Source: Pseudomonadota bacterium (GTDB lineage Bacteria > Bdellovibrionota > FAC87 > UBA2466). From it: a DNA stretch of 58,668 nucleotides. Numbering within the stretch: the stretch's first letter is position 1; each line of letters opens with the position of its first letter. The position numbers and the translations under genes were made by a program. Under the pieces are notes generated by a model. That model was not told the DNA's origin, searched no databases, and worked only from the letters and a program-made list of their open reading frames with translations. Positions 1-58,668 of this stretch are shown here, piece after piece. The DNA lies in NCBI GenBank assembly GCA_043767805.1, contig JAYUGC010000122.1, positions 1 to 58,668 on the forward strand. Reading direction: 5' to 3'.

Positions 1-2
1 GA

Positions 3-506
3 AAGACCACGGCGAGCAGTGCCGAGATGATGGCTTGGTTTGGCGTGCTCTGTGAGAAGTATCCCATCTTGAGCATCGAAGACGGTCTCGACGAGAACGA
101 CTGGGACGGCTGGCGGGATTTGACCGCGAAGTACGGGAAGAAATTGCAACTGGTCGGAGACGATCTCTTTTGCACGCAGACCCAGTTCGTAAAGCGTGGC
201 ATCGAAGAGAAAGCCGCCAACAGCGTTCTCGTTAAGGTGAATCAAGTGGGCTCGCTGACCGAGACCTTTGAGACCATGGCGCTCTGCCGGAAGAACGGCT
301 ACTCGGCCGTCGTCTCGCATCGTTCGGGTGAGACGGAAGACACGACGATTGCGCATCTCGCGGTGGCGAGTGGTTGCGGCCAGATTAAGACCGGATCCGC
401 ATCGCGTTCCGAGCGCACGGCGAAATACAACGAGCTTATGCGCATTTCCGACAATGCGGCCCGGGCGGGTAAGCCCATCGCATTCGCGAAATGGGCGCGC
501 AAGTAG
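3..506 (+). CDS. eno: Enolase, C-terminal part (5' end outside window)
   Basis: [48 protein letters not shown] and [14 protein letters not shown] motifs; frame open to the window edge. Confidence 0.97.
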
Positions 507-616
507 TCTGTTGCCAAAGTAACAACACCTTCTTCGCGTCCCTGTCTGAGATCATTGATCCAGGGCGCTCCTTTTGGCTAATTAGCTTTCGTAAACGTTT
601 TATTCGGAGGTTCTCA

Positions 617-1039
617 ATGAAGCAGTTTCTAGGTGTTTTGTTTCTTTTGGCTACCGCTCAGGCGAGCGCGGCTCAATACGTCGGTTCGGCGGACAGCGGA
701 GTCGCCAAAGGCTGGCCTCAGAAGAATTCTTTCTATGCTTCCGGTCAGCAAACTCAAGTGTTTCTCGTCTTGAATCGCACTACCATCCATCCCTACACGG
801 GCGAAACCCGGGGTGAAGTGCAGTTCAACGTAGGTTACGGCGAAGGTCACAACGGCGTCGACTTCTACGGCACGTACATTCGCCAAGGTAACCGCTTGTA
901 CTTCTACTTCGACGGTAAGCAGTACCGGGCGGCTCGCGGAGCCAGACTCGTGCAGCGCGGAGCGGACCAGTGTCTCTCGATCGTGATGTCGAACGAGCGT
1001 CCTCCGGTTCTGCTTTGCGAAGGCGCCATCGGCGCTTAA
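617..1039 (+). CDS. Hypothetical secreted protein
   Basis: GGAGG RBS at 606-610, ATG at 617, signal peptide MKQFLGVLFLLATAQASA. Confidence 0.7.
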   Translation: MKQFLGVLFLLATAQASAAQYVGSADSGVAKGWPQKNSFYASGQQTQVFLVLNRTTIHPYTGETRGEVQFNVGYGEGHNGVDFYGTYIRQGNRLYFYFDGKQYRAARGARLVQRGADQCLSIVMSNERPPVLLCEGAIGA

Positions 1040-1042
1040 CGC

Positions 1043-1575
1043 TCAGGCTTCGAAAAAATCCAGGTTCACCGCGACGATCATTTCGTCGGGTGAGTCGGCG
1101 AGCATTCCTTCGCACTGGGAAATATATTTCACGATCGTGGCCTTCAGCGTTTTCGCGTCGGCTTGGCTCATGGAATAGACGCTCGTGAAATTCGTGAGCG
1201 AGCGTGTACACGGCTGAGTAGTGAAGGCTCTCCGAGTGGGGGTATCCAGGCTTTGCATCGCTTTGAGGCGCCAGTTCGTGTGGTGGCGCGCCACGAGCGG
1301 AGACTTGCTCCCTAAGTGAAGCCAGGTGGGCCAATCTCGTACTTGTCTCCTTTCGTTTTCGCCAGTCCATTGGAAGCTAGAAAGGATCCCTTCTGATTCA
1401 TTCCTGGAATGGAAAGCTGCACGTGAATGGCGGCGTAGTACCACGCGCTGTAATGGCGGGCCTGGGCCTCTCGATCGAGTGGGTTAGTCACCTTCAATCG
1501 ATCGGCGATTTCCCGCCGCTTCTGGCGTACGGCTTCCATCTCGCCTTCGTAATACTGCTTCAACCGCCCGTTATA
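1043..1575 (-). pseudogene. Fragmented TIGR02147/DUF4423-like protein, N-terminus missing, frameshifted
   Basis: Family-like blocks HYSAWYYAAIH, HLGSKSPLVARHHTNWRLKA, LHYSAVYTL and C-terminal NLDFF are spread over different frames. Confidence 0.65.
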
Positions 1576-1734
1576 CGACAGCAAGGAAGTCTACGAGCTC
1601 GGCGTGAAAGCGCTCGAAGTAGGTAAGGCGGGGCTCCCCGCTCTGAAGCCGGACTTCGAACGTCTCGGCATGAAGCTTCCCTAGCCCATCTTTGAGAGGC
1701 GCCGCTTTCCGCAACGGAGGCGGGCGCTTTCTTT

Positions 1735-2043
1735 TTACAGACGTCCCGTGGCCATCCAATAGAGCATGCGGAAGTCCGAGAGGACGGACCAGAACGGGTA
1801 CTGAAACGTCGCCGGGCGATTGCCCTCTATAAAGTAATGGCTGTACCAAGCAAATCCGTAGGCCGGCAGGAGGGCGACGGGAGTCCAAAGGGGATGTCCG
1901 CTAAGCCAAACCGTGGCGCCTAGCGCTAAACCGAAACCCGTCCCCGCGGCGTGCCAGTTGCGCGTCGCTCGCTTCTTGTGCTCCTTCAGGTAGAACGGCC
2001 AGAACTCAGTGTAGGTCTGAATCCTCGGCTTCGGGGGTAGCAT
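1735..2043 (-). CDS. DUF962/Mpo1-like small membrane protein
   Basis: FWPFYLKEH...H..GT and YGFAWYSHYFIEGNRPATFQYP.WS..SDFRM motifs. Confidence 0.85.
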   Translation of the reverse strand: MLPPKPRIQTYTEFWPFYLKEHKKRATRNWHAAGTGFGLALGATVWLSGHPLWTPVALLPAYGFAWYSHYFIEGNRPATFQYPFWSVLSDFRMLYWMATGRL

Positions 2044-2761
2044 CTTCTTCTTCCTCTTCCTTCGGAGTCTGAGCGGGAACTACCGGAGGCACGAGCTTTT
2101 CCAAAACGACGAGTCGTCGGTCGTAGGTGGTACCCGGCAGCTGGTAGGCTTTATCCAGCTTAACCCGGAATTGCTTCGGAAACCGTTTCTTGATTTCTTC
2201 GAGCTCCGGATCGACTCCGGGGCCTTTCATGAAAATTAACAAACCGCCTTCGCCGAGACAGGCGGAGGTGCGCATGCACGTCTTGTCCATGGTCTCTACC
2301 GCGCGGGTGATGATGGCCGGAACCCGGCGCTGGAAGCTACGGCTCACGATCTTGCGATCGAAAATCTCCCAGTTCTGGAGCTTGATCTTCCTGCAGGCTT
2401 CCCTGAGGAAAACGATCCGCTTCGGGCGCGGCTCGCCCAGAATGATGTGTAAATGCGGATAACGGATCTTCAAAGGGATGCCCGGAAAGCCCGGACCCGT
2501 GCCGATGTCCAAAAGAGGCGACGGCATGGGGAAGTACTGCCCGATGATCATGCAATCGATATAATGTTTCGTGACGATGCTATCGAAGCCGATGAGACGG
2601 GTGAGCTCCCTGTCTTGATTTCGCTCTCTCATCAAATTATGGTACGTCCACAGCTGCTCGAGCTGGCCCGAGCTGAGGATGATCCCAGCCTTCTTGAGCC
2701 TCTTTTCCAGCCCTTCTTTCGTCGGGCGTTCAGGAGTCGATTTTTGATAATGACGAGCCAT
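2006..2761 (-). CDS. rsmG: 16S rRNA m7G527 methyltransferase RsmG (GidB)
   Basis: KHYIDC, LLDIGTGPGFPGIPLKI, ITRAV and IFMKG motifs. Confidence 0.9.
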   Translation of the reverse strand: MARHYQKSTPERPTKEGLEKRLKKAGIILSSGQLEQLWTYHNLMRERNQDRELTRLIGFDSIVTKHYIDCMIIGQYFPMPSPLLDIGTGPGFPGIPLKIRYPHLHIILGEPRPKRIVFLREACRKIKLQNWEIFDRKIVSRSFQRRVPAIITRAVETMDKTCMRTSACLGEGGLLIFMKGPGVDPELEEIKKRFPKQFRVKLDKAYQLPGTTYDRRLVVLEKLVPPVVPAQTPKEEEEEDATPEAEDSDLH

Positions 2762-2772
2762 ATGGGGTTGCT

Positions 2773-3441
2773 TTGAGCGGCGTCACCGTACTCCATGAGG
2801 ATAATCATGTCATCGCGGTTTTTAAGCCGGCGGGGCTGCTTACCCAAGGGGACGCATCGGGCGATCCGTGCCTGCTCGACCTCACCAAGGCGTACTTGAA
2901 AGCGAAGTACGATAAGCCCGGGAATGTCTTTTTAGGTCTCGTTCATCGGCTGGACCGGCCGGTCGCGGGAGTCGTGGTTTTCGGCCGCACCTCAAAAGCG
3001 GCAAGCCGTCTCTCGGAACAGATCCGGGGCCGTTCGGTAGATAAGATTTACCGCGCCTGGGTAGAAGGGGAGCCCAAGCCCGCCGAGGGGCGTCTGACCC
3101 ATCACCTCGTTCAGGGCGAGAAAAAAGTTCTCGTTTTCGACGAGCCTAGGCCGGGAACCAAGCCCGCGACCCTCGATTATAAACGGCTTGCGGCGAAGGA
3201 TGGGATTACGCTTCTCGAAGTCCGATTACTGACGGGGCGCAAACACCAGATCCGCGCGCAGCTTGCCGCCATCGGCACTCCGATCTTGGGCGACGCCAAA
3301 TACGGCGCCACTCGCAAGGACGGGGAGCCGGGCATTGGGTTAGTTGCTTACTCTCTCAGCTTCGATCACCCCACGCGCGAAGAGCGGATTGAAGTGCGCG
3401 CCCCGGAAAGCGCACTGGAGCGCGCGGGGCTAAAAGCGTGA
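2773..3441 (+). CDS. RluA-family RNA pseudouridine synthase
   Basis: KPAGLL, VHRLDRPVAG (catalytic Asp), TGRKHQIRAQL and PILGDAKYG. Confidence 0.92.
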   Translation: MSGVTVLHEDNHVIAVFKPAGLLTQGDASGDPCLLDLTKAYLKAKYDKPGNVFLGLVHRLDRPVAGVVVFGRTSKAASRLSEQIRGRSVDKIYRAWVEGEPKPAEGRLTHHLVQGEKKVLVFDEPRPGTKPATLDYKRLAAKDGITLLEVRLLTGRKHQIRAQLAAIGTPILGDAKYGATRKDGEPGIGLVAYSLSFDHPTREERIEVRAPESALERAGLKA

Positions 3442-4415
3442 AGGCAAAGGACGCCTTTCAAGCGGCGCTCAGTTTTCGCGAGCCGTCTCTGAAGGAGCTC
3501 GCGGGCCAGGAGACCGACGCTTACCGTCTCTTTTGCGGAGACGGCGAAGGCATTAACGGCCTGAAGGCGGATCGCATGGGGCCTTGCGCGTTTCTGTATC
3601 GGCTCGAAGCGCGCTGCTCGCTTTCCTTATCCGAATTAGAGACGCTCGCTCGGCTTTGCCTCGGTCTGCCGGGCGTTAAGGCGGTCTATCTAAAAGATTT
3701 CGCAACGGATCGATCGAAGGCGGCAAAAGAAACGGGCAACAAAGATCCAAAGCCTTTGCTGGGTGAGCCCCAAGCCGAAGAGCTCGAGATTCGCGAGAAC
3801 GGACACAAATTTCTCGTCCGCCCCTACGACGGTTTCTCGACGGGAATTTTTCTCGATCAACGCGATAACCGCAAAGCCCTCGCCATAGACGCGTGCGGCC
3901 TTCGGGCGTTGAATCTCTTTTCCTATACCTGCGGTTTTTCCGTTTACCTCGCAAAAGCTGGTGCTCAGGTCACCAGCGTCGATTTGTCCCCGCGTTATCT
4001 CGATTGGGGAAAGCGCAACTTCACGGTGAACGGCCTCGAAGCCCACGATCACGAGTTTTTCGCAGCCGATTCCTTTCAGTTTTTAAAAGGCGCGAAAAAA
4101 CGCGGGCGCACTTTTGATTTAGTCGTCTTGGATCCGCCGAGCTTCTCCAGAGATCGCAAGGGCGGCGTCTTTTCCATCGCGAAAGACGCGCGCAAGCTCG
4201 CGGAGGCCGCTTCGGAAGTGGTCGCGCCGGGAGGCCGGCTCTTTTTCTCGACGAACTACGAGCAATGGACCCGGGACGAATTTCTCCGCCAGAGCGGGCT
4301 CGGCTCTCTAGGCATAGCTTTGCCGATGCCGTCCATCCCGAAGGATTTCGAACGGCAAAGTCAGCCCCTCTTATACGGAGCGGTTAAGATCCTGACGGCC
4401 GGAACCGCAGGATAA
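3438..4415 (+). CDS. Class I SAM-dependent rRNA methyltransferase (RlmI/RlmK-like)
   Basis: TGIFLDQRDNR, LNLFSYTCGFS, VDLS and FDLVVLDPPSF. Confidence 0.88.
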   Translation: MKAKDAFQAALSFREPSLKELAGQETDAYRLFCGDGEGINGLKADRMGPCAFLYRLEARCSLSLSELETLARLCLGLPGVKAVYLKDFATDRSKAAKETGNKDPKPLLGEPQAEELEIRENGHKFLVRPYDGFSTGIFLDQRDNRKALAIDACGLRALNLFSYTCGFSVYLAKAGAQVTSVDLSPRYLDWGKRNFTVNGLEAHDHEFFAADSFQFLKGAKKRGRTFDLVVLDPPSFSRDRKGGVFSIAKDARKLAEAASEVVAPGGRLFFSTNYEQWTRDEFLRQSGLGSLGIALPMPSIPKDFERQSQPLLYGAVKILTAGTAG

Positions 4416-4440
4416 TTTTTGACGGCTTTCGCCGCAAAAA
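4416..4440. terminator. Probable bidirectional intrinsic terminator between convergent genes
   Basis: TTTTTG(A)CGGC-TTTC-GCCGCAAAAA hairpin with T and A tails, filling the gap between two stop codons. Confidence 0.5.
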
Positions 4441-5115
4441 TTACTTGGTGAGCGTGCGTTCCGTGGGAACCTTGCGCTTCACGGCCGCCTGAATGTAGAC
4501 GACGCCGCGCTTGCCACCGGGGACGCCGCCGCGCAGGAGCAAGAGGTTCTCGTCGGCCTTCACTTCGTGAACGAGGACGTTCTGCACGGTGATATTGTCC
4601 GTACCCATGTGTCCGGGCATCTTCTTGCCCTTGAACACGCGGCCCGGATAGGTGTGCATACCGATGGATCCGACGTGACGGAAGTACTTGGAGGTTCCGT
4701 GACCCGCATCTTTACCGGCGAAATTGTGGCGCTTCATCGGGCCCTGGAAGCCTTTACCTTTGCTGATGCCCTTGACGTCGACCCGGTCGCCCTTTTCGAA
4801 CATGGACGCGGCAAGCGTCGCACCGAGGGTGAGGGGGGCCGCTTCGTCTTTGTCGTCGAGGCGAACTTCGTGAAGCTCGGCCTTCGCGGGAGAGTTGGCT
4901 TTCTTGAAATGGCCAGCTTTCGCTTTGTTCACGTTCTGAGGCTTTTTCTCACCGATTCCGAGCTGGACCGCGACGTAACCGTCTTTGTCCTTCGTTTTGA
5001 TCTGGGTGACGGTGCAACCAGTGGTGTCGACCACGGTGACCGCGATCAGGTTGCCTTTTTCGTCGAATACTTGGGTCATGCCGACCTTGCGGCCGAGAAT
5101 CGTGTGGTTCTTCAT
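4441..5115 (-). CDS. rplC: 50S ribosomal protein L3
   Basis: ILGRKVGMTQVF, DGYVAVQLG, SKGKGFQG.MKRHNF, PGRVFKGKKMPGHMG and GGVPG. Confidence 0.98.
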   Translation of the reverse strand: MKNHTILGRKVGMTQVFDEKGNLIAVTVVDTTGCTVTQIKTKDKDGYVAVQLGIGEKKPQNVNKAKAGHFKKANSPAKAELHEVRLDDKDEAAPLTLGATLAASMFEKGDRVDVKGISKGKGFQGPMKRHNFAGKDAGHGTSKYFRHVGSIGMHTYPGRVFKGKKMPGHMGTDNITVQNVLVHEVKADENLLLLRGGVPGGKRGVVYIQAAVKRKVPTERTLTK

Positions 5116-5346
5116 GGAAGGGCCTCTTTGAACTGCTACGGGAAGTCATCCGGCCCGCGGATACCGCGAGAAGGAACTTAACCCACCTACAAGAACTGAA
5201 GTGTATAGCGTGGCGTCACCCGGAGGGGCAAGGGGCATTTTCCGGGCGTCTCAAAATTAACAAAAATTAACGTAAAGCGTCGAAGTACCTGATTTGCCTT
5301 TGGCTTTTCGGGCCTCCCGGGAGACCAATGCCGTACAGGGGCGGGG

Positions 5347-7524
5347 GTGTTTATGGGTTTAAGGGGTTACTGGGGTCTTGTCCTGTTCCTCATGGGGGCC
5401 GACTCGGCTTTCGGAATCGGCTTCCGCGCCGAGATTGGGGTTCCTCCCGAAATCGAAGTGCCCTCCCGGGCCGGTTACAGCCGGGCACCCGCCGTCTTCG
5501 AGACTTTCAAATTATCCATCCCCAAATGGGAAGACGTCGCGGGCGGAAAGGGCGTCGTCACCTTCGAGGGCGCCAGCTCCTTTTCTGCCGAGGGCCTTCC
5601 CCAGCTACCGGTGGTGGTAAAAAAATTCGCGCTGCCCGTGGGCAACGCTCCCCAGGTATCTTTGAGTGATTTGGTGCTCGAGCGCTCCGAAGCCGTCCCT
5701 CAAATCGAAAAAGTCGCGGAAGCTTACGTTTGGGGCCCCCAAGAGCTGAAGTTCGTGACCCCGGCCCGTGGCCGCTATTACCCCGGTAAGTTCGTGGAAT
5801 CAAAAGTGGTGGGGAGCGAAGTTTGGGTTTCTCTCTATCCGGTGCAGTTCGATCGGCAGACGGGAGAGCTCGTTTCCCTTCGCAGTGCTTCCTTGGCTCT
5901 CGATTTCGTGACCCAACGAAGCGTGTTTCTCGTTCCTTCGCAAAAAGGACCGGAAGCTTTGATAGTAACCTCGCGGGCAATGAAAGACGCCGCCGAGAGG
6001 CTCAAACAGTTTCACTCTGATCTCTATGGAGTCGATAGCGGCATCCTCTACGTGGAATCGCTCACGAACGAGCCCATGGTGGCCGAGAGCGAACTGCCGG
6101 ACGGCTACAAGGACAAAGACACGGTGGTCGGCATCACCCTTTACGACGCCGTTAAAAAAACGGGCTACGACTACGATTTGTCTCGTCGCCTCGTGCACTA
6201 CATGAATCGGCAAATGGCGGACGGCAAAGCGCTCCGCTACGTTACCATTCTGGGCGACGCGACCGTCGTCCCGCCGAGCTACTATTTTTCCATTCGCTCT
6301 CTCTTCGGCCCTTCGTTCGGCGTGACGGATGCCTGTTACGGCGCGACCGATGCCTGTCTCGCGCCGAAACTCGCCGTCGGCCGCTTGCCGTTTAACGGAA
6401 AGAGCGACTTGGACAATTACCTTTCGAAACTCGAGACATGGCTCGACTCGGGCGATGAGCCAGGCCCCGAGCTCGCCCTCTACGGCGGAAAAGCGTTTCG
6501 CGGGTACCAGTACGTGGGAGAGCTCGGCGCGCTTCGCCTGCTCTCCGCCGAAACGGTGAACTGGAACGGCGTCGAGAAGCATTTTCGCACCAACGGATCG
6601 TTTTCCAAGGCGCAATCCTTGCGCCTCGTGGGAGGCGATCAGCGGGCGAAGGTCGCCTATTACCTCGATCACGGCCGAGGCAACGAATGGTACGTCGAAA
6701 AGGAATTCGTTTCGGCCAAAGAAGCCCTGGACGCGCAGCCTGCCCCGGGAAGAATCAATCCGTTTCTGGTCTCCATTTCGTGCACGAACGGCGCGTACGA
6801 TCGCTCGCTTGTCGACGGCAGCCAGTTCGGCCCGCCTTCTTCGGGCGATGAGTCGGTCGGCATGGCGATGCTCAAATCAAAAGCGGGAGTCGTCGGTTAT
6901 CTGGGCGCCGCGCGCCCTGCTTTAGGCAATCCGCTCTACAAGCTCGATCCTTCCGGCAACCTGACTTTGACGGGAAGTACGTACGGCCTTCAGCTGATGG
7001 ATACGTTTCTTCAGCGCTACCACGACCAGATCGAAGGCCGGGTAGGGGACTTAATGCTCTATTCCCTGCAACGGTATGTCGCCGCCGCCGGCAACGACAT
7101 GTCGGATGAGTCCCATATCTGGACGGTTTTGAATCTCGTTCTCTTGGGCGATCCGCTCGCGCCGATGTTGCCTCGCCGGCATTTCGGCAACTCGGTGGAA
7201 GCGACTAAGCTCGCGACTCCCTTTCCGCGGCCCGCGGTGGGAAGCGCGATGCCGTTCTTCGATCTCGGCACGGATGCGCTTCAGAAGTTCTCGCTGGTCT
7301 TCGCGGGCGGGCAAGACGTGAAGGCGACGCTCCTGAAAGTCGATCGCATGCGCGACAAGGAAACGCTCGTGGCCGAGCATCAGGTTAGCGCCGCGCAATC
7401 GACGTGGAATTGGGAAGTGCCCGCGGCGGATGCCACCGGAGTGTATCTCCTGAAGCTAGAGAACAAGAAGGGCGTGCCTTTGGAACGGCAAGCCTGGTTC
7501 GGGGTTTCTACTCCCCTATTTTGA
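5347..7524 (+). CDS. Peptidase C25 (gingipain-like) cysteine protease with propeptide
   Basis: Signal peptide, propeptide GLPQLPV..., ILGDATVVP, AVGRLP, catalytic-type DHG and SC, LLGDP. Confidence 0.8.
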   Translation: MFMGLRGYWGLVLFLMGADSAFGIGFRAEIGVPPEIEVPSRAGYSRAPAVFETFKLSIPKWEDVAGGKGVVTFEGASSFSAEGLPQLPVVVKKFALPVGNAPQVSLSDLVLERSEAVPQIEKVAEAYVWGPQELKFVTPARGRYYPGKFVESKVVGSEVWVSLYPVQFDRQTGELVSLRSASLALDFVTQRSVFLVPSQKGPEALIVTSRAMKDAAERLKQFHSDLYGVDSGILYVESLTNEPMVAESELPDGYKDKDTVVGITLYDAVKKTGYDYDLSRRLVHYMNRQMADGKALRYVTILGDATVVPPSYYFSIRSLFGPSFGVTDACYGATDACLAPKLAVGRLPFNGKSDLDNYLSKLETWLDSGDEPGPELALYGGKAFRGYQYVGELGALRLLSAETVNWNGVEKHFRTNGSFSKAQSLRLVGGDQRAKVAYYLDHGRGNEWYVEKEFVSAKEALDAQPAPGRINPFLVSISCTNGAYDRSLVDGSQFGPPSSGDESVGMAMLKSKAGVVGYLGAARPALGNPLYKLDPSGNLTLTGSTYGLQLMDTFLQRYHDQIEGRVGDLMLYSLQRYVAAAGNDMSDESHIWTVLNLVLLGDPLAPMLPRRHFGNSVEATKLATPFPRPAVGSAMPFFDLGTDALQKFSLVFAGGQDVKATLLKVDRMRDKETLVAEHQVSAAQSTWNWEVPAADATGVYLLKLENKKGVPLERQAWFGVSTPLF

Positions 7525-7888
7525 CGTTGCGAGAGAGGCGCTCCAGGAACTCGCGATCGGACTCGCCTTCCTCTTGCTCCAGGTCCACTTCGCTCATCGC
7601 TTCTCTGAACTTCTCTTCGCTCTCGAGAGATTCTTTCAGCTTGTCCAGGTACTCGCCCGGGTACTTCTTCATCAGGCGGTCGATGTAAGAGTTGAGGCGC
7701 TTCTCGGCTTTGTCCTTTTGATCGGACTTCAGCTCGCGCCAGTTGCGAAGGTAGTGAAGCCGGCAATAGCCTTCCGTCGCGGCCGGAGCCTTACAACGGC
7801 TTTCGGCGCAGATCTTCGTCTTGGACGTGGTGGGCTTCGCAGGGGTTGCGGATTTTGCCTTGGTCTCTGCTTTTGGCTTCTTCGGCAT
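7508..7888 (-). CDS. Hypothetical protein with Cys/His Zn-finger-like motif and acidic C-terminus
   Basis: CAESRC...YCRLHY; GGAG RBS upstream; sigma28-like promoter upstream. Confidence 0.7.
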   Translation of the reverse strand: MPKKPKAETKAKSATPAKPTTSKTKICAESRCKAPAATEGYCRLHYLRNWRELKSDQKDKAEKRLNSYIDRLMKKYPGEYLDKLKESLESEEKFREAMSEVDLEQEEGESDREFLERLSRNVKIGE

Positions 7889-7929
7889 GGGGTCGTGCTC
7901 CAGTGAGCGGCGAATTAGCGCCTACCCCT

Positions 7930-7957
7930 CTATCGGCAGAAACCAAGGGAAGATTAA
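7930..7957 (-). promoter_or_regulatory. Sigma28 (FliA)-like promoter
   Basis: TTAA-N16-GCCGATAG on the minus strand, ~40 bp before ATG 7888. Confidence 0.5.
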
Positions 7958-7958
7958 A

Positions 7959-8747
7959 TCAGGCCGCTTGGGCGGGCGCCGTGGCTACGACGCGGAGCTT
8001 AAAGAGGCTCAATCTTAGATGTACCAGCTCCAGCGCCGTATGCATCAGAGATCCGAAGAGGGACCAAAGAGAAGCTCTGCGGCGTAGGCCTCCGGGGAAG
8101 CGGAAGGGGACCGCGATTTCACCCACTGCCTTAGGATTCTCGGCATGGGCAAGGAGAGTCATGCCCAAGTTCACCTGGCCGAAGCCGCGAGGCAGGTGCG
8201 CTAGCTGGGAGGTCAAGCAAGGCCGGGAAATGAGGCGAAAGGCAACCTGGGGCTCTCGCCACTCCGCTCCAAAAAGGAACTTCACCATCTCGTGGACGGC
8301 TTTGCCGTGAAGGCGTGTGAGCCAGCCTTCCAATGGCCGAGTCCGCTGAGCGATGAGCAGGCCGTTCTGATTGCGGCGCTCCCAGAAAGGAACGAAGTCG
8401 CTTGGATCGAAACGGCTGTTGGACTCGGTCTGCAAAATATGAGCGCCGCGCGAATCTTCGTAGGCCCGGCGGATGGCGGCTTCACTGCCGCCGTTTAGCT
8501 GATGGATCACCCGAAGCGCTGGGATTTCCTTGCGGAGACGATCCAGGATGCGGCCCGTGCCGTCGGTCGAGCCGTCGTTGACGACAATGATCTCGTAATG
8601 GCCGTACTCTTCGCCGAGCGAGTCGGCCCAAGCGCGGAGCGTCTCCTCGATTTGATCCGCCTCGTTATAACAAGGCATGACGATAGAGAGGGCCACAGGG
8701 GCTCGGTTTCGGCGTTCCGCGGGAGTCGGCAAAGTGTCGGTGGTCAT
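7959..8747 (-). CDS. Glycosyltransferase family 2 (DPM1-like)
   Basis: LSIVMPCYNE and IIVVNDGSTDGT; the DxD position reads TESNS. Confidence 0.85.
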   Translation of the reverse strand: MTTDTLPTPAERRNRAPVALSIVMPCYNEADQIEETLRAWADSLGEEYGHYEIIVVNDGSTDGTGRILDRLRKEIPALRVIHQLNGGSEAAIRRAYEDSRGAHILQTESNSRFDPSDFVPFWERRNQNGLLIAQRTRPLEGWLTRLHGKAVHEMVKFLFGAEWREPQVAFRLISRPCLTSQLAHLPRGFGQVNLGMTLLAHAENPKAVGEIAVPFRFPGGLRRRASLWSLFGSLMHTALELVHLRLSLFKLRVVATAPAQAA

Positions 8748-8833
8748 GAAGGCTCTTAGAGAGACCTAGTATAACCGAAAGACCGTCCGAATTTCACGGC
8801 TTTGCGTGTGAAAATCGTCATCGGGACGCGGTC

Positions 8834-8863
8834 TTGACCCCCAAGGCCCTTTGAGGCTATAAG
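8834..8863 (+). promoter_or_regulatory. Sigma70-like promoter of the guaB operon
   Basis: TTGACC-N18-TATAAG, ~20 bp upstream of guaB. Confidence 0.55.
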
Positions 8864-8884
8864 ACGGCAACTTCGGAAGGATCA

Positions 8885-10357
8885 ATGCCCGAAAAGTCGC
8901 CACTCCGAGAAACCCTTACTTTCGACGATGTCCTACTGGTTCCCCGGTACTCCGAGGTCACGCCTCCTGAGGTGAACCTCGAATCGTGGATAGCTCCTCA
9001 GCTGGGCATGAAAATTCCCATCCTTTCCAGCGCCATGGACAAGGTGACGGAAGCCCGTACGGCCATCGCTCTAGCTAGAGCCGGCGGAGCCGGCGTCATT
9101 CACAGAAATCTTACGCCCGAGGCGCAAGCGCTCGAAGTCGAGAAGGTGAAAAAGAGCGAGAGCGGCATGATCGTCGATCCGGTGACCATGCGCCCGGAGC
9201 AAACGGTCGGCGAAGCGAAGGCCCAGCTGGAGAAGTTCGGTATTTCCGGTCTGCCCATCCTGGACGCGCAGAACCGGCTCATCGGCCTGGTGACGAACCG
9301 CGATTTGCGCTTTGAAGAGAATTTGAATCGGACGATGTCGGAGATCATGACGCCGGCGGCGAAGCTCGTGACCGTGAAAGAAAACACCACCATGGAAGAG
9401 GCAAAACGCCTCATGCACAAGCACCGCATCGAGAAGCTCCCGGTCGTCGACGGTCAGGGCAATCTCAAAGGGTTGATGACCACGAAGGACATCGAAAAGA
9501 ATATTTCTTATCCGCTCGCCAATCGTGATTCCAAAGGCCGCCTTCGGGTGGGCGCCGCGGTTGGAACGGGCAAGGACACCTACACGCGCGTCGAAGCTTT
9601 GTTCGAGGCGGATGTCGATTTCGTGACGGTGGATACCGCGCACGGCGATTCGAAGAACGTCATCACCGTCGTGAAATGGATCAAGCAGAAGTTTCCGGGG
9701 CTCACGGTCATCGCGGGCAACGTCGCGACGGCCGAAGGCGCGCAGCACCTCTATGAAGCGGGCGCGGACGCCGTTAAAGTCGGCATGGGCGCCGGCTCCA
9801 TTTGCACGACTCGCATCGTGGCGGGCATCGGCATTCCGCAATTCTCGGCCATCATGGACTGCGCTCCGGTCGCCAAAAAATTCAACCGCATGCTCATTGC
9901 CGACGGCGGCATCAAGTACTCGGGCGACGTCGTGAAAGCGCTCGCCGCGGGAGCTCACTGCGTGATGATCGGCGGGCTTTTCGCCGGTACCGACGAAGCG
10001 CCGGGCGAAGTGGTTTTCTATCAAGGCCGCACCTATAAATCGTATCGTGGCATGGGCTCCATCGAAGCGATGCGCGAAGGAAGCCGCGATCGTTACGGCC
10101 AGGACAAAGTCGCTTCCGACGAGCTCGTACCGGAAGGCATCGAAGGCATGGTGCCCCATCGCGGCGAGCTTTCCCAAGTGCTCCTCCAGTTAGTCGGCGG
10201 AGTGAAAGCCGGTCTCGGGTACCTCGGGTGCCGCAATCTTGGAGAGCTTCGCGAGAACGCGCAGTTCGTACGCATTACCAACCAGGGCCTTAAAGAGTCC
10301 CACGTGCATGACGTTTTTGTGACTAACGAGGCCCCGAACTATCGACCAAACTCATGA
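8885..10357 (+). CDS. guaB: IMP dehydrogenase
   Basis: [12 protein letters not shown] pair, [11 protein letters not shown] catalytic loop, YRGMGS and PEGIEG. Confidence 0.98.
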
Positions 10358-11895
10358 GCCAATCTTGTCCGGTCGTCATCTTAGACTTCGGCTCCCAATT
10401 CACACAACTCATCGCGCGCGCCGTAAGAACCCTCGGGGTCTACTGCGAGATCGTGCCTTACTCCATCGCGCCGGAAAAACTTTTCGCGCGTAACCCGCAA
10501 GCGTTAATCCTCTCGGGCGGACCGGAGAGCGTCGGCGGTAAAACTTCTCCTAAAGTCGTTAAAGCGATTCTCGCTTCCGACATCCCGGTGCTCGGCATTT
10601 GTTACGGTATGCAGCTCCTCTCGCACCTTCACAAAGGCAAAGTGAAGGGCGGAGCCGGCGGCAGAGAGTACGGATTCAGCACGATTGAAGTGTTAAAGAA
10701 CGATTTGCTTTTTAAGGGGTTCAAAGTTGGCGAACATTTGCCGGTGTGGATGAGCCACGGCGATCACGTCTCGGAAGTGCCGCCTGGCGCTCACATCACC
10801 GCGCGCAGCACAGGATGTCCCGTGGCGGCGATGGAGATGGGCAAGTTCCATGCGGTGCAGTTCCATCCGGAAGTCGCGCACACGCCCGTGGGCATGGCGC
10901 TCATCGGAAATTTCCTCTTCCGCATTGCGGGTCTCAAGAACGATTGGAAGATGGCGAATTTTCTGGAGACCAAGCGCCAGGAGATCACCCAGCTCGTGGG
11001 CGATGACGTCGTCATCGGCGGCATCAGCGGTGGCGTCGATTCCACCATTCTCGCCGTATTTTTGGGCAAGATTTTTGGCGCTCGGTTCCGTCCCATTCTC
11101 GTCGATAACGGGCTTCTCCGTAAAAACGAGGCAAAAGAAGTCGCGGCCTTCTTAAGGAGCATCGGCGTTCCTTTGAAAGTCGTCGATGCCAGCAAATTGT
11201 TTTTGAGCCGCTTGAAGGGCGTCACCGACCCCGAGAAGAAGCGCAAGATCATCGGGAAGACTTTCATTCAGGTTTTCGAAAAAGAATGCAAGGGCGTGAA
11301 GCGGGCTAAGTTCCTCGCGCAAGGCACGCTCTATCCGGATGTCATCGAGAGCGTTTCGGTCAAAGGGCCTTCGCACACCATTAAGACCCATCACAACGTG
11401 GGTGGGTTGCCGAAGCACATGAAGTTCAAGCTCGTCGAGCCCTTCCGCGAGCTTTTCAAAGATGAAGTACGGGCGTTGGGCCGCGAGCTCGGCGTGCCGG
11501 AAGCTCTCGTGCAGCGCCATCCGTTCCCGGGGCCCGGTCTTGCGGTTCGCATTCTCGGTGCCGTGACGGACGAACGCCTGAGGCTCTTGCGTGAAGCCGA
11601 TACGATTTTCATCGAAGAGCTGCGTCGGTCGGGTGACTACGAAAAAATCTGGCAAGCTTTCGTCGTGTTCCTTCCCGTTCGGGCGGTTGGAGTGATGGGA
11701 GACGCGCGGACTTACGAATCGGTGGTGGCCCTGAGGGCGGTGACCAGCCGGGACGGGATGACCGCCGATTGGTACCATTTCGATAAGGACATTCTTGGCC
11801 GAGTCGCCAATCGCATCATTAATAACGTGCCGGGAATCAACCGAGTCGTTTACGACATTTCCTCGAAACCCCCGGCCACCATCGAGTGGGAGTAG
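10354..11895 (+). CDS. guaA: GMP synthase (glutamine-hydrolysing)
   Basis: LDFGSQ, GICYGMQ, QFHPEV, SGGVDS, IKTHHNVGGLP and C-terminal KPPATIEWE. Confidence 0.98.
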   Translation: MSQSCPVVILDFGSQFTQLIARAVRTLGVYCEIVPYSIAPEKLFARNPQALILSGGPESVGGKTSPKVVKAILASDIPVLGICYGMQLLSHLHKGKVKGGAGGREYGFSTIEVLKNDLLFKGFKVGEHLPVWMSHGDHVSEVPPGAHITARSTGCPVAAMEMGKFHAVQFHPEVAHTPVGMALIGNFLFRIAGLKNDWKMANFLETKRQEITQLVGDDVVIGGISGGVDSTILAVFLGKIFGARFRPILVDNGLLRKNEAKEVAAFLRSIGVPLKVVDASKLFLSRLKGVTDPEKKRKIIGKTFIQVFEKECKGVKRAKFLAQGTLYPDVIESVSVKGPSHTIKTHHNVGGLPKHMKFKLVEPFRELFKDEVRALGRELGVPEALVQRHPFPGPGLAVRILGAVTDERLRLLREADTIFIEELRRSGDYEKIWQAFVVFLPVRAVGVMGDARTYESVVALRAVTSRDGMTADWYHFDKDILGRVANRIINNVPGINRVVYDISSKPPATIEWE

Positions 11896-11898
11896 CGG

Positions 11899-12333
11899 GT
11901 GGCGAAAGAGACAAAGCCGGTCATCGAGCGTTGTGAGATCCCGAAGGCGCCGAAGCCGCTTGGTAACTATTCTCACGCAACGGCCTATGGCGAGCTGGTG
12001 TTCGTTTCCGGAATGGCGTCCCGAGACTTTCGCACCAACGAGATTCCCGGTCTGAAGCTCGACGGGCAAGGCAAACGCGTGTCTTATGACATCTCCGCCG
12101 AGACCCGTTCCACCTTGGAAAACCTGAAAACCGTGCTCGAAGGCGCGGGCAGCGATCTCGAGCACGTCCTCGAAGTGAACGTGTTTCTGACCGACATGAA
12201 CGACTTCGAAGCCTACAACAAGGTTTTCGCCCAGTATTTTTCGACTCACCGCCCGGCGCGGACCACTTTGGGTGTGGCCTCATTACCGGGTAAGATTGCC
12301 ATCGAGATGAAAGCCGTCGCGGTGAAGAAATGA
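11899..12333 (+). CDS. RidA-family protein, probable 2-aminomuconate deaminase
   Basis: P.PLGNYSH, VFVSG, FL.DMNDF..YN.V and PARTT..V..LP; pathway context. Confidence 0.85.
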   Translation: MAKETKPVIERCEIPKAPKPLGNYSHATAYGELVFVSGMASRDFRTNEIPGLKLDGQGKRVSYDISAETRSTLENLKTVLEGAGSDLEHVLEVNVFLTDMNDFEAYNKVFAQYFSTHRPARTTLGVASLPGKIAIEMKAVAVKK

Positions 12334-13856
12334 ATCAGAGCGAGCTCTCCGCCCTGGGGAAAGAAATTCCCTCTGGCAAAGCGGTCGCCATTCCGGCCAC
12401 GCTCTCCGCGTGGCTCGGCCGGGCAAAGCCTTTGTGGATCGGCGGAAAGCCCGTCGCTTCGGGCTCTCTGTTTGATGACGTCAATCCGGCCACGGAAACC
12501 GTGCTTTCCCAAATCGCGCTGGCGGGAGAAGGCGAAGTGAATCACGCCGTCGAAGCGGCGAGAGACGCGTTTGACGATGGCCGCTGGTCTCGTTTGCCGC
12601 TCGCGAAAAGAGCCGAGCACCTGAGCCGGCTTGCCGACCTCATCGATCTACATTGCCCAGCGTTAGCGCTCCTCGAATCCCTCGATACGGGAAAGCCCAT
12701 TCGAGAAGCCTTCGAAGGAGACATCCCGCGGGCCGCTCGCAATTTTCGTTTCTTCCGTGATTTCGCGCTCGCCGAGAAACCGCTCGTTTTTGAAAGCCTC
12801 GGAGATAAGCACGTGGCGGAACGAGAGCCGATGGGAGTCGTCGGTCTCATTACGCCCTGGAATCTCCCCCTCTATTTAGAGAGCTGGAAGCTCGCCCCCG
12901 CGCTCCTCATGGGAAATTCCGTGGTGCTGAAGCCTTCGGAGCTCACGCCGCTCACCGCCGCCTACCTCGCGGAGCTGGTGCACGAAGCAGGTATTCCGGA
13001 CGGCGTCTTCAATCTCGTTCACGGTTTTGGCGAGGAGAGCGCGGGCGCGTATTTGACCCGGCACCCTGGCGTCGACGCGATTTCGTTCACGGGTGAAACG
13101 GGAACCGGCCGCGCCATCATGAAGGCGGCGGCCGTGGGGCCCACGCGGGTTTCTTTCGAATTGGGCGGGAAGGGCGCGAGCGTCGTTTTTGAGGATGCCG
13201 ATTTGGACAAAGCAGTCGCGGAGACTTTGCGCGGCGGATTTCGCAACCAAGGCGAGATTTGTCTCGCGACTCCTCGGGTCTTCGTGCACGAGTCGAAGTA
13301 CCAAGCTTTCGTCGAAAAATTTGCGGAAGGCGCTAGAGCGCTGCGGGTAGGGGACCCCCTCAACTATACGACTCAGATGGGCGCGCTCATTAGCCGTGAA
13401 CATTTCGATAAAGTGAGTGGCTATCTCGGCAAGGTCCGCCCGCCGGCTCGATTTCTCGCGGGTGGGGGACGGCCGAGGCATCTCTCCAGGGGCCACTTCT
13501 TGGAGCCCACAGTGATCGAAGGTCTGGAGCTAAGCCATCCCATCAGCCGCGAAGAAGTATTTGGCCCGGTGGTCTCCGTCTACTCATTCAAAGATGAGAA
13601 AGAAGTGATCCGCGCCGTGAACGATACGCCTTATGGCTTGTCGGCTTCCTTGTGGACCACGGACACGAAGCGCGCCGAGCGAGTCGCCCGCGAGCTCCGA
13701 CATGGCCTCGTCTGGGTGAACTGCTGGTTCGTCCGAGACTTGCGCGTGCCCTTCGGCGGGCAAAAACGCAGTGGTCTCGGACGCGAAGGCGGCGGCCATA
13801 GTCTAGATTTTTACAGCGAGTGGAAGAGTGTCTGTTACGGAGGAGCGGCGAAATGA
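12330..13856 (+). CDS. Aldehyde dehydrogenase, probable 2-aminomuconate-6-semialdehyde dehydrogenase
   Basis: ITPWNLP, FTGETGTG, ELGGK, NQGEICL, EEVFGP and HMSD/AMSDH-type WVNCWFVRDLRVPFGG. Confidence 0.9.
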   Translation: MNQSELSALGKEIPSGKAVAIPATLSAWLGRAKPLWIGGKPVASGSLFDDVNPATETVLSQIALAGEGEVNHAVEAARDAFDDGRWSRLPLAKRAEHLSRLADLIDLHCPALALLESLDTGKPIREAFEGDIPRAARNFRFFRDFALAEKPLVFESLGDKHVAEREPMGVVGLITPWNLPLYLESWKLAPALLMGNSVVLKPSELTPLTAAYLAELVHEAGIPDGVFNLVHGFGEESAGAYLTRHPGVDAISFTGETGTGRAIMKAAAVGPTRVSFELGGKGASVVFEDADLDKAVAETLRGGFRNQGEICLATPRVFVHESKYQAFVEKFAEGARALRVGDPLNYTTQMGALISREHFDKVSGYLGKVRPPARFLAGGGRPRHLSRGHFLEPTVIEGLELSHPISREEVFGPVVSVYSFKDEKEVIRAVNDTPYGLSASLWTTDTKRAERVARELRHGLVWVNCWFVRDLRVPFGGQKRSGLGREGGGHSLDFYSEWKSVCYGGAAK

Positions 13857-14659
13857 GCGATGCCCGCCTACAAACTTTGGCCGATCGGTTACTCGAAGCG
13901 GAACAAAAACGCCAACCGGTGGAGGCACTGACCACCACCGAACAGGGGCTTACCCTGCAGGATGCTTATGGGGTGCAGCTGAGAAACGCCGCCCGTCATT
14001 TGCATCACGGAGCGAGGCTTACCGGATATAAGATCGGGCTCACTAGCCGGGAAGCGCAGAAGCACTTCGGCGTCTTCGAGCCCGACTTCGGCCACCTCTT
14101 TGGCAACATGGCCATCGCCGAAGACGGAGAGATCGTCGTGAGCGAGCTCATTCAGCCGAAAATCGAGGGGGAAATCGCCTTTGTGATGAAGAAAGAGCTG
14201 AAAGGCCCGGGCGCCACCGCCATGGATGCTTTGGCCGCCGTGGATGCCGCTTTCGTTTCGATGGAAATCATCGATAGCCGCATTCAGAATTGGAAAATCA
14301 AAGCGATCGATACCATCGCCGATAACGGCTCTTCCTCTCGTTACGTGATTGGCACGAAGCCAGTCTCTCTCAAAGATTTGGATCTGCCGCTACTCGGCAT
14401 GGCGTTCTCGAAAAACGGCGAAGTCCAGGACACGGGCGCCGCCGCCGCGGTCATGGGAAATCCTCTGAACGCCGTCGCGTTTCTAGCCAACGAGCTCGCT
14501 AAATTCGATCGCTCGCTGCTGCCGGGCCAGATAGTGCTCTCGGGAGCCATCTCGTCGATGGTTCCGGTGAAGGCGGGAGAGCACTACACTTGCGAAGTCG
14601 CGAAGCTTGGCAAAATCACCGTCCGCGCCGTGGAAGCGAGGAAACATGAATCCCATTGA
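13853..14659 (+). CDS. 2-keto-4-pentenoate hydratase (FAH superfamily)
   Basis: GYKIGLTS, EPDFGHLF, QPKIEGEIAF, EIIDSRI and TIADNGS; ATGA overlap with the previous stop. Confidence 0.88.
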   Translation: MSDARLQTLADRLLEAEQKRQPVEALTTTEQGLTLQDAYGVQLRNAARHLHHGARLTGYKIGLTSREAQKHFGVFEPDFGHLFGNMAIAEDGEIVVSELIQPKIEGEIAFVMKKELKGPGATAMDALAAVDAAFVSMEIIDSRIQNWKIKAIDTIADNGSSSRYVIGTKPVSLKDLDLPLLGMAFSKNGEVQDTGAAAAVMGNPLNAVAFLANELAKFDRSLLPGQIVLSGAISSMVPVKAGEHYTCEVAKLGKITVRAVEARKHESH

Positions 14660-15404
14660 GCTTGCCCAACGCTTGAGAAAAGCCCGTCTAGAAGGCAAGG
14701 CGATCTCGCCTCTGACCAGTGAGCTTCCCGGATTTTCCTGGGAGTCGGCTTATCGCGTGCAAGAAGCGGCGTTGAGTCTCGATCTTGCGGCCGGAGACAA
14801 ACTTTCCGGCTACAAAATGGGCCTGACCAGTCTCGCCAAGCAGCGGGACGTCAAAGTGTTCGAGCCGATTCGCGGCTATCTGCTTCGCTCCATGGAGGTG
14901 GAGCCGGGAGCGTCGGTCGTGACGGAAGGGCGAATTCACCCGCGGTTCGAGCCGGAAGTCGCCGTGGTGATGCGCAAACAACCGACCAGCATCCGCGATT
15001 TGCCGGAGTGCGTGGAGGGCGTTTATCCCGCGCTCGAGATTTTGGATAGCCGCTTCGAAGGTTTCAAGTTTTCGTTGCCGGACGTCATCGCGGATAACAC
15101 TTCCGCGTCGGGTTATCTCATTGGCCGACACCGTTTACCGATGGATCCGGAGACGCTGAGACTTCTTGGCGTCGTGGTTCGCAAAAACGGACAGATCGAG
15201 CATACGGGGGCGCCGGCCGCGGTCTTGGGAGATCCGTTTCGTTCCGTTTGGGCCTTGGCACGCTCGCTTGCGGCCCAGGGTCACAAGCTCGAAGCGGGCC
15301 AGGTCATCCTCTCGGGTGGCATCACGGCGAGCCTGCCGTTTACGGCGGGGGACGTGCTCGAAGTCGAATGGCCCGGTGAGACCTTGATGTTCCGGGGAGT
15401 CTGA
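14646..15404 (+). CDS. 4-oxalocrotonate decarboxylase (FAH superfamily)
   Basis: GYKMGLTSLAK, IHPRFEPEVA, EILDSRF.GFKFSLPDVIADN and ILSGGIT. Confidence 0.85.
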   Translation: MNPIELAQRLRKARLEGKAISPLTSELPGFSWESAYRVQEAALSLDLAAGDKLSGYKMGLTSLAKQRDVKVFEPIRGYLLRSMEVEPGASVVTEGRIHPRFEPEVAVVMRKQPTSIRDLPECVEGVYPALEILDSRFEGFKFSLPDVIADNTSASGYLIGRHRLPMDPETLRLLGVVVRKNGQIEHTGAPAAVLGDPFRSVWALARSLAAQGHKLEAGQVILSGGITASLPFTAGDVLEVEWPGETLMFRGV

Positions 15405-15405
15405 G

Positions 15406-15930
15406 ATGGCGTTGCTCCGGCCACTAAATTTTCAGAAGTGGATCGATGAGCATCGATCTTTGCTCAAGCCGCCGGTCGGCAATCGCTGCGTTTGGGAAGA
15501 TCGCGATTTCATCGTGATGGTGGTCGGCGGCCCGAATTCTCGGACGGACTACCATATCAATCAGGGCGAAGAGTTTTTCCACCAGATCGAAGGAGGCATG
15601 GTCCTCAAGGTGATCGAAGAGGGAAAGCCCGTCGACATTCCTATCCGCCAAGGCGAGATTTTTTTGCTTCCCGGTAAGGTGCCGCATTCGCCTCAGCGCG
15701 GAACGGGGACGGTAGGGCTGGTCATCGAGCACAAGCGCCCCGCGGGCGTGAAAGACGGTTTCGCCTGGTACTGCGAAAAGTGCGGAACGAGCCTTTACAG
15801 CGAGTTTTTGGAAGTGCGAGACATCGTGAAAGATCTCCCGCCGGTTTTCGATCGCTTTTACGGCGAGGCGAGCCATCTCACCTGCAAGAAGTGCGGCCAT
15901 CGGATGAAGGGACGCGATGCCAAGAATTGA
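15406..15930 (+). CDS. nbaC: 3-hydroxyanthranilate 3,4-dioxygenase
   Basis: LKPPVGN, VGGPNSRTDYH, EEFF, PHSPQR and two rubredoxin-like CxxC pairs. Confidence 0.96.
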   Translation: MALLRPLNFQKWIDEHRSLLKPPVGNRCVWEDRDFIVMVVGGPNSRTDYHINQGEEFFHQIEGGMVLKVIEEGKPVDIPIRQGEIFLLPGKVPHSPQRGTGTVGLVIEHKRPAGVKDGFAWYCEKCGTSLYSEFLEVRDIVKDLPPVFDRFYGEASHLTCKKCGHRMKGRDAKN

Positions 15931-16936
15931 CATTCATACGCATATTCTTCCGCCGAAGATCCCGGCGTTCAAGGACAAGTTCGGTTATGGCGGTTTCATT
16001 CGCTTAGATCCGTGTGGCGAGCACAAAGCGAGAATGATGCGCGATGACGGCACTTTCTTTCGCGACATCGATAGCAACTGCTGGGACCCCGCACAGCGCT
16101 TAAAAGAAATGAAGGACACGAAAGTGTCCGTTCAGGTGCTCTCGACCGTGCCCGTCATGTTCAGCTACTGGACTCGCCCTGAGGATGGTTACGATATCGC
16201 TCGGTACTTGAACGATCACATCGCCGGCGTGGTTGAAGCTCACCCCAATCAGTTTGTTGGATTGGGTACGCTACCTCTTCAAGCACCCGATTTGGCGGTC
16301 AAGGAGCTAGAGCGTTGTCATAAGAGTTTGCGGCTGAAGGGGATTCAAATCGGTACGAACGTTAACGGCTGGAACCTGGACGACCCGAAGCTCTTTCCGG
16401 TTTTTGAAGCCATTGCCGATATTGGCCTCGCGCTCTTCGTTCACCCTTGGGACATGATGGGCGGCGAGCGCATGCAGAAGTACTGGCTTCCCTGGCTGCT
16501 CGGCATGCCGACGGAGCTGGCGCATGCCATCGCGAGCCTTTCTTTCGGCGGCGTGTTTGAAAGACTACCTCATTTGCGCGTCGCCTTCGCGCATGGCGGG
16601 GGATCTTACGGAGTTTTGGCGGGTAGGATGGGGCGCGGGTTTGAGGCGCGCCCTGATTTGTGCGCGGTCGAAAACCGCGTGGACCCGAGAGAGTATTTGG
16701 GCCGCTTCTACGTGGACTCTCTCGTGCACGATGAACGGGCTTTGCAATTTTTGGTCGATGTCTTCGGAAAAGATAAAGTCGCGCTTGGATCGGATTATCC
16801 TTTTCCCTTGGGAGAGGATAAGCCAGGCGCGCTCATCGAATCGATGGCTGCCTTCGACGATAAAACCAAGGAGCGGCTCCTTGGCGGGAATGCGCTCGAC
16901 TGGCTCGGCATGAGTGAAACGGATTTTTGGAAATGA
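15917..16936 (+). CDS. 2-amino-3-carboxymuconate-6-semialdehyde decarboxylase (ACMSD, amidohydrolase)
   Basis: IDIHTH, LSTVPVMFSYW, FVHPWDM, AHGGG and GSDYPFPLGE. Confidence 0.93.
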   Translation: MPRIDIHTHILPPKIPAFKDKFGYGGFIRLDPCGEHKARMMRDDGTFFRDIDSNCWDPAQRLKEMKDTKVSVQVLSTVPVMFSYWTRPEDGYDIARYLNDHIAGVVEAHPNQFVGLGTLPLQAPDLAVKELERCHKSLRLKGIQIGTNVNGWNLDDPKLFPVFEAIADIGLALFVHPWDMMGGERMQKYWLPWLLGMPTELAHAIASLSFGGVFERLPHLRVAFAHGGGSYGVLAGRMGRGFEARPDLCAVENRVDPREYLGRFYVDSLVHDERALQFLVDVFGKDKVALGSDYPFPLGEDKPGALIESMAAFDDKTKERLLGGNALDWLGMSETDFWK

Positions 16937-18216
16937 GCTCTCCTCAAAACAACGCTCGCTTTGCGGAGGCTCGGGCTAGAGATGCGGCGGATACGCTTGC
17001 GCCTTTTCGCAAAGAGTTTCTCTTTCCTACCGCTGCCTCAGGCGATCCGTATCTATATTTCACGGGAAATTCGCTGGGGCTTCAGCCCCGAAGGACCCAG
17101 AGTTACGTCGTCCAGGAGTTAGAGGACTGGGCGAAGCTCGGGGTCGAAGGGCACTTTCAAGCCCGGAAGCCTTGGTTTCCGTACCATGAGTTTCTGACCG
17201 AGCCCATGGCTCGCGTGGTGGGAGCTTTGCCTTCCGAAGTCGTGGTGATGAATAGCCTCACCGTGAATCTTCATCTTTTGATGGCCTCGTTCTACCGCCC
17301 GACCGCAGAGCGCTCGCGCATCCTCGTCTTGAAGTATGCGTTTCCGTCCGATCGGTACGCAGTCGAGTCGCAAGTCAGGTTTCACGGCTTTATGCCCGAG
17401 AGCACGGTTATCGAGCTCGCCCCTCGCGCGGGCGAAGAGACCGTGCGGGTGGAAGACGTTATGGAGCTCATTGAGGTCGAGGGTAAGCAGCTCGCCTTGG
17501 TGTTACTGGAGAACGTGAACTACCTCACGGGTCAGGCGTTTCCGATGAAGGAAATTACGGCGGCCGCCCACAAACAGGGCGCGACCGTGGGTTGGGATCT
17601 CGCTCATGGCGTGGGCAATCTCTTCATTGAGCTTCATGACTCCAACGCGGATTTCGCCGTGTGGTGCTCCTACAAATATTTGAACGGGGGCCCGGGCGCC
17701 GTGGGGGGAGCCTTCGTCCACGAGCGGCATGCTAGAGCGGAACTTCCGAAGCTCGCCGGATGGTGGGGCCACGATAAGAAGAAGCGTTTTGAAATGGCGC
17801 CTAAGTTCGAGCCCATTCCGGGAGCCGAAGGGTGGCAGCTTAGCAATCCTCCGATCTTGCAGATGGCGGCGCTTCGCGCCTCCCTCGAGATCTTTGATGC
17901 CGCCACCATGACAAAGTTACGTAAGAAGAGTGAGGCTCTCACGAGTTATCTCGCGGAGCTCTTGCGCACTTTGCCGGGAGACCGCTGCCACATCATCACG
18001 CCCATGGACGCGGCTCAAAGAGGGGCTCAGCTCTCGCTTCGGCTTAAGGGATCCGATCAAACCTGGGTCGAAGGTTTCCGTGAGCGTGGCGTGATTTGCG
18101 ATTTCCGTCGGCCAGATATTTTCCGCATTGCCCCGGCTCCTCTCTACTGTGGCTTTGAGGACGTGTTACGCTTTAATGAGATTCTTCGCGCCAAGATCAC
18201 GGGAGAGGCGAGATGA
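16933..18216 (+). CDS. kynU: Kynureninase
   Basis: YFTGNSLGLQP, MNSLTVNLH, DLAH, WCSYKYLNGGPG (PLP Lys), GWWGH and LSNPP. Confidence 0.96.
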   Translation: MSSPQNNARFAEARARDAADTLAPFRKEFLFPTAASGDPYLYFTGNSLGLQPRRTQSYVVQELEDWAKLGVEGHFQARKPWFPYHEFLTEPMARVVGALPSEVVVMNSLTVNLHLLMASFYRPTAERSRILVLKYAFPSDRYAVESQVRFHGFMPESTVIELAPRAGEETVRVEDVMELIEVEGKQLALVLLENVNYLTGQAFPMKEITAAAHKQGATVGWDLAHGVGNLFIELHDSNADFAVWCSYKYLNGGPGAVGGAFVHERHARAELPKLAGWWGHDKKKRFEMAPKFEPIPGAEGWQLSNPPILQMAALRASLEIFDAATMTKLRKKSEALTSYLAELLRTLPGDRCHIITPMDAAQRGAQLSLRLKGSDQTWVEGFRERGVICDFRRPDIFRIAPAPLYCGFEDVLRFNEILRAKITGEAR

Positions 18217-19814
18217 GCGGCCGCTCCGCCACGCAATCGCCCTTGGTGGTCTTGCTTCGCGGCGGGTGTGAAGAAGTGACGTTTTACGGGGAGCTCGTGG
18301 TAGCCAACGAAGCTGGCCTTCTTTGGTCAGCCGGCGAAGCGGTAGGGGCGTATCCCATGCGCTCTCTCTTGAAGCCGTTTCAGTTTCTCGCCTGTGATTT
18401 ACCGGCGGACCGGTGGCAGGGCAATAGCCTGCAGAACATCCGCTACGCGCCTTGCGTGGGCTCCGTCTCGGCGACCGTCGAACAAATGGAAGTCATCGAT
18501 GCCTGGTACCGCAAGGGCAAGCCCCACGGATTCGCCGAGCTCGTTCAGGTGCCGCCCGCCGTGCCGATCGATCCGGAGAAACGGGTTCAGTCGATGCCCC
18601 GTGGCCCTCAGCAGAAGTATCATATGTGTTTTTCGAAGCACGCCGCTATCGTCGAAGCGTGCGAAGTGCATGGCTGGGATTCGAAGACCTATCTTTCCCC
18701 CGGTCATCCTTACTTCCGCAGTTTGTGTGGCCTCCTGGAAAGGTGGCTCGGACGCGATTTGGGCAAGGTGAAATGGGTGACCGACGGTTGCCAGCTTCCA
18801 ACGCCCCTCTTGTCGCTCACTGAGATGGCGAGACTTTATCAGAGCCTCGCTTCGGAGAAAGACGGCTCGCCGTTGGGCTGGGTCAGACGGCTGATGCTCG
18901 CTAATCCCGACTGGATCGGCAGTTCCGATCGGATGGACAGTCGCCTCATGAAAGAGAACGCGGGCAAGCTCGTCGCGAAAGAAGGTGCGGACGGTTTACT
19001 CGGTCTCGCCGTCTTGCCGAATCAGAAGCATCCTCAAGGTCTCGGCATCGTCGTGAAGATGGCGACGGGCTTTGATACCAAAGCCACCGCGCTGTCCCTC
19101 GCGCCGCTGCTCGACTCGCTTGGGCTGAAACCCTTACTTCCCATTCCGCCGGGGCATACCGCGGAATGGAAGTACAAACCCTTTGCGGGAGCGCCCCGTA
19201 AAATTATAGACATTAGCCCGCTCGTGAGCCCGCAAACCGCCGTTTGGCCCGGAGACATCTCGTTCCGGCGAGAAGTGAGTCTCGACACTCTGAAGGGCAA
19301 CCACCTCACGCTTTCGAGTATTACCACGACCGTGCATGTGGGAGCTCATGCCGATGCGCCGAACCACTTCGAAGCGAGTGATCGTGGTATCGAGTCCGTC
19401 GATATCAGCAAATATTTCGGTCCTTGTCAGGTTATCGAGTTAAGGAAGCAGGCGGCGTCGCTCATCGTGCCGGCCGATCTGACGGGAATTGAGCTTTCCG
19501 CGAACCGGGTGCTTTTTAAGACGGGCTCGTTTCCCGACCCCAATCATTTTAACGAGGACTTCGTAGCGCTCTCGGGAGAAGTGGTCGATTATCTCACCCG
19601 CCGGGGCGTTTGTTTGATTGGAGTGGATACGCCTTCGGTCGATGCTTTTGCCTCGAAAGATTTGCCCGCCCACCATGCCACCCTCCGTGCCGGAGTGGCG
19701 GTACTCGAGGGCATCGTTCTGGATGGGGTTTCCCCCGGGCTTTACCAGCTCGCCGCCGTCCCGCTTAAACTTGCTGGTGCCGACGCAAGTCCCGTTAGAG
19801 CCATTCTTTTCTGA
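18213..19814 (+). CDS. Fusion: asparaginase-II-like domain plus kynurenine formamidase (KynB/cyclase) domain
   Basis: N-part RSLLKPFQ, CFSKH, DGC and AKEGADG; C-part from ~19200 IDIS..WPGD, HVGAHADAPNH, GVDTPSVD and GADASPVRA; one uninterrupted frame. Confidence 0.85.
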   Translation: MSGRSATQSPLVVLLRGGCEEVTFYGELVVANEAGLLWSAGEAVGAYPMRSLLKPFQFLACDLPADRWQGNSLQNIRYAPCVGSVSATVEQMEVIDAWYRKGKPHGFAELVQVPPAVPIDPEKRVQSMPRGPQQKYHMCFSKHAAIVEACEVHGWDSKTYLSPGHPYFRSLCGLLERWLGRDLGKVKWVTDGCQLPTPLLSLTEMARLYQSLASEKDGSPLGWVRRLMLANPDWIGSSDRMDSRLMKENAGKLVAKEGADGLLGLAVLPNQKHPQGLGIVVKMATGFDTKATALSLAPLLDSLGLKPLLPIPPGHTAEWKYKPFAGAPRKIIDISPLVSPQTAVWPGDISFRREVSLDTLKGNHLTLSSITTTVHVGAHADAPNHFEASDRGIESVDISKYFGPCQVIELRKQAASLIVPADLTGIELSANRVLFKTGSFPDPNHFNEDFVALSGEVVDYLTRRGVCLIGVDTPSVDAFASKDLPAHHATLRAGVAVLEGIVLDGVSPGLYQLAAVPLKLAGADASPVRAILF

Positions 19815-19933
19815 TTCGGCCATTTCCTTGTGCAGGGAAGGTGCCAATCGGCCGAACTCTCATTATCTCTCAAGGGATATTTCGGATTTTGGAATCACGG
19901 GGAGGAAGCGAAGACGTTTCGTCGTCGTAGAAG

Positions 19934-20593
19934 TTACGAGTGCCGCTGGAGGAGAGCCACTCCGGACTCAGGAATTAGTAGATCCCAGCCCCATTCTTGC
20001 GCAATCCAGGCAAGCGTTCGTTCCGTGTAGAAGGCAACGTGGGTGGGATCGCGGTGGTAGTGCCACGCTGGAAACTCATTCCATTCTTTTCTGAAGCCCG
20101 TCATGAGACCGAGCCAGCCGCCCGGGCGCACAAGGGTCGCGAGTCTTTCGAACTCTTTGCGCGGATCGAAAAAGTGTTCCGCGACTTCGGTGCAGGCGAT
20201 GAAGTCGTAGGGCTCCCAAAGCACGCCTTCGCTCGGATAAAAGTACGGATCGTAAACGGCCATGCGATGCCCTTGACGGGTGAGGAGATCGGCGAGCACC
20301 GGCGAGGGGCCGCATCCGAAGTCCAAGCCCCGGCTACTCGGATCGAGCTTGTCGGAGAGGGGACGGGCTAAACGATCCAGAAACGCGACGTAGCGTGCGT
20401 CGCTTCCGTCATTTTGATGCCCCTGATAGCGCGCTAGCTCTTCCTCGGGCGAAGGGAGCGTGTCGGGATCGGCAAACGCCAAGTCACACGAGTCGCAGTG
20501 GTAGAAAGTCCGGGCCTGCCGTTTCGGTAGGCTCGATACGCGAGGCTGGGAGGCCGCGCCGCAAAGTCTACAGCTCGGCTTCTTGTGCGCCAT
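19934..20593 (-). CDS. Class I SAM methyltransferase with N-terminal Zn ribbon
   Basis: CRLC...CDSC, LDFGCGP, YDPYF, EVAEHF and WHYHRDPTHV. Confidence 0.85.
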   Translation of the reverse strand: MAHKKPSCRLCGAASQPRVSSLPKRQARTFYHCDSCDLAFADPDTLPSPEEELARYQGHQNDGSDARYVAFLDRLARPLSDKLDPSSRGLDFGCGPSPVLADLLTRQGHRMAVYDPYFYPSEGVLWEPYDFIACTEVAEHFFDPRKEFERLATLVRPGGWLGLMTGFRKEWNEFPAWHYHRDPTHVAFYTERTLAWIAQEWGWDLLIPESGVALLQRHS

Positions 20594-21986
20594 AGTCCCG
20601 GGGGTTGATGTTGTACTTCTTGATCTTGCGAAGCAGCGTGTTCTTCGGAATGTTTGCCTGCTCGGCCGTCAGGTTGATGCGGCCGGAGTTCGTTTTGAGG
20701 GCCTGAACGATGAAGGCGCGCTCGAAGACTTCTTTGCCTTTTTCCCAGTCGAGAGAATCAGGAACGTTGATACCGGTCGCGGAAGCGCCCGCCGCGAAGG
20801 AAGGCAGGGTACGCCGGCGCGTGGCTTTGCGAATGTACTCCGGAAGACTGAAGTAGCTGACCTTGTCGCTCGTCTCCACCACGAAGGCGTGCTCGATGGC
20901 GTTCTCGAGCTCGCGGATGTTGCCGGGCCAGTGAAAGGTCTGGAGCGCTTCGAGGGCTTCGGGAGCGATCCCGCGCAAGACGCGCTTATGCTCTTTATTG
21001 AACTTGTCGATGAAGTGGCCGCAGAGCGCGGGGATGTCATCGAACCGCTCTCGGAGCGGCGGCAAGAAAATCGGCATTACGTTCAGGCGGTAGTACAAGT
21101 CTTCGCGGAACTTGCCTTCCTTCACTGCTTTTTCTAAATCGCGGTTGGTCGCGGCGAGAATGCGAACGTCGGCCTTCACTTCACGGTTAGATCCTACGGG
21201 CGTGAAGGTGTGCTCCTGCAAGACACGGAGGAGCTTCACTTGGGTCGCGAGCGACGTATCGCCGATTTCGTCTAGGAAAAGCGTACCGCCGGAAGCGAAC
21301 TGGAAACGTCCGATCTTACGTTGGTCGGCTCCGGTGAAAGCGCCTTTCTCGTGACCGAACAATTCGCTTTCGATCAAATTCTCGGGGATGGCGCCGCAGT
21401 TGACGGCGACGAAGGGCCCGTCTTTGCGAGGGCTATTGTAATGAATGGCTTTGGCCACGAGTTCTTTGCCCGTGCCGTTCTCGCCGCGGATGAGCACCGA
21501 CGTGTTCACGCGCGTGAGCCGCTCGACCAGTTGGAAAACTCGTTTCATACCACGGCTCGTGCCGACGCATTCCGAACCGTCGCCGGGCTGCATAGGCGCG
21601 GAGAGGGCCATGCGCTGAACCATGTGGTACGCGTTCTCGGCCTTTTCCACGACCTTCATCAAATAGTCTTCGTTGATGGGCTTTTCGATGTACTCGAAGG
21701 CGCCTTCGCGAATGGCTTCCACCGCATCGCGGATCGTGCCGTGGGCGGTGATGAGAACGGTGACGGAAGAGTAACCCTGCTCGTGGATGTGCTTCACAAG
21801 CTCGAGGCCGTCCATGTTGGGCATCTTCATGTCGCAGAGAACGAGCGGGTACTCATGTTCGGCAAGCTTTCGCGCCGCTTCGAGGCCGTCTGCGGCCTCA
21901 TCGGCCGCATAGCCCCGGGCGCGCAACATGGAGACGATCTGCTTACGCAGCTCGACCTCATCGTCGACGACCAGAATCGTGTACAT
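20568..21986 (-). CDS. Sigma54-dependent response regulator (NtrC family)
   Basis: Receiver ILVVDDE...CDMKMP, GENGTGKE, GAFTGA, LFLDEIG, FREDLYYRL, WPGNIREL and C-terminal Fis HTH. Confidence 0.95.
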   Translation of the reverse strand: MYTILVVDDEVELRKQIVSMLRARGYAADEAADGLEAARKLAEHEYPLVLCDMKMPNMDGLELVKHIHEQGYSSVTVLITAHGTIRDAVEAIREGAFEYIEKPINEDYLMKVVEKAENAYHMVQRMALSAPMQPGDGSECVGTSRGMKRVFQLVERLTRVNTSVLIRGENGTGKELVAKAIHYNSPRKDGPFVAVNCGAIPENLIESELFGHEKGAFTGADQRKIGRFQFASGGTLFLDEIGDTSLATQVKLLRVLQEHTFTPVGSNREVKADVRILAATNRDLEKAVKEGKFREDLYYRLNVMPIFLPPLRERFDDIPALCGHFIDKFNKEHKRVLRGIAPEALEALQTFHWPGNIRELENAIEHAFVVETSDKVSYFSLPEYIRKATRRRTLPSFAAGASATGINVPDSLDWEKGKEVFERAFIVQALKTNSGRINLTAEQANIPKNTLLRKIKKYNINPRDYGAQEAEL

Positions 21987-22122
21987 GGAACCCCCTGATT
22001 GCGGTCCCGTGTGTACCAAAAATCGCGGGCCGCCGCAACGGGATCACCGCCTGAGGCGGCTAAGATATTACGTAAGTAGTTAAATTTAATTAAGTAAAAC
22101 GTGTAGTGCCACTGGCACTGCA

Positions 22123-23901
22123 CTACTTGGAGAGGGGCAAAAGAAAGCTCACCGTCGTGCCTTTTCCGACATCGCTTTGAATCTCGAGGGTGCCCTTGTG
22201 AAGCTCCACGAAGTACTTGGCGAGGTACAGACCGAGGCCCGATCCCTTGGTGGTCTTTTCGGTGTCGCGGCCGCGGTAGAACTTGCCGGTCACGCGGGGA
22301 ATTTCATCGGCCGCGATCCCCATGCCCTGATCGGTGACGCTCACTCGTACCCCCAGCTCTTCTTCCGAAGTGCGCACGATCACCTGGCTGCCCACGCGGC
22401 TGTACTTGATGGCGTTCTCCAGGAGGTTGGTGATGACCTCTTGCAGGAGATCCGGATCGCCTTCCATCGAGAATAGTGGCTCCAGATCCGCGACGAGCTT
22501 TATCTTTTTTTCCTCGGCGAGAAAGACGTGGCGGCTGACCGCGACTTCCACCAGGCGATTGAGATCAACGACGTCCCGTTTCGCTTCGAGCGACATCGAT
22601 TCCATTTTCGTCACCCGCAGAATGTCCGAGATGAGGCGAGCGAGATCGTTATTGGTGCGATCGATGGCTTGGAAAGCTTCCACCGTCGGAGCGGCGAGGG
22701 GCGATTCCGACGAGCCCAACATGCGGTTGGTGATGGCGCGGATTTTCGCGATGGGCGTTTTTAAGTCGTGGCTGAAGAGCGAGATGAAATTGTTTTTGAA
22801 CTGATCCATCTCGCGCAGGTACTCGGCTTCCTGCTGCGTCTTCCACTGCTGCTCTTCCTGTCGGCTCAATTTGTAGCCGAGCATCAGAAGGTGAGTCGCG
22901 AAAATGCAAAAGATGGGATTACCGACGCCCCACCAGATTTTGAACTGCGAAAACGCGAAAAGCGTGACGAGCACGATGACCAAAGAGAGCAAAAGGAGAA
23001 ACAGCCAAGCCAGGGTAAGGGGGAAGGCGAGGATGATGGCGATACTCGCCGCGACCGCCAAAACCGCGAGCCCCCATGTAACCCATTGCGGCAAGATACG
23101 AATCTCCCGGCCGGAGACGAAGGTTTCAGCGCCATTGGCCTGAATTTCTAGGGCCGACATCTTACCGAGAGGGGTCTCGAAATCGGTGAAGGAGCTGCTC
23201 TCCTTACCTATCAGGACTACCTTTCCTTCGAATAGGTTAGGCGCCACGGTGCCGTCTAAAACGTCGCTGGCTTCGACGCTGGGGTAGCTCCCGGAAGGCC
23301 CCCGGAAATCGATGCGCATCGGGTCGAGCAGATTCCGCTTAATCGGTTTGTCAGTAAGCCGATGGTAGATCCTGAGGGCTAGAGAGGCACCCGAGGAATA
23401 GACCAGGTGCGTCTGGCGGACCACGTTATCGCGGTCCGGGAAAAGATTCGAAAAGCCGTAATTGTCCCCTCGAACGAGATTCGGCTTGGGTGGAATCAAC
23501 TGATTCTGCTCGTTCAAGGCAGAGGCGAAGAGGACTCGATCCGGATCGAAGTGAGCCGCCACCTTTTGATCTTCCCACTGATAGTAGGGGGAAAAGACCA
23601 TGAGGCGGGGGTTCTGGGCAAGAATCCGGCGGGCAAGCTCGTTATAGAATTCCGCGTTCCACACGGCGTGGGTGCGGGGACTAAATTGAAGGGCTTCACT
23701 TGGGAAGGCCCCGTTATCCCGACTGAAATAGGGATAGAGTTTGGCATCGTTGACCCTGACGAGTAAAAACTGGGTCGGGCGGTGCGTGGCCCCACGCAGG
23801 CGAAAAAACTGGTCGTAAAACCATTGATCTAGGCTGTGTAGGGGAAGGAAAACGAACAGAAGGCAGATAGCCCCGCGAATTCCGAAATTCACTTTCGGCA
23901 T
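22123..23901 (-). CDS. CHASE2-domain sensor histidine kinase
   Basis: Periplasmic CHASE2-like region (D.DNVVR, GKVVLIG, TPLG.M..LEIQAN), three TM helices, SHDLKTP, NLLENAIKYS and GSGLGL. Confidence 0.88.
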   Translation of the reverse strand: MPKVNFGIRGAICLLFVFLPLHSLDQWFYDQFFRLRGATHRPTQFLLVRVNDAKLYPYFSRDNGAFPSEALQFSPRTHAVWNAEFYNELARRILAQNPRLMVFSPYYQWEDQKVAAHFDPDRVLFASALNEQNQLIPPKPNLVRGDNYGFSNLFPDRDNVVRQTHLVYSSGASLALRIYHRLTDKPIKRNLLDPMRIDFRGPSGSYPSVEASDVLDGTVAPNLFEGKVVLIGKESSSFTDFETPLGKMSALEIQANGAETFVSGREIRILPQWVTWGLAVLAVAASIAIILAFPLTLAWLFLLLLSLVIVLVTLFAFSQFKIWWGVGNPIFCIFATHLLMLGYKLSRQEEQQWKTQQEAEYLREMDQFKNNFISLFSHDLKTPIAKIRAITNRMLGSSESPLAAPTVEAFQAIDRTNNDLARLISDILRVTKMESMSLEAKRDVVDLNRLVEVAVSRHVFLAEEKKIKLVADLEPLFSMEGDPDLLQEVITNLLENAIKYSRVGSQVIVRTSEEELGVRVSVTDQGMGIAADEIPRVTGKFYRGRDTEKTTKGSGLGLYLAKYFVELHKGTLEIQSDVGKGTTVSFLLPLSK

Positions 23902-23927
23902 GGCGCGCAATCTAGCAAAAGCAGGAT

Positions 23928-24299
23928 ATGAAACCAACACTCATCATAGTCGAGGATGCAGAGGCGCTCCGTGAGGAGCTGGTGCGCGGTTTAGAGGGGG
24001 ATTTCGAGATCCTCGCGGTGGAGACCAACGGCTTGCAAGCCGTGGAAGCCTGCCGCATGCACCGCCCGCAGCTCGTGCTCATGGACATCGTGATGCCGAA
24101 GCTTTCTGGCATCGAAGCAACCCACCGGATTATGACGGAGCTGCCCCAGCCGCCCATCGTCGTGATCTTGAGCGGCCTCAAAGACGAGGGCGTGGTATTT
24201 CAGGCGCTCTCCGCGGGAGCGTCCGACTACCTGATCAAGCCTTGCGAGATGAAGAAGGTCTCTCAAGTGCTGCGCGGTTTCGTCCGCGACGCCGCTTAA
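23928..24299 (+). CDS. Stand-alone response regulator receiver
   Basis: IIVED, LVLMDIVMP and GASDYLIKP. Confidence 0.9.
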   Translation: MKPTLIIVEDAEALREELVRGLEGDFEILAVETNGLQAVEACRMHRPQLVLMDIVMPKLSGIEATHRIMTELPQPPIVVILSGLKDEGVVFQALSAGASDYLIKPCEMKKVSQVLRGFVRDAA

Positions 24300-24307
24300 A
24301 GACCGCT

Positions 24308-25018
24308 CTATAAACGGAAGCCGAAGTACAGCTCTCCGCCCAAGATGCTCGAGTCGCCTTTGATGCGATTGATGAGTAGCCTTAGGTCGACCATGAAGGG
24401 GTTGAAGTCGAAGCCACCTTCGATGATGAACGAGGGCAGGAAGATGATCTCTTCCGACGAGACGCTTGGAATCGCCACGCGGTACCAGACGGCGGCACTG
24501 CCGCCGAGGCCCAAGCCGAAACTCGAGCGCTCCGAGAAGCGCCACATTTTGCGGACGATACCGTCGAACGTCGCCACGTGCACCGAGTTCAAGACGTACT
24601 TGTAACCGACGAAGCCGCGCAGACAGAGCGGGATGTTCTCGTCGAGCTCGGAGTAGTCGTAGTCGAAAGTCGCGCCGACGGCGAAACCGAAATCCTTGTG
24701 GTAATTGCCGGTGGGGACGAGCGACGCGTTTACTTCGGGCTCAATGTAGAAGTTGCCGCCGAAGGTGGCCGCGACGTGGAAGACACCGGCGTCGGTGCGC
24801 GGGCTTTGATCGGTAAAGTACTTACGTTTTTGCAGGGAGCGCCGCTTGGGCTTTGCCGGCTTCGGATCGGTGGAGGGTTTATCAGCGGCCGGTTTCTCGG
24901 TCTCTTCCGTGAGGTACCCGTCGTCCTCATCCTCTCCCAGAGCGCGTTTCGGAAGGCTGTGGCCAGCAAAGATCGCCAGCGCCAAAAAAAGCCATGCTGT
25001 AGTTCTTAAGCGAGCCAT
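24308..25018 (-). CDS. Putative outer-membrane beta-barrel protein
   Basis: Signal peptide, alternating beta strands, C-terminal YFGFRL. Confidence 0.65.
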   Translation of the reverse strand: MARLRTTAWLFLALAIFAGHSLPKRALGEDEDDGYLTEETEKPAADKPSTDPKPAKPKRRSLQKRKYFTDQSPRTDAGVFHVAATFGGNFYIEPEVNASLVPTGNYHKDFGFAVGATFDYDYSELDENIPLCLRGFVGYKYVLNSVHVATFDGIVRKMWRFSERSSFGLGLGGSAAVWYRVAIPSVSSEEIIFLPSFIIEGGFDFNPFMVDLRLLINRIKGDSSILGGELYFGFRL

Positions 25019-25115
25019 ATTTCCCCCGAAGTATCCCTATCTTATCAAACTTTTGCCTCGGGTTATGACTCGCGGGGTCTTACTCGGCTCCCTTCGAGGC
25101 CTGTACCATAAATAC

Positions 25116-25718
25116 ATGCGATCACGTCTGGCGCTTCTCATGGGCCTCTGGCTCACTTGTGTACCCTTGTGTGCCGAGGCGGCCGCCTCCAAAGGCTCCA
25201 ACTACTTCGCGCTCGATGCGGGGCTCTTCTCCAATAACGTCGTGGGCAAAGCGCAGGCGCTGGAAGAGGATCAGACGCAGGTCAGCCACTACTCGATTTA
25301 CGCGCGCCTTCGCCGCGGGTTCCATCTCGGGAAGAACTTTTACTTCGAGCCCGCTTTTTCGACGCTGGTCCCTTGGTACACGGGCGTCGACGGCAACACG
25401 AAGCAGTTCACCTTCCATACCGATTTTCCGATTCTCGTCCCTATCTTTTCGTTCTTGAAGCTCAGGATGGGTCCCGGTCTCGAATGGCAATGGATAGTGA
25501 CGAAACAAGAGACGATCTCTTTGAACAACGGCACCTCGACTAGTGACTTCTACATTCCGGGCGGAAGCCGCTTGATCACTTTGATGACGGTGCAGGCGGG
25601 GCTCGAGATTCGCTTTTCCCAGCACATTTGTCTGAACGGCGACGTGACCGTGCTGTCCGTGGCGAGCAAAGAGCGGCGCAGTTACCAAGTTTCCTTGGGT
25701 CTCGGAGTTTACCTATGA
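25116..25718 (+). CDS. Putative outer-membrane beta-barrel protein
   Basis: Signal peptide MRSRLALLMGLWLTCVPLCAEA, amphipathic strands, C-terminal LGLGVYL. Confidence 0.65.
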   Translation: MRSRLALLMGLWLTCVPLCAEAAASKGSNYFALDAGLFSNNVVGKAQALEEDQTQVSHYSIYARLRRGFHLGKNFYFEPAFSTLVPWYTGVDGNTKQFTFHTDFPILVPIFSFLKLRMGPGLEWQWIVTKQETISLNNGTSTSDFYIPGGSRLITLMTVQAGLEIRFSQHICLNGDVTVLSVASKERRSYQVSLGLGVYL

Positions 25719-26464
25719 TGCGTTTTGGTTTGGCTCTTCTTCTTTCGGTTTCGCCCGCTTTCGGTTGGACACTACTCTCTCCTCAAATCGAAGGATGGGC
25801 GGAAAAAACGCTCGTTATTCACGTGAACCCGACCAATTGCACGGTTAGCGACGAGGAGCTCTACGCCGAGATCGATTACACCATCAGGATTTGGAACAAG
25901 GTGCCTACGAGCCGCCTCACGATGGTGCGCTCAGAAACGCCTTCCACCGTGACACCCGCGGAGTTCGAAGCGGGAACCGCCACGGAATTGCCGGTCGTTT
26001 TCTGCGATCCTGCTTTCGAGAGCTCGATCGGCAGCTCGAACGTGGTTCCGGCAGCCACCTCGGTGCGGAGAATCGTCACGGGCCCGCTCACCACCGCCGC
26101 CATCTACTTAAATGCGCAAGTCGGCACGGGAGCGGAGATCAGCCAGATGGAGCAGGAGGCTTTTCGCATCGTGCTCACCCACGAGATGGGACACATGTTG
26201 GGACTTGGTCATTCGAAAGCGTCGACCTCTCTCATGTATTACAGCGTCGGCGGCAAGAGCACGGCACGGATCACCGAAGACGATCGCATGGGCATTGCTT
26301 ATCTCTATCCGAGAAATGAGCTGTCGAGAGGCGCCTTCGGTTGCGCCGCGGTTCACGGTACGGGAACGCCCTGGGGCCTTGCGGCCGCGATCTGGTTTTT
26401 CCTTGGCCTGATAGGCCTGGGCCGCGCGGTTAGATCTGAACGACTTCCCGGACTTCGGGAATAG
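25715..26464 (+). CDS. Matrixin-family (M10) metalloprotease with C-terminal membrane anchor
   Basis: HEMGHMLGLGH zinc motif, SLMY Met-turn, C-terminal GC, TM helix and basic tail. Confidence 0.88.
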   Translation: MMRFGLALLLSVSPAFGWTLLSPQIEGWAEKTLVIHVNPTNCTVSDEELYAEIDYTIRIWNKVPTSRLTMVRSETPSTVTPAEFEAGTATELPVVFCDPAFESSIGSSNVVPAATSVRRIVTGPLTTAAIYLNAQVGTGAEISQMEQEAFRIVLTHEMGHMLGLGHSKASTSLMYYSVGGKSTARITEDDRMGIAYLYPRNELSRGAFGCAAVHGTGTPWGLAAAIWFFLGLIGLGRAVRSERLPGLRE

Positions 26465-26993
26465 CGTCTTTCAAGCGCGTCTCTACGCCCATTTTCAGCG
26501 TCATCACCGAGCTGGGGCAAGAGCTGCAGGATCCTTGAAGCGCGAGAAAGACCACGCCGTCCTCGTACTTGTGAAAGGTGATGTCGCCGCCGTCCATGGC
26601 GACCGCCGGGCGAATCTCCCGATCGAGGATGTCCCGGATTTTGGTGATCACGGCCGAATCGGAACCAGGAGAAGCCGTTCCGCCTTCCATCTTCCATTCC
26701 GCATCGAAGACGGGTTTTCCCGCTTTGAGATGCGATTCCAAAAGCTGAGGCACTTTTTCAGCGACCACGTCCCAATTGCCGGAGGGGCCTTTGGTGATGG
26801 TGACGAAGTTGGTGCCGACCATGACGGCCTGAACGCCGGACACGCCAAAGAGCGCCTTGGCGAGCGGCGCATTTTTCGTCTGGTCGACACTCATGAAGTT
26901 GGCGGCGCCTCTCGGAATCAGGCTCTGGTTCACCACGAATTTCAGAGTGTTCGGATTCGGCGTAAATTCTAAGGTCACGGTGACTTCAGGCAT
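26430..26993 (-). CDS. NifU/Nfu-family Fe-S carrier (Nfu_N plus NifU domains)
   Basis: TPNPNTLKF, IRPAVAMDGGDI and LQGSCSSCPSS.MTLKMGVE. Confidence 0.93.
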   Translation of the reverse strand: MPEVTVTLEFTPNPNTLKFVVNQSLIPRGAANFMSVDQTKNAPLAKALFGVSGVQAVMVGTNFVTITKGPSGNWDVVAEKVPQLLESHLKAGKPVFDAEWKMEGGTASPGSDSAVITKIRDILDREIRPAVAMDGGDITFHKYEDGVVFLALQGSCSSCPSSVMTLKMGVETRLKDAIPEVREVVQI

Positions 26994-27073
26994 GCATGGC
27001 TCCTTGTTCGAAATCGGGCCCACCATACCGCAACTCCTCTCTTCCAACCAGGGGCCTCATTGATAGGGGAGGG

Positions 27074-27232
27074 AGTTTCAGGTAGTAAGAAGGCTCTTCG
27101 GTGAGGGAATCCGGTGCAAAACCGGAACTGCCCCGCAGCGGTATGAGGCCTAAAGGGCCCTCTCCACTGGGCCATTCAAGCCTGGGAAGGAGAGGGAAAT
27201 ACCCGCCTCGAGTCCGAAAACCTGCCGAAGCT
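27074..27232 (+). ncRNA. Cobalamin riboswitch
   Basis: CAGGT...AGGGAATCCGGTGCAAAACCGGAACTGCCCCGCAGCGGTA...CCACTGG...CTGGGAAGG...GAGTCCGAAAACCTGCC; P1 closed by AGTTTCAGGT/ACCTGCCGAAGCT; directly upstream of a TonB receptor. Confidence 0.93.
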
Positions 27233-27274
27233 AGGCTTTTAAAGAAATCCGCTCGAGGGAGGCGGAGCTCGATC

Positions 27275-29179
27275 ATGGTTTCGTTTGTCCTGTATCTGCT
27301 GAGTCTGGCGAATGCCTCAGGCCTCCCGGCCGTCGAGGTGGCCCCCGAGGTGCGCGTCGTGGGCCGCCGCTCGCCGTGGCGCGCGCCCGAGCTTGGCGAA
27401 ACGAACGCGGAATCGGTAACCACGGATGCCCGCATGGTGTCTGGCCTGTCTCAGGCGGTTTCTCATCTGCCTTCGATTGCGATCCGGCGAAGCGGGGGAG
27501 AGGGAACGGAGCCGCAATGCCTCATCCGAGGCCAGGACCCTCAGGAGAACCGTTACTTTCTGGAAGGCGTTCCACTGACGGATGCCGAGTATCAGTCGTC
27601 TCAGCTTGCCGCCGTACCGCTCGAAGCCTTGAGTCGCATCGACGTGTTTCCGATGGGCGCTCCGGTTGCCCTTGCTTCGGATGGAGTCGGGGGAGCGCTT
27701 CATTTTCGTTTGGGAGACGGCCCGGATCAAGCGCGCCTTCGCGCGGGAGCCTATGGACTCAGAGAAATGGCCGGCTCGGTCCCGCTGGTCCCAGGAGCGA
27801 GGCTCACCGCGCGGGCCATATTTTCCGACGAGGATTTCGTCTATTTCGACGATAACGGGACGCCGTTCAATGCGGCTGACGATCGGTACGATCGGCGTGC
27901 GCACAATCGGTTCAAGCGCTTGTCTTTCTTGCCCGTCGTATCGGGAGAGCGATGGACTGTTTTTTCTTTGACGAGTCTCTCGGCGACCGAAGTGCCGGGC
28001 TCCCTCGCGGTCCCCACGTCCGCTGATTTGAATCAAGGGTTCGAAGTGGTTGGCCTGAAGGCAAGCCTGCCTCTGGCTTCTCAAGGCGAGTGGAATGGAC
28101 ATGCCTGGTTTCGAGGGGATTGGCAGAAACTCCGGGACACGCAACGGACTTTGTCGACGAATTACGCCCTGGATCGCTCGGCCGCCCTCGGCGTTGGCGG
28201 GAGAAGCCGCTGGGAGTGGGACGACCTGAGCTTTCGTTGGGGCGTGACCACCGGAATTTCCTGGGATGGTTTTCAAGTCTCCGGGCTCGATGGGTACGAA
28301 GCGAAACGGGGCCGTTGGCAGGCGACCTTCGGCACCCAGGCCGAACGGCGCTGGGGCACTCTCGTCGTGACGCCTAGCCTACTCACGGCCGTTTCGCATT
28401 TTCCCGCGGCGACCACCCCCACGCGAAACTTCACGAATCTTTCTCCCCGAATCGCGGCGACCTGGCGCGCGGCTCCGCGCGTCCGCGTTCGTGCCGGAGC
28501 GGGCAGGTATTTCCGCGTGCCTTCTCTCGCCGAGCTGCACGGCTCCCCTTCAGGCCTCGATCCGAATCCAAATCTTCAGCCCGAGACCGCGGATAAAGCG
28601 GAGGCGGGGGTCGATATCGACGGTAGAGTTCGGATGAGCTACACGGCGTCGGTATCGTGGTCGCGCGATCTGGTGACGTACCTTCCGAACGCGCAGTGGT
28701 CGAAAGTGGCCGCGAACGTAGGTCGGGCTCGCGTGCTCAGTCAGGAGCTCAGCGCCGATACCGAACTTCCCTTCGGTTTTTCCACCGGAGGCAGCGCCAC
28801 TTGGATGGTGAGTGAAAACCAAAGTGCCGTGGCTTATTGGCAAGGCAAGGAACTGCCCTATCGCCCGCGCTGGCGAGGAGAAGGGCGTCTAGGTTGGCGC
28901 TCGGGAAAGTTTCACTTGGGCTATCAGGCGACCGTGTGGGGCGAGCTCTATGAAGATCTCGTCAATAGCAAGCATCGCTCGGCGTTGGTCGAGCACGCCA
29001 TGGAAGCGACCTGGGAAACCGCTTGGGGAGATTGGCGCTTGGAAGGCGTGAATCTGGGCGACGTTTTGACCCTGGACTCGTCGGTGGGCGCGTTCCGAAC
29101 GGTCGAGAATAATTCTGGCTATCTTGGTTATCCGGCGCCGGGGCGCCGAATTTATCTGTCGTGGAGGTACTCACTATGA
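27275..29179 (+). CDS. TonB-dependent receptor, probable BtuB-like cobalamin transporter
   Basis: Plug motifs (IRG, EGVPL, RIDVF), FRVPSLAEL, NPNLQPE and PGRRIYLSWRYSL; riboswitch context. Confidence 0.88.
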   Translation: MVSFVLYLLSLANASGLPAVEVAPEVRVVGRRSPWRAPELGETNAESVTTDARMVSGLSQAVSHLPSIAIRRSGGEGTEPQCLIRGQDPQENRYFLEGVPLTDAEYQSSQLAAVPLEALSRIDVFPMGAPVALASDGVGGALHFRLGDGPDQARLRAGAYGLREMAGSVPLVPGARLTARAIFSDEDFVYFDDNGTPFNAADDRYDRRAHNRFKRLSFLPVVSGERWTVFSLTSLSATEVPGSLAVPTSADLNQGFEVVGLKASLPLASQGEWNGHAWFRGDWQKLRDTQRTLSTNYALDRSAALGVGGRSRWEWDDLSFRWGVTTGISWDGFQVSGLDGYEAKRGRWQATFGTQAERRWGTLVVTPSLLTAVSHFPAATTPTRNFTNLSPRIAATWRAAPRVRVRAGAGRYFRVPSLAELHGSPSGLDPNPNLQPETADKAEAGVDIDGRVRMSYTASVSWSRDLVTYLPNAQWSKVAANVGRARVLSQELSADTELPFGFSTGGSATWMVSENQSAVAYWQGKELPYRPRWRGEGRLGWRSGKFHLGYQATVWGELYEDLVNSKHRSALVEHAMEATWETAWGDWRLEGVNLGDVLTLDSSVGAFRTVENNSGYLGYPAPGRRIYLSWRYSL

Positions 29180-30240
29180 AGCGAAGTCTGATACTTGTTT
29201 GGATCCTAACTGGCTGTGGAGCGGCGAAGCACAATGGGTCCGGGTCGGGATTACTCTCGGGCGATGGGCCCGGGATAGTTATCGCGGCATCGGACTACCG
29301 AACGGGAATGCTTCTAGGCGTGAACCTAAAGGACGGGACGCGCCGGAGTGAGGTTCCGATTCACTCGGATGCGATCTTGCGAGTGGCTTTCGGGAAGCAC
29401 TTCGTCGTCAATCGGCTGGGCCAGGACAATATTCAAATTCTGTCCGCGAGCGGACAAACCGAAAATCAATTTAGCGTGGGCCGGGGGCAAAATCCGCAGG
29501 ACATCGCCGTAATCGACGAGTCCACGGCCTATGTGAGCCGTTTCCGCAGCCGCACCTTATTGAAGGTTCAGCTGCCTGAAGGAAAAGATCTGGGGGACGG
29601 CGTTGATTTTTCCTCTCTCGCGGATGCCGACGGCTATCCGGAAATGACTTGGATGCGGCGGGACCGAGATAGCCTTTATGTCGTCGTTCAGCGGCTGGAC
29701 ACGGCGCACGGCTATGTTCCCACGGAGGTTTCCTACGTCGGCGTTGTGGCACTGGCGAGTGATACTCTCGCCGGTAAAATTAGATTGAGTTACGTCAACC
29801 CGGTCACCGCGATCAAACGGGGCCCGGATGGCTCGCTCTACGTGGGCTCGGCGGGCAAGCTCGGTGCTGGATCTCTCGATGGCGGTATCGAACGGCTGAA
29901 CGGCACCGCTTTTACGAGTCAGTCGATCGCGACCGAGGCGCAGCTGGGCGGAGACGTCATCGATTTTGAAGTGCTCACCGCGGATAAAGCGGTGGCCGTG
30001 GTGGCAGTGGGTGCGACGACTCGTCTCGTGGCGTTTGATCCCCGCACGGGTAAAGTGGAAAAAACCTGGGTTCAGTCCGCCGGATACGACCTGCAAGAAG
30101 TGTTGTGGGATGGAAAGACGCTTTGGGTGGGCGATCGCAACGTGGCGGGTCCGTCTTTGCGCGGCTTTGACGGCGAGGGAAGGGAAACGACGACGTACTC
30201 ACTGTCGTTGCCGCCGTATCATTTGGAGCTGAGCCCTTGA
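29176..30240 (+). CDS. Beta-propeller lipoprotein (YncE/BtuG-like)
   Basis: Lipobox LTGC, NPQDIAV...AYVS repeats; ATGA coupling to the receptor gene. Confidence 0.7.
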   Translation: MKRSLILVWILTGCGAAKHNGSGSGLLSGDGPGIVIAASDYRTGMLLGVNLKDGTRRSEVPIHSDAILRVAFGKHFVVNRLGQDNIQILSASGQTENQFSVGRGQNPQDIAVIDESTAYVSRFRSRTLLKVQLPEGKDLGDGVDFSSLADADGYPEMTWMRRDRDSLYVVVQRLDTAHGYVPTEVSYVGVVALASDTLAGKIRLSYVNPVTAIKRGPDGSLYVGSAGKLGAGSLDGGIERLNGTAFTSQSIATEAQLGGDVIDFEVLTADKAVAVVAVGATTRLVAFDPRTGKVEKTWVQSAGYDLQEVLWDGKTLWVGDRNVAGPSLRGFDGEGRETTTYSLSLPPYHLELSP

Positions 30241-30722
30241 AACGTCTGCTCACAGCGCTTCTGATTTCCTGCGGGGCGCACGCCCTGTTCTTTTGGCCGA
30301 AGGCGGCGCCGGTAGTGCATCCGCCCGTTCAGTCGAGTTCCGTGTTTTGGATGGAGCCGCCGGCGTCCCGCGCGGCGAACGTTGGGCGTAAGGCGAGCGG
30401 TGGAATTCCTAGCTCTAGAGAGGCATCTCCTTCGAGCGCGGAAGCGGTGGAGTGGCATTCCCTGGGTGAGCTCGCGGCCGAAGGCAATACTCCGCCCCCA
30501 TATCCGCTCGAAGCGCTGGAGCGGTCCTGGGAAGGCACGGTGCGCGTTCGCGTCGAGTTTGACGACGAGGGAAGGCCTGCGGCCGTGGGGTTAGAAGGCT
30601 CATCCGGCCACACGATCCTGGACGAGGCAGCTTTGGGCACGGCCAAGACATGGCACATCAGCGGCGGCAAACGCCGTATCGTGGTAGTGCCGGTCGCCTT
30701 CAAACTCGAAGACGAATCTTAA
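30237..30722 (+). CDS. Energy transducer TonB
   Basis: N-terminal TM SCGAH, PPYP..A....WEGTV, SSGH.ILD.AA and VPVAF. Confidence 0.88.
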   Translation: MKRLLTALLISCGAHALFFWPKAAPVVHPPVQSSSVFWMEPPASRAANVGRKASGGIPSSREASPSSAEAVEWHSLGELAAEGNTPPPYPLEALERSWEGTVRVRVEFDDEGRPAAVGLEGSSGHTILDEAALGTAKTWHISGGKRRIVVVPVAFKLEDES

Positions 30723-30748
30723 AAGGTAGGGCGCTACCTTTATAGAGA

Positions 30749-31744
30749 TTAGCGGAGGTCGCCGCCGCTGCCGCCAGGGGCACCGGGGTTGTTGAACTGG
30801 ATGACCGGGCCCGTTTCGAGGGTCACGATGAAATCCCAGTACAAGCGGACGAAGCCGTCTTCTTCCACCATGCCCTTGGGTGGATTGGGGAAGGGCGAGG
30901 CCGCTTGAAACGCTTCGGTCGCCGCGAGATCCACTTCGGGAATGCCGCAGCTCGCGACCCGGCTCACTTTTTGAAGCTGGCCGTTCTCATTGAGAAGCGC
31001 CATTACTTTCGTGGTGAGCTCGTCCTGGCGGATCTGTCTGCCCGCGCCCCAGACATGGGCGAGCTTGCGCTGCACGGTGGGCCGCCAGAATCTCTGAATC
31101 AGCTCTTTCACTCGGTAGTGGTAAGAGAAGAATTTTACTTCTTTCGTACTGAGCACGGTGCGATCGCCTTTGACGACGTCGCGCAGGAAATCATCGCTCG
31201 CCCCTACGGAAAGCCCGGATCCGCCCATGCCTAAGTCTTTGAGGGTGAGCTTCTTCCAATCCTTTGGTAAGCCTTTGGCTTTTCCCGGAACGATGCCGTC
31301 GGGATCGGGGACTTCGGTGCCGGAAAGCTCTCCGGCCGCCTTCTCGGGGTGAGTCGTGCCGCCGGTATCGGCTTGGGTCTTTTCGCCACCGGCTTTGAAC
31401 TCGCCTTCTCGCTGGGCTTTGAGCTGCAGCTCGGCCTTTTGATTTTTCTCGGCGAGAAACTTCGCGTCCGGGTCCACTTCGGTATTGCCCGCGTCTTCCG
31501 ACTTTACGAGCTCCTTCGACTTAATCTGGGGTTTCATGTCCGGCTGGCCCGTTTGCGGGCGGGGAGCGCGACGGCGCGCAGGCGGCATTTCCGCGATCTC
31601 GATCGGAATGCCCTGATCGGGAACCAGAACGGCCGGTTGCGGAAAGCGAGCGAGCATCAGCGTGACATGGAGTACGATCGAAACGAGCAGCGTAATCGCT
31701 AACCGGTTATTCGAGGGGCTGCCATATGTCAGGGCGTCACGCAC
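30749..31744 (-). CDS. TonB C-terminal-domain protein (TonB/TolA-like)
   Basis: TM SIVLH, long linker, SCG..EVD.AA..AF..ASPFPNPP; GTG start after a GAGGAAG RBS. Confidence 0.75.
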   Translation of the reverse strand: MRDALTYGSPSNNRLAITLLVSIVLHVTLMLARFPQPAVLVPDQGIPIEIAEMPPARRRAPRPQTGQPDMKPQIKSKELVKSEDAGNTEVDPDAKFLAEKNQKAELQLKAQREGEFKAGGEKTQADTGGTTHPEKAAGELSGTEVPDPDGIVPGKAKGLPKDWKKLTLKDLGMGGSGLSVGASDDFLRDVVKGDRTVLSTKEVKFFSYHYRVKELIQRFWRPTVQRKLAHVWGAGRQIRQDELTTKVMALLNENGQLQKVSRVASCGIPEVDLAATEAFQAASPFPNPPKGMVEEDGFVRLYWDFIVTLETGPVIQFNNPGAPGGSGGDLR

Positions 31745-31754
31745 TAATACTTCC

Positions 31755-32363
31755 TCATGGCGCGCTAATCGCGTCGTAAATTTGAATGACCTGTCTCGCC
31801 GGGGCCGAGAGCTTCGGGTCCTCACGGTCCACTAACTCGTAATTCCAAATGTCGGCCCGGACGGCCTCGAACAAGACTCTGGACTCCGCCGTGTTGGGGC
31901 TCGCTTCGATTTGACGAAGTGCCTCGCCCCACATTTGTTCCGCGGGGCCTTTTTCGAAATTCGTCCCGGGCAGTACGTCGGGAAAAAGATAGACGGCGAT
32001 GTTCGTCGCCAAATCTATCTCGGGAGATTGTCCGTCCTGGCTCAGGGTCTCGGTCACCGCTTTGCGAAGCTCCGCTTTGCGCTCGAGGAACTTCGTCATG
32101 CCGTGGGTTTTGTAGGTCGACTCAAGAGAGTTAAAAGACCCTTCCAGCGTCTGCCAGCGCCAAGGATTGCCTGGCGAGAAGTAAACGACGGCGGCAAGCA
32201 CCGCGGCCGCGATGGCCAAAAAACTGAAAATCAAGCCATAAGACGGCTCCGCCTCGCGCGTGGCTTGTGGCCCTTGGCCGCCCGAAACAATCTTCAGCTT
32301 GGGAGCTTTAGAAGGATTCGGCGCGCTTTGCGGAGCGCTATTTGATTTGCGCCAGGGCTTCAT
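31755..32363 (-). CDS. Hypothetical single-pass membrane protein
   Basis: One TM segment; ATGA overlap with the upstream gene. Confidence 0.65.
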   Translation of the reverse strand: MKPWRKSNSAPQSAPNPSKAPKLKIVSGGQGPQATREAEPSYGLIFSFLAIAAAVLAAVVYFSPGNPWRWQTLEGSFNSLESTYKTHGMTKFLERKAELRKAVTETLSQDGQSPEIDLATNIAVYLFPDVLPGTNFEKGPAEQMWGEALRQIEASPNTAESRVLFEAVRADIWNYELVDREDPKLSAPARQVIQIYDAISAP

Positions 32364-33328
32364 TTGGAAACCGCCCCCTTGGCTTTCGGCGCCGCGGCCG
32401 TCTCAAAGGTTTTGGCGAGCTCCGGATCGATGGAGCACTCTTTGATTTGTTTCATGTGGCGCGTGAGCTCTTCGGCGTACTTATCCGCCGTCTCCTGAGG
32501 CCAGATGTGGGCTAGGCTCTGACTGAAACGTGCGGGGTGATTGAGGGAATCGAAAAAGTGCGCGGGATCGAGCACGAGCTTCTGCATTTCCTTGCGGCCG
32601 CCCCGCTTCATGGACTTGTTCCAGTACGTAAGGACCGAGCGAGTGCCTTTGTTGTAGGCCATGGTGGAGTAAAGCCAGAGCAAGTCGGGTGAGTAGCTTA
32701 TGTCGTTCTTCTCGAGAACGTTTCTCAGCTGGTGATATCGGTTGTTTAAAAATGCCGCCGAGGCGGTGACCGCCGTCGGGATGTAGTAGTAACTCGAAGG
32801 CGCGTTTACGTTTTCGCGCAAGGGGGCGATGGGACGGGAATCCCACCCAAGGACTGTGACGAACATCTTCAAGTTATCGTCGGTAAAGCGAGTGAGATTG
32901 TGATTGATCTCGTGAAAGCTGAAGTACGCGAACTGTCCGATGCCTTTCGCCTTGTGGCTTTCGTTCATCCCGGTCAGGTGATCGAAACGGCTTTCCTGAA
33001 AAAGCAGGCACCACAAAAGGCCCGGAGGCATGGTGAGCTCGGTGCTCGTGGTGCGAATCACTTTTTCGATGAGCTCGCGGTTGAGAGGCTCGAGACGGTT
33101 GGTGGTGCCCAGCAGTTCCATTTCGCTCTGGAACTTGGTGCTTTGGGGGTAGTCCTTCGCAAAGATCGAGCGCACCACTCCCGAGGCGTCGGCGCCCCGA
33201 TAGGCCGGCCGCAAGGCCACACCGCTGCGATGGCCCGCTACCCAGCTAATGCCGGCATAGAGTCCAACCGCCGCGGGTAGTACCGTGGCGGCAAGCAGCA
33301 AATTCTTGAAAAGGGTACGTCCGGACAA
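32360..33328 (-). CDS. Lytic transglycosylase/lysozyme-like protein
   Basis: QESRF catalytic-type Glu, A.GIGQF and AYN.G motifs; N-terminal TM/signal; GGAGG RBS. Confidence 0.7.
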   Translation of the reverse strand: MSGRTLFKNLLLAATVLPAAVGLYAGISWVAGHRSGVALRPAYRGADASGVVRSIFAKDYPQSTKFQSEMELLGTTNRLEPLNRELIEKVIRTTSTELTMPPGLLWCLLFQESRFDHLTGMNESHKAKGIGQFAYFSFHEINHNLTRFTDDNLKMFVTVLGWDSRPIAPLRENVNAPSSYYYIPTAVTASAAFLNNRYHQLRNVLEKNDISYSPDLLWLYSTMAYNKGTRSVLTYWNKSMKRGGRKEMQKLVLDPAHFFDSLNHPARFSQSLAHIWPQETADKYAEELTRHMKQIKECSIDPELAKTFETAAAPKAKGAVSK

Positions 33329-33376
33329 TTGCCGATCCTCCGCATACTAGATCGGCAAAAAGCAGGGAAAAGATGA

Positions 33377-34531
33377 CTAAGGACCGGAGTCCACAGTCTT
33401 GATCACGCTTAGGAACTTCGCGGTAGGAACTAACCCATGAATCCTAGGCTGCAGAAGTATATTGCCGCCCCGATCCACGAAAAGCACCGTGGGAAGGCTG
33501 AGCACCCCGTATTTTTTCAGAAGAGCTTCGTTTTCCGGGGAATCGTTGGTCACGTCGAGGCGCAAAAGAACCGTCTTCGCGAACGCTTCTTTCACTTCGG
33601 CTGCCTGGAAAACTTGTTCGTCAATCTCGTGACAGGCGGCGCACCATTCCGCGGTGAAATCCACCACCATGGGAACGTGGCGCTCCTTGGCCTCGGCGTA
33701 AGCGGCCGCTTCCGACGTGAGCCACTTGGTGCCCAAGGCGCTGGCCGCCGCCGCTTGCGGGCGTTGCACCCACCCCATCTGACGAGCGAGTAAGACGCCG
33801 TAGTAGCCGGAAGCGATGATCATGAGACCGGCCAGGAAGAAATTCACTCTCGTCATCCACGAGCCGGAGCGGGGCAGGCGGTTCAGTAACCCCGAGAACC
33901 CCCCTATGAGTAGGAAGAGCATGCCGAGGCCTAGAGAGAAGCTCAGGAAATAGAGGGTTCCCTTCATGGCGTTAGACGACTCGAAAACGAAAGCGAGAAT
34001 GCCGCCGATGACCGGACCTACGCAGGGACTAACGATGAGTCCCGAGATGAGGCCCATCAGAAAAATTCCGGGAAGGCTGTCCGAGTTTCCCAAAGTGGCC
34101 AAGCGGTTTTGGATGGCCGAGGGGATAGCTACCTTGAAGAGGCCCATTTGGCTGAGAGCCAAAGTCAGAAAGAGTAAGCAGAGGAAGCCGAGCATCACGG
34201 GGCTCTGCAAGAGCTTTCCGAAGAGCGACCCCGTCATGCCGGCGACTAGGCCGATAATGGAGTAGGTGAGGCACATGCCCGCGACGTAGACGGCGGCTAC
34301 CCCGAAAGTATGTAGGTCGAAGGATTTGCTTCGCGCGTGCCTTTGCGAGATACGCCCGAAGATGTTGATGGTGATGGGAATCATCGGATACACGCACGGG
34401 GTGAAACTAGTCAGCACCCCCGATCCGAAACAGAGCACCAAGGCGAAGCCCATGCTGTTGGAAGCAAGCGCTTTCATCTTGTCGGGATCAACGGACACCA
34501 AAAGCTGCCAGAAGGAACTAAGGGATTCCAT
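33377..34531 (-). CDS. DsbD/CcdA-type thiol:disulfide interchange protein with thioredoxin domain
   Basis: SFTPCVYPMIP, SPCVGP, LPRSGSWM and DFTAEWCAAC. Confidence 0.9.
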   Translation of the reverse strand: MESLSSFWQLLVSVDPDKMKALASNSMGFALVLCFGSGVLTSFTPCVYPMIPITINIFGRISQRHARSKSFDLHTFGVAAVYVAGMCLTYSIIGLVAGMTGSLFGKLLQSPVMLGFLCLLFLTLALSQMGLFKVAIPSAIQNRLATLGNSDSLPGIFLMGLISGLIVSPCVGPVIGGILAFVFESSNAMKGTLYFLSFSLGLGMLFLLIGGFSGLLNRLPRSGSWMTRVNFFLAGLMIIASGYYGVLLARQMGWVQRPQAAAASALGTKWLTSEAAAYAEAKERHVPMVVDFTAEWCAACHEIDEQVFQAAEVKEAFAKTVLLRLDVTNDSPENEALLKKYGVLSLPTVLFVDRGGNILLQPRIHGLVPTAKFLSVIKTVDSGP

Positions 34532-34606
34532 TCCTTCATTTTACGGAGTGAAGGGCGCGAATGCAAAAGGGTCCATTATGGGGTGGAACAGCCGATAAGA
34601 CCGCAG

Positions 34607-35971
34607 ATGACGGTTTTTCAAACATTGCGCCATTCCGTTGACGTGGGGATACGCAGTCAGCAGATCGGTTTTTGGTTCACGACCTATGGCGTCGCGGGAT
34701 CTTTGGCGTCGCTTGGTATCGAGGCGGGCCGCCAGGGCTTAAAGATCGCAAAGCTCCCGGGAGCTACGCCCCTAGGTTTCGACGCGGCCTTCGGTAAGAA
34801 CCTCGCCATGGCCTTCGCCAAGCTAGGCCCTACCTTCATCAAGCTCGGCCAGATTCTGGCAAGCCGGGAAGATATCGTGGGTCCCGTGGTGGCTGGCGAG
34901 TTGCGCGTGCTCTTCGATCGGGTGCCCCCAATTCCTTACAAGCAAGTGCAAAAGCTTTTGCGCGAGGAGTTCGGAAAAACCCGTCTCCGTCATCTGCTTA
35001 AAAAAGTGGACCCACAACCATTAGCTTCCGCGAGCCTGAGCCAGACTCACAAGGCGGAGCTCGCGGATGGGACGCCCGTGATTTTGAAGATGCAGAAACC
35101 CGGCGTCGCTCGCACGGTGAAAGCCGATCTCTCGCTCCTGGAAGCGATCGCTCAGCCCCTGCATCTGCTCTATCCGAAATATCAGATCCGCCAGATGTTC
35201 CGGGACTTCAAGGAAGCGACGCTCAGGGAAATCGATTACCGGCTGGAAGCGGAGAACATCGAGCGCTTTCACGCGAACTACCGAAAGCTTTTCAATGCGC
35301 CCGGCGTGGTCTTTCCTCATTGTTACCCTGAGCTCACTACCCAAAGAGTCCTAGCGCTCGAGCCGATGCGCGGCAAAAAAGTGAGCGACCTGCGTAAAGG
35401 CTCCACCGTCGCCAAGCACGCCGCCGAAGCGTCGCTGACCGCGGTGTTAGAGCAGATTTTCGATCACGGCTTTTTTCATGCGGATCCCCATGCGGGCAAT
35501 CTCTTCTTCATGGAAGAGGAGGGCCGAGTGGGATTCATCGACTTAGGCCTTGTCGGGCAGCTCGAGCCCGCCGACAAACAGAAATTTCTGAAAGTGGTCA
35601 TGGCGGTCTTGCAGCGAGACCGCGCCAAGCTCGCGAAGCATCTCTTTGAGCTCGGCGAGGCGTCGAAGAAAACCGAATTCCAGAAGTTCGACGGTGCGAT
35701 CCAAAGGCTTCTCGACGGAGCGAAAGCTAAAGGCGTGGCGCAGTTGCGATTAGACGAAATGATTCAGAGTCTCCTCGGCATCGCTCGCGACAACGGGCTT
35801 CATATTCCCAACCGGTACGTGATGATGATGCGAAGCTGTTTGCTCATCGAGGGAGTCGCCCGATCGCTCGACCCGAATCTTTCCCTGTTTACGGTTGCGA
35901 CACCCGTGGTGGCGAGAAGCTTGATGAAGTCCTATAACCCCTTGAGCTACTTGGGGAGGCTGTTTAAGTGA
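34607..35971 (+). CDS. ABC1/AarF/UbiB-family atypical kinase
   Basis: LGPTFIKLGQILASR, ASASLSQTH, K.QKP, FFHADPHAGN and IDLG. Confidence 0.92.
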   Translation: MTVFQTLRHSVDVGIRSQQIGFWFTTYGVAGSLASLGIEAGRQGLKIAKLPGATPLGFDAAFGKNLAMAFAKLGPTFIKLGQILASREDIVGPVVAGELRVLFDRVPPIPYKQVQKLLREEFGKTRLRHLLKKVDPQPLASASLSQTHKAELADGTPVILKMQKPGVARTVKADLSLLEAIAQPLHLLYPKYQIRQMFRDFKEATLREIDYRLEAENIERFHANYRKLFNAPGVVFPHCYPELTTQRVLALEPMRGKKVSDLRKGSTVAKHAAEASLTAVLEQIFDHGFFHADPHAGNLFFMEEEGRVGFIDLGLVGQLEPADKQKFLKVVMAVLQRDRAKLAKHLFELGEASKKTEFQKFDGAIQRLLDGAKAKGVAQLRLDEMIQSLLGIARDNGLHIPNRYVMMMRSCLLIEGVARSLDPNLSLFTVATPVVARSLMKSYNPLSYLGRLFK

Positions 35972-36045
35972 CCAAAAAGGCCCGGCATGAGCCTAAGCGC
36001 GGCACTCCTCGCCTCTTTTCCCTTGCCGTTCGTGCCTGGCCAGGC

Positions 36046-36061
36046 TGGCACGCGCCTCGCA
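36046..36061 (+). promoter_or_regulatory. Sigma54 (-24/-12) promoter candidate
   Basis: TGGCACGCGCCTCGCA with exact GG-N10-GC spacing, ~40 bp before GTG 36100. Confidence 0.5.
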
Positions 36062-36099
36062 TCTACGCCGTTTCGAGATTTGGGCGGAGGCCTTTCGAC

Positions 36100-36639
36100 G
36101 TGAAGCTAATCAGATTTTTTCTCACTCTCTTTTTATTCTCTCCTTGGATGATGGACTCCGCTTGGGGGCAAACGCCCCGGCTCGTGGAAGTTTTCTGCGC
36201 GCGTCCCGTCGGGGATACGAGTCCTGAATGGGCGTCCCTCGTGGGCCGTCTCGAGTCCCGCACCGCCGACCTGAACGACTCCCTCGTGCAGTCGCCTGAG
36301 TTTCAAGCTTGTGTCGCCCAGAACGAAAGTTTCTTTTCCACCGCTGAGTTTGCGTGGAAGGGCCGTCAGGTCATCCGCGAAGCGGTGAGGCAGGCGTCTC
36401 CCGAAGCGTCTGAAGCGGGCGTTCGCGTGGCTCTCTCTGATCTCGATTTCGAGCTTCCCTTGATCGGCACCGTTTCGCTGGGCGCCAAGCAGCCGACTTT
36501 GACCGAGGCCGTGGACCCCTACGGTTATGCCGCGCGCGCGAAGCTCTACGACCAACTTTGGGAAGAATTTCTGGCGACGCTCAAAAACCGCGAGGATTCT
36601 CGCGCGGGTGATCGCCAAGTTGCTAAAAACACTCGCTAA
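36100..36639 (+). CDS. Hypothetical exported protein
   Basis: GGAGG RBS, GTG start and signal-peptide-like N-terminus. Confidence 0.6.
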   Translation: MKLIRFFLTLFLFSPWMMDSAWGQTPRLVEVFCARPVGDTSPEWASLVGRLESRTADLNDSLVQSPEFQACVAQNESFFSTAEFAWKGRQVIREAVRQASPEASEAGVRVALSDLDFELPLIGTVSLGAKQPTLTEAVDPYGYAARAKLYDQLWEEFLATLKNREDSRAGDRQVAKNTR

Positions 36640-36705
36640 TTCGCGCCGTTTTCCCGGCCTTTTTTGGTTCTCAATCAGTGGACGGAATATTCCGATCTAG
36701 GCGAT

Positions 36706-38520
36706 GTGAAACCGAATTACTTCTCCTACCGCGTTCTGAAGTTCTTAACCCTCGCCGGTTGGCTCTGGCTGGCGGTGACCCCTTGGATGGGTAGCGCTCG
36801 CGCCGAGGACCTGGACGACGAGGAGCCCCTCTTCTCGGAGCCTAAGTCCGAAAGCGGGCCCGGGGGCAAAACGGAAGGGGCTTCGGCGCCTTCTCCCACG
36901 GTGGATGCGGGAGCGAACCTCTCCTACATCAAAGGCCGCCAGTTCGCGCTGGACGGCAAGTACGAAGCGGCCGCTCCGCTTCTCGAAAAAGCCTTGGCCC
37001 AGTCTCCGGACGACGCTTACCTGAATCATCAGCTGGGGGAAGTGTACTTGCGCCTCGGTGACTTCGATCGCGCCGAGCAGCTTTCGAAAAAGGCCGTCGA
37101 TAAAGATCCTTCGAACCTCGATTACCGCGCGAACCTCGCGGGTATCTATGCCGGGTTGAAGCGCTACGACGAAGCTAAGCTCCAGTATAAAAAGATTTTG
37201 GAGATCAACCCGAAGAACAAGCGCGCGCCGCTTTTCCTTGGCATTCTCGAAGCGGAACAAGGCAACTTCGAGGAGGGCATCAAGACGCTCACCGCCTCCA
37301 TCGAGTCGAACGGCGACAGCTACATGGCGTATTTTTACCGCGCCAAGATTTATCTCGAGAACAACGACGTCAAGAACGCCAAAAAGGATCTGAACGCCTG
37401 CTTGAACATGAAGCCCGCTTTCGTGGAAGCCGGAACGGCCCTTGGGCTCTTGCACGAGCGTCTAGGCGAAATCGATGAGGCGATCGGCGTTTATAACCGC
37501 ATCCAGGGCTCGGGACGTTTTAAGAAACGCCTAGCTCAGCTTTATCTCCAGAAGAACGATTTTGAAAAAGCGCTCGAGGAGCTCGTCGAGTACGAAAAGG
37601 TCGAGACCGACGATTACACGGCTCGCGTGAAAATCGCTCTCATCTACTTCGAGCTCAAAAAGTACGACGAAGCCAAAGGGCGTTTCGAGACCATCTTGAA
37701 GGAACAGCCGCAAGCAGACGTACGCTTTTACCTCGCCGCCATTTACGAAGAGCAGAAGCTTCTCGATAAAGCCTTGGCCGAGTTCAAAAGGGTTAGCGAC
37801 GGATCCTCCTTCTTCAAAGACTCCATGCTTCATGTCGGGTTCATCTACCGAGAGACGAATCGCCTGAAGGAAGGCATCGCTTTCGCGGACAAGCTGGTGA
37901 AGAAGAATCCGGCCATAGCGGAGTTCTACGATCTGCAAGCGTCTTTATATGAAAACAAGAAGGATTATAAAGCCGCGATGGCCGCGGTCGGAAAGGGCCT
38001 CGAGCGGTTTCCGACCGAAGAGCGCCTTCTCTATTTCCAGGGCGCCCTCTACGACAAGCTGGGCGAGCGCGCGAAAGCCATCGCCAACATGAAGCAGATT
38101 GTCGCTTCCAACGAGAAGAACGCCCACGCGCTCAACTTCTTGGGCTACACTTATGCCGAGATGGGCGAGAACCTCGAAGAGGCCGAGACGCTGGTGAAGA
38201 AGGCTCTCGAGCTGCGTCCCGACGATGGTTACATCTTGGACTCGCTCGCTTGGGTTTATTACAAGCAAGGCAATTACGATAAGGCGCAGAAAGAGCTCGA
38301 ACTCGCGATGGTGAAGCAACCCGAAGAGCCCGTCATTCTCGAGCACATGGGCGACGTTCTCCTGAAGAAGAAAGAGTTCGAGCTCGCCGCCGCGAACTAC
38401 AAGAAGGCCGGCGAGCTCGCGGCCGCGAAGAAGGACTCGGAAACCTCGAAGAAATTAAAGAGCAAGCTCGCCACTCTCGAAAAAGAGCGTGAGCCGACCA
38501 GCTCCAAAGCCAAGAACTAG
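36706..38520 (+). CDS. Exported tetratricopeptide-repeat protein
   Basis: Many TPR units; ALNFLGYTYA...P.DGYILDSLAWVYY...EHMGD; start uncertain (ORF open from 36664). Confidence 0.88.
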   Translation: MKPNYFSYRVLKFLTLAGWLWLAVTPWMGSARAEDLDDEEPLFSEPKSESGPGGKTEGASAPSPTVDAGANLSYIKGRQFALDGKYEAAAPLLEKALAQSPDDAYLNHQLGEVYLRLGDFDRAEQLSKKAVDKDPSNLDYRANLAGIYAGLKRYDEAKLQYKKILEINPKNKRAPLFLGILEAEQGNFEEGIKTLTASIESNGDSYMAYFYRAKIYLENNDVKNAKKDLNACLNMKPAFVEAGTALGLLHERLGEIDEAIGVYNRIQGSGRFKKRLAQLYLQKNDFEKALEELVEYEKVETDDYTARVKIALIYFELKKYDEAKGRFETILKEQPQADVRFYLAAIYEEQKLLDKALAEFKRVSDGSSFFKDSMLHVGFIYRETNRLKEGIAFADKLVKKNPAIAEFYDLQASLYENKKDYKAAMAAVGKGLERFPTEERLLYFQGALYDKLGERAKAIANMKQIVASNEKNAHALNFLGYTYAEMGENLEEAETLVKKALELRPDDGYILDSLAWVYYKQGNYDKAQKELELAMVKQPEEPVILEHMGDVLLKKKEFELAAANYKKAGELAAAKKDSETSKKLKSKLATLEKEREPTSSKAKN

Positions 38521-38530
38521 TTTCCTAAAA

Positions 38531-38572
38531 TAGAGAAGGGCGTCTGGATTGTCTCCAGACGCCCTTTTTCTA
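38531..38572. terminator. Bidirectional intrinsic terminator
   Basis: TAGAGAAGGGCGTCTGGA-ttgtc-TCCAGACGCCCTTTTTCTA long stem between convergent genes. Confidence 0.85.
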
Positions 38573-38584
38573 TGGGAATAGCAA

Positions 38585-39442
38585 TTAGCTGGAAGCGAGA
38601 GGGGCGACGGTGCGCAATTTCTCGACTACCCGGATACGATCGCTCAAGTCCTGCCCCGAGAAGAAAACGCGGGCGAGGGGATCGGATGCCGGGGGCGGCA
38701 GCAAAAAGAGATGGCGCGTGCTGAAGGCGACCTGCAAGGGAATGCGATCGTAACGAGCTTGCAGCCAGCGGAGGCCTTCGGAAAGCGCCATGGGATCGCG
38801 CGAAACGCGCACCGAAGCTTCATCCACTTTCGCCGCGGAATGCGAGCGTCGCAGTAAGAAACCGGGAACGAGGCAAAGGGGATAGAGAAGGATCTGGCGC
38901 ACAAAAAGACCGAAGGGATAAAAGCGCGGCGCGGGCTGCCCGCTCGTGGCTCGTCTGGGCATCACGAACGCGTCGATGAGCGAAAGCAACTCACTCAAAG
39001 TCGTTTCGAGAGTGGTCTCGCCGAAAGAAAGATAAGTGAGCTCGCGCGCGATCAGGGCGCCGAGATACTCTCGGGGCAAAGTGACCAGGGCACCGCGAGT
39101 CACGACGAGACAGCCCTGCTTTCTTACATGGCCGAAGAGCGCGAAGTTGAGCGCCGGCGACTCCATCACGAAAAGCCGCGGCACGGGTAAGCGCAAGCGG
39201 CGGCAATATTCCCGGGTAAGCGCGAAAAGCGCGGGGGCCTCAGCCGTTTGAATCTCTTTCGCGCCGAGCCGGAGCACGATCCGCTCAGGCGCTTTCCAAG
39301 CGAGGAGGAAAAGAAAAGTGAACGACGTGATCGTGCCGACGGCAAGCCCGCTCATTCCCCACAAAATCGAGAGGGGAATGGTGAAAAATAAAGTCGTGTA
39401 AAGTGCGAAGCCGAGCCACCGCGTCCAAGCACGCCAAGCCAT
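38585..39442 (-). CDS. HtpX/M48-like membrane protein lacking the HExxH motif
   Basis: P.LFVMES...NFALFG, VVTRGAL and ALIARELTYL in place of AHELxH; RBS AAAGGA. Confidence 0.75.
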   Translation of the reverse strand: MAWRAWTRWLGFALYTTLFFTIPLSILWGMSGLAVGTITSFTFLFLLAWKAPERIVLRLGAKEIQTAEAPALFALTREYCRRLRLPVPRLFVMESPALNFALFGHVRKQGCLVVTRGALVTLPREYLGALIARELTYLSFGETTLETTLSELLSLIDAFVMPRRATSGQPAPRFYPFGLFVRQILLYPLCLVPGFLLRRSHSAAKVDEASVRVSRDPMALSEGLRWLQARYDRIPLQVAFSTRHLFLLPPPASDPLARVFFSGQDLSDRIRVVEKLRTVAPLASS

Positions 39443-39519
39443 TGGGTTTCCTTTTGACTTCAGATTTGGTCCATGGGCATTGTAGTCTCCTTCAAATACC
39501 TTCGGCAAGTGGACCAGCA

Positions 39520-39906
39520 ATGGCGGAATCGAACTACAATACGGAGCCCATCGTTTACGAATGGGAAGCCGTGTCGACCGAGAGCATGGACGCGCTGACC
39601 AGAGCGACCCGCTCCACTCACGTTCGTACCATGCCGCCTACGTTCCCCACGATTTATCGCTGGGGTGAGTTCGAGTGGATGGCGCGGCTCGGTTACGATT
39701 TGAGAAACCTGCTTCATACGGAGCAGGAGTACGAGTATCTCGCGCCTCTCGTTATCGGCGAAAAACCGAAGATCACCACCTCTCTGAAAAACAATAAAGT
39801 AAAGGCCGGCATGTGCTTTCTCTCCGTGGAAAGCGTCATCGTTTCCGGAGGACGAATCGCCGTGCGCGTGCTTTCCAGTTTCGTCATCAAGGGTGTGACG
39901 AAATGA
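39520..39906 (+). CDS. MaoC-like dehydratase (FAS1-type N-terminal hotdog partner)
   Basis: PPTFP and LLHTEQEYEY..PL. Confidence 0.75.
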   Translation: MAESNYNTEPIVYEWEAVSTESMDALTRATRSTHVRTMPPTFPTIYRWGEFEWMARLGYDLRNLLHTEQEYEYLAPLVIGEKPKITTSLKNNKVKAGMCFLSVESVIVSGGRIAVRVLSSFVIKGVTK

Positions 39907-40301
39907 GCTTCACCGCCGGACAGGCTCTCGAGCCGCTCGTTAAGCCGGTCATTACGGTGGAACAGCTGCGCGAGTACGCTAAGGCTAGCCACGACCATAA
40001 TCCGATTCATCTCGACCCTCAGTTTGCGACCGAGGCCGGGTTCCCGTCGGTCATCGCCCACGGCATGCTTTCCATGGCTTTTCTCGGGGACTTTTTGCTC
40101 GCTCGTTTTCCCGAGAATCAGTACGAAATCGTCCGCATGAAGACCCGCTTCCGCAAGGTCACTTTCCCGGGCGATCAGCTCACCTGTGAAGGAAAAGTGA
40201 AAGAGATTCGGCCCGATGGCTCCCTCGTGGTCTCCTTTGCCACCCGCAACGGGTCAGGGGACGCGACTTGCGAAGGCGACGCCACCCTTCGCCCTCGTTG
40301 A
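39903..40301 (+). CDS. MaoC-family (R)-hydratase/dehydratase
   Basis: YAKASHDHNPIHLD, IAHGML and FPGDQL. Confidence 0.88.
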   Translation: MSFTAGQALEPLVKPVITVEQLREYAKASHDHNPIHLDPQFATEAGFPSVIAHGMLSMAFLGDFLLARFPENQYEIVRMKTRFRKVTFPGDQLTCEGKVKEIRPDGSLVVSFATRNGSGDATCEGDATLRPR

Positions 40302-40348
40302 TCCGGTTCCGCGACCTATGCTAACGGTCGTGGCTGAGGAGACAGGCC

Positions 40349-40537
40349 ATGGAATCAATCCGCCCGAATTTAGTCATGCTTCACGGAGGCAAAAGCTCAA
40401 AGCCCGAGCTCGAAGGCCCCGTCACTCGCCTTGGTCTGGGAGACCGCCTCGGCCACGTTACCCCCCGTATGTGGGTATGGATCGGCATAGCGAAACTCGC
40501 GGTCCTAGCGTCCCTGTTTTACGTGGCTTTCGGCTAA
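40349..40537 (+). CDS. Small protein with C-terminal TM helix
   Basis: GAGGAG RBS, ATG and hydrophobic C-terminus; 3' end overlaps the purN end. Confidence 0.5.
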   Translation: MESIRPNLVMLHGGKSSKPELEGPVTRLGLGDRLGHVTPRMWVWIGIAKLAVLASLFYVAFG

Positions 40538-41104
40538 TTTTCGCAGGGCTCGCACGTAGGTGGCGTGCTCCACCGGCAGCAGCCGGGCGGCGAGCGTTTC
40601 TGGCGTATCGTCCGGCAAAATGGGGACTTCCCCTTTGGCGAGAGACGGTCCGGCGTCCACTTCTTCCGTCACCCAGTGCACCGTACAACCTGTCTTTGAA
40701 GCTCCGGCGTCGAGCGCCTGTTTCTGCGGGCGTAAGCCAGGAAACTTAGGCAATAGGGAAGGATGGATGTTGATGAGCTTTCCCTCCCACTTTTCCACGA
40801 AGGTCTCTCCCAAAATCAGCATGTAACCCGCGAGACACACGTAATCGGGATCGAGCGCTTCGAGCTGCCGGCTCAGTTCCATTTCGTAAGCCGTGCGATC
40901 GAACTTTCCCTCACGCCGATACGCCGCTGAGTCCACGATCACCGTCGGTATCTCGCGCGTGCGAGCGAGATGTAGGGCGCCCGCCGTCGGCTTATTGGTG
41001 ACGAGTGCCAATACTTTCGTCGAAGGAATCGCCCCGCGAGCCACGGCGTCCGCGATGGCCGCGAAGTTGGATCCTCTTCCAGACGCTAAGACGACGAGCT
41101 TCAT
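40505..41104 (-). CDS. purN: Phosphoribosylglycinamide formyltransferase
   Basis: LASGRGSN, LAGYM.IL, INIHPSLLP and GCTVH.V..EVDAGP. Confidence 0.96.
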   Translation of the reverse strand: MKLVVLASGRGSNFAAIADAVARGAIPSTKVLALVTNKPTAGALHLARTREIPTVIVDSAAYRREGKFDRTAYEMELSRQLEALDPDYVCLAGYMLILGETFVEKWEGKLINIHPSLLPKFPGLRPQKQALDAGASKTGCTVHWVTEEVDAGPSLAKGEVPILPDDTPETLAARLLPVEHATYVRALRKLAESHVKQGR

Positions 41105-42144
41105 TTCCAGAGAACTTCGGCGGCGCCCGTGCCCGAGCCGGGTTCGAGATGGCCGATCTCCCAGCATTTCAAACCTTGCGATTCGATGTGCGAGCGAACG
41201 GCGGAAACTTCCTCGGGAGCGACGGCCGCGATGAGCCCGATCCCTGAGTTCAAAGTACAAAGCATGTCGTGGGTCTCGATCTTGGCCGTTTTCTGCAGCC
41301 ACTGAAAGAGCGGCGGGATTTCCCACTTCTTGCTATCGACGACGGCGCGGCTTCCTTTGGGAAGAACGCGCGGCAAATTTTCGTACAAGCCGCCGCCCGT
41401 GATGTGGGCGAGGGCGTGCAGTTTCGGCAAAATGCCCTTTACGTGCTTGTAATAAATCGTCGTGGGTTTGAGTAAAACTTCTCTCCACGTGCCGCCGCCG
41501 AAGGGCGCCTGAGCGTCGGGATTGAGTTTCTCTTGCTCGACGAGCTTTCTCACCAAAGAGTAGCCGTTAGAGTGGAGACCCGAGGAGGCGAGGCCTAAAA
41601 GTTTATCGCCGGGCTGCGCGCGGTGAGCCCCGAGCATTTTGCTTTTTTCGACGACTCCGACGGAGAACCCGGCGAGATCGAAATCTTCGCCGTGGTACAT
41701 GCCGGGCATCTCGGCGGTCTCGCCGCCGGTAAGCGTGCACTCGGCGAGCTCACAGCCGTGCTGAATGCTTTTCAAAAGGGTCAGGAGCTGATCTTCTTTC
41801 AGCGCGCCGCACGCGTAGTAATCGAGAAAAACGAGCGGCTCCGCGCCGACGCAAAGCAGATCGTTCACGTTCATGGCGACCAGGTCTTCGCCGAGGGTAT
41901 CGAGCTTGCCCCATTCGAGAGCGAGCTTCACTTTGGTCCCAACGCCGTCACAGCAGGTAACGAGGTAGGGCGATTCGTATCGTTTCAAAACGGCGCCAAG
42001 GTCGTAACAGGCCGCGAAGCCTCCGATGCCGGAGACGACGTTCGCGTCCCGGGGGCGGGTCTTTTGGTAAGTTCCGAAGTCGCCGAGGATGCGCGCCGCT
42101 TTTTCGGTGTCGACGCCCGCTTTCTTGTAGGTAAGCGAGTCCAT
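41101..42144 (-). CDS. purM: Phosphoribosylformylglycinamidine cyclo-ligase (AIR synthase)
   Basis: YKKAGVD, DGVGTK, GGETAEMPG, SSGLHSNGYSL and HITGGG. Confidence 0.97.
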   Translation of the reverse strand: MDSLTYKKAGVDTEKAARILGDFGTYQKTRPRDANVVSGIGGFAACYDLGAVLKRYESPYLVTCCDGVGTKVKLALEWGKLDTLGEDLVAMNVNDLLCVGAEPLVFLDYYACGALKEDQLLTLLKSIQHGCELAECTLTGGETAEMPGMYHGEDFDLAGFSVGVVEKSKMLGAHRAQPGDKLLGLASSGLHSNGYSLVRKLVEQEKLNPDAQAPFGGGTWREVLLKPTTIYYKHVKGILPKLHALAHITGGGLYENLPRVLPKGSRAVVDSKKWEIPPLFQWLQKTAKIETHDMLCTLNSGIGLIAAVAPEEVSAVRSHIESQGLKCWEIGHLEPGSGTGAAEVLWK

Positions 42145-42145
42145 C

Positions 42146-42541
42146 TTACGAACCCTTCTTACGTTGCAGCTCTTTGGGCGTAATGCAGGTGCCTTTGGCC
42201 GTCGCGACCACGATGGGGGTGCTGAGCACCTGAGCCGCCGTGGGACCGATTTCGGGCTGGGCGGCGATGACCTTCTTGACCGTGAAACTCATGGCTCGGG
42301 AGGAGTTGCCCACTTTCGTGATGGTGGCTTCCGCCTCGAGGTAGTCGCCCGCGTAAACCGGGGCCAGGAAGTCGACTTGTTCGTAGGCTCGGAAGAGCCC
42401 TTCATCCCCATCCAGCTTGATGAGAAGCTCGGTCGCCAGGTCGCCGAAGAGCTCCATGAGGCGGGCTCCGGAAACCAGGTTCCCTCCGTAGTGCGCGTCG
42501 GCTTGGGACATCCTGAGTCTGAGGGTCGCGGTTGTAGCCAA
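42146..42541 (-). CDS. kal: 3-aminobutyryl-CoA ammonia-lyase (hotdog fold)
   Basis: [34 protein letters not shown] and FLAPVYAGD. Confidence 0.85.
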
Positions 42542-42613
42542 AGGGCCTCCTCTGGGGGTGTCGGAATGAGCCTAGGCATACCCGAATCATGGGGAAAAAC
42601 CAATACTTTACTC

Positions 42614-42642
42614 TTGACGCTGCTGACCGGTCTGCATATGGT
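42614..42642 (+). promoter_or_regulatory. Sigma70-like promoter of rplS
   Basis: TTGACG-N17-TATGGT, ~20 bp before the GTG start. Confidence 0.55.
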
Positions 42643-42663
42643 GTGCGCCTCTGGAGAAGTAAC

Positions 42664-43161
42664 GTGCAGAACGCCATTATCAATAAAATCAGTCAGTCCA
42701 CGATGAAGAAACGTCCGCGGTTTTCCGTGGGCGACCGGGTCAGTGTTTCCGTCCGCCTCAAAGAAGGCGACAAGGAACGTGTTCAGATTTTCCGCGGAAT
42801 CGTCATTAAGAAGGCTCCGAAAAGCGGTAATCACCCGGGTGCGACGTTCACCGTCCGCAAGATTTCTTCCGGCGTAGGCGTCGAGCGCGTGTTTCCTCTC
42901 CATGCTCCTTCGATCGAAAAGATCGCGGTAGAAAGCTCCGCGACGGTTCGCCGGTCGCGCCTCTATTACCTCCGTGACCTCACGGGTAAGAAGGCTCGCT
43001 TGAAAGAATCCAAGGGCTTTGAAGATCTCGTCGCCGAGGGAACTCCCGCTGCCGAGCTCGAAGCTTCGGTCGCCGAAGGCGCCTCCACAGTTGAAGCAAA
43101 CATCACGGATAAAGCAGCAAAAGACGTTGGAGCCACTAAACCGGAAAAGAAAGAGTCCTGA
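42664..43161 (+). CDS. rplS: 50S ribosomal protein L19 with an Ala/Glu-rich C-terminal extension
   Basis: [28 protein letters not shown] and [16 protein letters not shown]. Confidence 0.96.
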
Positions 43162-43759
43162 TCTTCCGACCAGGGCTTTTGAATCCGAGTTAAATTCAAA
43201 AGGCTATCGCCTTATTGCCGGCGTGGATGAAGTGGGACGCGGATGTCTCGCGGGTCCGGTCGTCGCTTGCGCGGTCATCCTTCCCGAGTCGGGTTATCCC
43301 GACGGCTTGAATGATTCCAAAAAACTCACGGCCGCGAAACGCGAGTCCTTGAGTGAGCTCATTCGCGCGTGCGCGGTTTCCTGGGCGATTGGCATCGGCA
43401 CGGTGGAAGAGATCGACACGGTCAATATTCTCCAGGCGAATCTTCTCGCCATGAACCGCGCGGTGGCGGCTCTTTCTCCCGCGCCCGATGCGCTTTTGGT
43501 GGATGGCCGCGATCGCATCAAGACTTCGATACTCCAGAAATCGGTCATAGGCGGAGACGCTTTGTCGGTCTCCATCGCGGCGGCGAGCATCGTCGCGAAG
43601 GTCTACCGAGACCGGCTCATGGCGGATTTCGACAACCTCTACCCTGGTTACGGCTTTGCAGGGCACAAGGGCTATGGAAGTACCACCCATCGCCAAGCCA
43701 TGCAGACCCTCGGGGTCACGCCTCTCCATCGAAAAAGCTTCAGCTGGACGCCGGTTTGA
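43127..43759 (+). CDS. rnhB: Ribonuclease HII
   Basis: [32 protein letters not shown] and HKGYG; start uncertain. Confidence 0.95.
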
Positions 43760-44102
43760 AAAGATAGCCCGGGCGTACGTGCGGCGGTCGGGGTTGAAGG
43801 TCCGCGCCGTGAACTGGCGATTGCCCTTCGGGGAGATAGATATTCTGGCGGAAGGCTGCCGAGGCCTCGTGGTGGTCGAAGTCCGGGGAAGAACCGGGAA
43901 GAACTGGAAGCCCGTGGACGCGCTCTCGGTAGCTAAACGAAGGCGCTTGGCGCGGTTAGCCGCCTGGCTTCAGGCGCGACGGCGCGTACCCGTGGGCGTC
44001 GTTTTCTTGAGTATCGTGGGCAGGCCACCGCCTTTGCCGGCTTGGGTGGTCTGCCGGTGGCCTAAGTGGTTTGGGCTCGAAATCCGGGATTACGCGCTCT
44101 AG
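43656..44102 (+). CDS. YraN/UPF0102-family protein
   Basis: G..FE..A, NWR..FGEIDI and VVVEVR.R; follows rnhB; true start probably further downstream. Confidence 0.75.
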   Translation: MQGTRAMEVPPIAKPCRPSGSRLSIEKASAGRRFEKIARAYVRRSGLKVRAVNWRLPFGEIDILAEGCRGLVVVEVRGRTGKNWKPVDALSVAKRRRLARLAAWLQARRRVPVGVVFLSIVGRPPPLPAWVVCRWPKWFGLEIRDYAL

Positions 44103-44497
44103 ACGTCGACGGATTTTTTCGGGCGCGCGATTTTCTTCGGGGGAGGGGCGTCAAACGCGGCCGCCGCTTCCGGGTAGTTTTCGAAGATGTCGAAAGGGTT
44201 ACGAGCCGGCTGGTAGGCGCGGAAGATGCGCACGAACTCGGTCGAAAGGCTGCAAAGCTTGGGCTTACGCTTGACGAACTTGGGGCTGTTGAAATCCTTC
44301 ATGATCCGGATGAAATGGTTGATTCCCGAAGAGCCCACGAACTTCAGCTTCTCCATGTTGAAGACGACCTTTTGCGATTCATTCTTTTGCATCAGTGCGG
44401 TACAAGTCTGCTGGAATTGCAGGGTCGTCTCGAAGTCGAGCTGTCCTTCTAATTCGAGAACAAGCACTTCGCCTTCGTTTTTGGCTCGGAGAATCAT
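44099..44497 (-). CDS. STAS-domain anti-sigma-factor antagonist
   Basis: LEGQLD and VVFNMEKLKFVGSSGI. Confidence 0.85.
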   Translation of the reverse strand: MILRAKNEGEVLVLELEGQLDFETTLQFQQTCTALMQKNESQKVVFNMEKLKFVGSSGINHFIRIMKDFNSPKFVKRKPKLCSLSTEFVRIFRAYQPARNPFDIFENYPEAAAAFDAPPPKKIARPKKSVDV

Positions 44498-44542
44498 AAA
44501 GCTCCCAGGTGGAATTTCGGTGGTTCGGGGTTATTAGGAAAA

Positions 44543-45379
44543 ATGGGCGAGAAGACTTCTAAATTATACCTGATCGGAACGCCTCTCGGTAATCTTCAGG
44601 ACGTGACGCTTCGAGCTGTGGAAATGCTCAAACTTTTGCCCGTGCTTTTCGCCGAAGACACGAGGGAGCTCGCGAAACTTCTCGATTTGGTAGGCGTCGG
44701 GTCCGCGGGTAAGGAGATGCACTCCTATGCGAAGCACAACCTGAAACCCGCGACGGACAAGGCTTTGCGGATGTTGAACGAGGGAAGAGACTTGGGGTTC
44801 GTGAGCGATCGCGGAATGCCGGGCATTTCCGACCCCGGCGCGTTTCTAGTCGCGCGCGCGCGGGAGGCCGGTCATCTCGTGATTCCCGTTCCTGGCCCGT
44901 CGGCGCCGACGACTTTGCTTCCGGTCTCCGGCTTTGATGCCGATCGGTTCGTGTTCTTGGGTTTCTTGCCCGACAAGAAAGCGGAGCGCGATCGGTTACT
45001 GGACGGCGCTCAAAATCTCGGGCTTACCATCGCTTTTTTCGAGTCACCTCGCCGCGCGAGAGAGCTCTTTGCGGAACTGAAAGTAAAGTTTCCTCGCGGC
45101 CGCATCTGCATCGGCCGGGAAATGACGAAGTTGCACGAGTCTTTTACCTACTCGGAGCTTGCGACCTTAGATCCGGAAACCATCACCGAGCTCGGTGAGT
45201 TCACGGTCGCCATCGATCCGGGACCCGCGGAAACCGTGACGAGCGAAGCGTGGGAAGAGGAAGTCCGTATCCGCACGCTCTCGGAAAAAGACTGGGCGAA
45301 AGCGGTTGCCGTGAAATTTGGCGTAACTTCGAAAGACGTCTACAACTCGCTTCAGAAAAAAAAGAGCGATCCCGCTTAG
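44543..45379 (+). CDS. rsmI: 16S rRNA C1402 2'-O-methyltransferase
   Basis: LYLIGTPLGNLQD.TLRA, AEDTR, SD.GMPGISDPG, FFESP.R and REMTKLHE. Confidence 0.94.
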   Translation: MGEKTSKLYLIGTPLGNLQDVTLRAVEMLKLLPVLFAEDTRELAKLLDLVGVGSAGKEMHSYAKHNLKPATDKALRMLNEGRDLGFVSDRGMPGISDPGAFLVARAREAGHLVIPVPGPSAPTTLLPVSGFDADRFVFLGFLPDKKAERDRLLDGAQNLGLTIAFFESPRRARELFAELKVKFPRGRICIGREMTKLHESFTYSELATLDPETITELGEFTVAIDPGPAETVTSEAWEEEVRIRTLSEKDWAKAVAVKFGVTSKDVYNSLQKKKSDPA

Positions 45380-45834
45380 GGCCCGGCTTTGCGAAAGCGA
45401 AATTCGGCGGGCGAAGGCAAGCCTTGAGTGAGGCACTCGAGTCCCGTCTGGGACGAAATCGTCAGCTTCTTTTTTTCAATCTTGTAGAGATAGGTCACTT
45501 GTATTTTGGGAAGCGAAGCCTCGCATAAATTCGGGACGCAATTTTTCGGTTCGCATTTCGGTTTTCCCGAAAGGCTTCCTTTGAGCTTTCCGGGCTCGCC
45601 GAGCTCGGTGTCATAGCTGAGCGTGTAGAGGCATTTCTTCGATCGCCATTCGGAAACGGCTTTGTTCTTTTCGAAACGAAACACGATGGAGTTTGGCTTG
45701 GTGTAACTCTGCGACACTTTCTTCGGCACGGGCTTTCCACCGCAGTACATGCCCTCCACGTTCCAGCTACCCTCCAGCGAGGGCGCGGCGAGCGCGGGGA
45801 GGGACATCAGGACTGATATGGCAAGGCAACGCAT
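45376..45834 (-). CDS. Hypothetical secreted, Cys-containing lipocalin-like protein
   Basis: Signal peptide, LEGSW motif and several Cys. Confidence 0.6.
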   Translation of the reverse strand: MRCLAISVLMSLPALAAPSLEGSWNVEGMYCGGKPVPKKVSQSYTKPNSIVFRFEKNKAVSEWRSKKCLYTLSYDTELGEPGKLKGSLSGKPKCEPKNCVPNLCEASLPKIQVTYLYKIEKKKLTISSQTGLECLTQGLPSPAEFRFRKAGP

Positions 45835-45906
45835 CGGGTAGATAATGCCTGGAGGGGGCCCTGGCCGAAAGTGAAGAAATCTCCACAATCGACCGAAGAG
45901 TCTATT

Positions 45907-46311
45907 GTGAAGCTCAAATTCATGGTCATTCTAGGTGTCTTGGTCGCGGCGCCCGTTTTCGGGGCAACGCAAGGTGTTATAATTCAAGTAGCTAGACGGT
46001 TGGCGATGCAGGCTAATGAGCCGACGCCGCCGAAAGAGTTCTTTATCGATATGGGTGCCCGCGACGGAGTGCGGGAAGGGGACGTTTTAGAGGTCTCCCG
46101 AAGCATTCCCGTGGTGGAAGCCCAAACAGCCGGAAGCTTTCACATGATGAAAGTCGTGCTGGGCGAAGTGAAGGTGACTCTCGTGGGCGAGACAAGCGCC
46201 CTCACTCGGGTGGAAAGATTACGGCCCCCGGCCGACCTTCCTCCGATGGAGTTCTTCTCTTTCGTGCTGGGAGACCAAGTCGAACTGAAGTCGGGTTTGC
46301 CTTTTCAGTGA
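45907..46311 (+). CDS. Hypothetical exported protein (FlgT-C-like beta domain)
   Basis: Signal peptide; FIDMGARDGVREGD.LEV.R...LGEVKV. Confidence 0.6.
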   Translation: MKLKFMVILGVLVAAPVFGATQGVIIQVARRLAMQANEPTPPKEFFIDMGARDGVREGDVLEVSRSIPVVEAQTAGSFHMMKVVLGEVKVTLVGETSALTRVERLRPPADLPPMEFFSFVLGDQVELKSGLPFQ

Positions 46312-46339
46312 CTGGTTTCCTAAAATACAGGAGCCACCG

Positions 46340-46870
46340 ATGGAAACCTGCTTACTGCTAAATGCTGGTTTTGAGCCGCTCCGTGTCGTCGATTGGAGAC
46401 GCGCCTTCTGCCTGGTGTTTCAGGGCAAGGTTGAGATCCTGGAAGAGCACTCCACGCTGGTCCGCTCGGTCTCGCAGCAGTTTCGGCTACCCGCCGTCAT
46501 CCGGCTTCGGACTTGGGTGAATCTCAAGCGCCGCCCGCCCATCATCCGTTTCTCCCGCACCAATATTTATTTGCGCGACGATTTCATGTGCCAGTACTGC
46601 GCCAAACGTTTTCCGGAGCGTCAGCTGACGCTCGATCACGTGGTGCCGGTGGTCCGAGGCGGGAAAAAGAATTGGGAGAACATCGTCACGGCTTGCATGC
46701 CTTGCAATCAGAAGAAGGGCGACAGCAAGCCCGAAGAGGCAGGGCAGAAACTTCTCCGCGTTCCCAAGGCGCCCAAGTGGCTACCCGGAAAATTGGGAAT
46801 AAACCGCCAGCGCGCCATGCCCAAGGTGTGGGAGCGCTACCTCTCTAACTTATCCTTCGAGTTGTTCTAG
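46340..46870 (+). CDS. HNH endonuclease
   Basis: LLLNA..EPL, RDDFMCQYC, LTLDHVVP..RGG and WENIVTAC..CN..KG. Confidence 0.92.
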   Translation: METCLLLNAGFEPLRVVDWRRAFCLVFQGKVEILEEHSTLVRSVSQQFRLPAVIRLRTWVNLKRRPPIIRFSRTNIYLRDDFMCQYCAKRFPERQLTLDHVVPVVRGGKKNWENIVTACMPCNQKKGDSKPEEAGQKLLRVPKAPKWLPGKLGINRQRAMPKVWERYLSNLSFELF

Positions 46871-46881
46871 GCCTAAGCGGC

Positions 46882-47205
46882 TTAGACTCCGGCGAGCAAA
46901 GTCTTGATGCGATCTTTCGGTTGATTGCCGACAAGCTCGTTCACCTTCTTGCCATCCTTGAAGAGGATAAGGGTCGGGATGCCGCGGATGCCGAACTTCG
47001 AGGGGATGTCGCGGCACTCGTCGACGTTCACTTTCGCGAACTTCACTTTGCCGTGAAATTCCGTCGCGAGCTCGTCGAGAATCGGCGCAAGTGCGCGGCA
47101 GGGCATGCACCATTCGGCCCAGAAATCGACCAGGACGGCACCGGTGTTGTTTTCGACCTCGGAGCCGAAAGTGGCATCCGTTAAATGAAGCATGTTATCG
47201 CCCAT
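46882..47205 (-). CDS. trxA: Thioredoxin
   Basis: VLVDFWAEWCMPC and GIRGIPTLILFKDG; GGAGG RBS. Confidence 0.93.
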   Translation of the reverse strand: MGDNMLHLTDATFGSEVENNTGAVLVDFWAEWCMPCRALAPILDELATEFHGKVKFAKVNVDECRDIPSKFGIRGIPTLILFKDGKKVNELVGNQPKDRIKTLLAGV

Positions 47206-47392
47206 GTGAGTCCTCCGAAGCTGCAATCCAACAAGTCCCTCATCTTATTGAGACGACGGGCCTTATCGCAAGTATTTTCCTGTAGGGCTTTTCAAAACCC
47301 GAACGTTCCCCTATAGTCTGGCTCTTCTTTGACGCGGGTCAAGCTCCCGTGGAATAAAGATAGGGCTTTCATAGTCTTACTACCCCTGATGA

Positions 47393-47411
47393 GGGTCTGT
47401 AGCTCAGTTGG
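47393..47411 (+). repeat. Exact 19-bp copy of the tRNA-Val 5' end
   Basis: GGGTCTGTAGCTCAGTTGG at 47393 and 47505. Confidence 0.9.
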
Positions 47412-47504
47412 CCCGCCGCTCGCGAAGGCGAGTGGCAAGTGTAAAAGTCGCAAGCGCGATAAGTAACACTGAGGACGATGAGAGGGCAGTGCCGACGAAT
47501 AAAT

Positions 47505-47581
47505 GGGTCTGTAGCTCAGTTGGTTAGAGCGCTACGTTGACATCGTAGAGGTCCGCGGTTCGACCCCGCGCAGACCCACCA
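47505..47581 (+). tRNA. tRNA-Val (GAC)
   Basis: GGGTCTG/CAGACCC acceptor stem, D-arm, CTACG-TTGACAT-CGTAG anticodon arm, GGTTCGA T-loop and encoded CCA. Confidence 0.97.
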
Positions 47582-49079
47582 CTTTTAGGCACTCACAACT
47601 CGCGTCCTCCGCCCTGTAGCCGGTCAGGCTCAAAGGGTCTCTCAAAACAAAATCAATTTTTCGGTACCCGGCTCCATCGGTGTCGCCGACCACGATTGAA
47701 TCGAAAAGTCTCGAATAAAGCCCCCTCAGCGCGATGGGGTCCATTTCTTTAGCCTTTCTCTGGGCTTGCGAAGCTAACTCCACGTGGGTTGCCTGTTCCC
47801 TAGATGATTCATGGATTTTCGCGATCCGTTCGTCGAAGTACTCTAGTTTGAGTTTAAGTCCTGCAATTTCAGAATTAATGGAAGAGGTTCTTGACCGATA
47901 CTCACCTCGAAACTGTCTTGCCGCCTCTGCATCCGCACCATCCAAAAGAAAATCAAGCCGTCTATTCAATTTTTCCCGTTCCTTTTCAAGCTCTGCGACA
48001 CAACTTTCGACCTGTTCACGCTGGCTCTTATGGGTCGCCAAAGCCTCATTGTTCGCATCGATTCTTCGTGCCAACGCTTCTTGCACGGGTCCGGAGGTTT
48101 CGACGATGGAGTCAACGATAGCTCTTGCTTGATCCTCAAGACTTTCCGCCCCCAAGCGGATGCGCTTTTCTTTGTTCCAGTAGTAAAGATGCTTCTGGCC
48201 AGTAATACTTGACCAAGCTCCCGAACCCCAGAAAGTTGACTCGTCCTCGGTGCGTAGAAGGGAAGACAGCGGGTAGATTCGACGGGCAGCCTTATCTACC
48301 GTTTTATTTCCCGCGACCTCAATTACCGCCTGCTGCACTTTATTCCATAGATCGAGGTCGACCGCCTGCCCGTGGGGGAGCGCTATCTCCATGTAGCGGC
48401 CATAGGGCATAAGTTTATCTTGGTTCTTGTCCTTATTTTCCCGGTTTAAAACCCACTTCCCCATGTATCTTGCATTGGTCAGAAGATTTTTCACGGTCGC
48501 GGTGGTAAAGGGTTCGCCGTGCTTATTGCGTACCCCCCTCTTCTCGCAGCGTTCAAGAAGCCGTTCGTAGGACCGGCAGAGAAGAAATTCATTCATTATC
48601 CAAACGACCTGCTCTATTTCCGCTTCATTTATGGTGTAGAGCCCCACCTTCGGATCACCTTTCACCGTTAGCGGGTCGAGCCCTAAGAATTGCTGCGTTG
48701 TATTAAACTTCCCTGAATGGACCATTGCAGAGAAAATATTCTCTTTGAGCCGCTTCGACGTTTGATTCGACTCATATTCGGCGAAGGCCGCCATGATATC
48801 GAGCTGGAAGATCTGGCTCGGGTCATTGGGGTTGAAGGGAAAGCCCCGGATAAAAAGCTCACATTCCTTGTCGATGCAAAGCTTGAAAAATCGCTTCCAA
48901 ATGTCTGTCTCCCGGGCAATTCGGGCGAGCTCCTTAAAGATGATAAATCGATATTTTCCTTCCTGAATACCGTTTTGAAGTCTGATGAATTCGGGGCGCC
49001 TATCATGTTTCCCGGTGATTCCGGGCTCGATGTAGAATCTGACGATGCGGAAGTTGACCTTTTCGGTTTTTGACCGGAC
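47532..49079 (-). pseudogene. Large serine recombinase, 5'-truncated (catalytic N-terminus lost)
   Basis: Frame open upstream of the annotated ATG: FYIEPGITGKHDRRPEF, KELARIAR, AAFAEYES..TSKR, TVKNLLTNARYMG and a coiled coil; no start codon or YxRxS before the stop at 49113-49115. Confidence 0.85.
47575..47598 (+). repeat. att direct repeat, copy 1
   Basis: CCCACCACTTTTAGGCACTCACAA, identical to 53825-53848. Confidence 0.92.
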
Positions 49080-49222
49080 AGGACACTGACTGGGTTCTAA
49101 TTTTTTGATACTTCATTTTTAATTCCTCTTCTCCTTTCAAGGAGATATGGATTTTTGGTTCGACTGAAATCGACCACCCGGTGGTCGCTGGATGGTCGAT
49201 TTCATTCCTGCCGCTTTTGGAC

Positions 49223-49972
49223 CTAATCAAGTTGAAAAAGGTTTCCTGTGTTGTTTAAAAAGTGAAGTTGCTTGTCAGGGTTGAGGACCTCGGCGAGATA
49301 TCCAAAGAAGACTTTTGAACTCTGCTCTTGGCAAAAGTCCTTATCCACTTTGGCCAGAAGGTTCTTTAGTGCGGTCTCTTTGACGATGTACAAAACGCCA
49401 TGAATCTCTTTTTTTAGGTAGTAGGAATTAAGATGGGACGTATAGCGTTCCCTACTCTTTTGCACATCTTCGTACTCGACCGCGATATACCACGCCTTGC
49501 CATCGGTCTTGAAGATTATCGCGGCGTCCGAATGCATTTCTAAGAATGGGTCAGCGGGGAAGAACTTCGAGTCCAGGAGTCCGGCCTCGATTGCATTTTC
49601 AGTGTAGTACCGGACCACTTTTGGGCTTTTTGAGAGCCTATTGCGGATATCAACCAGGACCACATCATGGTCTGGCGAGTCACTTTTGAGCTGAGCCCAT
49701 TGCCTCTCAGTGCGCTGGCGGACGTAAGTTTCAAACGTTTTATCGGTCAGGGAGTAAGCAAACCTGGTCCGGTCCTCCCCCGTAGATTTCCTCCGAATAT
49801 AGTCGTGGCGGATCAAGGTGCGGAGCCGTCTAAGTACATCCTTAAGATCCGCAATACCAAAAATGTCCCGCTTGATTTGAGGGGCGGTCGCGAGTTTGTT
49901 CAAAAATAGATATTCGAAGAGTCTTTTATCTCGGGGAGTGAGGTACATGCCGGGGCGAACCAACTTACCCAT
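49223..49972 (-). CDS. Replication-relaxation (Replic_Relax-like) protein
   Basis: LTPRD..L wHTH start, RRL..L, YSLT, HD, DA and AVEYE...KS..RY; next to FtsK. Confidence 0.75.
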   Translation of the reverse strand: MGKLVRPGMYLTPRDKRLFEYLFLNKLATAPQIKRDIFGIADLKDVLRRLRTLIRHDYIRRKSTGEDRTRFAYSLTDKTFETYVRQRTERQWAQLKSDSPDHDVVLVDIRNRLSKSPKVVRYYTENAIEAGLLDSKFFPADPFLEMHSDAAIIFKTDGKAWYIAVEYEDVQKSRERYTSHLNSYYLKKEIHGVLYIVKETALKNLLAKVDKDFCQEQSSKVFFGYLAEVLNPDKQLHFLNNTGNLFQLD

Positions 49973-50702
49973 TGCTGGGCTCTCCCGGTCTCGGCGCAAA
50001 TTCGTCTACGGCTTTGCCCGTGTTCAGTACTACCTTCTTCGCAGATAGCATTGGCTGATATAGGGCGCGCTTTCCGCCCTTAAACTCTTCGGCTATGGCC
50101 TCACAGCGACTTTTCAATTCCTTTTCATCGAGGAAAGGGGTCTTCACTTCGACCATTCGTGAACCGACCTTCCAGATTCCCCGGCCCGGAATGTGGGGCA
50201 AATCTTTCGCGGAGGCGTTCCCAAGGAGCACGTTCGAACCCTGGACCGAGTTCACTTCAAAGCACATCCGGCCCTCAAGGTTTTCCTGGATGTGAGTATT
50301 GATCGTTTCCTTTGTAACTTTTTGAGTTGCCAAAATGAGGTGGATTCCGGCAGCGCGGGACAGCTTGGCGATTTCGTCGGTCACTTCCGCAGCTTTGGCC
50401 GCGTTCTCTTTATCTGTGGGATTGACCCGGCCTGTGCCGTAAAGGATCGATGCTTCATCTACGCAAACGACAATCCGATCGAGTTGGTCACGCTCGGGAT
50501 CGATGCGCTTGTGGCCATTCCGCTCTAAGATGGCGAACCGCCTCTTCATTTCATCGCGTACTTCAGTGAGGAGAAGGAGGCCCTTTCCCACATCTTTAAC
50601 CAGTTCGACATTGGGGCAGACGGCGAAGTCCTTCATTTCAAGCCCGTTCTTGAGATCCAGAATATAGACTTGGAGACGGGGGCTCGATTCCATTAAGCCC
50701 AC
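49965..50702 (-). pseudogene. FtsK/SpoIIIE-type ATPase, 5'-truncated
   Basis: ILDLKNGLEM, EMKRRF, VVCVDEAS and RAAGIHLILATQ present; Walker A absent; IS-like DNA abuts the 5' end. Confidence 0.8.
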
Positions 50703-50704
50703 GG

Positions 50705-51392
50705 AATTGGCCGCAGCTCTCCGCTAATCGTCTGGCAGTTTACGGATTTTCTCGCTCACTACGAGGCGGTATTGTCTCAATTCCTCGCGCCACCGCTCGA
50801 TGTGCGCCTCAATTTCTTCCGGACCCACCGGCCGGCCCTCAACCATAGAAAGAGTTGATTCAAGATAGGCCGCTAGCGCAGCATCGTCCCCGCCTCCGGC
50901 CACGACGGCCTCCTCGGATGTTGCCACGACGGGGCTAGGGTTCCTCTTCGAGTTCAACGCCTGCTTCTTACGTCGCCCCTCGGGGGTGCGGTAGTATCCC
51001 GTACTCAATCGGCTTCGCCCCTGTCGCGCATGCTACCCTCGGCATCCCATCGGGCAGCGAAGATCACTCCGCCCTCGGTTGCGCGGGCTCGTCAGCCAAA
51101 AGATACCGCATTCCCGGCATCGGCTTAGGCAAGATCGCACCTCTGGCCGCTCCCGCAGCGTACCCCTGAGGGCCAGGTAGTATCCAACCGCCCAGCCACG
51201 CACCTCCGAACGGCGATACCACTGCCGATCGCCGGGTCGAAAAGCCTGCTGCAACGCGACTACGGAAAACCCAGCCGGTCACCCACCTGCGAGAGACTTT
51301 CCTGATTCATAAAGTCCATTGTGACACGGGCGTGCGCCGGGGGTGGGTCAGTTTCGGTGAGCAAAAGTGGGTCAATTCTGGTGAGCGCTGTC
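50705..51392 (-). mobile_element. IS21-family remnant (one end plus a decayed Cys-rich passenger ORF, no istA/istB)
   Basis: Tandem GTGGGTCA.TT..GGTGAGC repeats at 51343-51362 and 51367-51386; CRECG...CPMGC ORF broken by TAG at 51033-51035 and by frameshifts. Confidence 0.6.
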
Positions 51393-51817
51393 GGAGGGAA
51401 GGGTTACCTTCGGCTAAACGAACGCCTTTCCCAAAAGAAAAGGGGGAGGAAGGAGCCTTACGGCCCCTTCTCGCCAATTTTTTTCCAGTCCGTTACTGAA
51501 TCGTCAAAGTGCCGGGATTCATCCAGCATAGGATCGCGCAGTCTTGACCCCGGTCTTCATAACAAATGTGAGGGTCGTAGTACCGCAGCCAAATAAAGCG
51601 GCCCCACAGATCAAGCCGAAGCCAAAACGAAGAAATGAGCGCTGACTCGCCGCGCATCTCCTGTTGAGAGCTAAATAGAAAAACGTCCCTATTACCTAAG
51701 AACCTCAAGCCTCATCTCGGCCCACGTCGAGCGTTTCCAATGATCCACAATCAATGCGTTTCTGTATAGTTCCGGCTACTCTTCCTCTCGACTGGTCCCC
51801 CGAGTCTAAGAATCTAT

Positions 51818-52891
51818 ATGAACATGAACGACACGACGCCGTCAGGCCCTTCCTTAATGCGCCTTCCCGGACTTGATGGTCTCAGAGGCGTATCTATTCT
51901 GCTCGTCATGCTACTCCACACGGCCCAGTCACCCTTTTTTCCGGACTGGCTTCTGCTCAAGGCAATCGCCACCCGGGGCGGTTTTGGCGTGGATATTTTC
52001 TTTGTCATTTCAGGCTTTCTTATCACCTCCCTCCTATTGAACGAAGAGAGAAAATTTGAAACCATCGACCTCAAGCGTTTTTATCTGCGCAGGGCATTCC
52101 GGATTTTGCCGCCTGCCTTTGTTTATTTATCCATGGTCCTCGCTTTCGGAATGCTCGGATGGATTTCCATCAATGGAAGAGAGCTCCTCGCGAGTGCTTT
52201 CTTTTTCCGAAATTTCATTTCCGGCGGAACCATCGAGACCGCCCATTTTTGGACTCTCTCCATCGAAGAGCAGTTCTATTTATTTTGGCCCTTCGTGCTT
52301 TTCTTCTTAAAGTCGCCCGATAAGAGGCTTAAGGCGGCTATCGTACTGGTTCTCCTTGCTCCATGCTGGCGTCAAATTAACTACTATTTTTTTTCAGCGG
52401 AGTCAGTGAATCCTTGGAGAACCGATCTTCGCTATGATCCGCTGTTGGTCGGTTGCGTAGTGGCTCTTTTGAGGGAGCGAGTCGGAGCCAGGCGCGTTCT
52501 ACAATCTCGGCCTTTAAACACCGACCTGGCTTTTTCAGTTTGCGTCCTTTTAGTCATCGGTTCATTGACCGATTTTAGCTTTTCCCTGCCGGGAGAAGTT
52601 AGATTCGCCTTCGGTATTCTCCGAATCCTTCTCGTGGCGCTCATCCTGAACTATCTCGTAAACGCTCACGGTCGATTTTTTGATCGATTTTTTAGAATGG
52701 GGTGGCTCGTATACCTGGGTAAACTTTCCTACAGTTTATATATTTGGGGGCAGCTTTTTTGTTATCATTATGAGCCCGGGGTCGTGAGGAATTTCCCGCA
52801 GAATGTCTTTTTCGCTCTCTTGGCCGCGGCCCTGAGCTACCACGTCGTCGAGCAACCTTTCCTGCGTTGGCGGGAACGCCTCAAGATTTGA
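51818..52891 (+). CDS. Acyltransferase family 3 (OafA-like O-acyltransferase)
   Basis: LDGLRG, GVDIFFVISGFLIT, FYLRRAFRILP, HFWTLSIEEQFY and SYSLY. Confidence 0.93.
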   Translation: MNMNDTTPSGPSLMRLPGLDGLRGVSILLVMLLHTAQSPFFPDWLLLKAIATRGGFGVDIFFVISGFLITSLLLNEERKFETIDLKRFYLRRAFRILPPAFVYLSMVLAFGMLGWISINGRELLASAFFFRNFISGGTIETAHFWTLSIEEQFYLFWPFVLFFLKSPDKRLKAAIVLVLLAPCWRQINYYFFSAESVNPWRTDLRYDPLLVGCVVALLRERVGARRVLQSRPLNTDLAFSVCVLLVIGSLTDFSFSLPGEVRFAFGILRILLVALILNYLVNAHGRFFDRFFRMGWLVYLGKLSYSLYIWGQLFCYHYEPGVVRNFPQNVFFALLAAALSYHVVEQPFLRWRERLKI

Positions 52892-53142
52892 AATGCGTTC
52901 CGTAGTCAATCCTTACTGGCCGGCACGCGCAGGCTTTATCGGAGCGGAAAGTCGACCTCTGCTGGATGCGGCCACCGAAAAGCGCGGACTCGTTGCCATG
53001 GGGAGCAACCAGTATTGGCGATTTTCTCATTCACATCTTGCGCACTTGTCGACAGAGCTGCACGCGCATTGCCCGGCCAAAACGCCGCGATTTTCAATGG
53101 CCAACCTACCCAAAAGTCTTGCATGGGATGAAAAGGGTAGAA

Positions 53143-53322
53143 CTACCTCTCCCAATCGTAGCTCTCTCGGTCTATTGATTTTTGAAAGCGATACGTTGAT
53201 TTAAGCCCTTTGCTTACTCGGATGAGCGCCCCTCTTCTTATGAAATCATAGGCCGCAGCGGCTCCGAACAACGTAACACCAAGAAACGCAAGTGCCATAA
53301 GCGCATCGAATATTTTAGACAT
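53143..53322 (-). CDS. 59-aa membrane protein not in the ORF track
   Basis: GGGAGGT RBS; MSKIFDALMALAFLGVTLFGAAAAYDFIRRGALIRVSKGLKS...WER-TAG. Confidence 0.6.
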   Translation of the reverse strand: MSKIFDALMALAFLGVTLFGAAAAYDFIRRGALIRVSKGLKSTYRFQKSIDRESYDWER

Positions 53323-53373
53323 CTTACCTCCCTACAGACTTTTAATAGCGCCGTTTTTATGCACTATCAGTTC

Positions 53374-53922
53374 TTATTTTTCGCGAATCAAAATCTGTCG
53401 AACCATCTCGGGGTGCCACGCCTTACCCCGCTGTTTGGTTTGGATTTTTATCTCGGTCAACACGCGGGCTATAGCGCAATTTGACATACCCTCCCCATGC
53501 ATCCTGACAATGGACTCAATTGTTCGCCGCTCCCCTTTGTGAGCCTCGACTCTTCCGTTAACGCACTTCTTCCCAAAGGGAAGGTTATGAGTCCGGTGGG
53601 GACTGCTGCCGGCGTCTCGGATCGGGATGCCGAACCTGAGAAGCGCGCTGCGGACTGCGGTTTTGGAGGACGCAAACGCGTCCGCGATTTGCCTCATTGA
53701 GTGCCGTTCCAACACGTATTTTTGATGGAGGACGCGCTTTTCAAAAGTTCGGGGAAGTGCTCTAATGCCTGAATGTATTATCGTTTTCGGTTGGAGGACG
53801 CGAGTTGTGGCTGGGTCTGACGAGCCCACCACTTTTAGGCACTCACAATAGACCTGTAGCCTGCAGCCGAACATTCGATGATTCTTCATTTTTCGCTCAA
53901 TATGGAGGACGACGTTATACAT
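53374..53922 (-). CDS. HTH plus recombinase-like DNA-binding domain ORF that spans the att repeat
   Basis: LHQKY..HSMRQIA...SKTAVRSAL HTH and SNCAIARVL...TKQRGKAWHPEMVRQIL; shares CECLKVVG with the recombinase C-terminus. Confidence 0.7.
   Translation of the reverse strand: MYNVVLHIERKMKNHRMFGCRLQVYCECLKVVGSSDPATTRVLQPKTIIHSGIRALPRTFEKRVLHQKYVLERHSMRQIADAFASSKTAVRSALLRFGIPIRDAGSSPHRTHNLPFGKKCVNGRVEAHKGERRTIESIVRMHGEGMSNCAIARVLTEIKIQTKQRGKAWHPEMVRQILIREK
53825..53848 (+). repeat. att direct repeat, copy 2
   Basis: Identical to 47575-47598. Confidence 0.92.
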
Positions 53923-54198
53923 CTATCGGAACCTCTGCCGAATCGAATGCGCCTTCTATCACGCGACGTTCAGGCAGCGTGCCTGGATGCTGGATGATAT
54001 TCTTTCCCGGGTTAAGTGGAGTTGGCCATCGAAAAGCGCCACCACAGATTTCCAAAAGCGAGCCCCGGTGCAGCGCCACGTAGAAGGCTAGGAGCTCCAC
54101 CTCAGACCAATATCACCCGGTGACCCAGGGTGACATCCTGCACTGGTTCGCGCGGACGGCCACAAGCCCGCGCTTTTCGATGGCCGGCTCCTCGGGCC

Positions 54199-55842
54199 TT
54201 ACTGCAGTCTCTCGTAGTCAATGCCAGATAACGAGACCGTGGTGCGGCCCTGAAACGTATTGCGAGAAAGACTCACGATAAACCTTGCAGCGTCGCCAGC
54301 CTGCAAATCCTCCCACACTTCATTGAAGAATAGAATTTTCTGGATGCCCCCTCGAGGCGATTTCGTCGTCACCGCAGTGTGCCTGGGGGCGCCAGTACTT
54401 TTATCTTTGTAGTGGTCCACTCGAAGGACTGACGCCTCGATGCAGAACCGAGGCTCCTCAAACCCATGTCCGAAGGGTTTCATTTCATCTAAGAGGGTAA
54501 GAAGTGATAAATCGATGATAGAGAGGGGTAAAGCACAATCGAATTCCGCGCGGCTCTGCCACAATTCTGGGATTTGCGTTCGCAGCCGGTTCGCGTATTC
54601 ACAGAGTTTTGCTCTGATCTCATTTTCGCGAGAGAGATCAAAAGAAAATCCGCCGGCCGCACGGTGTCCTCCAAATTTGGTAAACAGGGAAGAGGCACTT
54701 TGCATCGCTTCCGTAACGTCGAAGCCGGGAATGGAACGAACCGAACCCTTCGCTACCCCTTCAGCGCGGGCAAAGAGCCAAGTCGGTTTCCAATGGGCCT
54801 CGGCGATCTTACTTGCGGCGATTCCCACCACACCAGAATGCCAATCGTCCTGTCCCAAAAAAAGGATTGGGTCAGAGGCAAACCCAGAAGCTAGCTCCGC
54901 GGCCTCTTTTGTAATGCGGGATTGGATGATTTTTCTCTCATCATTACAGCGGCCCATGTGTTCAATGAGGGTGGAGGGGGCTTCCGAAAGAAAAGCTTCA
55001 ATGACTTGGTCCGCGTGGCCCAGGCGGCCGACGGCGTTGATACGGGGGCCTAAGCGAAAGCCGACATCTTTTTCGTCACCGGCCGCCGTGACCGCAGCGG
55101 AAAGCAACAGCTTCTTCAAAATTTGCCGATCACTCTTTAGGAGCCCTTCGACTCCCTTACGGGCGAGCCGGTGATTTACTGGATTAAGCGGCACCACATC
55201 ACAGATGGTGGCCATTCCTACCAGCGCTAGTAGGTCGGTCCACAGAGCGGGTGGTACGGGGAAATCTGTAGCGAGGCGACGGAGCAACACGAAGGTGATT
55301 CCGCAACCACATAATTCTTGATACTCCGGATCGGGATGGAATTTCGGATTAAGAATAATGCAGTCGGGCATCTTCTCTGGCTGAATCTTATGGTGATCGG
55401 TGCAGATGAAAACCACCCTCCGTTCGCGGCAATACTCGGCTTCGACGTTAGCAGTGATGCCGGTATCCATGGTGATGATAAGCTCGGCCTTTTCTACCTC
55501 GACAAGATGTTCCACGGCTTTTAGGTTTACGCCGTAGCCTTCCTTGAACCGACAGGGAATGTAATGAATGAAATTCGAGAACCCGATGGCGCGGAAAAAC
55601 CAGATCCAGCTAACGCAACTCATGGTGCCATCGACGTCATAGTCGGCGTAGAGCGCGATCCTCTTGCCATCTCGAATGGCTTTGGTGACAGCGGCTGCGG
55701 CCTGTTCCATGCCATGATCGCCATACTCTAGGCGGTTGTTGGGCGTGAAACCTCGATTGGCCAGAATGAGTTGTAAGACCTCGGGGGCACTATTTGGAAG
55801 CTCAGAACTTCGCCCCTCCCATCTGTTAAATTTCTTACCCAC
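54199..55842 (-). CDS. recJ: Single-stranded-DNA exonuclease RecJ (DHH/DHHA1)
   Basis: DYDVDG, R..EGYG, TDHH, TICDVVPL, GPRINAVGRL and FGGH.AAGG. Confidence 0.9.
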   Translation of the reverse strand: MGKKFNRWEGRSSELPNSAPEVLQLILANRGFTPNNRLEYGDHGMEQAAAAVTKAIRDGKRIALYADYDVDGTMSCVSWIWFFRAIGFSNFIHYIPCRFKEGYGVNLKAVEHLVEVEKAELIITMDTGITANVEAEYCRERRVVFICTDHHKIQPEKMPDCIILNPKFHPDPEYQELCGCGITFVLLRRLATDFPVPPALWTDLLALVGMATICDVVPLNPVNHRLARKGVEGLLKSDRQILKKLLLSAAVTAAGDEKDVGFRLGPRINAVGRLGHADQVIEAFLSEAPSTLIEHMGRCNDERKIIQSRITKEAAELASGFASDPILFLGQDDWHSGVVGIAASKIAEAHWKPTWLFARAEGVAKGSVRSIPGFDVTEAMQSASSLFTKFGGHRAAGGFSFDLSRENEIRAKLCEYANRLRTQIPELWQSRAEFDCALPLSIIDLSLLTLLDEMKPFGHGFEEPRFCIEASVLRVDHYKDKSTGAPRHTAVTTKSPRGGIQKILFFNEVWEDLQAGDAARFIVSLSRNTFQGRTTVSLSGIDYERLQ

Positions 55843-55922
55843 GCTGGTGTCGTGGTCTCACGGGGAGTGGGGTGGGTCAACCTGGTCCAGGACCCTCATA
55901 ACACGCGGTGCCGGTAAGAAAT

Positions 55923-58379
55923 TCATGATAGCTCAGGGATAACGAGCGTGCCTCGGTGGGCAAAAGGTGTGGCGCCGATCGACAAGCCCAGGGGGAGCTC
56001 AACCCGGTATTCCATCTTCTTGTAGGCGGCGAGCCGCTTCCGGAACATAGACACCGTAAGACCGCTGTTGCTGTCCAGGTAATCGTATATACGAACCTCG
56101 GTTTTCCCGGCGTTCGGACGGTGCAAACGCACCGCGTATTGAATCATCCGCCCTCGAAAAGAAATCGGCATCGCCAACACCAACGTATCCAGCGCTGGAA
56201 TATCTATGCCTTCACCTATCAGGGAGCCAGTGGCAAGGAGGTAAAGCCCTTGGCCCTCCGCCAAAGCTGTGGCGATTTCCGCGAGAACCTTGGCCCGCGC
56301 CTTCTTTCCCATGCCTCCAATCAAGACAAAGGGGGTGAGCTGCGAACCTCCCTCCGTTGCCTTGACGGCCTTTTCTATTTCTTCAAGATGTTGCTTCCGG
56401 TCTGAAATTACTAGTGCAACGCGTCTTTCCTGGACTGATTCGATTATATCTTGGGCAATTAGATTCAACCGGGCGACATCGAGAATTAGGCGCGACCACA
56501 CTTCATGAATCGCGGGTTGCGGACCAGATTCGACCGGCATTCTGAAAGATGTCTCTCTTACAATGACGGTTTTCTTAAGCGGAATCCCATCGACGGACTT
56601 CATTTCATACCGAATAGGACCGCACTGCATGTGGATAATCGATTGGTGGCCATCCTTACGATAGGGCGTGGCCGTTAACCCCATCACGTACTGGGCAGCG
56701 CACTTTTTTAGAACAGCCTCAAACGAAACAGCGGGGATGTGGTGACATTCGTCGATAATAATTTGTCCATATTGAGAAAGAACCTCTTCGACGTCTTCCA
56801 GCTTAGTAACGGTCTGTAGCATTCCAACGTCCAACTTACCGGTTAGCTTTTTTCGCTGTCCTGCCAGAACGCCAACCTCCTTCTCCTTTACCCCTAGAAA
56901 TCGTGCGAATTGGGAACGCCATTGTTCCAGTAGCGGAGCCCTGTGGACAAGAACTAGGGTTGATACCTTACGTTTGGCTACCGCTGCGCAAGCCATTACT
57001 GTCTTCCCCGCCCCGGGCGGGGCAACCAACACCCCTGTATCGTGAGATAGGAGCGCTTTGACGGCTTTCGACTGCTCCGACGATAACTCACCGTAGAAGG
57101 ATGCCTTTAGTTTCTTATGACGGGGCCGAGAATCCCGAATAACTACTTGGCTTCCTGCAATCTTAGATATTTCAAGGCACTGGTCTAATACTCCACGAGG
57201 GAGGATCAACTGGTCGGGCAGAAGTTCACCGCAGAAGATGAAGCGAGGGATATTCCAGGTGGAAAACCGCATCCGCTGTTTTTCAAAAAAGGTTGGGTTA
57301 GCAAATGTCGCTGTACGTTTAAAGGCCGAGATGAGATTCGAGGGTAATCCGGCGAGGGTAACTTGGAGCTGAGCCCCGATCTGGAAATCGATCTGGCCGG
57401 GAAAGCAACCCGGCTGTACTTTTCGTCGCCCTGAGTCTAGTAGCTTTTCGGCAGAGGCTATCTCGGCATCTTCAAACTTCACCAACTCCAAAGAAAACTC
57501 AGTTTTTAGCGTCTGGCCCAGTATTTTCTGAACTTCCTCAGGTGAGAGACGCTTGACGACCGAAAGGTGCCCCCATTGATCTGGTATGGGATCCAGACTA
57601 TCGTCTAAGAAAACGCTATTGCCCTGTTCTCTGGGCCTCTTCTGAAGCGGCAGAGCGATCAGGTTTCCAAATCCTCCCTTTGGAATAGTGTCCTGGTTCG
57701 GGAAAAACCGATCGTAACTCTTCAAGCTCATGGTGTGCCGCATCGCCAAGGCTCGGGCGACGATTGCCGTCCCAAGCTGGCGGGCAATACGAGCCTGAAT
57801 CGGCTCAGTAAAGAAGATCCAAGCATGTGCGCCATTTCCGGAACGCGATCGTTCAATTTCAGCCGATATTCCTAATTCCCTGGCCGCTAATCGAAATACA
57901 CTTGCGTCTTCTCTCCAACCGTCACCATCGAAATCAGAAGCGAGAAAGACGCATCGATCGTCCTCCCGGATGGCGTAAGTCCCCAACGTTTCTGAACCCT
58001 CCAGATGCCGGCGTATCGCACTACTGTCGAGGCGAGGAAATGCCTGGTACCTACATTCTCCGCATTTCACTTTGGGTTTTTCACAAAGGCCAAGTTTCCA
58101 TTCGTTGCTGCAGACGGGCGAGTATCCCTTTTTCCCTGTTTTGAAGTTTTCCCATAGACGTGGATAGACGGACTCTCGGCAAACAAATAACTGAGCGAAT
58201 AGCCGTATTTTCTCATCAGGCGTTTTCGGGGCCGCTGTCTGAACGGGAGATCCGAGGGCCTCGCTAAAGAGGGGTTCACTCTCTTTCAGGGCGTCTAGGG
58301 AGGCCACCTCTGCAAGTAGCTTTTTCTCCTCCAGTCGAATTTCTCGGAGTCGATTCTCTATCTGTTCCTTGCGTTCCAT
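55923..58379 (-). CDS. AEP (TOTE-type) primase domain fused to an SF2 DEAD/DEAH (ResIII-like) helicase
   Basis: DFD, ERSRSGNGAHAWIFF and GNLIALPLQ primase motifs; APPGAGKT, DECHH, GLTATP and EGIDIPALD helicase motifs. Confidence 0.88.
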   Translation of the reverse strand: MERKEQIENRLREIRLEEKKLLAEVASLDALKESEPLFSEALGSPVQTAAPKTPDEKIRLFAQLFVCRESVYPRLWENFKTGKKGYSPVCSNEWKLGLCEKPKVKCGECRYQAFPRLDSSAIRRHLEGSETLGTYAIREDDRCVFLASDFDGDGWREDASVFRLAARELGISAEIERSRSGNGAHAWIFFTEPIQARIARQLGTAIVARALAMRHTMSLKSYDRFFPNQDTIPKGGFGNLIALPLQKRPREQGNSVFLDDSLDPIPDQWGHLSVVKRLSPEEVQKILGQTLKTEFSLELVKFEDAEIASAEKLLDSGRRKVQPGCFPGQIDFQIGAQLQVTLAGLPSNLISAFKRTATFANPTFFEKQRMRFSTWNIPRFIFCGELLPDQLILPRGVLDQCLEISKIAGSQVVIRDSRPRHKKLKASFYGELSSEQSKAVKALLSHDTGVLVAPPGAGKTVMACAAVAKRKVSTLVLVHRAPLLEQWRSQFARFLGVKEKEVGVLAGQRKKLTGKLDVGMLQTVTKLEDVEEVLSQYGQIIIDECHHIPAVSFEAVLKKCAAQYVMGLTATPYRKDGHQSIIHMQCGPIRYEMKSVDGIPLKKTVIVRETSFRMPVESGPQPAIHEVWSRLILDVARLNLIAQDIIESVQERRVALVISDRKQHLEEIEKAVKATEGGSQLTPFVLIGGMGKKARAKVLAEIATALAEGQGLYLLATGSLIGEGIDIPALDTLVLAMPISFRGRMIQYAVRLHRPNAGKTEVRIYDYLDSNSGLTVSMFRKRLAAYKKMEYRVELPLGLSIGATPFAHRGTLVIPELS

Positions 58380-58384
58380 ATGCC

Positions 58385-58666
58385 CTACGCGGCAAACGGC
58401 AGCTCAATCTCATTAAACTTTGCGATGGGAACCAATGTCTTCCTCGGTCCCTCTTCCTTCAATTCGATTAATCCTAGATCAGCCAAGAATTTCACATCGG
58501 AATAGACATTCTTGAAATTTTTCTTCAATTCCCTGGCCAAATGAGCGATGGACTTAGGCTTCAACTGTGGAATCATCGCCAAAATTTGAAGTCTGGGAGG
58601 AGACAAAACTTTTCCAAGAATTTCCCAACTGCCCACAGAAATGACCTCTTCCCCTACTTTTGACTT
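58385..58666 (-). CDS. Winged-HTH protein (HVO_A0114-like putative antitoxin/regulator), 5' end outside window
   Basis: VLSPPRLQIL, PKSIAHLARELKKNFKNVYSDVKFL..LGLI; frame open to the window edge. Confidence 0.7.
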   Translation of the reverse strand, partial: KSKVGEEVISVGSWEILGKVLSPPRLQILAMIPQLKPKSIAHLARELKKNFKNVYSDVKFLADLGLIELKEEGPRKTLVPIAKFNEIELPFAA

Positions 58667-58668
58667 TA

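Follow-up and report, generated by a model that had tools for sequence, protein, structure and literature searches.

A serine recombinase family in Bdellovibrionota with its attachment site apparently inside the recombinase reading frame

A family of large serine recombinases in which the attP crossover lies inside the enzyme's own reading frame appears, as judged from gene sequences, to be widespread in Bdellovibrionota. The explanation that best fits the evidence as a whole, and which we consider probable, is that integration splits a long isoform (Int-L), that a shorter isoform (Int-S) is then produced from the chromosome, and that losing the tail alters which reaction the enzyme prefers. 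The window, the 58,668-nt stretch of DNA analyzed here (contig JAYUGC010000122.1), carries one such locus, the features of which are collected in Table 1.

Table 1. Features of the island and its ends in the window.
Feature	Position	Strand	Details
tRNA-Val(GAC), intact	47505..47581	+	ARAGORN; Rfam RF00005, 69.6 bits
Large serine recombinase remnant	47532..49100	-	522-codon open frame; Pfam Recombinase PF07508
13 codons and stop, LRGVEPRTSTMST	47532..47573	-	antisense strand of tRNA-Val
att core, left copy (attL crossover region)	47575..47598		exact direct repeat
P arm, left arm of 17-nt inverted repeat	47594..47610		TCCTC at 47605-47609
258-aa island ORF	49223..49999	-	no Pfam match; weak phrog_9996 match
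FtsK/SpoIIIE-like fragment, 245 aa	49965..50702	-	PF01580 positions 67-140 of 221; phrog_1358, E 1.6e-39
Acyltransferase-3 / O-acetyltransferase gene	51818..52891	+	PF01757, E 8.8e-31; phrog_6705 and phrog_3333
Tail reading frame	53377..53824	-	34-codon linker, then ~125-aa two-part HTH domain
Third repeat copy, TGGAGGACGCA, TCCTC at +161	53664..53674		codons of conserved S-S in 'SSKT'
Second repeat copy, TGGAGGACGCG, TCCTC at +99	53726..53736		codons of conserved V-L-H in 'VLHQKY'
P' arm, right arm of 17-nt inverted repeat	53793..53809		GAGGA at 53794-53798
att core, right copy (attR)	53825..53848		exact direct repeat; in-frame GTG GTG within

At the 3' tip of tRNA-Val, a decayed integrative island occupies positions 47575-53848. 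This 6.25-kb island is bounded by two exact copies of a 24-nt direct repeat, CCCACCACTTTTAGGCACTCACAA, the first 7 nt of which are the final 7 nt of the tRNA (CCCACCA), CCA included. When the site is joined in silico, the core is flanked by a 17-nt perfect inverted repeat. On the coding strand, the TCCTC of its P arm is a GAGGA lying 28 nt ahead of the anti-CCA TGG, and the GAGGA of its P' arm is a TCCTC at +33. Dyad scores for the in-silico attP were 20/32 in the window, 23/32 in G234, 21/32 in G158 and 20/32 in G302, against a maximum of 18 for shuffled sequence; the attP of the remaining pairs had GGAGGAC...GTCCTCC arms only. With its 17-nt inverted repeat, its dyad score and the same register in relatives (below), the window's arrangement exceeds chance. 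Between the island's ends, the FtsK/SpoIIIE-like fragment covers only the middle of its family profiles, and the acyltransferase gene is taken to be cargo.

The recombinase in the window is a truncated pseudogene and the island copy a fossil. Its earliest start codon comes only at 48794, which leaves 420 aa with the Recombinase domain (PF07508) at residues 58-156 (E 2.7e-15). Upstream, the same frame still encodes the distal part of the resolvase domain, and about 75 N-terminal residues of the relatives are missing, including the catalytic 'AYLRLST' stretch and the serine motif; the relatives possess the resolvase catalytic domain (PF00239). Because the N-terminus is missing the enzyme is dead, and therefore nothing switches in the window copy. 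By Pfam, the zinc ribbon (PF13408) was matched in three of five fused relatives and had no match in the window ORF or in P0042; the families found were Resolvase and Recombinase, with no Phage_integrase match that would indicate tyrosine recombinase chemistry. Compared with its relative in G062, the window recombinase is 84% identical, with a dN/dS of 0.095/1.85.

An earlier note, made from the window's sequence alone, had placed the att core within the recombinase reading frame, and we find that the core indeed encodes CECLKVVG at both junctions. At the left junction the frame reads ...CECLKVVG-LRGVEPRTSTMST-stop, so that the 13-aa tRNA-antisense tail described in that note forms the C-terminus of the isoform encoded in the integrated state. 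At the right junction the ORF at 53374-53922 on the minus strand reads ...CECLKVVG-SSDPATTRV..., and no stop follows for 149 codons (53823-53377); integration in the window swaps these 149 tail codons for 13 tRNA-antisense codons. A scripted join of 48794..47575 to 53824..53374 gave a single open frame of 556 aa, as the note had anticipated, because the recombinase frame also crosses the right repeat into the tail ORF. One could suppose that this continuity arose by chance, as read-through in a pseudogene region undergoing decay, and that a frame left open over the right repeat means nothing. The window recombinase is, after all, a pseudogene, and the window's linker differs from that of a relative with dN about equal to dS (0.44/0.44). 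That supposition already conflicts with the register conservation, natural fusions and purifying selection set out below, and we give it next to no chance.

The tail itself is predicted to be a DNA-binding module. A segment of it that the earlier note had called recombinase-type is real, matching positions 5-51 of 102 in PF07508 (E 1e-5). Modeling of its structure yields an HTH, a beta-hairpin and a second HTH (pLDDT 87), and the closest solved folds, all with weak E-values, are the recombinase domains of large serine integrases and the bipartite DNA-binding domains of the paired/Tc3 type. Tails are under purifying selection, with dN/dS of 0.136/1.00 and 0.103/1.04 in two pairs; a further pair, which includes the tail of G058, has a dN of 0.12 with dS saturated.

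Across homologues, the frames of recombinase and tail match over the shared core, as the earlier note had asked of them, in 15/15 same-contig pairs, a count that overstates the statistics because kin are not independent. Eleven of these pairs were found by script, three by eye (7-8-nt cores) and one was counted after re-pairing; two share one recombinase. Four cross-contig pairs were likewise consistent in register. Relative to the TGG, each of the three codon phases is represented, with both halves in agreement every time; between core and tail domain a stop codon never intervenes (14 pairs). The tail gene lies on the same strand as the recombinase, 5-45 kb off. The 3' end of the recombinase overlaps a tRNA or tmRNA gene in antisense in 13/15 fetched loci (tRNA-Val, -Asn, -Ala, -His, -Asp, -Pro and -Met, and also tmRNA), and 10/13 full-length homologues end in G-[LIF]-E-P-type peptides.

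Recombinase and tail also occur as one protein, in eight natural fused ORFs of 671-793 aa. Five came from a scan of the phylum (738-793 aa, with Resolvase, Recombinase with or without a Zn ribbon, and tail) and three more from library representatives. One of the fused proteins, P0155 (737 aa), is a member of the same recombinase family as the window's enzyme (34% identity over 559 aa), and from its 'MVG' on it is 40% identical over 152 aa to the window's 'VVG' plus tail. These fused ORFs could be tandem-island junctions, or genes with their att site elsewhere. No terminal overlap was present on any of the three short contigs with a fused ORF, contigs of four runs contained no joints, no circular junction was seen, and a search of 393 candidates, which is weak evidence, turned up no fused, longer protein bearing the window's tail. 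The proposal of the earlier note that circular and integrated states encode different isoforms is thus supported for the family by the register and the natural fusions, but it fails for the window's own recombinase, which lacks its N-terminus.

The window has, as the earlier note claimed, no ATG, GTG or TTG from the core to the first HTH helix, but the claim overlooked two in-frame GTG codons inside the core, the 'VV' of KVVG. In-frame codons of this kind within the core (GTG GTG in the window, ATG GTG in G234, and TTG GTG/GCT in G158, G348 and G302) suit a reading in which the tail would be a small gene in its own right, translated from the in-core NTG and encoding a trans-acting regulator or directionality factor, with frame continuity as a functionless, inherited by-product. 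Consistent with such a gene, 39 database homologues are called as proteins of 100-194 aa, mostly starting 'MVD' or 'MD'; on the metagenome contig L076, where recombinase and tail are adjacent but one base out of frame, the tail comes after a stop and could begin at a GTG; and tails are present in 151/401 genomes, compared with 59/401 for the recombinase (E<=1e-40), some persisting where the recombinase has been lost. Yet 6/14 pairs have no ATG, GTG or TTG between core and domain, in line with the earlier note's expectation, and the tail of G058 has no start codon anywhere in its open frame, and these tails are nonetheless under purifying selection. The agreement in register in all three phases and the eight fusions likewise argue against a separate gene, inspection of the sequence found no Shine-Dalgarno-like element at a proper distance ahead of the window's GTG, and an NTG in the core is a direct consequence of the tRNA sequence. 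We therefore hold an independent gene to be quite improbable as the general explanation. Separate translation of the tail may nevertheless be possible, though only where the core holds an NTG; this includes the window's subfamily, because an NTG in the core is usual there, and gene callers predict stand-alone tail proteins of 153-164 aa with an in-frame ATG, GTG or TTG in the core.

The repeats flanking the crossover extend into the coding sequence of the tail. Family-wide, GAGGA lies at -28/-29 and TCCTC at +33..36, +99..101 and +161..163. Codon choice at the conserved residues shows synonymous constraint: among 48 distinct tail genes, Leu is encoded by CTC in 37/42 (17% background) and Ser by TCC in 32/36 (12% background). 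Any assignment of a protein to these repeats is a guess at a candidate; we propose the tail domain of Int-L, which would recognize the TCCTC copies that its own coding sequence carries at +34, +100 and +162, on the P' side of attP.

Collectively, these observations are consistent with a model in which crossover would occur at the antisense of the tRNA CCA end, between two inverted GAGGA/TCCTC arms. The excised circle would encode Int-L (~740 aa), comprising a catalytic domain, a recombinase domain, a coiled-coil region, the 34-codon linker and the ~125-aa two-part HTH. Because the insertion site is inside the enzyme's own gene, integration would cut off the DNA-binding domain, leaving Int-S to end in 10-45 antisense tRNA or tmRNA codons, and would strand linker and HTH at the island's other end, where they usually have no start codon. 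Int-L would be the only form available to a newly arrived circle and would therefore be the integrating enzyme; the chromosome would make only Int-S, and each direction of recombination would thus meet a different enzyme. Loss of the tail would most likely draw activity away from attP x attB in favor of attL x attR, or at the least allow the latter.

Alternatively, the split may merely disable the enzyme, as in the archaeal SSV-type 'suicidal' integrases, with Int-S inactive and no self-excision. Integrases of the SSV family disrupt their own gene on integration (PMC7253208), and, in keeping with a one-way lock, there are many decayed islands, isolated tails and tandem remnants (the window, L039, L042, L043 and G207:C1). 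Against this, removal of just the extra domain leaves Int-S with every domain that an ordinary large serine recombinase has; the recombinase genes of integrated islands are intact and evolve under purifying selection (dN/dS about 0.05-0.1); and the family has spread over at least nine kinds of tRNA or tmRNA target. The altered Mx8 integrase, moreover, is described as still active with changed specificity (PMC6070905). We regard such a lock as unlikely and favor the model in which Int-S acts from the chromosome. A more specific form of that model is possible but doubtful: the recombination event itself would attach or detach the domain, whose binding sites would be written synonymously in its own codons, and gene topology would fix directionality without any separate factor, Int-L integrating via TCCTC and tail-less Int-S excising.

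Large serine integrases are valued as tools since they are simple and one-directional, and a separate factor is normally required to reverse them. The reading frames of this family indicate that the gene on the chromosome and the gene on the circle encode different enzymes, and different isoforms would amount to a natural, self-contained coupling of enzyme form to recombination state. The family also adds many serine integrases that target tRNA and tmRNA genes. For annotation, pipelines give such enzymes junk C-termini and label the detached domain a hypothetical protein.

The earlier statement that this arrangement is not known for serine integrases was too strong, as Dehalococcoides provides a precedent in dsiB, a serine recombinase gene that always overlaps attL (McMurdie et al., 2011; PMC3146451). 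Those authors suggest that dsiB is perhaps fully functional only on the circle or beside an adjacent island (PMC3146451). The islands of the CcrB-like DsiB are specific for ssrA, targeting the 3' part of the tmRNA gene; they occur in tandem and also carry a second, small serine recombinase (PMC3146451). In its passages on DsiB, that paper leaves the overlap unresolved, describes no swapped domain and infers a crossover in the T-loop (PMC3146451). Compared with DsiB by its published description, the Bdellovibrionota family appears to cross over at the CCA tip and targets mostly tRNAs; it would lose a folded ~125-aa DNA-binding domain that is under selection, and has natural fusions and codon-borne repeats.

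The Int of myxophage Mx8 is a tyrosine recombinase, whereas the Bdellovibrionota enzyme is a serine recombinase that would exchange a whole extra domain. The two are alike in having attP within the integrase ORF and an altered C-terminus after integration: in Mx8 (IntP/IntX), attP lies inside the integrase coding sequence and integration creates a new 3' end (PMC6070905). In the archaeal SSV-family integrases, also tyrosine recombinases, a recombination site within the ORF splits the gene on integration into two pseudogenes (PMC7253208). In the Bdellovibrionota family, by contrast, the catalytic and core DNA-binding parts remain in one ORF. In mycobacteriophage BPs, whose integrase is a tyrosine recombinase, the gene concerned is that of the repressor. 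In its integration-dependent immunity, a phage protein has a C-terminus that varies with integration state, since attP is inside a gene (PMC4557955).

For excision, canonical large serine integrases depend on a separate directionality factor, and synthetic integrase-RDF fusions indicate that a covalently attached module can reprogram direction (PMC5737554). With phiC31, Bxb1, SPbeta and LI/A118, the Bdellovibrionota family has in common the Resolvase and Recombinase domains (with or without a Zn ribbon) and dyad-symmetric att sites. It differs from them in having the att site inside the ORF and the tip of a tRNA as target, and in its longer attP, with arms 28-33 bp from the center and two further direct repeats. 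Unlike in those systems, the extra module would be attached and detached by the recombination event itself.

In the window, the 6.25-kb island at the 3' tip of tRNA-Val is bounded by two exact copies of a 24-nt core (attL on the left, attR on the right, attP once joined); the core opens with the seven bases that end the tRNA gene, CCA included. On the minus strand of the left junction, a large serine recombinase reads ...CECLKVVG and continues through 13 antisense-tRNA codons (LRGVEPRTSTMST) to a stop at 47532-47534. At the right junction, a minus-strand ORF (53374-53922) reads ...CECLKVVG across its own copy of the core in the same register, and stays open for 149 more codons, the tail. A scripted join of 48794..47575 to 53824..53374 gives a single open frame of 556 aa. 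The site so joined scored 20/32 in a gapless dyad scan, against a maximum of 18 among 200 shuffles. Taken together, the exact repeat, the shared register, the open joined frame and an inverted repeat around the core bear out the earlier note, which had placed the att site inside the recombinase ORF with in-register read-in to the tail. On the joined site the recombinase gene is thus a single ORF, which in the chromosome lies in two parts. We call the long product of the circle Int-L and the chromosomal product, which ends in antisense tRNA or tmRNA, Int-S.

Positions of features in the window and in related loci (G, related genome, with contig after the colon; L, locus)
Location	Feature	Position	Strand	Remark
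Window	tRNA-Val(GAC)	47505-47581	+	sole tRNA gene of the window; Rfam 69.6 bits
Window	exact 24-nt direct repeat CCCACCACTTTTAGGCACTCACAA (core)	47575-47598 and 53825-53848		from repeat search
Window	17-nt perfect inverted repeat	47594-47610 / 53793-53809		would flank the core once joined
Window	repeats TGGAGGACGC(G/A)	53792-53802, 53726-53736, 53664-53674		inverted copy at 47600-47610
Window	further copy of arm/repeat motif ATGGAGGACG	53902-53911		in the flank, ~75 nt beyond the right core
Window	19-nt exact copy of tRNA-Val 5' end, GGGTCTGTAGCTCAGTTGG	47393-47411		112 nt upstream of the gene
Window	repeat family GGCCA(C/T)CGAAAAGCGC	52963-52985, 54017-54039, 54170-54191		one inside the island, two outside, one inverted
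L044	small serine recombinase	10166-10762
L047	small serine recombinase	6220-6837
L049, L050, L053	small serine recombinase
G218:C2, G211:C277, G211:C159, G372:C57, G279:C46	fused ORFs			from phylum scan
L066 (G372:C57)	TraC/TraG-like ATPase, TrbC pilin, AcrB-type efflux operon	181-3340		contig of one fused ORF
L037 (G274:C21)	ISL3-family transposase ORF	4606-5820		405 aa in all, running in frame into a tail domain's last ~80 residues
G207:C1	tandem or remnant islands	409258-409809 and 416272-416727
L058 (G150:C66), L042, L039, L043	tandem or remnant islands
L076	recombinase and tail, adjacent	370-2515		3.1-kb metagenome contig

In the window's recombinase frame, the first ATG/GTG/TTG in the ORF listing comes only at 48794, upstream of which the frame still encodes the distal part of the resolvase domain. 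Aligned with 13 full-length homologues, it is without ~75 N-terminal residues, including the conserved 'AYLRLST..QV.VEKGSLEQQ', and only residues 76-594 of the homologous protein P0042 (83% identical) find a match in the source genome. These alignments show that the recombinase copy in the window is broken. A search of the source genome found no further copy of recombinase or tail. The island is short compared with the ~7-45 kb of related pairs, and its contents include an FtsK-like fragment and an O-acetyltransferase gene. Four sediment-metagenome runs from one study contain the stretch, and two of them may be its source; their contigs (depth ~5-7) showed no joint, circular junction or empty site. 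In a search for an empty attB in relatives, the recJ flank was ~66% identical in 9 of 20, and the 5 loci returned held no tRNA. The segment to the right of the core (53849-54198) was also considered as the leftover of an earlier island; we rejected this, since it yielded a motif match of just 10 nt and no profile scored below E 0.1. Among the smaller repeats of the window, the 19-nt copy of the tRNA-Val 5' end may be a displaced tRNA fragment of another event, and the GGCCA(C/T) family could be REP-like or terminator-like.

Both halves of the joined gene have relatives. For the tail there are 39 non-self homologues, which range from 100-194 aa and are mostly 153-164 aa at 55-69% identity; the starts called for them ('MVD', 'MD') fall opposite the window's 'VVG' in the alignment. 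A further 20 non-self homologues belong to the recombinase and are for the most part 555-630 aa long; 10 of the 13 aligned end in a C-terminal peptide of G-[LIF]-E-P type, which we take to be the mark of an antisense T-arm. In profile scans of 401 Bdellovibrionota genomes (taxa including Pseudobdellovibrionaceae and Bdellovibrionales), the tail was present in 151 and the recombinase profile matched 59 at E<=1e-40; searching plasmid and phage collections with tblastn gave no match to the tail. From among the matches listed, we chose loci where one contig carries both recombinase and tail, correctly ordered and oriented. The recombinase 3' end overlaps an opposite-strand tRNA or tmRNA gene called by ARAGORN in 13 of 15 loci (tRNA Asn, Ala, His four times, Asp three times, Pro and Met; tmRNA twice), and the recombinase loci of G158 and G345 gave no ARAGORN tRNA call. 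Recombinase and tail lie 5-45 kb apart in related loci.

A small resolvase-type serine recombinase (198-209 aa) lies a few kb from the large one in five related islands. The conjugation genes on L066 imply that some carriers are conjugative elements. Tandem and remnant islands are common; instances are a recombinase followed by two tails, lone tails 1-2 kb from a tRNA, and a 71-aa stump of a recombinase C terminus that adjoins tRNA-Val. The transposase ORF of L037 is an IS inserted in a tail gene.

The earlier note had proposed testing whether register across the core is conserved in homologues. We defined shared cores by script, as exact words present both at the recombinase 3' end and at the 5' end of the tail, which gave 11 pairs with cores of 9-24 nt, both frames being in the same phase in each. 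Cores of 7-8 nt, read from the junctions, are also in phase (G348 TGGCTCAG, G058 AATGGGGT, G158 TGGTGGA). The recombinase and outer tail of G207:C1, tried as a pair, are out of register, and this tail is a remnant; scanning the 48 kb from recombinase to outer tail found an inner tail, 7 kb nearer the recombinase, with which the recombinase has a 15-nt core (CGTAAGATTTGGTGG) in common, in phase, and the locus was counted with the inner tail after re-pairing. Register is conserved: 15 of 15 same-contig pairs are in phase (14 recombinases, as G150a and G150b have one in common), in a count that leaves out G345 and G278, the G278 tail being preceded within the same ORF by a recombinase C-terminal remnant. 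Four cross-contig pairs are in phase as well (G252, with its recombinase split over two contigs, and G046, G376 and G211, whose pairings are presumed; G062, G238 and G150:C63 are left out). The nominal chance of the register tally is (1/3)^15, an overstatement because kin are non-independent. More telling, the antisense-CCA TGG is found in each of the three possible codon phases, namely xTG-Gxx (Val, Ala, Asn, tmRNA), TGG (His) and xxT-GGx (Asp, tmRNA), and the two halves agree each time.

In every pair, a stop in the flank sets the beginning of the tail's open frame only 1-74 nt ahead of the core, and across the pairs examined a stop never falls between core and tail domain. The suggestion that the tail lacks a start of its own stands in part. 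In the window, there is none between core and HTH, but the core itself contains two GTG codons in frame, which encode the 'VV' of KVVG. Six of 14 pairs have no ATG/GTG/TTG from the core to the conserved 'LHQKY' (G207C3, G058, G059, G098, G150a and G150b), and G058 has none anywhere in its whole tail frame; a start is present in the rest. Comparisons of tails (G234/G158, dN 0.136, dS 1.00; G046/L076, dN 0.103, dS 1.04; G374/G058, dN 0.12, dS saturated) indicate that the tail domain is under purifying selection. For a selected, translated domain without a start, the simplest account is that it would be translated as part of the joined gene. The alternative, that the tail works as a separate factor, could draw on the pairs that have a start and has to contend with the six that do not; we consider it distinctly improbable.

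The tail's codons also hold a repeat. Counting from the T of the antisense-CCA TGG, most pairs have GAGGA at -28/-29 on the recombinase side and TCCTC at +33..36, +99..101 and +161..163. The two outer TCCTC copies fall on the conserved (F/V)-L of 'LHQKY' and the S-S of 'SSKT'. Across 48 distinct tail genes, the Leu codon is CTC in 37/42 (17% background), a preceding Phe is TTC in 20/22 (34%), a preceding Val is GTC in 18/23 (24%), and the first Ser is TCC in 32/36 (12%), with the second Ser TCC in 28/41. Synonymous choice at the repeat codons is far from background. Of the 48 genes, 32 have the exact pentamer at site 2 and 29 have it at site 3. In His-type islands the arm copy is in one reading frame and the second copy in another, so this is not a protein repeat. 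From these positions, attP has inverted arms at a distance of 28-33 bp from the centre and, on the tail side, two direct repeats a further ~65 and 62 bp out. We know of no described serine integrase site with such an arm-plus-direct-repeat layout.

The phylum scan gave five open frames of 738-793 aa with Resolvase, Recombinase and tail, and a Zn ribbon in three. No tRNA lies near these five, of which four have tRNA-tip-like words in the linker. In the G218 linker ('AAATGG') the TGG stands 103 nt before the Leu codon, the canonical distance, and in that of G211:C277 it stands 112 nt before. When 1.84 billion representatives were searched exhaustively with the tail profile, 25254 matched at E<=1e-3, 4473 at E<=1e-10 and 300 at E<=1e-30; the 4473 include some HTH-repeat proteins that are unrelated. 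Among the best 150 of the 25254, 68 matched the whole domain in one stretch: 65 proteins of 109-303 aa and three Resolvase+Recombinase proteins (671, 691 and 737 aa) that carry it C-terminally. The 737-aa protein, P0155, belongs to the window's recombinase family (34% identity over 559 aa) and has that family's peculiar N-terminal extension. Its junction reads ...YSEGMVG-RSRAIAKNLAVLKTTIKS...FLLHQKY, and from MVG on it is 40% identical over 152 aa to the window's VVG plus tail, so that P0155 matches the recombinase-tail fusion predicted in the earlier note. No fusion with the window's tail was found among longer proteins in 393 candidates, which is weak evidence. The strongest library matches to the tail profile (P0062-P0068 and others) are proteins of 500-1150 aa with 8-15 tandem HTH units, each resembling the tail's first HTH; dozens of Pfam HTH families match them, and the recombinase domain is absent.

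Islands also occur in tandem (G207:C1, G150), so that a fused ORF might mark the place where two neighbours meet and not a circle. The short contigs G211:C277, G211:C159 and G372:C57 have no terminal overlap. In L076, the recombinase and tail are one base out of frame, with a TGA just ahead of the tail and a possible GTG start. Its recombinase is of a different subfamily, its tail is of the window type, and there is no GAGGA arm on the recombinase side. We read L076 as the meeting point of two unlike islands; it could just as well be a counter-example, or a sequencing error.

A confident model of the 125-aa tail domain (pLDDT 87.1, 30-sequence alignment) has two HTHs of three helices each, with a beta hairpin between them. 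A Foldseek search against the PDB gave nothing at E<=0.001. The best of the weaker matches were to the recombinase domain found in large serine integrases (9y66, 9dxd, 9iu8, 4kis; 72-82 columns, rmsd 2.4-2.8 Å for several), and over its full length the tail shows weak likeness to the bipartite DNA-binding domains of Pax and Tc3 transposase. In agreement with the recombinase-type segment first noticed in the window, the tail's last 48 residues match PF07508 positions 5-51 of 102 (E 1e-5). The tail thus comprises one HTH and then a second, partial copy of the recombinase domain that the enzyme already has, and is plausibly a DNA binder. Complex prediction of the recombinase C-terminal part (residues 104-509 of the window's frame) with the tail domain gave an ipSAE of 0.00 in two runs, made without controls.

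A circle entering a new cell could make only Int-L, so Int-L would be the integrating enzyme. The chromosome would make only Int-S, plus free tail where the core has NTG, and each direction would thus meet a different enzyme. Our best, though tentative, guess is that the tail may help the enzyme to assemble on attP via the TCCTC repeats, and that its loss would then move Int-S from integration towards excision. That Int-S is instead dead and integration a lock, as in SSV-type integrases, seems unlikely to us; the integrated recombinase genes are constrained too (dN/dS ~0.05-0.1). With its recombinase truncated, the window has none of the proposed mechanism in operation now.

Our literature search found no serine integrase described as gaining or losing a folded DNA-binding domain on integration, and no account of repeats embedded in tail codons; the TCCTC repeats inside the tail codons are new here. 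The small recombinases of the five islands call to mind the DsiA/CcrA partners, and McMurdie et al. suggested that the serine recombinase DsiB of Dehalococcoides is perhaps fully functional only on the circularised element or beside an adjacent island (PMC3146451). Repressors of BPs-type phages are altered through integration (PMC4557955), and engineered integrase-RDF fusions change direction (PMC5737554). The attP of phage Mx8 is inside int, which gains a new 3' end on integration, with a change in the specificity of the enzyme (PMC6070905). Integrases of the SSV family cut the gene that encodes them in two (PMC7253208). Like the recombinase of the window, the Mx8 and SSV-type integrases have the att site inside their own integrase gene.
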